A stretch of 64,000 nucleotides of DNA from Macrostomum lignano. Its lineage: Eukaryota. Numbering within the stretch: position 1 is the first letter of the stretch; each line of letters starts with the position of its first letter. Under the pieces are notes generated by a model. That model saw only the letters and a program-made list of their open reading frames with translations, had not been told where the DNA came from and made no database searches. This document shows, in pieces, positions 1-64,000 of this stretch. The translations under genes and the position numbers were made by a program. The stretch covers positions 41,767-105,766 of the forward strand of contig NIVC01003297.1 of assembly GCA_002269645.1 (NCBI GenBank), written 5' to 3'.

Positions 1-2080
1 TCAAATTATTCTCCATTCTCCACCCTTATTCTCCATGTCCTAGTGATTGGTTTTAATTTAAACTATATATTTAGGTTGAAGCTACCAAAAAATGAAGCTC
101 AATTTTGAAATCATCACTATCAAAAACTACTATTGAGAGAAAACTATGACCGTATCAAAACTGCAACTAATTTATCAACATTAACTTGAAGAAGTCCCAT
201 TGGCCACATTTTTTTACTTTTTTTTTAAAATTTAACCACAATAATTATTTACACTACAAGTTTGTTACTTCATTTAGATAGTATTTGTCTATTTTATTAT
301 TAGGAAAGTAATATTTTACACTAAGTTAAATTCTTATCAAAATAATATAAATATTGCAGGGGTGTTTCTTCTTACTCTTTAGATTTCAATCCTTACCATT
401 AAGCCACCAAAGTTGTCGTAGGGCTTACTTCTGTCCTCCAACTATCCCATTAATTGCCACCAAGTTGTTACAGGTTTTTAATTTCCCTCTATTAAATTTT
501 TATTGCTGACACTAAATTTTGCCTTAATTTTTCTAACTGTTTCTTAGAATCTTATATATTTCTGGGTAGCATTCTTGTAGTGTTCTGGTAGCATTCCTAA
601 TATATGCTCTAGTAGCATTCTTAGTATATGGCCTGAGTGGTCTTACTGGTATATGTACTTTCTCTCTCCATTCTGGGCATTACCAAGATTAGAGGGTCAC
701 AGCAATTACTCTTAGTACTCTCTTTGCATAAATTCCCAATTCTAACTTTCAATACTTTCAATAAAATAAGCAATGATCTGAGAATGGTTTATCTAACACA
801 TTTTGACATTATAGCCAGCAAACAAGTTTTTCTTCCATCTTTTCGGCTTTCTCCTATTTATAACTAGTCAATTGTGTATATTTAAAACAAATTCTTACAA
901 CTTAAGAATATTTTGCATATTATAACAAAAGAGTATTAATTTTTGTGCTAGTTTAAAAACCACAATTCCTAGAAATAAGATACCGCTACTACATAAATAT
1001 GTATTTTTTTGTCTTTATAAATTGAGGTACATAGTATGTTAATTTGTTTTAATAAAGTAACTTTAGTTTTACTGATCAAATTACTTTTGTTTTAATGGAA
1101 TATTTCTTTACTTAGTTATAGTGCTAGCCAATAGAGAGACATCTTAACACTATAAATCAAAGCAAAAAACAAAAAACTTTCTATAACTTTAGGTTAATCA
1201 TTTTTGTAACCTTTTTGGTAACTTTGAAATTAAATTTTCTTTGGTCTTACTGTTTTAGTTATATGAAGCAAGATAGCAAAGAGGTCTAAAGTAGTGTTTG
1301 TAGAACAAGGCAGATTTGCATAGCAAATCTGTTTAGATAGACCAAGGACATATTGCCAAATGAAATAGGTGTTATTGAATAAGCATTCTGCAAAGCAAAA
1401 AATATGGATTGCCTAGTAAAAAAGGGGACTTCCTTAGAAGTAGACATTAAGTTATTGTATCCAAAATAGTGTGATAAAATATTAAATTAGGATAGACAAT
1501 ATTAAAAAGCCAGAAATATCTTAGTTATTGGTAATGCCATGTTGGACTATATAATTTAGGTGATTAATAGTCAGCAGTGTCTTGCTGCTTGGGTATTAAA
1601 GCTACTAGGATGGGTGCTAACCAATTCAGCGACAAACAAATTTGGCAAAAGCAAATTCATTGACAATCTAATCAAATTTGGCGACAATGAAGGAAAAACA
1701 ATTGTGTATAGTTTTATTAATTCTTATTGTTATATGTATTGGTCTAATTCATATTAGCTTCCCTTTTTTAATAAGTTTGTATGATACATTATTTATCCTG
1801 TGCTTTTCAAATATTCAAATATCCAAATATGCTTTCCAAGAAAATTTGTTCATTCTCAATCTTGAAGATATGCAATGTCCAATTTATTTCAAAGGTCATA
1901 TTGGCTTTAGTATAAAAATCACTACAACTCCTTCGCAACAAGAAACAAATTCTAAAATGTGAAAAAGAGCACAAAGTGACCTTAATTTTGTTCAGCTTCA
2001 CGAGGTTACAATAGAAGGTTCAGGAAAAGGTTGCGGTAAAATTGTAAACTTTAAAAGGTAAAATTGTGGCTGTCATTAAA

Positions 2081-3515
2081 TCACATGGGGGCATTTAGCT
2101 GACTACAGGCCTCAAGCAAAGCTTGGTCTGTTCTTGTGCCTACCTTGTGTTTGTCCCAGATTTTGTTGTAAATGGACTGTCAACGGCAGACAGATGTGCG
2201 CTACTGGCGCCAAAGGGCACCCTGTGACACAAGCTACATATCAAGAGCTGCCAAGCTGGCTTCTTTGTGCAAGAGGCATATGAGCAAGTAAAACGAAATG
2301 TCATTTTGTTGGGCTTTGTGGTTCAGCCTTTGGTGCCAACCCTCCAAATCATTGTTTGTTTGTATAGAGTGGCGATAGGCTGAAAGGCAGTTGGAGATAC
2401 AGATAGAAGATGAAATCCATGTGGCCTATAGTATAAGGCATGAGAGAATATGAGAGATGACTCAGCTGATGAGCAGAAATCTGGTTCAGTGAGACTAGCT
2501 GAGTAAATTATAAAAGTACAATAGCTACATGTACCTGAACATACTCCACAAGTGCAGCTAACTGAGGCTCTTCATGCTGGCTGATTTGCACTCAAAGCGT
2601 GTAAAAGGTTCATTTGATGATTTCAGCTGGTAAAAATGGCAAGGCCATTAGCTGGCGACAAACATTTTGCACCCTGTCATTATCAATGTAAGCTCGCTAG
2701 AGGCCAAGCTACTAGACGTGTTGCCACACAGCTTGTGTAAAATGAAAGAGGCAGCCACGCAGCTGGACACCAAGGAAGACGGAATGAATTGCACTCCATG
2801 CTGCTATTTCAAAGTTGAGAAGAAATTCCCCAGGCCTGCAAAATTGGTTCATATGCAAGTGGCAAGATGTTATTTAATTATTTTAATTATTTAATTATTT
2901 TACTTAATTATTCGAAAAACAAAGACTTGCCTTGCATGTGGAATGATTGCACACTGCTTGAAATAGATCTATGTAGTCCCTATGGCTCTTTCCTTCCCAT
3001 CATCAGTGCAAATAGAAGTGGGACCTGCTTCATTGCTCCATTGTTACCAGAAATGAAAGTGTGAATGCTAAATAGTTGCATGAATGGTTGTCAAACAACT
3101 TTGAAGGTCTCTTCGACAAACCACCTAGGAGACTCTGCAAGAAGTGACAACTGTGCTTCTGTGGCTTGACAGCTGCAGCACCCTGTAGCTTGATAGCAAT
3201 ATCTGGTGGCTCAACAGCTATAGCACCCTATAGCTATAGCTTGATAGTGATGTCTAGTGGCTGCTTGACGGCAGCTTGCAGGTTGACTACATACTTAAAC
3301 TGTGGGTCATAGACTTGACAGCGCCAGTTGAAAGATGTCTGCCCTCTTAGATACTGATAATTGCGAGCAGTTATATAATGTTCTCCTTTTAAACAGATGT
3401 GATGCACCCATAGGCAACATATGTCACATTGTAGGCCATGCTGCCTATTCCAAACTGCTTTTTTGCACAAGGGACATACATGTACATGTAGTGTGGCCAT
3501 TTTTGCTTGATGCAT
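2081..3515 (-). pseudogene. Decayed Mutator-like (MULE) transposase with N-terminal PHD finger
   Basis: Manual minus-strand translation gives a PHD finger (CPLCKKAV..GLQCDICCLWVHHICL..WRC), then QLSLLAESPRWFVEETFKVV (degenerate WxxDGTF), QLFSIH..QVPLLFALM, NFEIAAWSAIHSVF..GCLFHFTQAVW..LMALPFLP, TNNDLEGWHQRLN and IWDKH..LLEACSQLNAPM*. All are typical animal MULE motifs. Stops and frameshifts are present. Confidence 0.85.
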
Positions 3516-4387
3516 CCACTGTATAGCTATTTATGGCCACTCTTTATAAGGCCAATTTAGTGGCTGGGGCATACATGTGCAACTGCTGGCCAACCTAGCC
3601 GATCTGGCCACCATAAATTGTGGTGGACCAGGGGTAAATTGCAAAAATGCGCAGCCTAAAGAATACGGACATAAGACTAATTAGATGACGAGGCATTTAG
3701 CCCTTATAAGACAATCATAGTTACTCCTGCCGTTTACCTAAAATTGCATTAGGGTTTCTTTCACAGGTAAGTCGCATTTTTGGTCAAAAAGTAAGTCGCA
3801 TGGCCAGTATAAATCAGGGGGGTTGCACATGTATGGGCTGGGGTCTTAAGGAACCTCTGCCACAGAAATAGAAATAATGTACACACATAGCAGTAGTATC
3901 AATAAATCACTAAATCTAATCCACCACCAGAGGATTCTTGGCTGCGTCTTAGCATATAGCGCACCCAGCATTTCTGGCAATTATTTTACAGTATATACCA
4001 ACTTCACTATACAAGTGCATTGTATAGAATTTTTGGGGTGGATAAATTGATTGCTCATTAGGGCAGAGGGTGTACAATTGTACATTGAGGGACTATTGAA
4101 TTAGATTGTCGCCAAATTTGTTTGTTGCCAAATTGGTGTGCATCCATTAGGATAACTTATACTGAGGATAGGCCTAGCTTATACATATATAGTAAGAGAC
4201 TATTAGTATATAGATAGAGCTATAAATAATCAGATTTATTTAGATAGGAACTAGCAATCTTTGCCCCCCATTAGGGGACATCTGTATAGAATCTTTGTTC
4301 TCTACAAGTAACAAAAAGATAGCCAAATAAAGCCTTCACAAAGAAAACAGACAAAATATTCTAATGAAGTGCAATGCAAAAAGAAAT

Positions 4388-4606
4388 CATCCCAAGACAG
4401 CAAGCATCCCCCAGATAGCAAGCATCCCCCCGATAGCAAGCAACCCCAGATAGCAAGCATCCCCCAGATAGCAAGCATCCCCAAAATAGCAAGCATCGCC
4501 CAGATAGCAAGCATCCCCCAGATAGCAAGCATCCTCCAGATAGCAAGCATCCTCCAGATAGCAAGCATCCTCCAGATAGATAGCATCCCCAAATAGCAAG
4601 CATCCA
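4388..4606. repeat. 18-bp tandem repeat (CAGATAGCAAGCATCCCC)n, ~12 copies
   Basis: Directly visible; it generates the spurious MLAIWG/GCLLSG/DACYLG ORFs. Confidence 0.95.
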
Positions 4607-4704
4607 CCAGACAATAAGTAGCTAGTGCGACAATTGCCTTAGCATTATAATGGCTCCTTAAAAATTTGCTTACTTTTACGTTTGAAACTGTGTATCTTTT
4701 AACA

Positions 4705-5370
4705 ATGTGGCTCTTTAATGTTTTACATGGTGGCTCTTTTATGTTCTACATGGTAACTCTTTTATGTTTTATATGGTGGCTTTTCAATGTCTGACATAGT
4801 GGCTCCTAAATGTTTGACATGATGGCTCTTTTGTTTGACATGGTAGCTCTTTAATATTCTACATGGTGGCTCTTTTATGTTCAACATGGTGGCTCTTCTA
4901 TGTTTGACATGGTGGCTCTTTATTGTTTGACATGGTGGCTCTTTAATATTCAAAATGGTGGCTCTTAAATGTTTAACATAGTGACTTTTTAATGTTTTTC
5001 ATGTTTGCTCTTTAATATTCTACATGGTGGCTCTTTTATGTTCGAAATGGTGGCTCTTTTTTGTTCTACATGGTAACTCTTATGTTTTATACAGTGGCTT
5101 TTTAATGTCTGACATGGAGGCTCTTTTATGTTTGACATGGTGGCTCTTTAATGTTTGACATGGTGGCTCTTTAATGTTCAAAATGGTGGCTCTTTTATGT
5201 TTGACGTGGTGGCTCTTCTATGTTTGACATAGTGGCTCTTTCATCTTTGACATGGAATCACGTATATGTTTGACATGGTGGCTCTTTTATGTTTGACATG
5301 GTAACTCTTTAACGTTCGACATGGTGGCTCTTCTATGTTTGATATTGTGCTTTTTTATGTTTAGCATTTT
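4705..5370. repeat. 23-bp minisatellite (ATGTTTGACATGGTGGCTCTTCT)n
   Basis: Directly visible degenerate tandem array inside the Helitron-B copy. Confidence 0.9.
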
Positions 5371-5405
5371 GTGTTTTTAAGGTGTTCTAATAAAAAAATC
5401 TTTTT

Positions 5406-5470
5406 GCACTGCTAAGATTCGAACCCAGGTCGCTATATTAGCATTCCAGTCTATTCGCATCTGGGCTATC
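5406..5470 (-). other. tRNA-derived (SINE-head-like) segment inside Helitron B
   Basis: Minus strand reads TAGCCCAGATG..(A-box-like)..ATGCTAA..GACCTGGGTTCGAATC (B box/T-arm) followed by a T-run. There is no proper acceptor stem. A homologous copy lies at 57512-57578. Confidence 0.55.
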
Positions 5471-6773
5471 TCTTTTAAATTGGAGAACATGAACTGTGGC
5501 CCTTATAATTCAATTCTTACAGCAAGTCAATTGGAGTAAAAAGTTATGACATAATCAATTTCTCAGTCAGCCAGTATCAGTCTCAATTTAAGTTAGCAAT
5601 ATGGTTACACAATTTTAATCAAGTCTTGTGTGCTTTTCTATGGCACTGTTTTCAACTTGTTGTGATGCAATCTTTATCATAATTGAAATTCAGTCAGTCA
5701 GGTTTTTCTCTAGCATTCTTACAATGCATTTCAAGTTGAAAATTTTGCTTGACCTTTGCAAAAAAGCAGGTTTTTTGAATATTTAATCCCTTTAAAATTG
5801 AGCAATTTCTTAGCCAAGATGCATGTACTGTCCCAGAAAAATTTCTGATCAAATGGTGCAAGTTTGAAGAAAATCAGTTAAGCCATTTTTCTGAAATCTA
5901 TCTCACACATACATATACACATATAGACAACTATATGGGAAAAGCATAAAGCTAAGCCCCTGGGCCTAGTTATAACTGGGTAATAAATTGGTAGGATTTT
6001 GATTAAGCAAAATTTCTCTAAAACAACCTATAGTTTAGATTCTCTAAATTTATTAGATTTATTTATTAATATTTATTAATATATACTAGGTTTAATACTA
6101 GAAAAAATGATGACACCTTGTTTGTAATATGTAATTTGTATGCCAATATTTATAAAAAGTCATTGACACAATGCAATGTTTCTACTATGTATGTTATATA
6201 TGTCAGGATATAAGCTAGGCCTAATATATGCCAAAAATGACAAGTAGACCTACCTTGTTATATGCCAGGAAATTCAGGTCTACATGTTGCCTTCCAAATT
6301 ATAGAGAACAACTTGATAGCAATGGGATACAATAAAGTAACTAATAGCAAATAGTACTAGGCATAAGTTCTAAAACAACTTACTTAGTGACAATTGTAAG
6401 AATTTATTAGGCCTAGGATAGAGCTAGAACCCTAGTTACAACTTAGTATTAAGAGTAGGATCTTTTTGTGTAGGACTATAGTAGGCCTATTATTACTTAC
6501 AATAACTAGGTTCTGTAATTGATAAATAGAATTTTTATTAGGTAGAAGTTATCCTCTAGCCTAGAACAACTTGGTGGCATTAGTGGGATGGGATAGAGTA
6601 GCTAAAAACAGAGAACCCAACAATATGTTGACCATAAAAATAACTATCTAGCTATTTATACAGTCACTAGGGCCTAAGGCCTATATAGCATAACAATAAG
6701 AATAGCTAAGGCCTAACAACTACCAAAAACCTAATATATAAGGCCTAAAGTTTCATTGATATGGCAGCCGTGT

Positions 6774-6881
6774 CTCTAATAATGACTAGGTCCATACTTA
6801 GACACGGCTGCGTGTTTATAAGTATTTGCATTATAGACATGGCCGCCATGTCTATAAGTATGGACCTAGTCACTATTAGAG
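6774..6881. repeat. Short foldback with 27-bp inverted arms
   Basis: CTCTAATAATGACTAGGTCCATACTTA and TAAGTATGGACCTAGTCACTATTAGAG (1 mismatch). The internal CATGGCNGCCRTGTCT motif recurs at ~8185-8250. Confidence 0.75.
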
Positions 6882-8712
6882 TAGGCATTCTGGTGAGGGT
6901 CACGTGACCTGTGCGTGCCGAGCAAAATCTGCTAAAAAGAGCTAAATGATACCAACTTCATATGATAAAAAAACTAGAAAACCAAGAGAGTTAAGAAAAA
7001 CGGAAATATATGTCCTGAAGAGAGAGATTTAAGCTTTAATTTGAGACTACTTGGAGGTTCCTACAATGTCAAATAGTGAAGCTACGGTAATTTGAAAAAC
7101 AAACAAATTCACCATGCTTTGGAAACTGTGACAACACGGGAAAATTAAGTAACTGACAGAAATTTGAATTGCATCAAAACGAGTGCTTTTTTTGATAAGC
7201 GGTTTTCAGTAAAACAAAGATTAATAGTTACGGAATATATTTCTTCTGCAATGCAAAGAAAATTGAGATATTTTTCTTCTATAAATATTAGTCCAAAGTC
7301 TTCAACTAAAATTTTTGACTCGAAACAAGACTGGTGACAGGGTGGTGACACGATGTTTTTTACGTAGGATTTCATGGTGAATAAGATGCAAAAATAATTT
7401 TGGAGCTATCTTAACGCGCAACAACGCGCGACTGATTCAAAGTAAACCCTAGCCTAGTTGCATTTCAGACTACCCTTTTAGAAGCAAATGGACTTTCTTT
7501 TTCTTCTTTTTTCTTCTGTTTTATTCATCCAAAATGGCATACAAACACGAGGAAACAATGATCTCATTGCTAGATCTTACCACAACTCCAATAATAGTAC
7601 CAATGTTTTGGGTAAACAGCAGGAGTAAATACCTCGTCATCTAATTAGTACTTGTTTCCTAATTTAAAGTACTAATTAGATGGGCATTTTTGCAACTTAT
7701 CTTGGCTAGGCCCCTTGCCAGACAGCTAGATCTGCTGGGTATTGCACTTGGATGATCTATATAAGGATAAAAATGGAATAATTGTGGTCTGAGGATTAAA
7801 ATTTCATTTACGTCACCTCATTATTTTGAGAATAGAAGAAAAACTATCAATTGTATTTTGCAAAGTATTAATTCAAAAAATCTACAAAAAAAATGCTAAA
7901 AAATGACATATTAGGCATAAAAATGCATTGGATAGTTCAAAAGCTATATTATCTATAACTCGGAAAATCAGACATTTTGAAGAAAAATGATCACAGTACC
8001 TTATGGGAAAAATGCATTACGGAAGTGTCAAAAAATGTGATACTAAAAATGCTATAACTTTTTCATTACTTGACCAAAATTCAAAAGTGAGGTGTCTTTT
8101 TACTCATACTTGTATGCTCAATCAAAGAAAAGCAAAATATTTGCTAATCTTGAAACTTCAAAAACCTCACCAGAATGCCTAATTAGAGACTCGGCTGCCA
8201 TGTCTATAAGTTTCTGCATTATAGACACGGTCGCCATGTCTCTAAGTGTGGCATTTTCTGAAAAATGGGCTGATAGTGATAGTGATAAGATAGGGCCTAC
8301 CAACAAGTTAAAAGACAGGAAAATCTTTGATTAGGCCTATAGGCCTATATAATTAAATAACTAATAAGTATTTTACTTAAGTTATTAACTATCTGTAAAA
8401 TAATGCGATATACATAAATGATTAAAAATCTATGAAACAGTCAATCCGGGTGCGACCACATGTACATCATGTATTTGCAATTTATCTGGACTGCATTCAT
8501 AATTCTAAATTCATAATTCAAAATAATTCTATTGCGTTCATGCAGTTAACGGCGCATACGATATAGGATATAGCAAAAACCTTATAGATAGAGTCGAACC
8601 TTACAACTAGTATTACATGTATCACTCAGATTCTGGTCCGTTGAGGAGGTCTGTTGCGGTCCCGTTGCGGTCCCTTTGCGGTCCGTTGCGGTGTTTACAC
8701 GGACCCGTAATT

Positions 8713-8972
8713 GGGCCTTTTCATATTACCAATTCCAGAACCAGAATCGGTTTGGAATTCCAAGAAAAACAGCAGTATAACTATTTAACTCTGTTAATAT
8801 TTGACTGCCTTAACAACCTTACTTAGCACAATTTTTAACATTCTTTTTGGTGATTGTCATTCAATAATAAAAACTTTATAGCACGTATCTCCCTTTAGTT
8901 ATGGAGACTAAAAGTTATACTTCACAAATTGGTTCTGGTTCTGGAACCAGAACAAGCAATATGAAAAGGCCC
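8713..8972. mobile_element. PIF/Harbinger-like MITE (260 bp)
   Basis: TIR GGGCCTTTTCATATT / AATATGAAAAGGCCC with a 3-bp target duplication ATT (8710-8712 and 8973-8975). Confidence 0.75.
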
Positions 8973-8977
8973 ATTGA

Positions 8978-12081
<3,104 letters not shown>

Positions 12082-15000
12082 TCTCTACATATAAAAATCA
12101 AAACTCTGTCTGTCTGTGTGTGTGTCTGTATACAAATTTGATCGTTATGGACTCCCAAACCGCTCAAACAAATGACACCAAACTTTACACCCACCCTAAA
12201 CTTACTACGGAGAATGTCTTAGGCTACCTTTTAATTTCCTAAATTTGAGTCTTCCCACCTAAAAGTGCAAAAAACTGCTCAAAATGCGCAATTTTTTAAC
12301 TAAATCCTCCATAGCGCCGCTCCACTTCTACCGATTCTCTTTAAATTTGACACAGATAATCTTTAACTATTTTGGCACAATCATGTAAAATTTCGAGTCT
12401 CAAAGTTAATCCTGAGCGGTGCTGTGCACTTTTAAAGTTAGGCTGTTTTTTTCAGCGTGGCAACCACCCCAACCTCCGCCCGCCTGCCTCTCTTTCCCGA
12501 TACCGATCTGAGCCCAGATGTGTAAAATGGTTTCAAAATTGACTAGCTTTCAGCTGCCATAAGTTTGCTCCACGTAAAGCGATTGACTTTAAACTTGACA
12601 CAATTCTTCATTGACTCATTCTCTATCTAAATGTAAAGTTTCAACTCTGTAACTCAACCGAAAAAGAAACTGTAAGCATGTGAAGTTTGTCTGCTTTTTC
12701 TGTTGTTTGTGCCACTCACTCACTCATTCCCCCAGAGCGAGACGAAGGGTCAGGCGATAGGACTGAATGTACATAGCAAATGTACAGTGTTTTGGAATAA
12801 CTTTATTTATAGCCTTCTCTGCACCCCGAGAGTGGAGAGGCGTGGAGAGGAGAGAGTTTAGCGAGAGATTCAACCACTGTCCTCACTCCTGTGTATAAGA
12901 CAAGTCTGCAGGAGTTAAACAAGGATGGCAAATCAAGGCGATGTGGGATGGTTTTTAAAAATAGCGAAAAATTAATGATTACAATGAACTGATTACAATG
13001 CAATCCTACTAAATTGCTTACACCATGAAAATTTTAACATTAAGATACGAATAAGGTACTTGAAAATTTAAATAACCTCCTAAGAAATGCGTATTTCCTT
13101 GGTTGTTAGACTGCTGCAGACTGTGGTGGTGGAGCTAGAGAATGGAGATACACAAATTCCTCTCAGGACTGCTAATTGGCCAGAAAGAGCACGAGAAATT
13201 ATAACAACCATGATAGTACTACGTCCCACAAACTGGATTTCGAAGCAGGGATCGGCAGATTTTTATCTCAAAGGCCAGATAAAGAATCAAGCTTATGGCT
13301 GCGGGGCAGATGAGAGTGAAAAGGAAAAGGAGTAGACTATTAGAAAGGGAGGAGGGGCGAGAGGGGATAAGAGAATAGATAGAAGATATCAGGAGAGACG
13401 AGGGGGTCGAGGGCAGCGGCAGAGCAGAGAATATGGGAGTCGGGAGGAAGAAGCGAGAGGAGGGAAGAGAGAAGGGAGATGGAATTAGAGGTGAGAAGAT
13501 GGAGAGAGAAGAGGGGAGAGATGAGACAGAGGATCAATGAGAGAGGAGAGTAGAAAAGAGTGAGAAGAGATGAGAGATGAGAGAACAGAGAGGCAGATGA
13601 GAGAGGATCGAGAGGAGAGATTAGAAAGGATAGAGAAGAGAGGAGATAAGAGGGGGATAGAGGGAGAGAGAGGAGTGAGAAGAGGAGATAAGAGATGAGA
13701 GAGGGAAGAGTGAGAAGATGAGATAAGATATAAGATATAAGAGATAAGAGAGAGAGTTGAGAAAGAAGAGAGGAGAAAGGAGAGATGATAGAGTAAAGGG
13801 AAGAGGAGGAGAGAGGAAAGAGATGAGATCGTGGAGATGAGAGAGATGAAAAAAAGATGATCGAGAGAGTAGAGATGAGAGATGAAGGAAGAGAGAGCAG
13901 AGTGCAGAGAGACGAGAGAAGAGAATAGAGGGGAGAGAGTATAGAAGAAGGAAGAGAAGAGAGGAGTAAGGAAAGAGGAGTGTCAGAAGAGGGGAAAGAG
14001 AAGAGTACACAGTAGAGAGGAGAGTAGAGATGACAGAAGAGAGAGGGGAATGAGAGAGCGAAGATGAGAGTGAACAGACGATATAAGAGAGGAGAGAGGA
14101 GAGTGAGAAAGAAGAGAGAAGACAAGAGAGGGAGAGAGTATAGAAGAGAGAAGTGAAGAGACAAGAAGAAAGAAGAAAGGATCGAGTCCTCCTGAGTCAA
14201 AAAAGGGGAAAGAGAGGAGTACAAGTGGAGAGAGGTGAGAGAACATATGAGAGTAAAGATGACAGAACAGAGAGGGGAGATGAGAGATCAGAACAGACGA
14301 GAGATGGGAGAGTAGAGAGAAAAGAGGAGAGATAAGAAATAAGAGATGAGAGGTGCAGACAAGGGAGAGATGAGAAGTGAGTGAGGAGAGAGGAGGGGAA
14401 GGGAGAGAATCGAGAGGACAGGGGAAATTGGTGAAAAGGACGAGAGAGGAGAGGAAAGAGGGGAGAGATTAGAGAGAAGAGAGATAGGACAGGAGATAGC
14501 AGAGAGATGAGAGGAGAGAGGGGGGAGAGGAGAGAGAAGATAAAAGAAGAAAAATGAGAGATAAGATAGCAAAGACGAGAGAGAAGGGAGAGGTGAGGGA
14601 TAGAAGACATGAGAGGAGAGAGTTGAGAGAAGAGAGGAAAAAGGAGAGAGTAGAGATAAGGAAAAAGTTAAGAGAGGGTATAGTAAGGAGTGAGAAGAGA
14701 GGTGAGGGAAGAGAGAGCAGAGAGCAGAGGGAAACAAGAAGAGATAAAAGAGGAGAAAGGAGATATGAGAGACCAGAGACCAGAGAGAAAAGAGGAGAAG
14801 AGAGAGAAAAGAATAGAGGGGAGATGGAAGAGACGAGAGAAGAGACGAGAGAGGAGAGAGGACAGAGGAGAGAAGAAAGAAGAGATAAGAGGAGAGAGAG
14901 AGAAGAGACAAGAGAGAAGATAGGAAACAGAAAAGAAGATGGAAGTTTCAAAGGATGCAAAGGACATAGGGAGAGGCAGAGGTAGAGGCCAGAGTTTGCC

Positions 15001-15199
15001 TGACATTCTGCGCAGCACCCCAGCCAACAATAGCAATGTTTGCCTCAAATCCTAATTTTACATGAATGTACACTATTTAACTCTAATCCTAACTATTAAC
15101 AAGTTTTTGTTTGAGTTTGACCTCAGATTTTAGAATACATGCAAAAAATCCAGGGAATGGAGTTCCCCGGGTTCAAAATCCGCGGGTTTCAACAGCTTG
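12082..15199 (+). mobile_element. Non-autonomous Helitron-like element, family A, copy 2 (head-to-tail with copy 1)
   Basis: TCTCTACATATAAAAATC begins immediately after the CTTG of copy 1. It has the same organisation and ends CTTG|T at 15199/15200. Confidence 0.8.
13310..14990. repeat. AG-rich low-complexity tract of Helitron A copy 2
   Basis: Directly visible. Confidence 0.95.
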
Positions 15200-15730
15200 T
15201 TGTTTATAAACGGAAAAAAATAACGAGTCAAATTAAGTCAAAAACTACAACAAATACCACAAACATTAGAAAATGTAATCGCTAAATTTAAGTAAAAATG
15301 TTTTGTTTTGGTTTATGAAACTAGCAAAATTAAAATAAATGGCTAGTCCAGATAAAAAACCTTCAAACTGTTTTAAAATAGCGCGTGAGTTCAGAAGTTT
15401 TCGTGTGTTCAAAATTCAATTATTGCTTAATTTAAGAACATCATTCGGCCATTCGGCCAGGCCCCTTAAACAACATTTTCAGCGTTTCCAATGCTAGGGT
15501 TTAGAGCGTACAAATCTTTAAAAAGTTCAAAGCATACATGCGCAACTGCTGGCCGACCTGGCCGTGGCCGATCCGGCCACTATAAATTGTGGTAGACCAG
15601 GGGTAAGTCGCAAAAATGCCCACCGCCGTTTAAATCAAATTGCATTGATTTCGCTTTAGTGTTTCCCTTATAGGTAGGCCTAGGGTAAGTTGCATTTTTG
15701 TTCAAAAAATAAGTTGCATAGCCAATGTAA

Positions 15731-16883
15731 ATCAATTGGCATTCCTTCGGTTTACGATCATTGAAATTAGTGACGATCCCCATTGGAGAGATAGGGAAGA
15801 TACAAAAGTGTTGTTTATTTCTTCAACTTGCAAAACAGTAGACAAGCACTGCAATCCTTTTTATTTATACATCATAACACAAGTAGCACGCATGTTTGAA
15901 TAAAAAAGAAGGTGGATTTTTAGTGATCCATTTCACTGCTCCAAGAATCCAAAGACGATCCTATATATCCACTTCGGTTTATGATCATTTAAATGGGAGT
16001 AATACATGTAAATGATCGTGAACCAAAGCTAGCCATGTATTGAGATAGCTACAAGCTTTATCTGAAATCAAGCCCTATCTCGATACATGGCTAGCTTTGG
16101 TTCACGATCATTTACATGTATTACTCCCATTTAAATGATTGTAAACCAAAGCTGAGGGGGGGTGCCAGCGTGCAGAGAATAATAAAGTGTCAAGTTACTT
16201 AGCAGTGCACGTTAACTCAAGACATTTTAATCGCCAACAAGTCCCACCAGTTGAACTAATAACTATGACTATACATGTCTTCAACACCCTCCCCTCAGCT
16301 TCGGTTCACAATCATTTATATGCATTGCTTCCATTTAAATGATTGTAAACCGAAGTGGATATATAGGATCCCACGTCTTCTTGGATTCATTTTTGGAAAT
16401 TGAAATCATGCACTAACCCCCTTAACTGTCTCGATACATGGCTAGCTTCGGTTTACAATCATCTACATGTATTACTCCCATTTAAATGATTGTAAACCGA
16501 AGTGGATATATAGGATTGTCTTCTCGGATTCATTTTTGGAAATTGAATTCATGCACTAACCCTCTCAATTAGCTATCTCAATATATGGCTAGCTTTGGTT
16601 CACGATCATTTACATGTATTGTTTCCATTTAAATGATCGTAAACCGAAGTGGATATATAGGATCCTTGTCATTGCCATCGCAATGCCATGAAAGTAACCA
16701 TTTGTTGGCTATTCTGTTCAGTTTTTCTAATAGGCCTATGTAACATATAAGCTCAGTTAGTTTAACAATTTTGTTTATTTCAAGCAAGCTACGATCATTT
16801 ATATGGAAAATTACATGGGGATCGTGAACCAAAATGTACATGGAAAAATGATTGTAAACCAAAGGAATGCCAATCAATAAGGG
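15731..16883. repeat. Foldback cluster of tandem and inverted modules
   Basis: Outer inverted repeat ATTGGCATTCCTTYGGTTTACRATCATT at ~15731 and ~16853-16883. Near-perfect ~75-bp inverted arms at 15972-16048 and 16075-16150. The module repeats several more times up to 16660. Confidence 0.8.
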
Positions 16884-19414
16884 GTTGCCTGTATGGTTCA
16901 AAGCCAAAATATTTAAAAATTGGACCTGGGACAAGACATAAGCCTAACAAGCAAGGGGACTATTATGTATAGGCCTACTTAAGCTTATAAGGTGGAGTCC
17001 TTATTGTCCCCTTGCTTCATTGCTTATTCTTTTCTATCAATCTAAAGTCTAATTTATGTAATCTTTTTTGCCAAATCTAGCTTCCTGGTGTCACTGTGAA
17101 CAGAATGAATTATCATTTGACATTTGTATAATATAGGTTATTTAAGCTCAACTTTTTTAAGCTTAAGTTGATACAATTGATAAGCCTAGGCCTTTTCTTA
17201 TCTGTATCCTATGTAGGCAATGACAGTGCCTATTTGTCCGGTATTGCCATATCGGATGAATAAATTTAACTATTATTTGTCCAGTACCAGATATAAAAGT
17301 AATCATAATTTTTTATGATTAGATAGTGCTGTTTCTCAGAAATTCTAGAACTTTGGGCAAAAAATACTTGGGCATAGTCTACACGTCATTGCCTGATCTA
17401 GCAGTTTTGTATAATTTTTACCTTTATTATATTTCATTCTATACATATCTGTATGTTTTGGTTTCACAGTAAACAGTAGTCATTGTACAATCAAAATTAA
17501 TAATGACATTTGTTGCTTTATAACACAAATGTTAAAGTAAGGACTTTGAGTTATTACAATAACAATTGGAGTTCTTACAATAAAAAAGTGGAATCATCAC
17601 TACAGATTTGAACTCAGTATTGACTGATCATCAAGAAGACACTCTAACATCACGCTAGTGTATTTTGCTAGAAAAGATGCGCAGAGTGGCATATAAATTC
17701 ATGTAGCTCAGCTGGTACCAAACAAATAACTTCACTATTATTTATCCGGTACCAGACAAATAATATTACTTTTATTTATCCAGTACCAGACAAACAGTCA
17801 TTGCCATATTGGCATATAAAAACCTAGAATAAAACAAAACATCATAAACAAAAACTGTTTGTTCAAACTGACATAATACAGCTATGCCTAGGTCCTATAT
17901 TTTTTCACTTTAATTCTTTGTTTTATTAAGACTAGTCTTTGAGCCCTTAAAAATGGCTATTTGGCCTCTGCTCTAAAATGCCTATTATAGAATAATTAGA
18001 ACAATTAGAATAACTATAGTCTATAACTTGCATAATTGAGTGACAAACTATAATAACTTTATATTATAACACTTATATTTTTTATATATATCAAAGACAA
18101 TTTTGGTTATAGATAGTCAAGTTTAAATGTTTTTAACTATAAACACTATGATGTTTTAAATTGTTTTAATTGAAGTCCTATTATTTTCTTTTAAAAAATA
18201 CTTCACAATATAAATTAAAAATGGTAAGCCTATAAAGTATAATAAAGACAATTAAAGTATTATATTGCAAAAGACGTATGATAACAAGCAGTGTAGGCCT
18301 AATGTCAATCAAATCAGAGATAAAAAGTATCTTTATTATTCTAGCAAAATTTTTGTTGCTTAACATAGACATAACATAGACTTAACATAAATAGAAAACA
18401 AAGGAAAGCCCTAGGATTTTTTTTACTCTATTGGTCTTGGTCATTGGTGATAATAGTTAAGATCCTAGTCAAACTCAAATTGTCAATTGGCATTTTGTCA
18501 ATTAGGAAGCCATTGCCTCCTCAATATTGAGCCTAGGGAGAGATTTTAAATCAATATAGCCCTATTAGAATCATTATAGTCTATATATAATATAACTATA
18601 TAATATCAATTTGAAAATATTTTATATTTTATTGAAAATTGATAGCATAGGCCTATTATTATGTTTATTGCCCTGCACCTAAGTCACAATCATATCAATT
18701 ATTTATTATGAAATAAGAATATTATTTTATTATAATTTTATCAGCAGTTAATTACATGTATTCAACTGATCAATAATCAAAGTATAAGTTTTCATTCTTA
18801 ATCATTAGAAAAGTAATGACACAATGGCACTAATTTAAAAATTCTTCTGTTTGAAAGGTGCAATCTGCCTTTTTGCATTAAAGTTCCATTGGTCAAGAAG
18901 GCTTTTTCTAATAAGTTTATCTGTTAAGTAATTTAAAAAACTAAAATGAAAATTCTTACAAGACTTTGTTTTCACTTGGGTTTAAAAAGATGCCATGCAA
19001 TGCAAGGCAATAAACAAATTAATGAATTACTTTGGTGTTAGTCATTGCACTATTGTCGGTGGTTTCATTTACTCTTGCATTTACCTTAGGTTATTGTCTG
19101 CCACTAAGCAGTCCCCTTCTCTTTGGTCAGCCTATTCTCCTGTCTTCTCCTTTTTCTCTGGGCTTTTGTTTGTAGCCACAGACATCTTTGTTATGGTATG
19201 CTCTTGGTTCACTCCATTTCTAAGGTCATGGCTAGTGGCCTATTTAGTAGTAGTAGTTCCTTTATTATGTGAGCTAATCATATGGTAAGCCTTGCTTTCT
19301 TGGAGCCCAAAGTGCAGTAAACATGTTTACTGCATTTGTTGGCCTATGTTTATAGGGGAATATTGTGTCCTAAGACCTTTGCCTTCTCTAAGTTTTTAAG
19401 GTGGGGGGATGAAA

Positions 19415-20283
19415 TCCATATACTAAAAATCTAGTATACTAAACATGAAAAATTTATTAGTTGCTTGCTTGCTTGTATGCAGTCAATTATTTCCCAAATA
19501 GCTCAACCAATTTTTTGCCATTTCTTCACTATAAGATATCAAATATGCCTAAAACAATAATGTTATATCAAATAATACTTAAAATACCACTAATTGACAA
19601 AAATGTTGTCAACTATAGGGTAGAAAGGCTAGACGCAAACTTAAGAGGGCAGAGAGGCAGACTCAAGGTGACAAAAAGGCAGACTCAAGAGGGCAGAGAG
19701 GTGGACTCAAGAGGGCAGAGACAGAGAGACAGACTCAAGGGAGCAAAGAGATAGACAAGGAGGCAAAGAAGCAGACTCAAGGGGGCAGAGAGGGAGACTC
19801 AAGGGGATAAAGAGGCAGATTCAAGGGGGCAGAGAGGCAGACTCAAGGGGGCAGAGAGGCAGACTCAAGAGGGCAGAAAGGTGGACTCAAGAGGGCAGAG
19901 ACAGAAAGACAGACTCAAGGGGGGCAGAGAGATAGACAAGGGGGCAAAGAGGTAGACAAGGGGGCAAAAAAGCAGACTCAAGGGGGCACAGAGGGAGACT
20001 CAAGGGGGCAGAGAGGCAGACTTAAGGGGGCAGAAAGGCAGACTCAAGAGGGCAGAGAGGTAGACTCAAAAGGGCAGAGACAGAGAGACAGACTCAAGGG
20101 GGCAGAGAGGTAGACAAGGGGGCAAAGAAGCAGGCTCAAGGGGGCAGAAAGGGAGACTCAAGGGGATAAAGAGGCAGATTCAAGGGGGCAGAGAGGCAGA
20201 CTCAAGGGGGCAGAGAGGCAGACTCAAGGGGGCAGAGAGGCAGACTCAAGGGGGCAGAGAAGCAGACTCAAGGGGGCAGAGAG
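19415..20283 (+). mobile_element. 5' part of a Helitron-B-like copy with a 22-bp satellite (GACTCAAGGGGGCAGAGAGGCA)n at ~19625-20283
   Basis: A|TCCATATACTAAAAAT..TTGCTTGCTTGCTTGTA matches the family B 5' end (reverse complement of 58030-58080). No 3' end was found. Confidence 0.6.
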
Positions 20284-20737
20284 ATGCAATGTAAATGATG
20301 GGTTTTCTATAAAAAAAACTTTCAATGAACTCAATCTAAGAGTTGCTAAGACTAAGACTTTGTCTATCTTATTCATGTTGTCAATTATCATTAACTCTAT
20401 CAAACTTAAAAAATTTAAGTGAATTGTTTGAAGTTGTAAAAGTTTGCATAATCATGTTATTCACAAAACTGATAATATTATTATTTGTTAGTTAGATAGT
20501 CATGACATTAAGAAAAATAACATGCTTTAGCAACAGATTATCATTAAAAGTAAGACAAATCTATGATAGTATGTCATTTATATGCTTATTTAGTTCTTTT
20601 AATAATTTGACACACAAACTAGTTTTTAGAAAAGAATGTTTTCAAACTAGTTAACTGGTTCTCAAAAAGGAATAATGTTTGCATCTTTACCCTTTACCCT
20701 TGTTTCTATCAAGGGTTTCTCCAATTTCCAAACTTGT

Positions 20738-22655
20738 CATTATCATATAGACTATCGTTTTTTAATGCATTTTTTAATGAAGCTGTTAAGTCACAATAAA
20801 TTGCCATAGATTATGAGCGAGAAATTCACTGTTTTTATTAATTTAAGCAACAAGAACTTTAACAGGAAACAGATCGAGGATATAGCAAAGCAAACGAATA
20901 CCAAAGTATTTGATTTTCGACAGTTAAGACTTATAAGTACGAGCTATATATTCTTTGTTAGAAGTTGAACGTGCACCCATCGAAGAGGCAGTTGGCAAAC
21001 ATCGGCTGTTGCACACTTCGCAGGTCAACTTGAGCTTGCTGCATGACTGTTGCACTAGTGGTTGCACTCGTAGTCGCATCGGTTGGTGGGGCCAAATTGT
21101 CACTAACAGCGGTAGCAACCTTCCTGAGGGTTCTGTCACGCTTGCGTGCGCGATAACGTCGAACAGTGGACTCCGATCGTTGTCCCGTTACCGCCATTAT
21201 CTCCCCCATAGGCATTCCTTTGTCGAAAAGATCCGCAATACGCGTGACGCGTATGCAGTGATTCGTGTACTGCTTGGAGAGGTTGCACACACTACTAACG
21301 TGCTTCATGAATGCAGCCAACCAATTGACACCGCGCACTTGCGTAGCAGAGAATCGAATTTGTCCTCCCGAATTGTTAGTCAGAGGGCGCGGAAAGAACG
21401 AGGACGAATTCTGCGGTAACAAACTCTGATAATGCAGGATCAACTCCCGCTGAGCGCCGTAGATCCGACTCTGTTTGCGCTGATTTCCCTTGTATTTTGT
21501 TGGATCGCTAGTCTGGTTTTTTGTCTTTAACGGCGGCAACGCAAGATATGGATTCCCATCAGCGTCGACTTCTTCTTGGAGCGTGCCAACTTGCTTTAGA
21601 CTTGACAGGTGTTCTTGACCTCTCTCGCCCAGGACATACAGCAGCATAAATAGTACTTCATCTTGCAACCGTTCAGCTGTAGAACGGTCAAAATAAGCAT
21701 GCATTTTCTGTAAATCACCTTCTTCTATTGGCTCGTGCTGATTGACAGTGCCTCCATCAGCATGAAAATGCCGCACCTTTACTTGCAGCATCCGGTTGGC
21801 AGTGGCAAACTCGTCACTGGAAATAATATTTGTTCGACGCTTCAGCACGAAAGTCAAGTACCTCTGCACTCCAGCACGAATGCAGACCAACGTAGCTGGC
21901 GAATAGCAACTGCCGTCAGATTTTTTTAGACAGAAGTAAAAGAACCTTAAAAATTCGGCCAAGCGACTGTCACTGATCACGCTCACATCCACAGCACCAT
22001 GCTTCTTCAAAAACTCCACGAACATTTTGCCATACAGAAACATGTGTTCTCGTGTAGTGCTCGGCAGTGATTCCAGTTTGGCAACATCCATTGCACTGGG
22101 TAAATCAGATAGTTCTGGAAGCTCGACACTAGAAACCGCAGCGGCCTCATCAGCCGTCTCGATTTTAGTCAGGTAGTCGATAAAATCTCCAAGAATTTCA
22201 TCGGAACTGTGGTTCACGGCGCTCAGTTCACTCAGAAAATCTAGTTCAGTAGACGAGACGCCATCTAAACTGTCGACCGGTAGGTTTTTCCAGTTGATAA
22301 GAGGCATTTTTAATTCGATTTCTCTCGCTTCTTGCTTTTAGTTCTTAACTTCCTAATTAACAGACTTCATGGTCGAGCTTTTCTTTTAGAGAACTGTATT
22401 CTAAAAAATTGTCTATGCTCCCTTGACCCTGCTCACTGCCGAGCCAATATCTATGGCACGAAGACACTGCAGCGTTACTTAATGGCGTGGCTTAATGGCG
22501 TTACATAATGATCAACCGAAAACGCTAGTCTATATGATAATGCGATTATGTCTATGGTTTCAGAATTAAATAATGATCAGCAGTCACTCGTGGCTTCGCC
22601 ACTCGTGACTGCGATCATTATCCAAGTCTGAAACCTAGACTTAATCTACCATTAT
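20738..22655 (-). mobile_element. Crypton-type tyrosine recombinase DNA transposon, apparently complete (1918 bp)
   Basis: 6-bp direct repeat CATTAT at both ends (20738-20743, 22650-22655). A 24-bp inverted repeat (20738-20761 vs 22519-22542, 1 mismatch) and a 10-bp inverted repeat (20802-20811 vs 22449-22458) flank the YR ORF. A long hairpin occupies 22537-22655. Confidence 0.8.
20958..22307 (-). CDS. Crypton-family (DUF3504-like) tyrosine recombinase, 449 aa, intronless
   Basis: N-terminal LAEFLRFFYFCLKKSDGSCYSPATLVCIRAGVQRYL; catalytic-type motifs GERG, KTKN, YTNHCIRVT, MAVTGQRSESTVRRY; C-terminal FANCLFDGCTFNF tail typical of animal Crypton/KCTD1-like proteins. Confidence 0.92.
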   Translation of the reverse strand: MPLINWKNLPVDSLDGVSSTELDFLSELSAVNHSSDEILGDFIDYLTKIETADEAAAVSSVELPELSDLPSAMDVAKLESLPSTTREHMFLYGKMFVEFLKKHGAVDVSVISDSRLAEFLRFFYFCLKKSDGSCYSPATLVCIRAGVQRYLTFVLKRRTNIISSDEFATANRMLQVKVRHFHADGGTVNQHEPIEEGDLQKMHAYFDRSTAERLQDEVLFMLLYVLGERGQEHLSSLKQVGTLQEEVDADGNPYLALPPLKTKNQTSDPTKYKGNQRKQSRIYGAQRELILHYQSLLPQNSSSFFPRPLTNNSGGQIRFSATQVRGVNWLAAFMKHVSSVCNLSKQYTNHCIRVTRIADLFDKGMPMGEIMAVTGQRSESTVRRYRARKRDRTLRKVATAVSDNLAPPTDATTSATTSATVMQQAQVDLRSVQQPMFANCLFDGCTFNF

Positions 22656-23769
22656 TGTTCTCTAAGCCTCTAAGTCTTCCATGCTAGTTCCAGTTGCCTT
22701 TTAAGCTATTTATAATTTGCCTGACTAAACTCAGATGCCTAAGCCTAAATGAGGCTAACACAACCATCCATTGCGCCTGGTAAGATCTGTTGACTATGTA
22801 GAATGCCTTGCTTATTAATCTGCAAATCTGCAGAGTGCTGAGTTTGTTGACTTGTTTATTTCATTCCTATAGGAGGCTTATCAAAGGCCAAGGCCTAAAG
22901 GAACTGTTAGCAGCACTACCTATGCTACTAAGAAGGCTTCTAGAGTTCTGATCAGATAGGATAGAGAGCCACTAAACCACTGTTAGACTGGTGGAGAAGC
23001 ACAGGTACATACTAGTTTTGGGCCCAATTATGTTTATTTTACATCAGATTTACAATAGTGTTTATTAAAAAACTAAAATTTGTTTGTTATACAAAATGTT
23101 TGTCTATATCCTAATCCCAGGATTGCAATCCCTTCCATAGGGTAAATTGGGCATTCAAATTTGAAAATGAAAATATGCATGATCCATTTGAAGGCTTAGT
23201 GGAAAGGCAAGAATTGCCTTTTTGTGAAAAAAAAGATTGCAGGCACACAGTTTTAGCAGCTTGTGCTGCACTTACTCAGCCTCCACTGAAGCCCATTGGC
23301 TAGATTCATTGGCATATATTTTATTAGCTAAAGACTTTTAAAACCTTAATAATAAAATTGATATATATTGTTAGGATTTTATATAGAAATTTCCCAGAAT
23401 CCTGCTAGGTCTAGATCTCTAATTTAAATAGCAGTGAAGTATAATACACTTATTAATATTTGTGATTTACTGAATCTTATAGCATTGTATAGAATGCCCA
23501 ATGTAAAAAAAGATAGCCATATAGGATTTTTTCACCATTAGTAATAATTTCTTGTCTACAATCTTTTATTTTATGATTTTCAGTAAATAATTTCAAGTAT
23601 TTAAGTTCAAACACCTAAGATATTATGAAAAAATGTAAGCTTGTCCATGCAAGGTGTTACAATTTTTGTATGATTATCAAAAATCCAAAAAAACTTATGA
23701 AAAATTTTAATTCTGATTTTGATTCTAAAGTAACAGAAGATTAATTGGCCATTGACTGCAATCATAAGC

Positions 23770-24920
23770 TGGTAGTAGTCCAGGAGTAGATCCACCTAGT
23801 CTTGGAGAGCACTTTGGGAGATTCTCAAAAACAATTGCAATGTCTTCACAAATGCCTTCAACATTGTCTTCGGTGTTTTTAACCTCTTGACAGCCATTGA
23901 AAGTCATGCCCCAGCATGTGTCAGAAAGGTGGTGGGCCAGTGAGGCCATGCCCCCCCCCCCACTTGGGGGGCACACATAGTACCTGCCCCCACTTTTTAG
24001 CAACTTTTGATATATTTTTCTCCAAAAGGAGTGCTAAAATTGTTATAATTATCTGATCAATATAAATATTTTCTACTTTATGAGAGGTGGAGACTAAAAT
24101 ATGGATTGGATCGGGTCAGATTCAGGATCTGAAATCTGTAAGATCAGCCATTAATTGATTATATCTAATGAGTAATGATCATATGCATCAGAATGGGAGG
24201 CATGACCCCCACTTTTAAAGTGTGGGAGGGATTAATGGTGCTTGACCCCCCCCCACTTTTTTAAATGTTCCGACGCCTGTGTGCCCCAGCATGCAATCTT
24301 TAGCCAAAGGAATAGAAATTGGTCATACAGGTTCAGATTGGTACTGTAGAGGCTCTCGCAAATCACATTAACATAGTGCTCTTTCTGGTAAATCTGAAAG
24401 AGTTGTGCAACATGCAGTCAAGCATTGTCCATTTGCAAGCTGATCTCGCTCAGTCAGACTAGGCTAGGTTGGAGTGCAGAGTATGCCGCAGGTTCCAGTT
24501 CACCAGAGGTAGCTCACCATCTGAGGGTCTCTCTGAGGCAATGCAGTCACTGAGAATCGCTTCTTGACTGTAAAAATGACCATCAGCAGGGACTTCCGCT
24601 TCGTCATGGCATTCGGGCGCACGATCTGCTTACAGGGCTCTCCCCTCTCAAGCCAAGTCCTGTTGTCGGTCTTGATTCCGAGCATTCCAGGACACCTATG
24701 TCTAGAACATATAGTCTTGCACAGCGTACAGATCGTGTGGGGTACCCACACCGCATAGCCACCTCAGCTGCAGGTCCTCTCGAAGGATGCGAAGTATTGT
24801 GCTATGGTCACTACTCAACTGCTCAGCTAGATCACGAAACGAAAGGTGGGGATCCTCACACACTATCTCCTTCACCTTCATTGCCAGCTCACCTGTCCTT
24901 GAGCCTGAAGACACTCAAGG
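23770..24920 (-). pseudogene. Decayed mariner-type transposase, interrupted by a ~360-bp insertion (23919-24281)
   Basis: HTH region (IVCEDPHLSFRDLAEQLSSDHSTILRILREDLQLR..WVPH), then STNLNLYDQFLFLWLK..GMTF..EVK (degenerate YSPDLAPxD motif). A direct repeat TGCCCCAGCATG (23907-23918, 24282-24293) flanks the insert. Confidence 0.75.
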
Positions 24921-25672
24921 GTTTTGAGCCTGGCTCTAAGTGAGTTTTTGTCGTAGCGAGCCAGTTTTTTGGAAGCAAGTTTGTTCCAAAGTATTTATCG
25001 GTATCTGCCTAATTTCTGAAGCTAATATTTGCCCTTCTAGCAAATATTAGCAGAATCTAAAGGTTACTAGGACCGGATTCACGCGAGTGACTAACCAGAG
25101 AAGTGTGAGAAAAAGGGTACAAGTCAATAACAAATAATAAACCCAGACCTGGGGCAGATGGCCCCGCCAGCTAATCCACAAAACCACCCACTTGGCCAGC
25201 CAATCAAAACTCCACCTGGGGGTGGTTGTAGCACCCGCGCCAAAGCCGGTCCGGCCGCAGCCAACCAGCAAGGGCACATGCACTACAGAAGAGTAGGTCA
25301 ATCAGAAAAGCTTTTTAATATGTTGTCTCTATTTTGCTCAAAAGCATAGTCTGACAATTGATACCCTTATGATAATGATGCTGATAATTAAAGTCAAAGA
25401 ATTAAGAAAAGTTTTAGGTGTATTTTTATGAATACATATTCTACATTATTTACTGAATCTTGTAATATCACACACTGATAATATATATTGTTAAATGCTC
25501 TGTTCCAGAACCGCTGGATGCTACAGTGAACAGTTCCTGAATTTTCATTTAAAATATACTATCAGAAGAGCGTTGCAGAGACTGAATTATATTGATCAAT
25601 ACTGTTAAAAGCAGCACGGATACTCAATAGAAACACTTAATTCTCAGAAGCAAGACCAGAGGAGCCACTGCA

Positions 25673-28600
25673 ATGCTACCAGCCCTTGATCCTTTGCATA
25701 TCCTTGCTCTGCACTGCAACCAGTGTCCTTTTCTAACCCTTAGCGTGGCCCGGCTATTTGAACACTGCATGAGCCACAAGGATTCCAGCGACTGCACACT
25801 GCTGCAATGCCAACAGTGCGGCATTGTTGCCACCCACCGGGGCATACTGGAAGAGCACACCCAGGCCTGGCATCCATCTGCGCCACTCTCTGTCAGGCAG
25901 ATTTCCACTACTACTGTACAGGTATGCGGTAGCTTAATGAACAAATCCACGTTAAAGATTTTTGGTGAAAAGCTTCGTTCTCATCGATTAGTATTGGTTT
26001 TTAAAAAACCTTTTAGTAGACTTACTAAAGGAATGGAAACTTGCACTCGCAGCGCCACAATAGATTCGCGTGCACCTTAAACTCTTGGGCACATAATAGC
26101 ATCTCATTTTGAAAAGATCATAATTACAGAGCTTTAAACTTAAAAAAACGAAGTCCTGAACTTTCATAGTGCTGCAGATAAACAAAGTACCCTATTGCAT
26201 TGGACTATAACGTGGGTGCCAGCTTAGAGATATTTTTTATTTTAAATAATCTTTCAATGTCTCCACTGTAACGATACCGCATTTGATAAACAGGCCGCCG
26301 GCTCCACCAACGGCCGGTTGCAGTTTCCGCGCTACGGCTGCCAGTTTTGCAGCTTTCGTAATGACGACCATGTCAAGGTGAGCCGGCACTACCTGTCCGT
26401 GCACAACATCACCAACGTGGATTTGCACGCCAAGGCGGCCGCTGTTGATGGCTTTGGTGAAGACTTCGCCCAGCAACAGCAGAACCATAGCCTGTGTAAT
26501 CAGCAGTCACCACGGCTGCAGCAGCGCAAGCAGCAGCAACAGGAGTCTTCGCCACTGCCAGCAGCCTCCGTGCAGCTCGTACAGCTCTCCACCTCTGCAC
26601 CTTGTATGTCATCAGCTCCGACCTCGGCAGCTGCCGCTTCCACCTCACCTCTGTCGGCGATTCTCCCAACAGTGACCTTGATTCGGCAGCCGCAGCAGCA
26701 GCAACAGCAGCAGTTTTTGTTACAATCTGGCTCCATGTCGGCGGCGGGGTCTTCAGCAACTGCGACTGCTCGCTCGGCGTCCGATGATAGCGGATACGAG
26801 GCGGAGCCCCAGCTGCCGCTGCTGCCTGGCATTGGCAAAGTGGAGATTCTGGACGATTCTGAGCCAACAGCATCAGGCGAAGAGGACTTGGTGAGTTAAT
26901 GAGCATGTGTTCAATGATTATCAATGATGATTGGTGAGTTGTGTTATGAGCATGTGTTCATTGACTCATTGACTGACTGTATGGTGAGTGTAAAAGAATG
27001 TATCGTGAGCATTTGGATTTGCAGTTGTCCTTTATTGCGTTTTTCGTAACCCGAATCGCTTTTCATCCAAGCTACAGTTCAGTCTGTTTACCTTCAAGTA
27101 AAGAAACAGACCCTCTTGGGTATTGGCTTAGTTGCAAGGGTGGCTGTAGCCCCTGAGTGGCCCCTGAGTGAGTGCGTTTTCCCTAGCTTTTGTCCCAACC
27201 CAACCTTACCCATTCTCACATCCCGTACTCACCGCATTTTTGTCCCTTTCCACTCCCTTCGCTCTCGCCTTTGCTCACCTTCCTCCAACCCCCTGAGTTC
27301 CCGGCCCCCTTAGCGCCACCACGGTCGGGGTGGCCTGTAAACTGTTCGCAAGCCTAGCCGGGTGGCTTTTCTCCCATTCCACCCCGGAATCAACTGCCTC
27401 TCAGCTCCTGGTCCCCTTCGTCCCCTTCGTGTTGCCCAGCCTCGACGACCTCCCATTTTTCTGTCCAACCTCGGGACTGGATATATATGACGCTCTCCCT
27501 CTATTGCGGCTGTGAGGTAAGGGGGACAGGAGAACGTAGGATAGTGAGGGTCCCCGTAGCTCTGTTAGCTCCCCTTCCGCCTCGTCCCCGCTGCATTCCC
27601 TTTTCTCCCCTTTCTCCCCTGTGCGGCCCTTTTTTTAATGCTTTGCCCCAGGACGCTAGGCAAGCAACAAGTAGTTGGGTTTGGGAGAAAACAGAAGTGT
27701 TGGGTTTGGGACCCTACACTAAATGAAATATTTGTGCCATTCCTGACCGAGAGAACTGTATTGGGACTCCTGTTACATTGGTATGGCTAGATATATATTT
27801 TGTTGGTTGGGTGGCTTGAACATACTTGGAAACCGCGCCTTGCTGCTATAAGGGATTTTGTATGTCGGTAATCTGGGACTGGGATGCTTAAGGCAAATGT
27901 TACACTGCTTGTCCTTATTTTTTACTGCTCATCCTGGGTGAAGTGCGGTGTGTATAGACTGTACTTCTACATACTGATACACTGATACATAATATTAATG
28001 TATTGTAATTGTAATGTATTGTAACTGGTCGATACAATCATCAGATGCTTGATTTAATATTGAAATGAGTTTGCAATTTACCACTGCCATTTAACAATCG
28101 CTAGGCTATATACAATAAATACCAAGTGAGCTCATATCGAACTATTAGACGAGCTCTTGTACAGGGCGCAGGTTTTTGGCCAAGGCTAAGTAAAGGAAGC
28201 GGGCGGCGCTGCTTGGGAGGTGGCTCTGCCCCTCTCCCCCGGTGTGCCACGCCATGGCCTGCTGGCGCCCCTTGCCTCTTTTCCTCTCCCTCTCAGGATC
28301 TTTTCTGTGCTCTCTTCCCCTTCTCTCCCATTGCCCTAGTGGCCTGAAAGCCCCCTAGCCTGCCCAGCCCTCAGCCGCTTCCCTTTAACGGCCCCGGCCC
28401 CGCACTACAGTGTACGTGGGCACTATGCCTGGCCCAGCCAGGGCACAGGCACGAGTGGCTTTGACTGGGGGGAGGGTGGCGACTAAAGCCCACATTGTAT
28501 TAGTCAGCCCGCATTCTGCCTTGGCCCCACATGTTTATTCCTGTTTCTGCACTCCTTCGCCTATGGTTTGGCTAGTACAGGGCAAGCTGCCCCATATGAT

Positions 28601-31600
28601 ACGACAGGATTCTAGTTAATGCATCTGGGATTAGTTTCACTCTAATTATAATTTTACTATGTTTCACACAGGTACAGTACTTTTACTTCAAAGCTCTTTA
28701 TTCTTAAGAAGCGTAGATTCTTGGTCTGTTACAGGCACTGCAGAACAATTTTTGCAGAGTTTCACATCACAGACACCAACGCATTATTTTAGTGCAATTT
28801 TGGCACCACAGGCATAATTTTAGCGCCAGTTTAGCGCCGCAGACGAGATTTTTCAGGTGTATATAAAAATTAATTAGGCCCCTATTTTCACTGACCTATT
28901 TCTGACCTTTTTCTGATTTGTATCGCTCTGCTTGTCCCAATCCATCTAGAAGCTATTATAATGCCTTTGCACCAAACAGAGCTCCAACAGCAGTTAACCG
29001 CAGTAATATTATCTGAGCAGTGCATATTCACTGACATGAGCTACATACATCTAAGAAAGCTTATTTTAAGTACTTCAACAGCAACACAAACGAATTAACA
29101 TGAAAGTTGTTGCTGGGCACCACTGACAAGTCCCTTAAAATTCCTACTCCATATGACTTCAGTTAAGCCAAAATGATACCTGCCAATTCGCATTGTCATT
29201 AAGGTACTATACTATACTATTAGGTACTATACTATTCTCAAGGTAGAGCATCAGTGAGTAACCAGCTTGCGTAGTACATAGCAAAGCCATCAACTTACAG
29301 TGTGAAAGACCCTTCTTTACTATTCCCCTTGCCCCTTCTCCCTTATTTCTTTTCCTTTCCCGCCTCCACTATAGGGCTAAGCAGAACAGACCGAGATCTG
29401 GGGGCATGGGGAGGTCGGGTAGAATCGAGACTTGGAGACCGACCAAGGCGAGGGTTCCCTCAAGCCTCCCGTTTTCTTCCATTCCGGGGCGGTTTGACCG
29501 CCTGCCCCGGCCCGACCGCTTCTATACAGCGCGCTTTTGGGCCCGCACCGCCACGCGAGCTCTGCAGCGGCTAGTAGAGCGAGGGCGGTAGAGAAAGGGG
29601 CTCCCCCAACCCACCCTACCCTGCTGCCTCATCCCCCTGCTCCTACTGTACCCCTTTCTGTCCTCTATTTTCCTTTCCCAGTGCCGTGGCCCAACGGATT
29701 CCGTCCCCACCTATGCTGGCATCATTCGGGCCTGGGCTTTAGCCGAGGTCTCTTTCTTCTGCCTCACTGCAGCCCCCTCGTCTCTTAGTAAAGCCTTTGT
29801 TGATCGTGTGTACATGCCTCTCTCCCTGGCTTTAGCTGAGAGGGTGCTATCGGTAGGGTGCTGGTTTGAAACCCCACCCTGACATCGCCTGTTTTGCAGC
29901 TCACTGCCTTCTGTTTCTCAGTAACAACTGCAAGCCACCCTGCCCATGAAGTAAAGCAGTTTAGCTGGTTTCGTTTCCTATTCTCAATAGTCTATTTTCT
30001 GCCTTACCAGCGTACTATTCGTTATCCCAAAGCATTTAGTATTCTCAAATTAAACAGTCATCTGAACTGTCTGACTACTGGGCCCATGAGGATTTCAAGT
30101 GGCTTTTCTATTAATCAAAATTATGTTGACTGGCTGTATTGTTTTAACATTGCGCGTTATTATCTTGACTAATAAATGGAATTATCCGACAATACTCGTG
30201 TTATGCTTTGTACAAGAGTAGTCTATGTAGGTAATTGACTGGATAATATCAATCAAGTTGAAAACCACATGCAGGGGTAAAAATACTATGAAACTATTGG
30301 GATTACTACGAGTAGATAGAGTTAGTCTGCCAACTTAGGCGAATCTGGGAGGGGCAAGGCTTCTTATATTTCGACATTGGCTCCAGAAATGTACAGTATA
30401 GCGCCTGCATATTGAAAGAGAAAAACAAATTTATCGGTAAAGTTAAACGGGTACAATGTAAAATTTCATTTAAAATCGTGTTTTACTGATTTTTCTCCGG
30501 CTATTCTGGTTTTGTGATCACTTCTTGATGTTCTGAGTTGTATCTTCATGCCCATTAGTACTGATTTTTCTCCGGCTATTCTGGTTCTGGAATCGCTCCA
30601 TGATGTTCTTAGTTGTATCTTCATGCCCATCAGTACTGTCTAGCACGTCAGCACCATTTTGTGGCTTGAAAATTGAACTAGATGTAACTCGTATAAGCAT
30701 GGAAACGTAGGATGCGACAGTCATAACAGTAAAACTACCGGGGGGTTTCCGGAACGTAGCAACGCAGGCACACGAAATTCAACGAAGTCAGAGCTGATGC
30801 AGTCAGATTTGGTCGACATGCTGGTGAAATTTGGAGGCTTGGCAAGGCCGCATTGAGGCGCAGTGCTGTTTGGTGCACAGGGTTTTTTAATACACTAGCG
30901 CTTTGAATTTTTGAATACAATGCACTAAATCCAACCTTCTGGCAGTTGTTGAATGTCTCGACGGTCGGGAGGGCTGGCCTCTTGATTCTTGTTTGCAAAA
31001 GGGCACAACTAAAAGCTAGTCTGTGTTCTTAAATTTTGTGTGCTTGCGTTGCTCCGTTCCAGCGTAGGCGTTGCACAAATTTACCCTCTACAGTAGTTCA
31101 ACGTGCGGAAAAATTGCTTGGTATTCCTACTGTTAATGCTAAAAACTGAGCTTTGACAGTAGGACGGCAGTAGACTCAGATTTTAAATGGTGTTAAGCAA
31201 TGAGTAACAACAAACTTGCTTCAGTGAAATTAGCTTCCATTGTACTTTCAAAATGACTAGCAATCTTTGCTCCGTTGGGGAGGCAACTAATGAAGTGAAA
31301 ACCTTTCCAAAGCCACTGGTTATAATAAAGTCTTATGTACATGTTTTACCACTAGTCGTTTTTAAAGTTTTTAAGGCAGGATCTTTATGCAAAAAACACT
31401 CCCCTAATATCACGCTCTCCCGCCAAGTTCAAGATCAAATGCGCTCGTTTAAACAGCGTTACTTGAGCTCCGTAATAATGAGTCCGTAGTTGCCGTCTGT
31501 GTTATCTAAATGTTCTACGCACTTGCAACTTCATCTACCCAAGCAGGAGGATAGCGAGATGATAACAGACAACTCGCTGATTATGGACTCGGTGGCCTCC

Positions 31601-32586
31601 ATGCGCGCGGGTAGCAGCATTCTGACCATGTCGCTGGAGCCCGACTATGATGATAGAGTCAATGGCGGTCTCAGTCTGAAAGTTTTCCCTGCAGGCGCTT
31701 CTGCCACTGTCGATGCCCCGCCTGCCACCACGGCCGCCTCCTCTAGCGCCGCTGCCTCCGTGCCTGTTAACTCTGAACCTGTTAGCAGATCTACGCCTAA
31801 GCCCAGCAGTCTGACATTTCACCAGGCCACCACAGCGTCCATGGCCTGCAAGCCCGACAGGGATAAGGCGCAATTGAAAATGGTAGGCCTTAATTTCAGA
31901 CTGTGTATAGACCAAGGGATAGCTATAGCTTGTCTGATTGAATAGCTGTATGGGCTTTCAATACTAATTAGTAATTCATGGGTGCATACGCCAACCCGCA
32001 CAGTTTTGGGCCTGTCCATACAGCTCAGTACTGTTAACATGAGATTTCATATACAACTTTATATGGCTCTTAGTCTAGGTCACTGCCAGGAAATTATTGA
32101 GCTGAAACTCCAACTACCACCCAGATCCCAGTGGAGAGCTTCGGCAAGCGCTACGAGGTTCTGACTCGAAACCTGCGCCAGATGGGCGGCCGGCTGCTCA
32201 TCGGACAGCGGCTGGACCGGGGCACCCTGGACTTTTCCTGCCAGTGCCGCTATTGCCGCCGGGTAGTGAAGCTGAGCAAACCGAAAGCCTACAAATTTAA
32301 GATTCACCTGCGCACCTGCAAGGAGCGCCGCAAGACTCCGTCAGATGGCGTTGAAACAGTCGCAGCAGGCAGCGCAGCAGCTAAGGATGCCGAAGAACTT
32401 GAAGCTACAGCTCCTGCTGCACAAAACCGACTGTCCGTGAGGCAGCAGCAAGAGGAATTCGAAGATGATGAAGAGGAAGCGGAGCATTCAAGTCTGGCTG
32501 CCTCGGAAACTCGGCCAGACGGTGGCGCCGACTCTCCATCGCCTCTGATCGACCTGCCGCTGGCATCTCAGGAAATTCCGGCCTGA
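25673..32586 (+). CDS. Spliced zinc-finger protein (~547 aa): three C2H2 fingers, Q/S/A-rich linker, C-terminal C2HC finger, acidic tail
   Basis: Exons 25673-25921, 26294-26890, 31547-31882 and 32125-32586 have GT-AG introns, all phase 0 and in frame. Motifs CNQC..HCMSH, CQQC..HTQAWH, CQFC..HYLSVH and CRYC..HLRTC. An extra 5' exon is possible (acceptor at 25647). Confidence 0.8.
31257..31290 (-). mobile_element. Solo 3' end (hairpin + CTAG) of Helitron family B
   Basis: A|CTAGCAATCTTTGCTCCGTTGGGGAGGC matches the ends at 4251, 52855 and 58081. Confidence 0.6.
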
Positions 32587-34323
32587 CAGAGTCTAGATCT
32601 CAATCAGGTGTCCAACTCACTTTTCCTAGGCTGTTTGCGTTTTGTCTGGCATTGAATTGGAACATCCTGGATCAAATTGGGTGTTCTAAACTTTGCTAGC
32701 TATTCCTTATTATTAAAAACACAGCTTTAGAGTACAAAATGATTAATCACAATAGTGCGTACCCAGCCCGGAAGGAACACCACGAGAAAACAGAGAAGCT
32801 CGTGCGAAACCAGGTATAAAAACCCTCAGCAGGCGGAGGGGGAGGGCCGCTGCACACAGGAGGGTAGAAACAAACACAACGCACAACCCCCACGCCAACC
32901 CGCGCACCCACAAAGGCGGAAAACCAGCCCCCGGGGGTACTAAAGCTGGTCTGGTCATCGGCACGCCTCAGAGCAAACCAAGGCATGGTGCAGAATTAAC
33001 ATGCTCTAAACAGAAGTTTGATGTGGTCTGGTCCTGGAACAGAATTCAGTGTGGTCCTGTCTTCAGCAGTCGAAATAAATGAGCTCTCAGTACCGGCATT
33101 AGCTTGCAACCAACCCGCCAGATGTAATCATTAGGAACAGGACCTTAGTCGACGGGTTGAGATAGCTAGGATAGACACGCTGGGGCTGTATTAGAATTTG
33201 ACTCATTGTCGTGCTTCATTACACATTACTCATTAGTAATGAGTCATTACGCATGGCTATGCACTCTCGCGGTGGGCAAGAATGCCATACAGATATACTG
33301 CTTCTAAGAAAAGTCTGCCTGTGTTATTATTGTGTTGATATTTACATGTAGCTTTACAGATCAAATACAGTTTTATGTTCTGCCATGCATATTTTGATCT
33401 CTAACAGATTGGCGCAACTGAGAAAATAGCTTTATTGCATGTAAGCCACTAATTAATTATCTCCTTCTGCTGTGGCTCTCCTGATCTGTTATGCTATTTT
33501 TCACAGCCTAATAGAATTTTTATACTCCCTAAACTACCATTATCGCAGTGCAATCGCGGTCTTGTAAATTAGATACCTGCCTCTTTTTCCTTTCTGTTTT
33601 TGTTTCCATCTAGAAAACCTATTGGCAGCATTTTAGTTCACTGTTGACAGAAAAAATTAGTAAATTTTCCAATGTGTTCACTATAGGAATTCGTTTCGTG
33701 TGTGTCAGTGCCCTGACCCCCTGTCACGGAATTTTTCAAACTGAACTCCAATCTCTTTTATTCCGTTTCGTCTCTTACTCATAAAGCTTACTATTTTAAC
33801 TGATGCTAATATATTATTGTACACTGGTGTTCAAATGGCTGTACACTTAGCTTGCTTGTCTTGCTACCCTGTGGAGCATTACTCTTGGTATGTTTTAATA
33901 AACGTCATATTTACTCATAATTCATTTCTCACCCTGGTTGCGGACAAGTCTTCTGATTCTATGCAGCACCTATCGGAACTGTTTTTATCTGCAAATAACT
34001 TGTACACTGATTGAGTTCCTATTAGACACTGTCAGTTGTCGCTATCTTCCTTCTCTGTCTAGTCATTAAACCTGCATGTCTGCATTCACCATTGTTTCTG
34101 GCTGGTAAGCCAGCAACTTATAAATGCCTGTTAATGCCTGCTTGGCTATGATGACCCTGTCTGCATTTTCACTATTTGCAGCGTATTCGCTTTAACCGAA
34201 CTTGCAGTATCATTAACGTCTCGTATTCTGCCTAAATGTTCGGCGCGCTTGGGTTGGCGTTTTGTTCCGTATGCGTTACATGACATTTTTTCTATGTAAT
34301 TTGCTTCATTTTTCTGCATCCGC

Positions 34324-36122
34324 ATATGATTGAGCAGTCTGAGTTCTGGTGCGGGATGAACCGTTAAGCTGTTGATTTTGCTGAATATGATTGAGCAGTC
34401 TGAGTTCTAGTGCGGGATGAGCCGCTAAGCTGTTGATTTTGCTGAATATGATTGAGCAGTCTGAGTTCTGGTGCGGGATGAACCGTTAAGCTGTTGATTT
34501 TGCTGAATATGATTGAGCAGTTTGAGTTCTGGTGCGGGATGAGCCGCTAAGCTGTTGATTTTGCTGAATATGATTGAGCAGTTTGAGTTCTGGTGCGGGA
34601 TGAACCGCTAAGCTGTTGATTTGGCTGAATATGATTGAGCAGTTTGAGTTCTGGTGCGGGATGAACCGCTAAGCTGTTGATTTGGCTGAATATGATTGAG
34701 CAGTTTGAGTTCTGGTGCGGGATGAACCGCTAAGCTGTTGATTTGGCTGAATATGATTGAGCAGTCTGAGTTCTGGTGCGGGATGAACCGTTAAGCTGTT
34801 GATTTTGCTGAATATGATTGAGCAGTTTGAGTTCTGGTGCGGGATGAGCCGCTAAGCTGTTGATTTTGCTGAATATGATTGAGCAGTCTGAGTTCTGGTG
34901 GGGGATGAACCGCTAAGCTGTTGATTTGGCTGAATATGATTGAGCAGTTTGAGTTCTGGTGCGGGATGAACCGCTAAGCTGTTGATTTGGCTGAATATGA
35001 TTGAGCAGTTTGAGTTCTGGTGCGGGATGAACCGCTAAGCTGTTGATTTGGCTGAATATGATTGAGCAGTTTGAGTTCTGGTGCGGGATGAGCCGCTAAG
35101 CTGTTGATTTTGCTGAATATGATTGAGCAGTTTGAGTTCTGGTGCGGGATAAGCCGCTAAGCTGTTGATTTTGCTGAATATGATTGAGCAGTCTGAGTTC
35201 TAGTGCGGGATGAACCGCTAAGCTGTTGATTTTGCTGAATATGATTGAGCAGTCTGAGTTCTAGTGTGGGATAAGCCGCTAAGCTGTTGATTTTGCTGAA
35301 TATTATTGAGCAGTCTGAGTTCTAGTGCGGGATGAGCCGCTAAGCTGTTGATTTTGCTGAATATGATTGAGCAGTCTGAGTTATAGTGCGGGATGAGCCG
35401 CTAAGCTGTTGATTTTGCTGAATATGATTGAGCAGTCTGAGTTCTAGTGCGGGATGAGCCGCTAAGCTGTTGATTTTGCTGAATATGGTTGAGCAGTCTG
35501 AGTTCTGGTGCGGGATAAGCCGCTAAGCTGTTGATTTTGCTGAATATGATTGAGCAGTCTGAGTTCTAGTGCGGGATGAGCCGCTAAGCTGTTGATTTTG
35601 CTGAATATGATTGAGCAGTCTGAGTTCTAGTGCGGGATGAGCCGCTAAGCTGTTGAATTTGCTGAATATGATTGAGCAGTCTGAGTTCTAGTGCGGGATG
35701 AGCCGCTAAGCTGTTGAATTTGCTGAATATGATTGAGCAGTCTGAGTTCTAGTGCGGGATGAGCCGCTAAGCTGTTGATTTTGCTGAATATGATTGAGCA
35801 GTCTGAGTTCTGGTGCGGGATAAGCCGCTAAGCTGTTGATTTTGCTGAATATGATTGAGCAGTCTGAGTTCTAGTGCGGGATGAGCCGCTAAGCTGTTGA
35901 TTTTGCTGAATATGATTGAGCAGTCTGAGTTCTGGTGCGGGATAAGCCGCTAAGCTGTTGATTTTGCTGAATATGATTGAGCAGTTTGAGTTCTAGTGCG
36001 GGATGAGCCGCTAAGCTGTTGATTTTGCTGAATATGATTGAGTAGTTTGAGTTCTAGTGCGGGATGAGCCGCTAAGCTGTTGAATTTGCTGAATATGATT
36101 GAGCAGTCTGAGTTCTGGTGGG
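34324..36122. repeat. 61-bp tandem array, ~29.5 copies
   Basis: Unit ATATGATTGAGCAGTCTGAGTTCTRGTGCGGGATGARCCGCTAAGCTGTTGATTTTGCTGA. The register shifts by 1 nt per 60-nt line. Only point variants occur; there are no spacers. Confidence 0.97.
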
Positions 36123-37834
36123 TTATTTTGCAGCAGACTGACGTTTTGTTGTAAATATTCGTTGCATAGCTAAACAATGCTTGTGTTCACTTTAGCCGAT
36201 TTCTCTTGCACTTCAATGCGTGCTGCCCAAATTTACTGACCCAATCCATTGTTGATATCTACTTAGGTTCTTTTTTCTCTAAAGCTATCGCATAAGCGCA
36301 ATAATTATATGTAACTGTGTCCACTTTTGCCAACATTTGGCTCTGTCTAGCAGCTCTAGACCAATAATGATATTCTAACTTGTATACACAATACGTGTAC
36401 GCGTATATCTCTTGTTGCAGTCTTTTCTGATATTGAGATGATTGGGTCCCACAGGGGAGACTGCTGCCTGAATCTGTGCCCCATTCAGTACCCAAGTGGC
36501 CCGACTCATGGACTCTTGTACTTCGACGGTATTTCCGGAGCGAATTCTTCCGTGGGTACCGATTAACTAATGAGATTGATTAACTAGTACTTTAAAGCGG
36601 TATCTTGGGTTTTTTTATTTCACTGAAGCTAATTTACTTCCAGTAATACTGCATTGGCATATTGTACGACGTAATATCGTCCATAAGATAAGTGCAACTC
36701 TGAATCGTCGGATGCCAACATGCCAACAAGTCGACAAATTCGTCCCGAATGCTCATTTACATGAAAAGTGCTATAAATGTACATGCAGACCCAAGTGAGC
36801 AAGGCCAAAGGAGCACATACATTTATGAATAAACTTATCGGGTGGCGGCACATAGAGAAAGCACGGCACAGCCCGGAGGTGACTGAAAGCTGACATCTGT
36901 TCAAGGATTTTTAAGGTGATTAATAAGTTTAAAAGGACTTCGCGTTTAGAAAGCTTTGCTCGTTTGAGTTTCTAGCTTAATTTAATGTTTACGTGCACTA
37001 GCTAGCTCCTAATATTTTATTTAAACCGCACTGCACTGCCCTGCTTTGTTGCAGCGCTATGCTCGTAGCAAGGACAACAAGGCAATTATTATTATGTTTA
37101 AAATAATGACAAGACCAATTTAACATGAAAAATCGATTAATGCGTCGTTAGAGCAGCATGTAAAGCACAAAATAGTGTGATTAGAACTTTCTCTGACACT
37201 GTTAAGAGACCCATGCAATCACTGTTTTAGTGTTGAAAATCGTGAAATTTCCTATATCCGTAGTGTATTTTCTCATGAAACCTGCCTTTAAAACTATTTC
37301 TGAACGAAAAGCTTTATGAATAACTATTTCTGAACGAAAAGCTTTATGAATGGTCGATAGAGCAATAAGAATTAAGGCACAACATATCACAAGATGAACA
37401 CTGGATCTGCCTCCCCTACTCTCCTTGCATGGATAAATCATGGATGAAGCATCCATGATGCCATGTATGGATCATACCTGAACATGTATGGAGCCATACC
37501 TGATCATACATGGTTCCACGTAAACTTCATCCATGGTTACTTTCCATCCATGTACATTGATGTATGATTTTAAATATAATTTTCCTTACTACACTACTGT
37601 TAGTAGAACGCAATGTTTGCGTAGGTTCATTTTAAAGCTGAAATTTTCTAAACAAATTCGGCAGCATCTTTAGTGCTGCTGAGAAATATGTTTCCATTCC
37701 CTTATAAATCACTTTCAAAACAAAAAAGTATCAGAACAAATACTTATGCAATTAAATGTAGAAGTAATTGAAAACTCGTATGATGACCATTTCGAGACTT
37801 ATATTATTAATGATAATTAGGCATAATTCATTTC

Positions 37835-38304
37835 AAAGTACTGTAAGAAAAAATAAGACAGCTCAGTCTCAGAGAGCTTTAAAATACAGAATGGACAGAA
37901 TTTGACGCATTTCAAGGTACTGTAAGAAAAAATAAGACAGCTCAGAGAGCTTTAAAATACAGAATAGACAGAATTTGACGCATTTCAAGGTACTGTAAGA
38001 AAAAATAAAACAGCTCAGAGAGCTTTAAAATATAGAATAGACAGAATTTGACGCATTTCAAGGTACTGTAAGAAAAAATAAAACAGCTCAGAGAGCTTTA
38101 AAATACAGAATAGACAGAATTTGACGCATTTCAAGGTACTGTAAGAAAAATAAAACAGCTCAGAGAGCTTTAAGATACAGAATAGACAGAATTTGACGCA
38201 TTTCAAGGTACTGTAAGAAAAAATAAAACAGCTCAGAGAGCTTTAAGATACAGAATAGACAGAATTTGACGCATTTCAAGGTACTGTAAGAAAAAATAAA
38301 ACAG
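37835..38304. repeat. 73-bp tandem repeat, ~6.5 copies, downstream of the transposase
   Basis: Unit TGTAAGAAAAAATAARACAGCTCAGAGAGCTTTAAAATACAGAATAGACAGAATTTGACGCATTTCAAGGTAC. Confidence 0.95.
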
Positions 38305-38633
38305 TAAATTTTACTGAACAGTCAATAAATAGAATTAGCCGAATTCGGTACGCATTAAGGGCAAGGGCCGACTAATCCTTTACGAAACGAAGTTAATGCT
38401 GCATTAGTCAATTATTTGCGCACAGAAACTTGGAGATTTTGAATATGGAGAGATCGGACAAAGAGAGGTAACGGTGGGAGTCTGAGAGGGAGGAAGTTGG
38501 GCATCTGGAAAGTTATTCTGATTCCCTGATGGTTTTATCTTGGTCATGGAGCATAATTTTATTTTCTGCCAGACTTTGCAGCATTAATAATAAAATAATC
38601 GGATCTAAGGTACGGACACATACTCGTACCTTT

Positions 38634-40934
38634 TTAATCATGTTCAAACTCTTTGAACAATGGCACAGCGCAATAACAGTCTTTGCTGAACGATTCTACT
38701 GGAACAGCGATGCAGGGTCGATCGACCTCTGAAAAATTAACTATACGTTCGCGTCTGGCCGATCTGGGCGCATTAGACAGGGATATCAATACAAAATTGA
38801 ATGTCGAAGACTTTTTGAACATGGATTCCAGCAATGCTTTCCAATTAAGTAAATCGATGGGGAAAGTTGCTGCTGGTACTCGTAAAACAAAATCAAACAG
38901 CGAACCAATGGGATCCAAAATTTGCACTCGAATAGTATTAGGCTCGAGGAACTCTGCAATAGTGCAGATTTCGCCGGACTTCAATTGGCAAAGATGGTTA
39001 GAATTTTTCGACGCACAAGCTGAGCTTGTCGAGAAAAAATGTCCATTAAAATAAGCAAGTGAGTTTCGAAGAATACCATGTGGCCTGGATGGCTCTAAAG
39101 ATATAGAGTTAACTGCATCCACTACAATAGAGTCCTTAACACAAGAAAAGTAGTGATGTAGCAACTTTTGAAACAAAAACTTGCGAACAAGCTGTGGGCC
39201 AAATGACACAGTTCCGCATAAGAACTTTTTGAACATGCCAATGGAGCTCTCAAATGCGAACATAGAATAATTAAATACAGGTCCGTACAATTCGTACTGT
39301 TCAGCCATATGCAAAAGCAGGTGGAAATTAAGGCGGAGTACTTTCGGTCCGAATATTTGCTGAGCATTGGAGATAAAAGCTTTGCATAGCTTTTCGATAT
39401 CAGTCTTATTTGATTGGGGGCTATACAACATGTGATAAATAAGAACTAAATTAGTTAACAGCAGTTTCAATGGAAAATGCGAAATTCTCTGCAAAAACGT
39501 AGGAAGAAGAAAGTATAGCGCAAAGTTTTTAAAATGCTTTGCTTTCCAATCTGAAAAGCCTTTAAAATTTGTGTTGATTGTGATGCTAGAAGGAGTTATA
39601 GATTGACGAATACAATTAGATATGAAATCCATGCAATTAGCTGAGCAAAAATACAACTCGCGCCTGTTTGCAGGTAATGACAGCTCTTCTAGTAGATACT
39701 TGGTGTGGCCTTCGAAAAAGCAGTGTAAACTGTCAATAGGATTGCAGCTGGGAAACGGAACATAGTCTAACAAGCAACTGCGCATCTTTACGCCAAAAAC
39801 AGGCCGATTTCGAATTTGTGCGAGCCGACAGTGTTCAAGATGGGAAGATGGGTTTCTCAAAGGAAACAAGTAGCCTTCACCATAGCGGAAGATCCAGTTT
39901 TTACCTTTCTCGGATACTTTAAAGCTCTCACCTGGGTGCAAGCACCTAGGACAGCTAAACGCACCATTGTACTGGTGAATGCAGAAGAGCTTAGCAAGAG
40001 CGGGCAAGTCACAAACAAAGAGTGTGTAATGGACATGAACGGTGTATTCCGAGAATATAAACTGTTTTGGCAAATTGTTCATAATTTCAGACAGAAAAGA
40101 CTGGAAATGCGGGACTGCCTTCGATGAAACAAGAGCAATTAGAATTAAATTTGCAAAGCGTTGACGGATGTAAACAGGAAGGTTTAGAAGTTGAGCCTGA
40201 AATGGCCAAAAGCTACTCTGAACAGATTCAAAAAAATTGGCGCCATCAGCTGAGATTAGAAGATGCAAGTGAAGCGACTTGCCAGAAGATAGGCTTAAGC
40301 CTTGTTCTTTAACTATTTTGGAATTCAAAACGTCTGTGTTTTTATCCTTTTGCAATTCTTGCTCATACTGCAGAATAGTTGAAGTGTGGCTGCTTAAGAT
40401 AGTCCGCAGCTGTGGAACAATATTGAGCTGTGTCACAGCAACCTTTGACTTTGGGGAATGAACCTGACACTGGCTTTTGCATTCTGGGCAAAAGCCAAAT
40501 TCAGACACGTCACTATCATCAAGAGGGCAAGTATCTTGAATCAATGATTTGAGCAACTTGACGCTATTTGGAAGAGCTAGAGAATCTCTACTAAAAATAG
40601 AAAGTAGCTTCAGGAGTCTATCAAGAGCAGCCTCTGAAACTCCGGAAGTAATTGCCCACTGAAAAATCAGAGCCGCCTGCACACTGGGATCTGAGATGGA
40701 AGCCAAATTCGCTAAGCTATCTGAACTCTCCTCAAGCACAGGCACAGCATTGTTTTCACCAATAAAAGTTTCCACAGCGTCAGGACAGCTGTGCGAGTGC
40801 GTTACACCGGCTTCGCTTGAAATTGAACTCCTATTACTTGTAGAAAAACTATTTGAGGGAGAAGAAATCGCCTGACAAGAGTAGGCTGAGTAATTAGTAG
40901 AAAGAGAGTGCTCAGATTCTGATTTACTAGACAT
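38634..40934 (-). CDS. CACTA/EnSpm-type DDE transposase, 766 aa, uninterrupted
   Basis: LISADGANFF..SFWPFQAQLLNLP, FVCDLPALAK..QYNGAFSCPRC, PIDSLHCFFEG, WKAKHFKNF, NFHLLLHM..YGPVFNYSMFAFESSIG. These match the animal EnSpm transposase motif series (D, D, E). Confidence 0.92.
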   Translation of the reverse strand: MSSKSESEHSLSTNYSAYSCQAISSPSNSFSTSNRSSISSEAGVTHSHSCPDAVETFIGENNAVPVLEESSDSLANLASISDPSVQAALIFQWAITSGVSEAALDRLLKLLSIFSRDSLALPNSVKLLKSLIQDTCPLDDSDVSEFGFCPECKSQCQVHSPKSKVAVTQLNIVPQLRTILSSHTSTILQYEQELQKDKNTDVLNSKIVKEQGLSLSSGKSLHLHLLISADGANFFESVQSSFWPFQAQLLNLPVYIRQRFANLILIALVSSKAVPHFQSFLSEIMNNLPKQFIFSEYTVHVHYTLFVCDLPALAKLFCIHQYNGAFSCPRCLHPGESFKVSEKGKNWIFRYGEGYLFPLRNPSSHLEHCRLAQIRNRPVFGVKMRSCLLDYVPFPSCNPIDSLHCFFEGHTKYLLEELSLPANRRELYFCSANCMDFISNCIRQSITPSSITINTNFKGFSDWKAKHFKNFALYFLLPTFLQRISHFPLKLLLTNLVLIYHMLYSPQSNKTDIEKLCKAFISNAQQIFGPKVLRLNFHLLLHMAEQYELYGPVFNYSMFAFESSIGMFKKFLCGTVSFGPQLVRKFLFQKLLHHYFSCVKDSIVVDAVNSISLEPSRPHGILRNSLAYFNGHFFSTSSACASKNSNHLCQLKSGEICTIAEFLEPNTIRVQILDPIGSLFDFVLRVPAATFPIDLLNWKALLESMFKKSSTFNFVLISLSNAPRSARRERIVNFSEVDRPCIAVPVESFSKDCYCAVPLFKEFEHD

Positions 40935-40983
40935 AAAAATAGCAATTCAAATATTCAAAAGTTACTAGAATTTTTTCCGCAAT

Positions 40984-42933
40984 TCACGGTCCCATTCGCC
41001 TTGAGCGGGAAATGGAATCCCCTGACTCGGGTCCAGAAGCAGCAGTTGAAGTTCGCTTTCTCGCCCGTGTCTCCTCCCTGGCCAGCTGATTGAGATGGTC
41101 TCGTACAGACTTCCAGATTTCGTGGAAGTCGTAGCCAGATGTTCGATAGCACAATTGAAGCAAACCTGAAAATTCACGAGTATAGTAAAATATTTTTACA
41201 ATAGACATTGTGTACTGTGTTTATAGTAGAAATAGGCTAAATTTAAAAGGAAGTTGATTTATGATGCTAATCATTAAATAGGTCAATGGGATGTATTGAA
41301 CTTTAGAACTATTTTTCCTCAATTTCTTTTATCTCAGACCTAAATGTGTTTTTTTAGAAAATATCCCAAGTATTGGATTCAGATCATTTAGCATTAATTA
41401 GCCTAAATTGCTTTATAATAAAAAAATTGCACAAAACTGTGAAAAAATTATATATATATATTTACGTTGAAACTCTGTCACATGCTCAGATGGAGCAGGC
41501 CTTCGGGAACTGCGAGCACCACAGGATGAATCGATTATATGCTCAAGCAAGTAGCCTTCGCCAAATCGCAGCTTGATATACCTTCGGAGGAACACCTTAG
41601 GATCGTTGCAAAGAATTGAAGACAGCTCAGCTAGGGAACCATCAATGCACCTAAATTCCTAAAAAATGTTATTATATAGTAGAACTTTTATACTACAGAC
41701 GTGATGCTGCTGATGCTAAGAAAAAACTGACATACCTCATTTTGGTATTCTTTAATTGTTAGCATTCCACCAAAGTTGTCATCCTTTTTTAAAAGTCGGC
41801 ATATCCTTGCAGCAAGACGCTTCTCAAGAGAAAGCAACTCGGATTGAATGAACAGTTTTAGATCTAGAGTAAGATATATGCTCATATATAAAAATATGGT
41901 GATTTTGATTTTTAATAATGTGATTGTATCATATTAAAAAAATAAAATTATACCTTTCATTGTTGCATCCGATTCACTGTTTACTATCTGTACCCCTCGG
42001 AGGGGTTGCACTTCTTGAATTGCACCTAGTGATAAAAAAGGCTTATTGCTACAAAAATATTGACTCATTTGGTATTTGGTTTTCAATTAGGTGTAATAGA
42101 ATATACAAACTTGATTCCAAGAGGCCTGTGGCACGAGCTTGCTCATTTTCAACCAAAGATGCCTCTCTCTCAAATGCAGAAATGGCTTTTTCTAAAAAAT
42201 AATAATTAATCAAATAATACAACAAAAAAACAAATTGCAAACAATTAATAGTTCATATATATTGCAGTTTTACCCATTGATTGAGTAGCTGGTATCGCCA
42301 AATTTGGTTCGCCACTTTCACTATCCACTTCATAAAGCTCGTCAAGTAGTCCATGCTGATGACAACTAGAACTTGAAGCAACCTGCTTTGAACTAGATGA
42401 CCTTATTGTCCTTACATTTGCAATGCCAGCTTGGGGATCTTTCATTGCAAAAAGCTCAATAGCTTGGCTAATCAATGAATCAGTATTTTCAGCCTCACTA
42501 ACCAAGTTGGAAAGTTGGTTCATAGTTGAAGCCATTTGCCTTTCACTACCTTTTGCCACAAGTGTAGCAGAAAATAGTTTGCCATACATGCGTAAAAAGA
42601 CTTTAGTCCCCTAAAATATAATTTAATAAAGTAATATTACATTTGTAGTTGGAATAATTTGTTTTAGAAACCATGTACTCAATAACAAAATATTATGCAT
42701 ATAAATCCAACTTAAAATCTTACTTGTGCAAGTTCCAACTTTTCATCATTAGTTATTGTACTTGGCCAATAGGGAGACCCAAATGCAATGGTCACATATT
42801 GCTCATCATGGCCAACATTGTGAAGAATAAAGCAGAAAAACAATGCTGAATTGTCATTTCCAAATTTAGAAGTACTTTTTGTCTGCTTTCGAAGAGGCCT
42901 AGAATTAGATGCACTTAATCCAATATCATCCAT
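40984..42933 (-). CDS. CACTA accessory protein (~400 aa, 7 exons) with probable C-terminal BEN/DUF4806-like domain
   Basis: Exons 42933-42724, 42610-42274, 42191-42111, 42025-41954, 41863-41736, 41658-41466 and 41165-40984. All introns are GT-AG, phases are consistent, and the total is 1203 nt. The C-terminus is KVFLRRYIKLRFGEGYLL..CYRTSGYDFHEIWKSVRDHLNQLAREETRARKR. Confidence 0.72.
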
Positions 42934-43795
42934 AACAATTTGTTCTGAAAAAGTTTCACAAGGAGATAAGGTTTGAAGAATCAATCAAGAGGCCAATGAC
43001 AAACCAATTAGAATTGTATATAAAAAAAATTTAATGTAGGGACCCTAGGCCCCTATGATTTTAAATAAAAATTATAATATAAGGCCTAGGCCCTATATAT
43101 AGGCCTATAATTATAAAGTTGTGCCATTGTGGATTTTCTGATACAAAGTAGACAATATTAGGCCTAATTGGGCCTAGTCTAGTCTAGTTTTGATTATAGA
43201 CTGTATATTAGATACAAAGGACATGAAAGGTCTCGAAATTAAGTACCAATTACCATAATATACTATTATTTTTTATTATTTTGAAACTGTCAGCCTACCA
43301 TGTGATTTTTATCATTAGGCTATGGCCTAGGTCTAGGATGCCACTTTAGACTAGGCCTTTGGCTTTGGTTAGGCCAACCTATCATTATAAAAATGCAGCA
43401 AAATATCATTCAAAAATATACATCTAACCCCTATAGGTTATCTTTGCATCCCAAATATAATATATAATAGGGTTTCTATTTTCTAATATATCTACAAATA
43501 CAATTTTCACTGAAGGAGTGAAGATCAAAATTAGCATGTCAAAAAACCTTACAAGCCACCGAATTTTAAAACTAGTTAATGAAGACAAAGTCTTTTCGCC
43601 CCAGTGAGCTTTGGGGTTGGAATTTTATAATACCTAGTCAAGTGTTGTATCGATTATTTAAAGACTTTCAAGGCATTATTAACGCTGATGCTCCTAATAT
43701 TTTGCGTCGTGTCATACATAAAGTTAGCCTAATAGATAAAGTAGGGCGAGAGTTGTAAAATGTCTCTAACGTCAAATGATTTATAGGAAGGGAAT

Positions 43796-44577
43796 TAGGG
43801 ATGTCGATTCCCCAGGGAATTATCTTATCGGGGACCCCGGTGAAAAGAAAAAATAAGTAAAAACGGCGGATCACTTAAATTGTAAGTGGAATTTTTTAAA
43901 CTTTGATTTAAGCTTTGTACTACATGTTCAAGGCGCAGGGGTAAAAATTTTAAACAATGTTTTTTTAAACTGTATTTGACAATGTGGCATCACGAAATCG
44001 TGCGCGCACCTTTATCGGAAAAGTGCATTTGTTGGAATGCATGCTAAACAGCTACGCTCGTGAGAGGATAATTAATGAATGAGACTGTTTTTATAATCGG
44101 AATTTTATTTCTTGCATATATATGTAAATCACCATTTTGTCCTTGTCTAATAGGGAGTATATGTATGACACCCCCCTATGCGTCAGTGCCTGACGCATGA
44201 CGCAGCGCTGCGCCTGCGTCAAGCCGTCAACGCAGACCAGCACAGCAGTCACTAGTCAGTAAGGCTTCTTTTTCCTGACGGGTTTCTTTTCTACGTGCAA
44301 TTTGCTTGATTGAATGACTTATTAGTGAAAAAACAATCAAACGTGTGTTGTGTTTCAAATTATACATGTAATGCATTGAAATAAGCAATTATGCGGTAAA
44401 AGAGCATAGACAGAGTTTCAATCAGCTTTCTGTGAATCAGTTTCTTATTTTAATGGCAAAAATTAAGTTACAAATGCATTTTTTCATATTTTTTCTCCCC
44501 AGGGTCCCCGGTTAAATTCCCCGGAGAGTATTCCCCGACAAGCTCCCCGGGGAGCACTCCCGGGGTCAACATCCCTA
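43796..44577. mobile_element. hAT-like MITE nested in the CACTA element
   Basis: TIR TAGGGATGTYGA / TCAACATCCCTA with longer imperfect subterminal inverted CCCCGG/GGGGACC blocks. GAAGGGAA lies on both sides (43787-43794 with one extra T; 44578-44585). Confidence 0.65.
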
Positions 44578-46754
44578 GAAGGGAAACTACGAGCATAAGT
44601 TCTGCAACACATATACAAGTAGCTAAGCATTAATAGACGCACTGCACCGATAAAATGTAATGGAATTGCTCGAATCACCGACACCAAGACCCATAAAACT
44701 GGAGAAACTGGCAGGATATAGTAGATACATGTAGGTCAGAATCAGAAGTGATCATGGGTGGGTGGGTCAAGTGATCATGGGTTCGACCTCGATTGTATTA
44801 TTCCTTCTTAATCTTATGCAATTAATTGTAAATTAGGTATGAAGTAACAGTAATTATCCTTGACCATGCTAGAGTAAAGACAAGTCAAAGTCAAGTTAAT
44901 AAAAATAGACACACAGTGTAACAATAACAATGGTTTTTAGAGCCATTTTTCTTGTCTGTGTTTGTCTTTGTACATACATGTACATTTGGGAAGACTTATC
45001 TGGACCCAATCCCTTCTTATTCTACATGTACGCTGTTTTGGGTATGGGGGTTAGAGTTGGGCCGTCTGACACCCCCTCCCCCCCTACCATAGTGGACTGG
45101 AGAGAAAGAAGCACATGCTATCGCTATTGGCTAGCCTGTCGTTCTCTTTTTCTTTACCTTCTGTCTTGTGTAGCGTACACTATCCAATGCACAAGGCCCA
45201 ACTTTCCACTAAAGGAAGGTTCATATAGTCCGCCCATGGGCTTCCTCTTGCTTTCGCGTACACTCAAGGCCACTCACTCTCAACACCAGCCACTAGAGGC
45301 TTGTTTTAAATAATCGATCGATAATATTAAATGTACACTTGAAAGCTTGCTTTGGATCCTAGCAGAAGGGGGAGAAAGTGGCCAAGGCCACCACACCCCA
45401 CAAGGCAGGCAGGCCGGCCCGAGTGCGATAACGAATGACAAAAAAATAGAAAAGTACAATTTACACATCAACTTTCAATACAATAAATACAATAATAGGT
45501 ACGGTATTAATGACAGTGTATTTTCGCACAAAGTAGCTACGTTCAAACCACCAGCACGTAAACAGCTAAAATTTCACTGTTTATGAAATTTTATAAAATT
45601 TAACACATCATTTTAGATATTGAAAACTTTTAAAGGAGGGTATTACTGTTGCATGTGACTATAAAATCGTGGTAGGTATAGCTGATGATGAAACTGGTGA
45701 TTGGTATCTAGCTTTTTTGATAACTTAGCCGGTTAGACCCCGAAATAGCTATTGTAATTTGTAACGCTGGAGCCAAATACAAATACAATGGAGCAATTAG
45801 TTTCTCTCAAATCTGTCTCTGCCAGTGCCAGTTTAGTCCATAGTAAGTAACCAAAGTAAAATACCCATTAGTGGTCCCGTTTCTAATGTTTATAAATATT
45901 AAGCTTCAGTTTACTTTTGGCACAGTATGCAATTTTGAAAATTCACCCTAATAACGGTTTGCACCAGCAGGAAAGCAACTATTTTGTTGTTGGAAATCGG
46001 ATTAAGCAGTCAAAAGAGTGTATTTCTATGAAAAAAGGTACTTTTTTCCATTTTTTCAAATATTTAAACAGGTTTCGCTCTTTCAATAAAAAAATCATCG
46101 CAGTACCTTAAAGTACAGTTAGTTTGGAATTAGATGACGGCGTTGAATTGTTTCTTCCATATTCCAAAAATTATAATGAGCACTTTTCCTCAAATCAGTT
46201 TGAGATCATGATTTTTAGTCTTTCGTCGATAACTTTCTGATTTCAAATGTTTAAGAATTGAAAACTTCCACACTTGTGTATCTTTGAATTGCGCATCAAT
46301 TGGTGCATAGTATGTATGCTTAACTATTAGCAGTATAGAAAAAAATGCAAAAAACTGTAAAAGTACATTTTCAATTTTTGCATTTTTTGCAACCAAAGTG
46401 CCAACTTTTTGATACAATTGAAAAAAAACAACCCAATAATGTTATGCATCTTAGTAAGGCGCACCTATAACCCTCGAACATTTTTAGCTCGAGTTTTAAT
46501 GTGCATGAGGAAATGCACTTTTGTAAAGACATAATCTTAAGACAAACATTTCAACTGAAGCCTGTTCCTTTTCTCCGCAGTGAATCCATACAAAACTATA
46601 CTCGTTAAATAGATCAGATTCTTCTCTTTAAAATGACACCTCACTTGTGAAATTCGCACTTGTAGTTTTGAAGTTACAGCAGTTTTTGTGAGATTTTTCT
46701 TGTCATTTTTTCGATGCACACGTCTCATATTATTATATTCGTCACAAGCCAGAC

Positions 46755-46905
46755 CACCCAATGCGCTTCGCATTGGCTGGCTGTTTGTTCCTCATGCTCG
46801 GCACTTTGTGCCTCGCGCGTTCGCTCCGCTCACCCCACAAACCCAAGGACACGCGCTTTGCGCGTGTCCTTGGGTTTGTGGGTTTCGCGGAGCTCACTGG
46901 GAACT
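46755..46905. other. Cluster of DNA hairpins including a perfect 23-bp stem
   Basis: CCCACAAACCCAAGGACACGCGC-TTT-GCGCGTGTCCTTGGGTTTGTGGG (46834-46882) and CCAATGCG-CTT-CGCATTGG (46758-46776). Confidence 0.9.
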
Positions 46906-47968
46906 AGCTACCAAAAGTGGAACTGGAAGTATATAGCTAAGAAAAAACATAAACATAAACATAGCACATAGTGACACATAATGAAATGATGACAACATGC
47001 AAGAGTGACAGAGTCCTCTTAGAAAGGAAAAATAGGCCTAGTAATTTATGTTTATGGGAAGTTAAGTCCGTAATTAACTAAACCGAAACAAAATGGCCAA
47101 CAAAATTGCTGGTAATATATTCAAAGCAATTTGTAGGTGAAGATTTTAACAAATTTATTAAACTATTTTTTGTATTTACAATTTCGCTTTTATTAAATAT
47201 ATTTAAAACTTTATTAGATATACATAAAATAGCCTGAAATTTTTTATAAGCTTAGTTATTTATTTTCCCGTATGAACTCCCTGACATGGATGATTTTACC
47301 ATGGAAAGTTTTAAAAATCCATGCATGAAAATACCATGAACATGCATGATTTATCAATGGATCATGGATCATAGATGATTTATCCATGATAAGAGAGTAG
47401 GGTCCTATCAAAAGCAAAAACAAATTTTGTGCTGAAAAATTAAAACCTCCTATCTCTGTAGTGTATTTTTGGCGAAAAGTTACCTTCAAAACATTTACCA
47501 TAGATTTCGAGTGTTGCGTCCTATATGTTACTTTGAGTAGTCCTTGGCCCGTAGCTGCCTACCGTTGTACTGTGGTAGTGGGACTAGCTGATACTTTGTG
47601 TTTCTGTTTGGGGCGTCTATTTGAATGGCTCTTTGCATCTGCCGAAGTTTTTTGTACATGTATCTACCCGTCGAGTGCATGGCCCCACTCGTAGCCGAGT
47701 TTTTACGAATTCCAATAGATGGTCCTTTATACTGTGCCACGCAAGCTCCGCGTTTTACTGTGCCAACAGCGCGGTGGTCACGCTGTTGGTCCCGCGGAGG
47801 GCCGAGGCTAAAATTCCGCCACGGATGGACCATGCGATGGACCATGTCCTGCAGGATCAATTTTTTCCTTTTGACTTCTAATATACATCATGTGGTAAGC
47901 AGGCTCTATTAATGTACATATTCTTTCTCATTTTCTCAGTTTTTTATCTTAATTTGTATTTTAATACC

Positions 47969-49806
47969 ACTGCACAGGCCATGCAGTCATTATATTTGCA
48001 GAGCCATTTTATTTGCGCACTGGAGCCTCCTGTACACGTCGGCAGACGACCGCAGCCGGGGCGGTGTCGGCGTGCAGATCGGACCGCGCCTTCGGCAGAG
48101 CGTGCACTGCGCTTCGCTGTCCCCGCGACTGATGCGGGTCGACCAGCGCCTGCGCGCCTTCTGCATCCGGCTGTTCTGTGCGTATGCACCCACCGCTGCT
48201 CACCCCGAGGAGGCTCGTGCCTTCTTCGACTTCCTGGCTGGGCAGCTGGAAGAGGTGCCAAACCGCGACACGCTGGCGGTGCTCGGAGACCTGAACGCAG
48301 TTCCGCGGCGGTCCGAGTGCTCACCCTTTGTCGCGGGACGCGAGAACAAAGGTTTCATGAACCGCGTGCTCGCCGGCGCTTCTGCGACCACTGAGTGGAC
48401 CGTCGAGCACATCGTGCCGATCCCGAAGAAGGCAGGGACAACGCGGAAAGAAGACCACCGCGGGATCTCACTGATGTCCTGCACCACGAAGCTCTTCAAC
48501 CGGCTGCTGCTCGATCGTCTGCAGTCGGTGCTGGACGGCCATAGCTGCGGTACGAGCAGAACGGATTCCGGCCGCAACGCGGCACAGTGACACGACACAG
48601 ATCCTTGCACTCCGCCGCGCCGTGTCATCGAAGAGGCGCGCATCCGCCAGTCTACGCTGATCACATTGTCTTCGTTGACTTTCGAAAGGCGTTTGACTCG
48701 GTGTTGAGAGCCGCGCTCCCCTTTGTCCTTCGAGCCTACCGGGGTACCCCAGTAGCTAATCGACGCTGTCATGGCGCTGTATCGCGACACTCAAGCTGCT
48801 GTGGTGACGGCGGACGGCTTGATACTTCATTAGGAGTTCTGCAGGGCGATACGCTGGCGCCGTTTCTCTTCGTGTTGCTGCTGGACTGGGTGCTTTGGAC
48901 CGCACTCCCCTCGGCTGACGACGGCTTCCTGCTACGCAGACGCATCGGTCACCGCCACGGCGAAAAGAGCCTGAGCGTGCTTGGCTACGCCGACGACCTC
49001 GCCTTCCTGTCCTCGTCCGTTGAAGGCGCCCAGCGCCAGATCGACAGGTTGGTCGAGGTGGCATCGAGCATCGGACTGGTTGTCAACACGCTGAAGACCG
49101 AGATGCTGACTGTGCCGGCCGACATCCCAGCGGACCTGACATGCCGCGGCAGAAGGGCAGACGACCACGCTTGCACGCTGCCAGCGGTTCGCCTACCTTG
49201 GCGGTCTGGTACCCCACGTGGACGAAGACCTCCGGCAGAGAACTTGCCTGGGCTGATCCGGAAAAAGAACTTGATCCGGGCCGTCGTCCAGTCCGAAGCG
49301 CTGCGCCCGACCGTCAGAGGGCTCGGCTGTGGCAGGCGCGCGGTGGTCGAAACCATCCTGCTCTACGGTCGTACAACGCCGAGACGTGGACGCTGATGGC
49401 TACGCTGGAGCGGCAGCTGGACTCGGTGCACTCAGGGCTGCTCCATGCGGCCTTTCGAGCTGATAAGAGCTTCGGGACCGAGGCCCGTACGATCGGGCCA
49501 AGCTGCAGCGCCCGTCATCATCCTGCGCCGGCGGCGACTACAACTGGCGGGCCACGTGATCCGGGCCGAAGGCTACTGCCCCCAATCTGTTCAGGACATC
49601 CTGCTGCTCACGCTGCAGGGCCCACTCAGGCGGGCTCAAGCCCAAACCCGTCGATACGTGGACTGCCTCCTACGCGACGCCGGGGCGCCCGACACTGCCA
49701 ACGGGGCGGACTTCGTCCGCTCTCAGGCTCTGCGGCGCGCCATCTGACGCACCCTGCTTTGTGACTTTGCTTGCGGGGCTGCGTAATTTGTTGTTGTTGT
49801 TTGTTG
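47969..49806 (+). mobile_element. 5'-truncated, internally deleted RTE-clade non-LTR retrotransposon (pseudogenised)
   Basis: APE fragment (GGVGVQ, CAYAPT, LGDLNA), then RT motifs (IVPIPKK..HRGISL, FVDFRKAFDSV, GVLQGDTLAPFLF, GYADDL) and RRRRLQLAGHVIR. Frameshifts are present. (TTG)n tail at ~49789-49806; candidate TSD TTTAATACC (47960-47968, 49807-49815). Confidence 0.88.
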
Positions 49807-50899
49807 TTTAATACCTTTAATTATTTTTCACTCCTTAATGATCTCATCTCAACTTTCACTTTTCCCACAATACTTAACTTCTGCTAAGCGCTAGCGCGAC
49901 CCCGCAACCGCGGCACTGCCGAACATCAAATGGAAGTCGCGTATGATAAATATGCATACATTTGATGGGTTTCGACCTTCCGGCCCCCTTGTGGGGGAGC
50001 CTTTGGGCCTTGGGTCTCAGAAATAAATCAATTAGAGTCCTGGCCCCCCACTCCTGTCAGATGGTCAGCCCCATGGTAGCTTGATCGTGTGGCGAGCAGC
50101 CTAGGTCCTATAGCTAAGAGAGGGACAGCGAGAGACAAGCAGGGAGAATTTTGAAAGTAGAAATTAGTTAATCCGCAGATTAGCTAACTCGCTGCCACCA
50201 GCCCGTGCGTCCAGGCTCACCACACCGGGACTCTCGAAATCGGGCTTCCGACTAGAAGGTGCACTTACCTGCCAACTAGTGTCTTTTTGCTGTCAATCTC
50301 GAAGTCATAGCCGATGATAAGGGACACTGCTGGGACTAGATCGCATTGGCCATGCAGGTACAGAGGGGACTTGTGCAGGGGATCCTTGCGGTGGCGAGTC
50401 TATGGGGTAGCTACATGTACTATTACATTGCTAAATACGAAGATATGTACTTTTGGCCTTCAACGCGCCAACTAGCCTCTCATAGCGCTGATGATAGGCT
50501 AACTCGAACTTCAGAAACCGCATGATTCATTACCCGAGCCGCTTGGCGAATCTAGAGTGCACAGAGTACATCTCTGGAGCCGATTCTGCACTATTGGCAA
50601 TTTCGCTAACTGATTTGATAGATTGATCGACTGAGAATTGCCTTGCCATTGGTCTACTGTGACCGGCGCCTATACTAGCTTAGCTATTCATCCGAGCCAT
50701 CGGCGAACAAAGAAATAAAACCGATAAAAATAACTGTCAGATTTAACCTTCTCCTCAGATCACTTCACACTTCAGATTGAATTGGAGTTTTAGACTACTA
50801 TAGCAGTATTATTGAATGACTTCTGCCTCAGCAACAGCACTACTGAACAAAAAGAGCAAAAGTGTGCGCCTAATCCATGCAGCTACTGAACAGGGGACA

Positions 50900-51450
50900 G
50901 ATAAGGAATCACCCAATCAAGCAAGTCTAGGCAGCCTCTCACCCAACCAATCAGAAACTCAACGGCCGGAGACCAGGTAATCCACAGTGACCGAATCGGC
51001 TTAGTGCTTCGCAGCTGTAGACCCGGGATGGTGCTGATGTCACGGTCTTCGCAGATAGCTAGCAGGTGATGCTCTTAACTTTGATGTTCGCTGCTGATGA
51101 CCGGGGGGACTCGTCCTTGATGATGATGGGGGAGGTCGCAATCCGGGGATCAAGAAACGACGGTCGCGCTCCGGGATGTCTCAAGCTAGGCTAAGGTCCC
51201 AGGAGGAGTTGGTCCAAGCGGGCCAAAAACACCGGTTTAAATAGCCGCCAATTGGACCGCAGTTTGTTATAATGGAACACGTCGATTCTGATTGGCTGAG
51301 CCGATTTGTTAAAATGAGCGCCGAATTTTCTGATTGGCTAAGCTTGTTGCTACCCAGAATCATGTGACCGGGAGATCCTATCAGTTCCCACAGGGTCGTA
51401 AAAACATGACAGGTGCGGCCATAAATCAATCAAAATCGCAACAAAATGAT
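50900..51450 (-). promoter_or_regulatory. LTR-like or promoter-like segment with CCAAT boxes and a TATA-like motif
   Basis: Two CTGATTGGCT motifs (~51290, ~51330) lie upstream, on the minus strand, of TATTTAAA (~51235-51245). No TG..CA ends or PBS were confirmed. Confidence 0.3.
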
Positions 51451-52340
51451 TTATGACTTTTCGCGTAGGATTGACAGAAATTAATGAAAAAATATACACT
51501 ATAGAAAGCTCTTATTAAATAGAAAGTGAAGATAATGAAGAGAAATCACTAATCGCTAATCCCAAAGTACTTTTAGGGGTAAAACGCATAGCTGTCAAAG
51601 CTGTCACACGCTTGAGTGAACACGAACAATAGGCTCTGACCTCATAAATCTTGATGGCCTGTCAAAATGATGAGAAACAAGCTACCGCCCGCATCCTCTC
51701 AGACCATCTGGCGCCCGCCTCAACACTGAGTGAGGCACAGGTGGCTGTCAGACCAGCTTTGAAAGCGATGATTTATGGCCCAAAAAGCTGCGCCTATGTT
51801 ATTATGACTACTAGTATGACCAAACATTATATCTAGTATATAGATTCTATGACAATTTCCAGAAATAGGATAAAAATGCTCATTGCCCACTGTTAGTAGG
51901 CTAGTAAGCTTAGAGCCCATGTGCTAGCGCGGGATTTGGAAAGTGCGTCCTCATCACATTTACATGTAAATAATAAGCCACATTTATTACATGTACGCAG
52001 CTCAGTTCGTTATACCGAAGTCCGTACGTCTTGTCGAGTTCTTCGCGGTGCATGGATCCAGAAATTTTTGTAGGGGCCAAATAAGCAAAAAATGAAAATA
52101 CTTTCCCCGGAACCCCTTAATTACAGTGCATGTATATGCATGCCCAGCCTCAGCAAAAAAGGGGCGCCCCCCCCCCCCTGGATCCGCCGCTGCACTGAAT
52201 TCTTTGCCTGTCGACAGGCAGTCGCTATTAAAAACGACTTTTACAACTCTTCGAAATTGCTTTTTGCTCTGAGAAATACGCGGTAATTTCGGTGATGGCA
52301 GTTTCACGCGACTTACAGTAGTAGACAGTAGTATACAGTA

Positions 52341-52854
52341 TTGACACAATCAATTTTCAACTATTTTGACACAATCGTGTAAAATTTCGAGTCTCAAAGT
52401 CAATCCTGAACGGCGCTATGCACTTTTAAAGTTAGTCTGCTTTTTTCAGCGAGACAGCCACCCCAACCTCCGCCCGCCTGCCTCTCCCGATCTGGGCCCA
52501 GATGTGTAAAAGGGTTTCAAAATTGACTAACTTTCAGCTGCCATAAGTTTGCTCCACGTAAAGCGATTGACTTCAAACTTGACACAATTCTTCATTGACT
52601 CATTCTCTGTCTAAATGTAAAGTTTCAACTCTGTAACTCAACCGAAAAAGAAACTGTAAGCATGTGAAGTTTGTCTGCTTTTTCTGTTGTTTGTGCCACT
52701 CACTCACTCATTCCCCAGAGCCAGACGAAGGGTCAGGCGATAGGGCTCAATGTACATAGCGAATGTACAGTGTTTTGGAATAACTTTATTTATAACCTTC
52801 TCTGCACCCCGAGAGTGGAGAGGCTACGTTTAGCCATAACAGTTTAGTGAGAAA
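52341..52854 (+). mobile_element. Internal fragment of Helitron family A (third copy), cut by the family B insertion
   Basis: Near-identical by eye to 9243-9765 and stops at AGTTTAGTGAGAAA, where copy 1 continues TTCTAACC. Confidence 0.85.
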
Positions 52855-53075
52855 CTAGCAATCTACGCCCCCCGTTGGGGAGCCAAAGAAATGCAATACA
52901 CGTTTTTTTAATAAGCTACATGTATCCTTGAAATCTTAAAAAATCTCCTGTCAAACCTTGTTAGCCTTGACATGTCAGTTATCCCCCCACAAGCTTTAAC
53001 ATATCAACTTCCCCCCTTGACATCTCAGCAATGCCCCCAATAAGCCTTGGAAATCTAAAAATATCTGTCAACCTT

Positions 53076-53120
53076 CTAACCCTAACCCTAGCCTAACCCT
53101 AACCCTAACCCTAACCCTAA
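53076..53120. repeat. Interstitial telomere-like (CCCTAA)n; second copy at 58302-58369
   Basis: Directly visible in both Helitron-B units. Confidence 0.9.
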
Positions 53121-53177
53121 AGCATTGAAATTTCAGTAATTCTCTCTAAGAGTCATTATAGCACTACTACAGCATTA

Positions 53178-53609
53178 CAGGGGCGTAGCCAGAGGGGGGT
53201 CAAGGGGGGCCGTGGCCCCCCCATAATCACCAACTCTGGCCTTGGCGCCCCCCCCTAAAAGAAACTGGCGCCCCCCCCCTAAAAGAAACTGGCGCCCCCC
53301 CTCCTAAAAGAAACTGGCGCCCCCCTAAAAAAAACTGGCGCCCCCCTAAAAGAAACTGGAGCCCCCCTTAAAGAAACTGGCGCCCCCCCCTCCTAAAAGA
53401 AACTGGCGCCCCGTATAAGAAACTGGCGCTCCCCCCCTAAAATAAACTGGCGCCCCCCTAAAAGAAACTGGCGCCCCCTAAAAGAAACTGGCGCCCCCCT
53501 AAAAGAAAATGGCGCCCCCCCTACAAGAAACTGGCGCGCCCCCCTATAAGAAGCTGGCGCCCCCTAACTCAAGGCCCCCCCCCAAACAAAATTCCTGGCT
53601 ACGCCCCTG
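53178..53609. mobile_element. hAT-like MITE (432 bp) with internal ~20-bp tandem repeat
   Basis: Perfect TIR CAGGGGCGTAGCCAG / CTGGCTACGCCCCTG, 8-bp TSD CAGCATTA (53170-53177, 53610-53617), and an empty site in the sister unit at ~58408-58416. Confidence 0.92.
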
Positions 53610-54199
53610 CAGCATTATAGCGATTCCTTGCAAGCCTCAACATCGTAGGGATTCCCAAATGAATCTCTTAACTTCGACATGAAGCTTCTTTTATTTTTTA
53701 CATTACGCTTTTTTATCAGCGATCCCTCCCCTGAGGAGGCATCAAATAATGTAATAAAAATTTTTCAATAAACTACATGTAGCTTCTGACTTTAGCCTTG
53801 AAATCTCATTTATACCCCCGTGAGCCTTAACATGTCAGCGATGGCCCCCATAAACCTAGCAATTCCCAAATGAATCTTTTAACTTCGACATGACTTTTCT
53901 TTATGTATACATAGTGCTACTTTTATTTTTTACATGACTTTTCTTCTATCAGCGCCCCCCCGTGACGAGCCAACAAAGAATGCAATAAAAATGGAGTAAA
54001 GTACATGAACTTTGAAGTAGCTTCTGACTTTTGCTTTGACATCTCAGAAACCCCCCCCCCCGTAATCTCAGTTATTCTCTGAGAGCCTTTACGTCTCAGT
54101 TTTTCTCCCCAGCACAGCATTATAGCTGCATTTAATTTTTACATGAACCCTTCATGTCTGACATGACGCTTCTTTTATTCTACCATGATGCTTCTTAAT

Positions 54200-57100
54200 T
54201 TTTTAAATGACACTTTCATTAGTTTTAAATGAGGCTTCTATGATTTTTTCTTGACGCTTCTATGATTTTTACATGACGCTTCTATGATTGTTTACATGAC
54301 GCTTCTACGATTTTTTACATGACGCTTCTATGATTGTTTACATGACGCTTCTATGATTGTTTACATGACGCTTCTATGATTGTTTACATGACGCTTCTAT
54401 GATTTTTTACATGACGCTTCTATGATTGTTTACATGACGCTTCTATGATGTTTTACATGGCGCTTCTATGATTGTTTACATGACGCTTCTATGATTGTTT
54501 ACATGACGCTTCTATGATTGTTTACATGACGCTTCTAAGATTTTTTACATGACGCTTCTATGATTTTTTACATGACGCTTCTATGATTGTTTACATGACG
54601 CTTCTATGATTTTTAAATGACGCTTCTATGATTGTTTACATGACGCTTCTACGATTTTTATATGACGCTTCTATGATTTTTTAAATGACGCTTCTATGAT
54701 TTTTTAAATGACGCATCTATGATTTTTATATGACGCTTCTATGATTTTTTAAATGACGCTTCTATGATTGTTTACATGACGCTTCTATGATTTTTTACAT
54801 GACGCTTCTATGATTTTTTAAATGACGCTTCTATGATTTTTATATGACGCTTCTACGATTTTTTACATGACGCTTCTATGATTGTTTACATGACGCTTCT
54901 ATGATTTTTTAAATGACGCTTCTATGATTGTTTACATGACGCTTCTACGATTTTTATATGACGCTTTTATGATTTTTTAAATGACGCTTCTATGATTTTT
55001 TACAAGACGCTTCTATGATTTTTTACATGACGCTTCTATGATTGTTTACATGACGCTTCTATGATTGTTTACATGACGCTTCTATGATTGTTTACATGAC
55101 GCTTCTATGATTGTTTACATGACGCTTCTACGATTTTTATATGACGCTTCTATGATTTTTTAAATGACGCTTCTATGATTTTTTACAAGACGCTTCTATG
55201 ATTTTTTACATGACGCTTCTATGATTGTTTACATGACGCTTCTATGATTGTTTACATGACGCTTCTATGATTGTTTACATGACGCTTCTATGATTGTTTA
55301 CATGACGCTTCTATGATTTTTTACATGACCTCAACCCACACCTGACCTAAACCTATCTTTAACCCAACCTAAAGCCTTGAAATCTCAGCAATTCTTCTCC
55401 CCTAAGCCTTGGCATTTTAGTGTTTCCTTCTTTAAGAATCACAGCACTATAACGATTTCCACCAAGCTTTGACATCGTAGCAATTCCCAAATGAATCTTT
55501 TAACTTCGACATGACTTTTCTTATATGTATACATAGTGCTACTTTTATTTTTTACATGACTCTGCTTCTATCAGCGCCCCCCCCCCGTGGCGAGCCAACA
55601 AAGAATGTAATAAAAATTGAGTAAAGTACATGAACTTTGAAGTAGCTTCTGACTTTTGCTTTGACATCTCAGAGACCCCCCACCTGTAATCTCAGTTATT
55701 CTCTGTGAGCCTTGACGTCTCAGTAATTCTCCCCAGCACAGCACTGTACTATAGCTTCATTTAACTTTTATATGACACCTTTCATGTCTGACATGACGCT
55801 TCTTTTAATTTTTACATGACGCTTCTTTTATTCTTCCATTATTCTTCTTAATTTATTAAATGACACTTTCATTAGTTTTTAAATGAGGCTTCTATGATTG
55901 TTTGCATGACGCTTCTATGATTTTACCATGACGCTTCTATTATTGTTTGCATGACGCTTCTATGATTTTTACATGACGCTACTATGATTTTTTTATGACG
56001 CTTCTATGATTTTTTACATGACGCTTCTATGATTTTTTACATTACGCTTCCATGATTTTTATATAACGCTTTTATGATTTTTTACATGGCGCTTCTATGA
56101 TTTTTTATGACGCTTTTTTGACTTTTACATGACGCTTCTATGATTTTTTAAATGACGCTTCTATGATTTTTATATAAAGCTTTTACGATTTTTTACATGA
56201 CGCTTCTATGATTGTTTACATGACGCTTCTATGATTTTTTCATGACGCTTCTATGATTGTTTACATGACGCTTCTATGATTTTTACAGGAGGCTTCTATG
56301 ATTTTTTCATGACGCTTCTATGATTTTTTATGACGCTTTTATGACTTTTACATGACGCTTCTATGATTGTTTACATGACGCTTCTATGATTGTTTACATG
56401 ACGCTTCTATCTTTTTTTTAAATGACGCTTCTATGATTTTTATATGACGCTTCTATGATTTTTTACATGACGCTTCTATGATTGTTTACATGACGCTTCA
56501 ATGATTTTTTACATGACGCTTCAATGATTGTTTACATGACGCTTCAATGATTGTTTACATGACGCTTCTACGATTTGTTACATGACGCTTCTATGATTGT
56601 TTACATGACGCTTCTATGATTTTTTACATGACGCTTCTATGATTTTTTACATGACGCTTCTATGATTTTTTACATGACGCTTCTATGATTTTTTACATGA
56701 CGCTTCTATGATTTTTTACATGACGCTTCTATGATTGTTTACATGACGCTTCTATGATTGTGTACATGACGCTTCTTTGATTTTTTACATGACGCTTCTA
56801 TGATTTTTATATGACGCTTCTACGATTTTTTACATGATGCTTCTATGATTGTTTACATGACGCTTCTATGATTGTTTACATGACGCTTCTATGATTGTTT
56901 ACATGACGCTTCTATGATTTTTTACATGACGTTTCTATGATTGTTTACATGACGCTTCAATGATTTTTTACATGACGCTTCAATGATTGTTTACATGACG
57001 CTTCTATGATTGTTTACATGACGCTTCTATGATTGTTTACATGACGTTTCTATGATTTTTTACATGACGCTTTTATGATTTTTTACATGACGCTTTTATG

Positions 57101-57460
57101 ATTTTTTAAATGACGCTTCCATGATTTTTTACATGACGCTTCCATGATTGTTTACATGACGCTTCTATGATTGTTTACATGACGCTTCTATGATTGTTTA
57201 CATGACGCTTTTATGATTGTTTACATGACGCTTCTATGATTGTTTACATGACGTTTCTATGATTTTTTACATGACGCTTTTATGATTTTTTACATGACGC
57301 TTCCATGATTTTTAACATGACGCTTCTATGATTGTTTACATGACGTTTCTATGATTGTTTACATGACGCTTCTATGATTGTTTACATGACGCTTCTATGA
57401 TTGTTTACATGACGCTTCTATGATTGTTTACATGACTCTTCTATGATTGTTTACATGACG
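54200..57460. repeat. 22-23-bp satellite (ATGACGCTTCTATGATTKTTTAC)n in two blocks (~54200-55330, ~55880-57460)
   Basis: Directly visible. Confidence 0.97.
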
Positions 57461-57511
57461 CCTTTTATCCTTTATTTGTCCTTTAATAAAAGCTTTCAAT
57501 AAAAAAACTTT

Positions 57512-57578
57512 TCACTACTATGATTCGAACCCAGGTCACTGCATTAGCAGTCCAGTCTGTTCACATCTAGGCTAGCTC
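57512..57578 (-). other. tRNA-derived segment inside Helitron B
   Basis: Minus strand GAGCTAGCCTAGATGTGAACAGACTGGACTGCTAATGCAGTGACCTGGGTTCGAATCATAGTAGTG followed by a T-run. Confidence 0.55.
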
Positions 57579-58080
57579 GTATCGAATTTTTAAATGAAAT
57601 TGTAGCACTTATATAATTGAACACTCCCTCACAAAGCAGTTATGACATAATAAATTTCCCAGGCAAGTCAGTATCAGTCTCAATTAAAGTTGACAACATG
57701 GTTACGCAATCTAAATCAAGTCTGGTGCTACGCTTCCACACTGCATTTTCAATACTGTGACGCAATTCAAGTCGGAGTTACAATTCAGTTATGATGCAAT
57801 CTATTTCAGAATCAGAATTCAACCAGTCAGTTTTTTCTCTAGCATTCTTACAATGCATTTTAAGTCGAAAAGTTTGCTTGACCTTTGCAAAAAAGCATGT
57901 TTTTCGAATATTTAATCGCTTTAACATGGAGCAATTTCTTAGCCAAGATGCATGTACCGTCACGGGAAAATTTCTGATCGAACAGTGCAAGTCTCATGAA
58001 AATCGGTTAAGCCATTTTTTCTCTAATCGATTACAAGCAAGCAAGCAAGCAAGCAAGATTTTCATTTTTAGTATATAGGA

Positions 58081-61000
58081 CTAGCAATCTACGCCCCCCG
58101 TTGGGGAGCCAAAGAAATGCAATACACGTTTTTTTAATAAGCTACATGTATCCTTGAAATCTTAAAAAATCTCCTGTCAAACCTTGTAAGCCTTGACATG
58201 TCAGTAATTCCCCCCCACAAGCTTTAACATATCAACTTCCCCCTTGACATCTCAGCAATGCCCCAATAAGCCTTGGAAATCTAAAAATATCTGTCAACCT
58301 TCTAACCCTAACCCTAGCCTAACCCTAACCCTAACCCTAACCCTAACCATAACCCTAACCTAACCCTAAAGCATTGAAATTTCAGTAATTCTCTCTAAGA
58401 GTCATAATAGCACTACTACAGGATTATAGCGATTCCCTACAAGCCTCGACATCGTAGGGATTCCCAAATGAATCTCTTAACTTCGACATGAAGCTTTTAT
58501 TTTTTACATTACGCTTTTTTATTATCAGCGATCCCTCCCTGAGGAGCATCAAATAATGTAATAAAAGTTACAATAAGTTTTCAATAAACTACATGTAGCT
58601 TCTGACTTTAGCCTTGAAATCTCATTTATACCCCCGTGAGCCTTGACATCTCAGCTATTCCCCCGTAAGCCTTGACATGTCAGCGATGGCCCCCATAAAC
58701 CTTGAAAACTAAAAAATCCCCTGTTAACCTTGAAACCCGATAAAATATAACCCTCAACCCAAACCTGACCTAAACCTAACTTTAACCCAACCTAAAGCCT
58801 TGAAATCTCAGCAATTCTTCTCCCCTAAGCCTTGACATTTTAGTGATTCCTTCTTTAAGAATCACAGCACTATAACGATTTCCACCAAGCTTTGACATCG
58901 TAGCAATTCCCAAATGAATCTTTTAACTTCGACATGACTTTTTCTTTTATGTATACATAGTGCTACTTTTATTTTTTACATGACTCTTCTTCTATCAGCG
59001 CCCCCCGTGGCGAGCCAACAAAGAATGCAATAAAAAAATTGAGTAAAGTACATGAACTTTGAAGTAGCTTCTGACTTTTGCTTTGACATCTCAGAAACCC
59101 CCCCCGTAAACTCAGTTATTCTCTGAGAGCCTTTACGTCTCATATTCTCTGAGAGCCTTTACGTCTCAGTTTTTCTCCCCAGCACAGCATTATAGCTGCA
59201 TTTAACTTTTACATGACACCCTTCATGTCTGACATGACGCTTCTTTTATTCTACCATGATGCTTCTTAATTTTTTAAATGACACTTTCATTAGTTTATAA
59301 ATGAGGCTTCTATGATTTTTTCTTGACCCTTCTATGATTTTTACATGACGCTTCTATGATTTTTTACATGACGTTCTATGATTTTTTACATGACGCTTCT
59401 ACGATTTTTTACATGACGCTTCTATGATTGTTTACATGACGCTTCTATGATTGTTTACATGACGCTTCTATGATTGTTTACATGACGCTTCTATGATTTT
59501 TTTAAATAACGCTTCTATGATTTTTATATGACGCTTCTACGATTTTTACATGACGCTTCTATGATTGTTTACATGACGCTTCTATGATTTTTTAAATTAC
59601 GCTTCTCTATGATTTTTAAATGACGCTTCTATAATTTTTAATGACGCTTCTATGATTGTTTACATGACGCTTCTGTGATTTTTAAATGACGCTTCTATGA
59701 TTGTTTACATGACGCTTCTATGATTGTTTACATGACGCTTCTATGATTGTTTACATGACGCTTTTATGATTGTTTACATGACGCTTCTATAATTTTTACA
59801 TGACGCTTCTATGATTTTTAAATGACGCTTCTATGATTTTTATATGACGCTTTACGATTTTTTACATGACGCTTCTATGATTGTTTACATGACGCTTCTA
59901 TGATTTTTTACATGACGCTTCTATGATTGTTTACATGACGCTTCTATGATTTTTATATGACGCTTCTATGATTGTTTACATGACGCTTCTATGATTTTTT
60001 ACATGACGCTTCTTTGATTTTTAATGACGCTTCTATGATTTTTAAATGACGCTTCTATGATTTTTACATGACGCTTCTATGATTTTTAAATGACGCTTCT
60101 ATGATTTTTATATGACGCTTCTGATTTTTTACATGACGCTTCTATGATTTTTAAATGATGCTTCTATGATTTTTATATGACGCTTCTACGATTTTTTACA
60201 TGACGCTTCTATGATTGTTTACATGACGCTTCTATGATTGTTTACATGACGCTTCTATGATTTTTTACATGACGCTTCTATGATTGTTTACATGACGCTT
60301 CTATGATTTTTATATGACGCTTCTATGATTTTTTACATGACGCTTCTATGATTTTTACATGACGCTTCTATGATTTTTAATGACGCTTCTATGATTTTTT
60401 ACATGACGCTTCTATGATTGTTTACATGACGCTTTATGATTGTTTACATGACGCTTCTATGATTTTACATGACGCTTCTATGATTTTTTACATGACGCTT
60501 CTATGATTGTTTACATGACGCTTCTATGATTGTTTACATGACGCTTCTATGATTGTTTACATGACGCTTCTATGATTTTTTACATGACGCTTCTATGATT
60601 TTTATATGACGCTTCTACGATTTTTTACATGACGCTTCTATGATTGTTTACATGACGCTTCTATGATTGTTTACATGACGCTTCTATGATTGTTTACATG
60701 ACGCTTCTATGATTTTTTAATGACGCTTCTATGATTGTTTACATGACGCTTCTATGATTTTTACATGACGCTTCTATGATTGTTTACATGACGCTTCTAT
60801 GATTTTTACATGACGCTTCTATGATTGTTTACATGACGCTTCTATGATTGTTTACATGACGCTTCTATGATTGTTTACATGACGCTTTTATGATTGTTCA
60901 CATGACGCTTCTATGATTTTTTACATGACGCTTCTATGATTTTTAATGACGCTTCTATGATTTTTATATGACGCTTCTATGATTTTTACATGACGCTTCT

Positions 61001-64000
61001 ATGATTTTTTAATGACGCTTCTATGATTTTTATATGACGCTTCTATGATTTTTTACATGACGCTTCTATGATTGTTTACATGACGCTTCTATGATTGTTT
61101 ACATGACGCTTCTATGATTTTTACATGACGCTTCTATGATTGTTTACATGACGCTTCTATGATTTTTATATGACGCTTCTATGATTGTTTACATGACGCT
61201 TCTATGATTTTTTAAATTACGCTTCTATGATTTTTAAATGACGCTTCTATGATTTTTAAATGACGCTTCTATGATTGTTTACATGACGCTTCTATGATTT
61301 TTTAAATGACGCTTCTATGATTGTTTACATGACGCTTCTATGATTGTTTACATGACGCTTCTATGATTGTTTACATGACGCTTCTATGATTTTTTACATG
61401 ACGCTTCTATGATTTTTATATGACGCTTCTACGATTTTTTACATGACGCTTCTATGATTTTTTAAATGATGCTTCTATGATTTTTATATGACGCTTCTAC
61501 GATTTTTTACATGACGCTTCTATGATTGTTTACATGACGCTTCTATGATTGTTTACATGACGCTTCTATGATTTTTACATGACGCTTCTATGATTGTTTA
61601 CATGACGCTTCTATGATTTTTATATGACGCTTCTATGATTGTTTACATGACGCTTCTATGATTGTTTACATGACGCTTCTATGATTGTTTACATGACGCT
61701 TTTATGATTTTCACATGACGCTTCTATGATTGTTTACATGACGCTTCTATGAGTTTTTAAATGACGCTTCTATGATTTTTATATGACTTCTATGATTTTT
61801 TACATGACGCTTCTATGATTGTTTACATGACGCTTCTATGATTTTTAAATGACGCTTCTATGATTGTTTACATGACGCTTCTATGATTTTTTAAATGACG
61901 CTTCTATGATTGTTTACATGACGCTTCTATGATTGTTTACATGACGCTTCTATGATTGTTTACATGACGCTTTTATGATTGTTTACATGACGCTTCTATA
62001 ATTTTTTACATGACGCTTCTATGATTTTTTAAATGACGCTTCTATGATTTTTATATGACGCTTTACGATTTTTTACATGACGCTTCTATGATTGTTTACA
62101 TGACGCTTCTATGATTTTTTACATGACGCTTCTATGATTGTTTACATGACGCTTCTATGATTTTTATATGACGCTTCTATGATTGTTTACATGACGCTTC
62201 TATGATTTTTTAAATACGCTTCTTGATTTTTAAATGACGCTTCTATGATTTTTAAATGACGCTTCTATAATTTTTTACATGACGCTTCTATGATTTTTTA
62301 AATGACGCTTCTATGATTTTTACATGACGCTTCTACGATTTTTACATGACGCTTCTATGATTTTTAAATGACGCTTCTATGATTTTTATATGACGCTTCT
62401 ACGATTTTTACATGACGCTTCTATGATTGTTTACATGACGCTTCTATGATTGTTTACATGACGCTTCTATGATTTTTTACATGACGCTTCTATGATTGTT
62501 TACATGACGCTTCTATGATTTTTACATGACGCTTCTATGATTGTTTACATGACGCTTCTATGATTGTTTACATGACGCTTCTATGATTTTTACATTGACG
62601 CTTCTATGATTTTTACATGACGCTTCTATGATTGTTTACATGACGCTTCTATGATTGTTTACATGACGCTTCTATGATTTTTACATGACGCTTCTATGAT
62701 TTTTTACATGACGCTTCTATGATTGTTTACATGACGCTTCTATGATTGTTTACATGACGCTTCTATGATTGTTTACATGACGCTTTTATGATTGTTCACA
62801 TGACGCTTCTATAATTTTTTACATGACGCTTCTATGATTTTTATATGACGCTTCTATGATTTTTATATGACGCTTCTACGATTTTTACATGACGCTTCTA
62901 TGATTTTTTAAATGATGCTTCTATGATTTTTATATGACGCTTCTACGATTTTTTACATGACGCTTCTATGATTGTTTACATGACGCTTCTATGATTGTTT
63001 ACATGACGCTTCTATGATTTTTTACATGACGCTTCTATGATTGTTTACATGACGCTTCTATGATTTTTATATGACGTTCTATGATTGTTTACATGACGCT
63101 TCTATGATTTTTAAATGACGCTTCTATGATTTTTAAATGACGCTTCTATGATTTTTTAAATGACGCTTCTATGATTGTTTACATGACGCTTCTATGATTG
63201 TTTACATGACGCTTCTATGATTGTTTACATGACGCTTTTATGATTGTTACATGACGCTTCTATAATTTTTTACAGACGCTTCTATGAGTTTTTAAATGAC
63301 GCTTCTATGATTTTTATATGACGCATCTACGATTTTTTACATGACGCTTCTATGATTGTTTACATGACGCTTCTATAATTTTTAAATGACGCTTCTATGA
63401 TTGTTTACATGACGCTTCTGTGATTTTTTAATGACGCTTCTATGATTGTTTACATGACGCTTCTATGATTGTTTACATGACGCTTCTATGATTTTTACAT
63501 GACGCTTTATGATTGTTTACATGACGCTTCTATAATTTTTTACATGACGCTTCTATGATTTTTTAATGACGCTTCTATGATTTTTATATGACGCTTTTAC
63601 GATTTTTTACATGAGACGCTTCTATGATTGTTTACATGACGCTTCTATGATTTTTTACATGACGCTTCTATGATTTTTATATGACGCTTCTACGATTTTT
63701 TACATGACGCTTCTATGATTTTTTAAATGATGCTTCTATGATTTTTATATGACGCTTCTACGATTTTTTACATGACGCTTCTATGATTGTTTACATGACG
63801 CTTCTATGATTTTTTACATGACGCTTCTATGATTTTTTTAAACGACGCTTCTATGATTTTTATATGACGCTTCTACGATTTTTTAAATGACGCTTCTATG
63901 ATTTTACATGACGCTTCTATGATTTTTTAAATGACGCTTCTATGATTGTTTACATGACGCTTCTATGATTGTTTACATGACGCTTCTATGATTTTTACAT
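58081..64000 (-). mobile_element. Helitron family B, next unit of the concatemer (5' end outside the window)
   Basis: CTAGCAATCTACGCCCCCCG.. is near-identical to 52855 onward and abuts the 5' TC of the previous unit. Confidence 0.85.
59300..64000. repeat. 22-23-bp satellite array, at least 4.7 kb, runs off the window
   Basis: Directly visible. Confidence 0.98.

What the first reader, a model, noticed from the sequence alone, without database searches (positions are those of the whole stretch)
20738..22655. Crypton element carries an internal reverse-complement copy of its own circle junction (DIRS-ICR-like); candidate folded-ssDNA recombination system
Seen: the element is bounded by CATTAT direct repeats. 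Joining the ends gives CTGAAACCTAGACTTAATCTAC-CATTAT-CATATAGACTATCGTTTT. The reverse complement of internal 22519-22563 is CTGAAACCATAGACATAATCG-CATTAT-CATATAGACTAGCGTTTT, nearly the same sequence. The left half of the internal site pairs with the left terminus (23/24 bp). The right half pairs with the right terminus through a ~119-nt hairpin (22537-22655). Established: DIRS YR-retrotransposons use an internal complementary region matching both termini, and CTX phage and integron attC sites are recombined by tyrosine recombinases as folded single-stranded DNA. Cryptons are usually described only as having short terminal direct repeats, and their mechanism is not well resolved. Inference: an excised single-stranded circle would fold so that the junction and the internal site form a duplex att site with a CATTAT core for integration. 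An alternative is an inversion site. I do not know whether this has been described for Cryptons.
Basis: partly seen in the sequence, partly recalled or inferred. Interest (0 to 1): 0.9.

Follow-up and report, generated by a model that had tools for sequence, protein, structure and literature searches.

The report
Crypton transposon with conserved terminal DNA hairpin
This flatworm jumping gene, and at least a dozen related families in other animals, carries a conserved end hairpin that also matches its opposite end, which suggests that these poorly understood elements move as folded single-stranded DNA.

Summary
Window 20738-22655 is an intact 1,918-bp CryptonA-type tyrosine-recombinase (YR) transposon of Macrostomum lignano. 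A second copy (98.5% identical) loses homology exactly at the two ends. The minimal shared core is ATTA/TAAT.

Site 22519-22563 is the reverse complement of the circle junction. With the right terminus it forms a 119-nt hairpin (z = -9.9).

I found the same layout in about 14 further families (26-45% YR identity). They come from a scallop, a snail, marine metagenomes and a locus fetched afterwards as a prediction test. Each has a 90-170-nt terminal palindrome. The inner arm runs through an inverted core into 8-25 nt complementary to the opposite terminus. This beat 500/500 control probes in 10 of 12 loci tested.

The hairpin carries conserved non-Watson-Crick features on one strand only:
- G(N)NA apical loops in 13 of 17 hairpins;
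- tandem GA/GA internal loops in 15 of 20, with none on the other strand;
- an apparent 2-3-nt bulge next to the core.

These features follow the module even where gene orientation is flipped. That favours a folded-DNA recombination site and argues against an inversion switch.

The single-stranded-circle mechanism remains an inference. I found no description of this layout in the Crypton literature I could search.

The parts
20738..22655 (-). Whole CryptonA-type element, 1,918 bp including both core copies. The strand given is that of the YR gene, which is also the strand on which the hairpin lies at the 5' end.
   Evidence: Homology with the second copy L001 runs from 20739 to 22654 and stops there.
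20738..20743 (+). Left copy of the core CATTAT (terminal direct repeat). The minimal shared core is ATTA.
   Evidence: The L001 left junction reads ..TAA-ATTAT-CATATAG.
20744..20761 (+). Left terminal arm, CATATAGACTATCGTTTT. It is complementary to 22519-22536.
   Evidence: pair I1; unique in the window; 0 expected by chance.
20958..22307 (-). Tyrosine recombinase ORF, 449 aa, intact. The catalytic residues R229, K263, H350, R353 and Y385 are conserved. Q376 stands where relatives have His.
   Evidence: P0001 is 98% identical. Relatives match DUF3504 in 13 of 18 and QRICH1 in 15 of 18.
22472..22510 (+). Three tandem 13-nt repeats (GCGTTACTTAATG-like) between the internal site and the gene start. 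On the gene strand each begins CATTA, which resembles the core. Possibly promoter or accessory binding sites.
   Evidence: family D1. The function is inferred.
22519..22536 (+). Distal half of the internal junction copy (J'). It is complementary to the left terminal arm.
22537..22542 (+). Internal inverted core, ATAATG.
   Evidence: It pairs with 22650-22655 in the fold.
22543..22594 (+). Inner arm of the terminal hairpin. It includes a second core copy at 22571-22576 and the TC at 22588-22589, which is GA on the minus strand.
   Evidence: (pairs I2, I7).
22595..22597 (-). Apical loop, GAA on the minus strand and set in GCGAAGC. It reads TTC on the plus strand.
22598..22649 (+). Outer (terminal) arm of the hairpin. 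It includes TC at 22603-22604 (GA on the minus strand) and a second core copy at 22616-22621. TAC at 22647-22649 opposes the single C at 22543, giving a net 2-nt bulge next to the core.
22650..22655 (+). Right copy of the core CATTAT (terminal direct repeat).
   Evidence: The L001 right junction reads ..CTAC-CATTA-ACTT.

Best explanation
The element is an intact CryptonA-lineage DNA transposon. Its cis-acting transposition module is a terminal, imperfect 119-nt hairpin-palindrome. The outer arm of the hairpin ends in the terminal core. The inner arm continues through an inverted core into 18 nt complementary to the opposite terminus. Together these make an inverted internal copy (J') of the circle junction (J).

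Most likely this module is the element's recombination site in folded form, as a hairpin or cruciform on the strand that carries the hairpin at its 5' end (the window minus strand).
- In a circularised copy, J pairs with J'. This gives a duplex att site with the (C)ATTA(T) crossover core, a 2-nt bulge beside it and a structured stem above it. The YR recombines this site with a short ATTA-like target.
- In the integrated state, J' can base-pair with both termini of the same strand and hold them together, which would allow strand-specific excision or copy-out.

Shown: the anatomy, the boundaries, conservation across about 15 families, compensatory change, strand-specific non-Watson-Crick features, and constant orientation of those features.

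Inferred: that folding happens in vivo, that the YR acts on the folded form, that the intermediate is single-stranded, and the order of the steps.
For: Anatomy and boundaries.

The same layout occurs in independent families.
- Tara family L004-L009: 1,889-bp copies, 100% identical, with 4-5 different flanks. Core TAAT; J' matches the 3' terminus 15/15.
- JGI metagenome loci L010-L024.
- Argopecten L035, an outer and a nested inner element with 17/17 and 15/16 matches, and Gigantopelta L036.
- L037 was fetched after the hypothesis was formed and met every prediction: hairpin 519-635, GTA loop, GA/GA loop, J' 16/16 to 2496-2511.

The complement of the sequence just inside the inner arm beats 500/500 control probes in 10 loci and 492/500 in one. 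One locus was untestable.

RNAalifold on 12 hairpins finds compensatory changes at 30 of 34 pairs.

Strand-specific features: apical loops are GAA, GTA, GCA, GTTA or GTCA in 13 of 17 hairpins. Of 20 two-by-two internal loops, 15 are GA/GA and 0 are TC/TC, on the strand defined independently by the position of J'.

In the Argopecten inner element the gene is flipped relative to the module, yet the GAA loop and GA/GA stay on the 5'-hairpin strand. This ties the asymmetry to the transposition module and not to transcription.

A 2-3-nt excess in the terminal arm next to the core is proven in the two families with several flanks (window/L001 and L004). It is apparent in most of the others.

Context from papers:
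- Bacterial YR elements (SEs) make a circle from one strand only (PMC9345347).
- Strand choice at attC is set by extrahelical bases and an unpaired spacer in a folded strand (PMC2727003).
Against: - There is no direct evidence for any circle, single-stranded or double-stranded.
- The element encodes no Rep or helicase that would make ssDNA.
- Complementarity and covariation are also expected for two duplex copies of one protein-binding site.
- Nearest-neighbour DNA energies favour the proposed strand only slightly, by 0 to -7 kcal/mol. It is more stable in 12 of 17 hairpins, about equal in 4 and worse in 1.
- G.T versus A.C mismatch counts give no clear strand signal (10 vs 5; most mismatches are transversions).
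- The families share ancestry, so the counts are not independent events.
- In single-copy metagenome loci the exact core and the bulge depend on how the ends are read.
- In L036, L030 and L025 the partner terminus was not found, untestable or weak.
Confidence: 0.55

Rival explanations
1. Classical duplex model. The Crypton moves as a double-stranded circle. J is the only crossover site, and J' plus the palindrome are duplex accessory sites. For example, a second YR dimer could bind there to assemble or regulate the synapse. The conserved GA/TC dinucleotides and the 2-nt offset would then make the two arms distinguishable in duplex DNA, so that only J is cut. This recalls the GA/GAA bubble that makes one arm of the parvovirus MVM left-end junction an active origin (recalled from memory, not tested here).
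For: - The arms contain repeated family-specific motifs that look like protein-binding sites, and these recur near the 3' end. Examples are CCGGGCA in L013 and CCGTGCA in L019. Further core copies lie in stem II (window 22571-22576 and 22616-22621).
- The ends are always at J and never at J'.
- The standard Crypton model is a duplex circle (PMC3212892).
Against: - It does not explain why the whole spacer is palindromic up to a 3-4-nt tip.
- It does not explain why the tip is a G(N)NA loop on a GC clamp on one strand.
- It does not explain why the asymmetric dinucleotides are specifically GA opposite GA, which form stable sheared pairs only when that strand folds.
- It gives no role to the complementarity between J' and the far terminus.
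Confidence: 0.28
2. The hairpin is a replication or priming structure. Candidates are a self-priming 3' hairpin on the window plus strand, an origin for second-strand synthesis of a single-stranded intermediate, or a hairpin telomere of a linear form produced when the YR resolves a cruciform.
For: - On the window plus strand the element ends in a hairpin whose 3' end (CATTAT) is base-paired.
- GNA-loop mini-hairpins and imperfect terminal palindromes are typical of ssDNA replicons (my own knowledge, not tested).
Against: - The element encodes no polymerase, Rep or primase.
- The ends of integrated copies lie precisely at a short core shared with the target. That indicates site-specific recombination, not end-joining of a linear form.
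- The duplex palindrome is imperfect, so it is not a replicated hairpin telomere.
Confidence: 0.07
3. Inversion switch. J and J' are inverted YR sites, and recombination between them flips the intervening segment, as with FLP in the yeast 2-micron plasmid.
For: There are two inverted copies of a core-containing site, and both segments between the cores have inverted-repeat ends.
Against: - The asymmetric marks (GNA loop, GA/GA) have the same orientation relative to the termini in all 17 hairpins and in all copies of multi-copy families.
- The flipped segment is itself a 107-bp palindrome with no coding content.
- The two sites differ by a 2-3-nt offset at the core.
Confidence: 0.03
4. The palindrome is a transcriptional or RNA element (promoter, operator or 5'-UTR hairpin) of the YR gene and plays no part in recombination.
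For: In most families it lies 200-350 bp upstream of the gene.
Against: - It starts at the very first nucleotides of the element and contains the crossover core.
- In the Argopecten inner element and in L025 it lies downstream of the gene.
- There is no Rfam match.
Confidence: 0.04
5. Chance, an assembly artefact, or a one-off nested insertion of a terminal fragment.
For: None beyond the a priori possibility.
Against: - Shuffle controls exclude chance.
- The feature is identical in a second genomic copy.
- It is present in about 15 families from independent assemblies.
Confidence: 0.01

Closest known systems
Crypton DNA transposons, CryptonA lineage (Goodwin et al. 2003; Kojima & Jurka 2011, PMC3212892)
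   Same: A single YR gene, no other enzyme, and short (4-6 bp) terminal direct repeats that match the target without a target-site duplication. Relatives carry DUF3504/QRICH1-type YR domains. The host is an animal.
   Different: Published descriptions give no internal structure:
[quoted passage not shown] - Repeats are variable or undetectable in fungal CryptonA (PMC13465315).
Here there is a conserved terminal hairpin plus an inverted copy of the junction.
DIRS1-type YR retrotransposons with an internal complementary region (ICR)
   Same: An internal segment has two halves complementary to the two extreme termini. It lies next to one end of the element (definition in PMC8969392).
   Different: This element has no reverse transcriptase, RNase H or methyltransferase, and no long inverted terminal repeats. 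The ICR of DIRS is explained by cDNA synthesis, which does not apply to a DNA-only element. In L003 the YR gene keeps an intron, which fits movement as DNA.
Folded single-stranded YR substrates: integron attC (IntI) and CTX-phage attP(+) (XerCD)
   Same: An imperfect hairpin contains the crossover site. Extrahelical or unpaired positions are conserved and one strand is marked (PMC2727003). The integrated layout core-arm-loop-arm'-core'-...-core is what is expected after one arm of a folded att site is cut (topology derived here; CTX recalled from memory).
   Different: The host is eukaryotic. The YR is only distantly related: the best solved relative is XerA at E = 8e-5 over the catalytic C-terminus, and IntI4 scores E = 0.2. 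The stem is far longer (45-80 bp). No ssDNA source such as conjugation or a phage is known. Nothing has been shown experimentally.
Strand-biased circularizing integrative elements (SEs) of Vibrio (Nonaka et al. 2022, PMC9345347)
   Same: YR-encoding elements that make a circle from one specific strand without emptying the donor site. This is a precedent for strand-specific attL x attR exchange and copy-out.
   Different: SEs carry two YRs plus two other genes and have 19-bp imperfect terminal inverted repeats. No hairpin or junction copy is reported for them.
Terminal hairpins of parvoviruses and stable GNA-loop DNA mini-hairpins such as d(GCGAAGC)
   Same: Imperfect terminal palindromes with conserved GA-type bubbles. 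The window's apical sequence on the minus strand is exactly GCGAAGC.
   Different: Those systems use HUH Rep nickases and rolling-hairpin replication, and no such gene is present here. This comparison rests on my own knowledge and was not tested.

Membership tests
Crypton (CryptonA) DNA transposon | Encodes a tyrosine recombinase with the catalytic R..K..HxxR..(H/W)..Y residues as its only enzyme | tested here: met
   The 449-aa ORF is the only long ORF. R229, K263, H350, R353 and Y385 are invariant in an 18-sequence alignment. Q376 replaces the usual His in the M. lignano clade. The Pfam Phage_integrase hit is weak (E = 0.0023).
Crypton (CryptonA) DNA transposon | Short (4-6 bp) terminal direct repeats shared with the target; no target-site duplication and no long TIRs or LTRs | tested here: met
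   CATTAT lies at both ends of the window copy and ATTA at both ends of L001. TAAT bounds the L004 family with 4-5 different flanks.
Crypton (CryptonA) DNA transposon | The YR belongs to the DUF3504/QRICH1-related animal lineage | tested here: met
   DUF3504 is hit by 13 of 18 aligned relatives (best E = 4.4e-16) and QRICH1 by 15 of 18. The window protein itself has only a weak QRICH1 hit (E = 0.0087). NCBI names relatives 'KIAA1958-like'.
Crypton (CryptonA) DNA transposon | Excision as an extrachromosomal circle and reintegration by site-specific recombination | not testable with these tools
   No read data or experiments were available here.
DIRS1-type YR retrotransposon | Reverse transcriptase/RNase H (and methyltransferase) genes | tested here: not met
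   The 1.9-kb element holds only the YR ORF.
DIRS1-type YR retrotransposon | Long inverted terminal repeats | tested here: not met
   The two termini are not inverted repeats of each other. Each pairs only with the internal site.
DIRS1-type YR retrotransposon | Internal complementary region matching both extreme termini | tested here: met
   22519-22563 is the reverse complement of right end + core + left end. The same holds in about 14 other families.
Folded-ssDNA YR recombination sites (attC / CTX attP(+) type) | The crossover site lies in an imperfect hairpin formed by one strand | tested here: met
   This is an in-silico result only. The core pairs with the inverted core at the base of a 119-nt hairpin, z = -9.9. 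Seventeen hairpins were folded.
Folded-ssDNA YR recombination sites (attC / CTX attP(+) type) | Conserved extrahelical or unpaired positions that mark one strand | tested here: met
   GA/GA in 15 of 20 two-by-two loops against 0 TC/TC. G(N)NA loops in 13 of 17 hairpins. A 2-3-nt bulge lies beside the core. Whether these positions direct strand choice is unknown.
Folded-ssDNA YR recombination sites (attC / CTX attP(+) type) | Only one strand is recombined; a single-stranded intermediate exists; the junction is resolved by replication | not testable with these tools
   This needs strand-specific assays.
Invertible-segment / 2-micron-type YR system | Both orientations of the segment between the inverted sites occur among copies | tested here: not met
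   The orientation of the asymmetric marks is constant in all copies and families.
[quoted passage not shown] | A four-gene core with two YRs (intA, intB) and 19-bp imperfect terminal inverted repeats C/C' | tested here: not met
   The element has a single YR gene and no terminal inverted repeats between the two ends. The SE features are taken from PMC9345347.

The most novel reading that the evidence does not exclude
CryptonA elements would be the first eukaryotic tyrosine-recombinase transposons that recombine as folded single-stranded DNA. One specific strand would be copied or peeled out, with the internal junction copy holding both ends together. It would then fold into a hairpin att site and be inserted by a single strand exchange that replication completes. 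This would explain why active Cryptons both excise and gain copies. It would also suggest that the ICR of DIRS retrotransposons descends from, or converged on, a recombination-site architecture already present in DNA Cryptons.
Probability: 0.33. Interest if true: 0.92.

Novelty: new variant of a known kind. Interest (0 to 1): 0.8.

Why it matters
Cryptons are among the least understood orders of eukaryotic transposons. Their boundaries are hard to find, no cis-acting structure has been described for the animal lineage, and their mechanism is only a model by analogy. The first direct observations of activity did not fit simple cut-and-paste.

A conserved terminal hairpin with an internal junction copy would help in three ways:
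- It gives annotators a structural signature for finding complete CryptonA elements and their non-autonomous derivatives.
- It gives experimenters a defined, small (about 150-nt) substrate for testing the recombinase in vitro, folded versus duplex.
- It links DNA Cryptons, the ICR of DIRS retrotransposons and bacterial folded-ssDNA recombination systems. That link bears on the origin of YR retrotransposons and on the DNA-binding ancestry of the domesticated DUF3504 genes (ZMYM2-4, QRICH1, KCTD1, KIAA1958).

Tried and rejected
- **Other copies in the window.** tblastn and blastn of the element against the window find none.
- **Look-ups that failed.** Exact-protein look-ups of the window protein and of P0004 returned nothing.
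- **Contigs too short.** The closest other families, L002, L003 and L011, sit on 1.8-kb contigs that start just inside the internal site. The module could not be examined there.
- **Collection scans.** The 18-sequence alignment was too diverse for the first scan attempt. The IMG/VR scan found no relative.
- **G.T versus A.C mismatch bias as a strand test.** Inconclusive, 10 vs 5, with 61 other mismatches.
- **Strand difference in nearest-neighbour DNA folding energy.** Small and not decisive.
- **Splint test without the core.** The first version of the test excluded the core and was underpowered. I replaced it with a version that includes the core and restricts the search window.
- **Partner terminus.** Not found in L036, untestable in L030 and weak in L025.
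- **Rfam.** No match anywhere in the window.
- **Covariation alone.** I do not treat it as evidence for folding, because inverted duplex sites would give the same pattern.
- **Empty allele.** The predicted AACTTGT-CATTAT-TGTTCTC could not be searched, because no tool here scans eukaryotic genome DNA.
- **Protein structure prediction.** Not run. The generic YR fold would not separate the models.
Full report
**What the window is.** The 449-aa ORF at 20958-22307 (minus strand) is 98% identical to a Macrostomum lignano protein (P0001, BOX15_Mlig009749g2). That protein is encoded on contig NIVC01002014.1 of assembly GCA_002269645.1. The window is therefore flatworm DNA. It is repeat-rich and has no Rfam match.

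**Checking the observation.**
- CATTAT lies at 20738-20743 and at 22650-22655.
- The left terminus 20738-20761 is complementary to 22519-22542 (24 nt, 96%). This 24-mer occurs nowhere else in the window, and shuffles give 0 matches.
- From 22537 to 22655 the sequence folds into a 119-nt hairpin. The two cores pair at its base. MFE is -37.6 kcal/mol, z = -9.9, and 0 of 200 shuffles fold as well.

The boundaries are right. The second genomic copy, L001, is 98.5% identical from 20739 to 22654, and similarity ends abruptly on both sides. In L001 the ends read ..TAA-ATTAT-CATATAG and ..CTAC-CATTA-ACTT. Only ATTA is common to element and target there, so the crossover core is (C)ATTA(T). L001 also shows that the window copy has lost one A from its right arm (CTGAAACC[A]TAGAC).

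**What the element is.** It has one ORF, a tyrosine recombinase. R229, K263, H350, R353 and Y385 are invariant across 18 relatives, and Q376 stands at the usual His position in the M. lignano clade. The Pfam hits of the window protein are weak (Phage_integrase and QRICH1). Of the 18 aligned relatives, 13 hit DUF3504 and 15 hit QRICH1. DUF3504 is the Pfam name for the CryptonA-type YR (PMC3212892; PMC13465315). A full HMMER scan found 2,350 cluster representatives at E <= 0.001, so the lineage is large. The best solved relatives are XerA and the Tn1549 integrase, matched only over the catalytic C-terminus, and QRICH1. The element meets the tested defining features of a Crypton. It lacks the reverse transcriptase and the long inverted terminal repeats of DIRS elements.

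**Is the layout a peculiarity of one family?** No. I fetched DNA around distant relatives (26-45% YR identity) and analysed each locus on the strand where the palindrome lies at the 5' end of the element.

*Tara/ENA family (L004-L009).* A 1,889-bp segment is 100% identical in six contigs with four to five different flanks on each side.
- The element starts TAAT-ATAACAATATTG and ends AAAATCCTGAA-TAAT.
- Its first 120 nt form a palindrome.
- The sequence just inside the inner arm reads ..CAATATTGAT-ATTA-TTCAGGATTTT.
- That is the reverse complement of the junction AAAATCCTGAA-TAAT-AT(AA)CAATATTG.
- None of this sequence resembles the flatworm element, but the layout is identical.

*JGI metagenome scan.* The scan gave 23 loci. 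Those with enough upstream DNA carry a 90-120-nt palindrome 200-350 bp upstream of the YR gene. In each, the 8-25 nt inward of the inner arm are complementary to a site 1.79-2.0 kb downstream.

*Control test.* I compared the real probe with 500 probes taken from elsewhere in the same locus. The real probe won 500/500 in ten loci (window, L004, L012, L013, L015, L016, L017, L019, L022, L024) and 492/500 in L010. L030 is too short to test.

*Molluscs.* A scallop chromosome (Argopecten, L035) holds two nested elements.
- The outer element has a 171-nt hairpin, and its J' matches 5348-5364 at 17/17.
- The inner element has a 143-nt hairpin, and its J' matches 2678-2693 at 15/16.

A snail locus (Gigantopelta, L036) has a 168-nt hairpin, but I could not find its partner terminus.

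*Prediction test.* L037 is a eukaryotic contaminant contig in a bacterial MAG, retrieved after the hypothesis was written down. It met every prediction: palindrome 519-635 about 230 bp upstream of the gene, J' 16/16 complementary to 2496-2511, and core ACAATG at both ends.

On the 5'-hairpin strand the cores read ATAATG (flatworm), ACAATG (L017, L037), TAAT (L004) and (C)AAT(A) in most of the others.

**Evidence on how it works.** RNAalifold on 12 hairpins finds 34 pairs, 30 of which show compensatory double changes. This shows selection for complementarity. Two duplex copies of one binding site would give the same result, so I do not count it as evidence for folding. Three other observations are more telling.

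First, the palindrome is continuous up to a 3-4-nt tip. It is not just two sites separated by an arbitrary spacer.

Second, the departures from perfect pairing are conserved and confined to one strand.
- On the 5'-hairpin strand the apical loop is GAA, GTA, GCA, GTTA or GTCA in 13 of 17 hairpins. It always sits on a GC-rich 5-7-bp clamp.
- In the window the tip is GCGAAGC on the minus strand.
- Of 20 two-by-two internal loops, 15 are 5'-GA/5'-GA and none is TC/TC.
- One GA/GA loop lies directly under the GC clamp. Another lies 22-27 nt from the core.
- In duplex DNA these are GA/TC dinucleotides in direct orientation inside an inverted repeat. When that strand folds they become tandem G.A pairs and G...A-closed loops.
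- From my own knowledge, tandem G.A pairs and G...A-closed loops are known stabilisers of DNA hairpins. This was not tested here.
- The surrounding stems have turned over many times, so persistence of these four-nucleotide motifs needs selection.

Third, the terminal arm carries 2-3 extra nucleotides right next to the core compared with the inner arm.
- In the window, TAC at 22647-22649 opposes the single C at 22543.
- In L004 the extra nucleotides are AA, in L017b GAA, and in L037 and L017a TTT.
- The offset is proven where several flanks fix the core (flatworm, L004).
- It is the more economical reading in the single-copy loci, where it makes the core AAT throughout.

Two further points bear on the alternatives.
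- In the Argopecten inner element and in L025 the gene points the other way relative to the module. In the Argopecten element the GAA loop and GA/GA still sit on the 5'-hairpin strand. The asymmetry therefore belongs to the transposition module and not to transcription.
- No hairpin has the marks in the opposite orientation. Opposite marks would be expected if J' were used for integration or if the segment between the cores flipped.

**Proposed mechanism.**

*Shown.* The element ends at a short core shared with its target. Its circle junction J has an inverted internal twin J'. J and J' are the distal parts of one long imperfect palindrome with strand-specific marks.

*Inferred, circular copy.* On the marked strand J pairs with J'. 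This forms a hairpin att site with the core in the stem, a bulge beside it and 18 bp of extra stem contributed by the opposite terminus. The YR recombines this folded site with an ATTA-like duplex target.

The layout of integrated copies is core-arm-loop-arm'-core'-...-core. That is exactly what results when one arm of such a folded site is opened and joined to the target.

*Inferred, integrated copy.* J' can pair with both termini of the same strand and bring them together, which would allow strand-specific excision or copy-out.

*Fit with published work.*
- The only direct observations of Crypton activity (CryptonF in Chlamydomonas) found clean excisions yet a net gain in copies.
- Bacterial YR elements are known that circularise only one strand.
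- Integron attC sites show that extrahelical bases and an unpaired spacer set strand choice in a folded substrate.

I give about 0.55 to 'the folded form is the functional recombination site' and about 0.33 to the full single-stranded-circle scheme.

*Main rival (about 0.28).* A classical duplex circle in which J' and the palindrome are accessory protein-binding sites, and the GA/TC marks merely make the arms distinguishable. Repeated family-specific motifs in the arms and near the 3' end show that proteins do read these sequences, and this fits either model.

*Minor rivals.* A priming or telomere role, an inversion switch, a transcriptional role and chance are all less likely. The reasons are given in the rival explanations.

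**Comparison with what is known.** The element is a member of the Crypton order, CryptonA lineage. In topology it resembles the ICR of DIRS1-type retrotransposons (definition in PMC8969392), but it is not a DIRS. In proposed function it resembles attC and CTX attP(+), but its recombinase is only distantly related to IntI and Xer.

The literature I could search does not describe this structure in Cryptons.
- Kojima and Jurka found no terminal repeats in animal Cryptons.
- A 2022 curation guide lists only the short direct repeat.
- A 2026 study of fungal CryptonA applied many repeat finders, including inverted-repeat tools, and reported no consistent repeats.
- Searches combining Crypton with ICR, hairpin, palindrome, stem-loop or single-stranded DNA returned nothing relevant.

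Repbase notes and subscription journals were not searchable, so prior description cannot be excluded.

**Verdict.** Novelty: a new variant of a known kind. Interest: 0.8.

Noticed in passing
window 22472-22510: Three tandem 13-nt repeats (GCGTTACTTAATG / GCGTGGCTTAATG / GCGTTACATAATG) lie between the internal site and the YR start codon. On the gene strand each begins CATTA, which resembles the crossover core. They may be accessory YR sites or promoter elements.
   Followed up: no
window 22505-22510, 22571-22576, 22616-22621: Extra copies of the core hexamer (ATAATG/CATTAT) occur beyond the three that define the ends and J'. Two of them sit symmetrically in the middle stem of the hairpin, within ATAATGATC / GATCATTAT. 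A similar xAATGAT motif is in the middle stem of L017, L012 and L022.
   Followed up: partly
window 20803-20815, 22411-22421, 22450-22460, and in both arms: A CCATAGA(C/T)-like motif recurs at least seven times in the element's non-coding ends, on both strands. This suggests repeated protein-binding sites.
   Followed up: no
L012:1842-1877, L013:1662-1699, L019:1832-1871, L020:1658-1692, L023:1637-1676; L037:2407-2433: A second, small (35-40 nt) palindrome or arm-motif copy lies about 100 nt from the 3' terminus. It carries the same family-specific motif as the 5' hairpin (CCGGGCA in L013, CCGTGCA in L019). The motif co-varies between the two ends of an element.
   Followed up: partly
L001:4845-4890, aligned to window 22418/22419: The second M. 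lignano copy has a 48-bp GC-rich, partly palindromic insertion (..GGGGGCTCTGCCCCCACACCCCC..) in the region upstream of the gene. The window copy lacks it.
   Followed up: no
L017:43-2148 and 2149-3938: Two related Cryptons of different families lie head to tail, each with its own hairpin. The sequence before each 5' core resembles a 3' terminus, which suggests that elements insert into or next to each other's ends.
   Followed up: partly
L035:293-5364 with an inner element at about 2678-4950 (Argopecten irradians, CM084273.1): A Crypton is nested inside a larger Crypton-like element, which also holds a YR fragment on the opposite strand. In the inner element the YR gene is flipped relative to the hairpin module.
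   Followed up: partly
L003:1413-1502: The YR gene of this relative (49% identity) appears to contain a short spliceosomal intron (gtatgt...tttgcag) near its C-terminus. The downstream exon restores the conserved ...F.NC.F.F C-terminal motif.
   Followed up: no
window protein residue 376 (alignment A3): The M. lignano clade (window, P0002, P0003, P0005) has Gln where the other relatives have the conserved His of the TGHK motif in the YR active site.
   Followed up: no
window 54161-64000, 34324-36120, 10402-14936, 19631-20283: The surroundings are dominated by satellites. There is a 23-bp unit over about 10 kb at the window's end, a 61-bp unit x 29.5 at 96% identity, long GA-rich microsatellite tracts with extreme GC/AT skew, and a 22-bp array ending about 450 bp from the element's left end.
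   Followed up: no
L002, L003, L011 and the Logan contigs of P0010, P0013, P0018, P0026 (1.7-1.8 kb): Many k-mer-assembled contigs of relatives are 1.7-1.8 kb long. L002 starts immediately inside the position of the internal site, as if the inverted junction copy or the hairpin regularly breaks the assembly. This could explain why the module has been overlooked.
   Followed up: no
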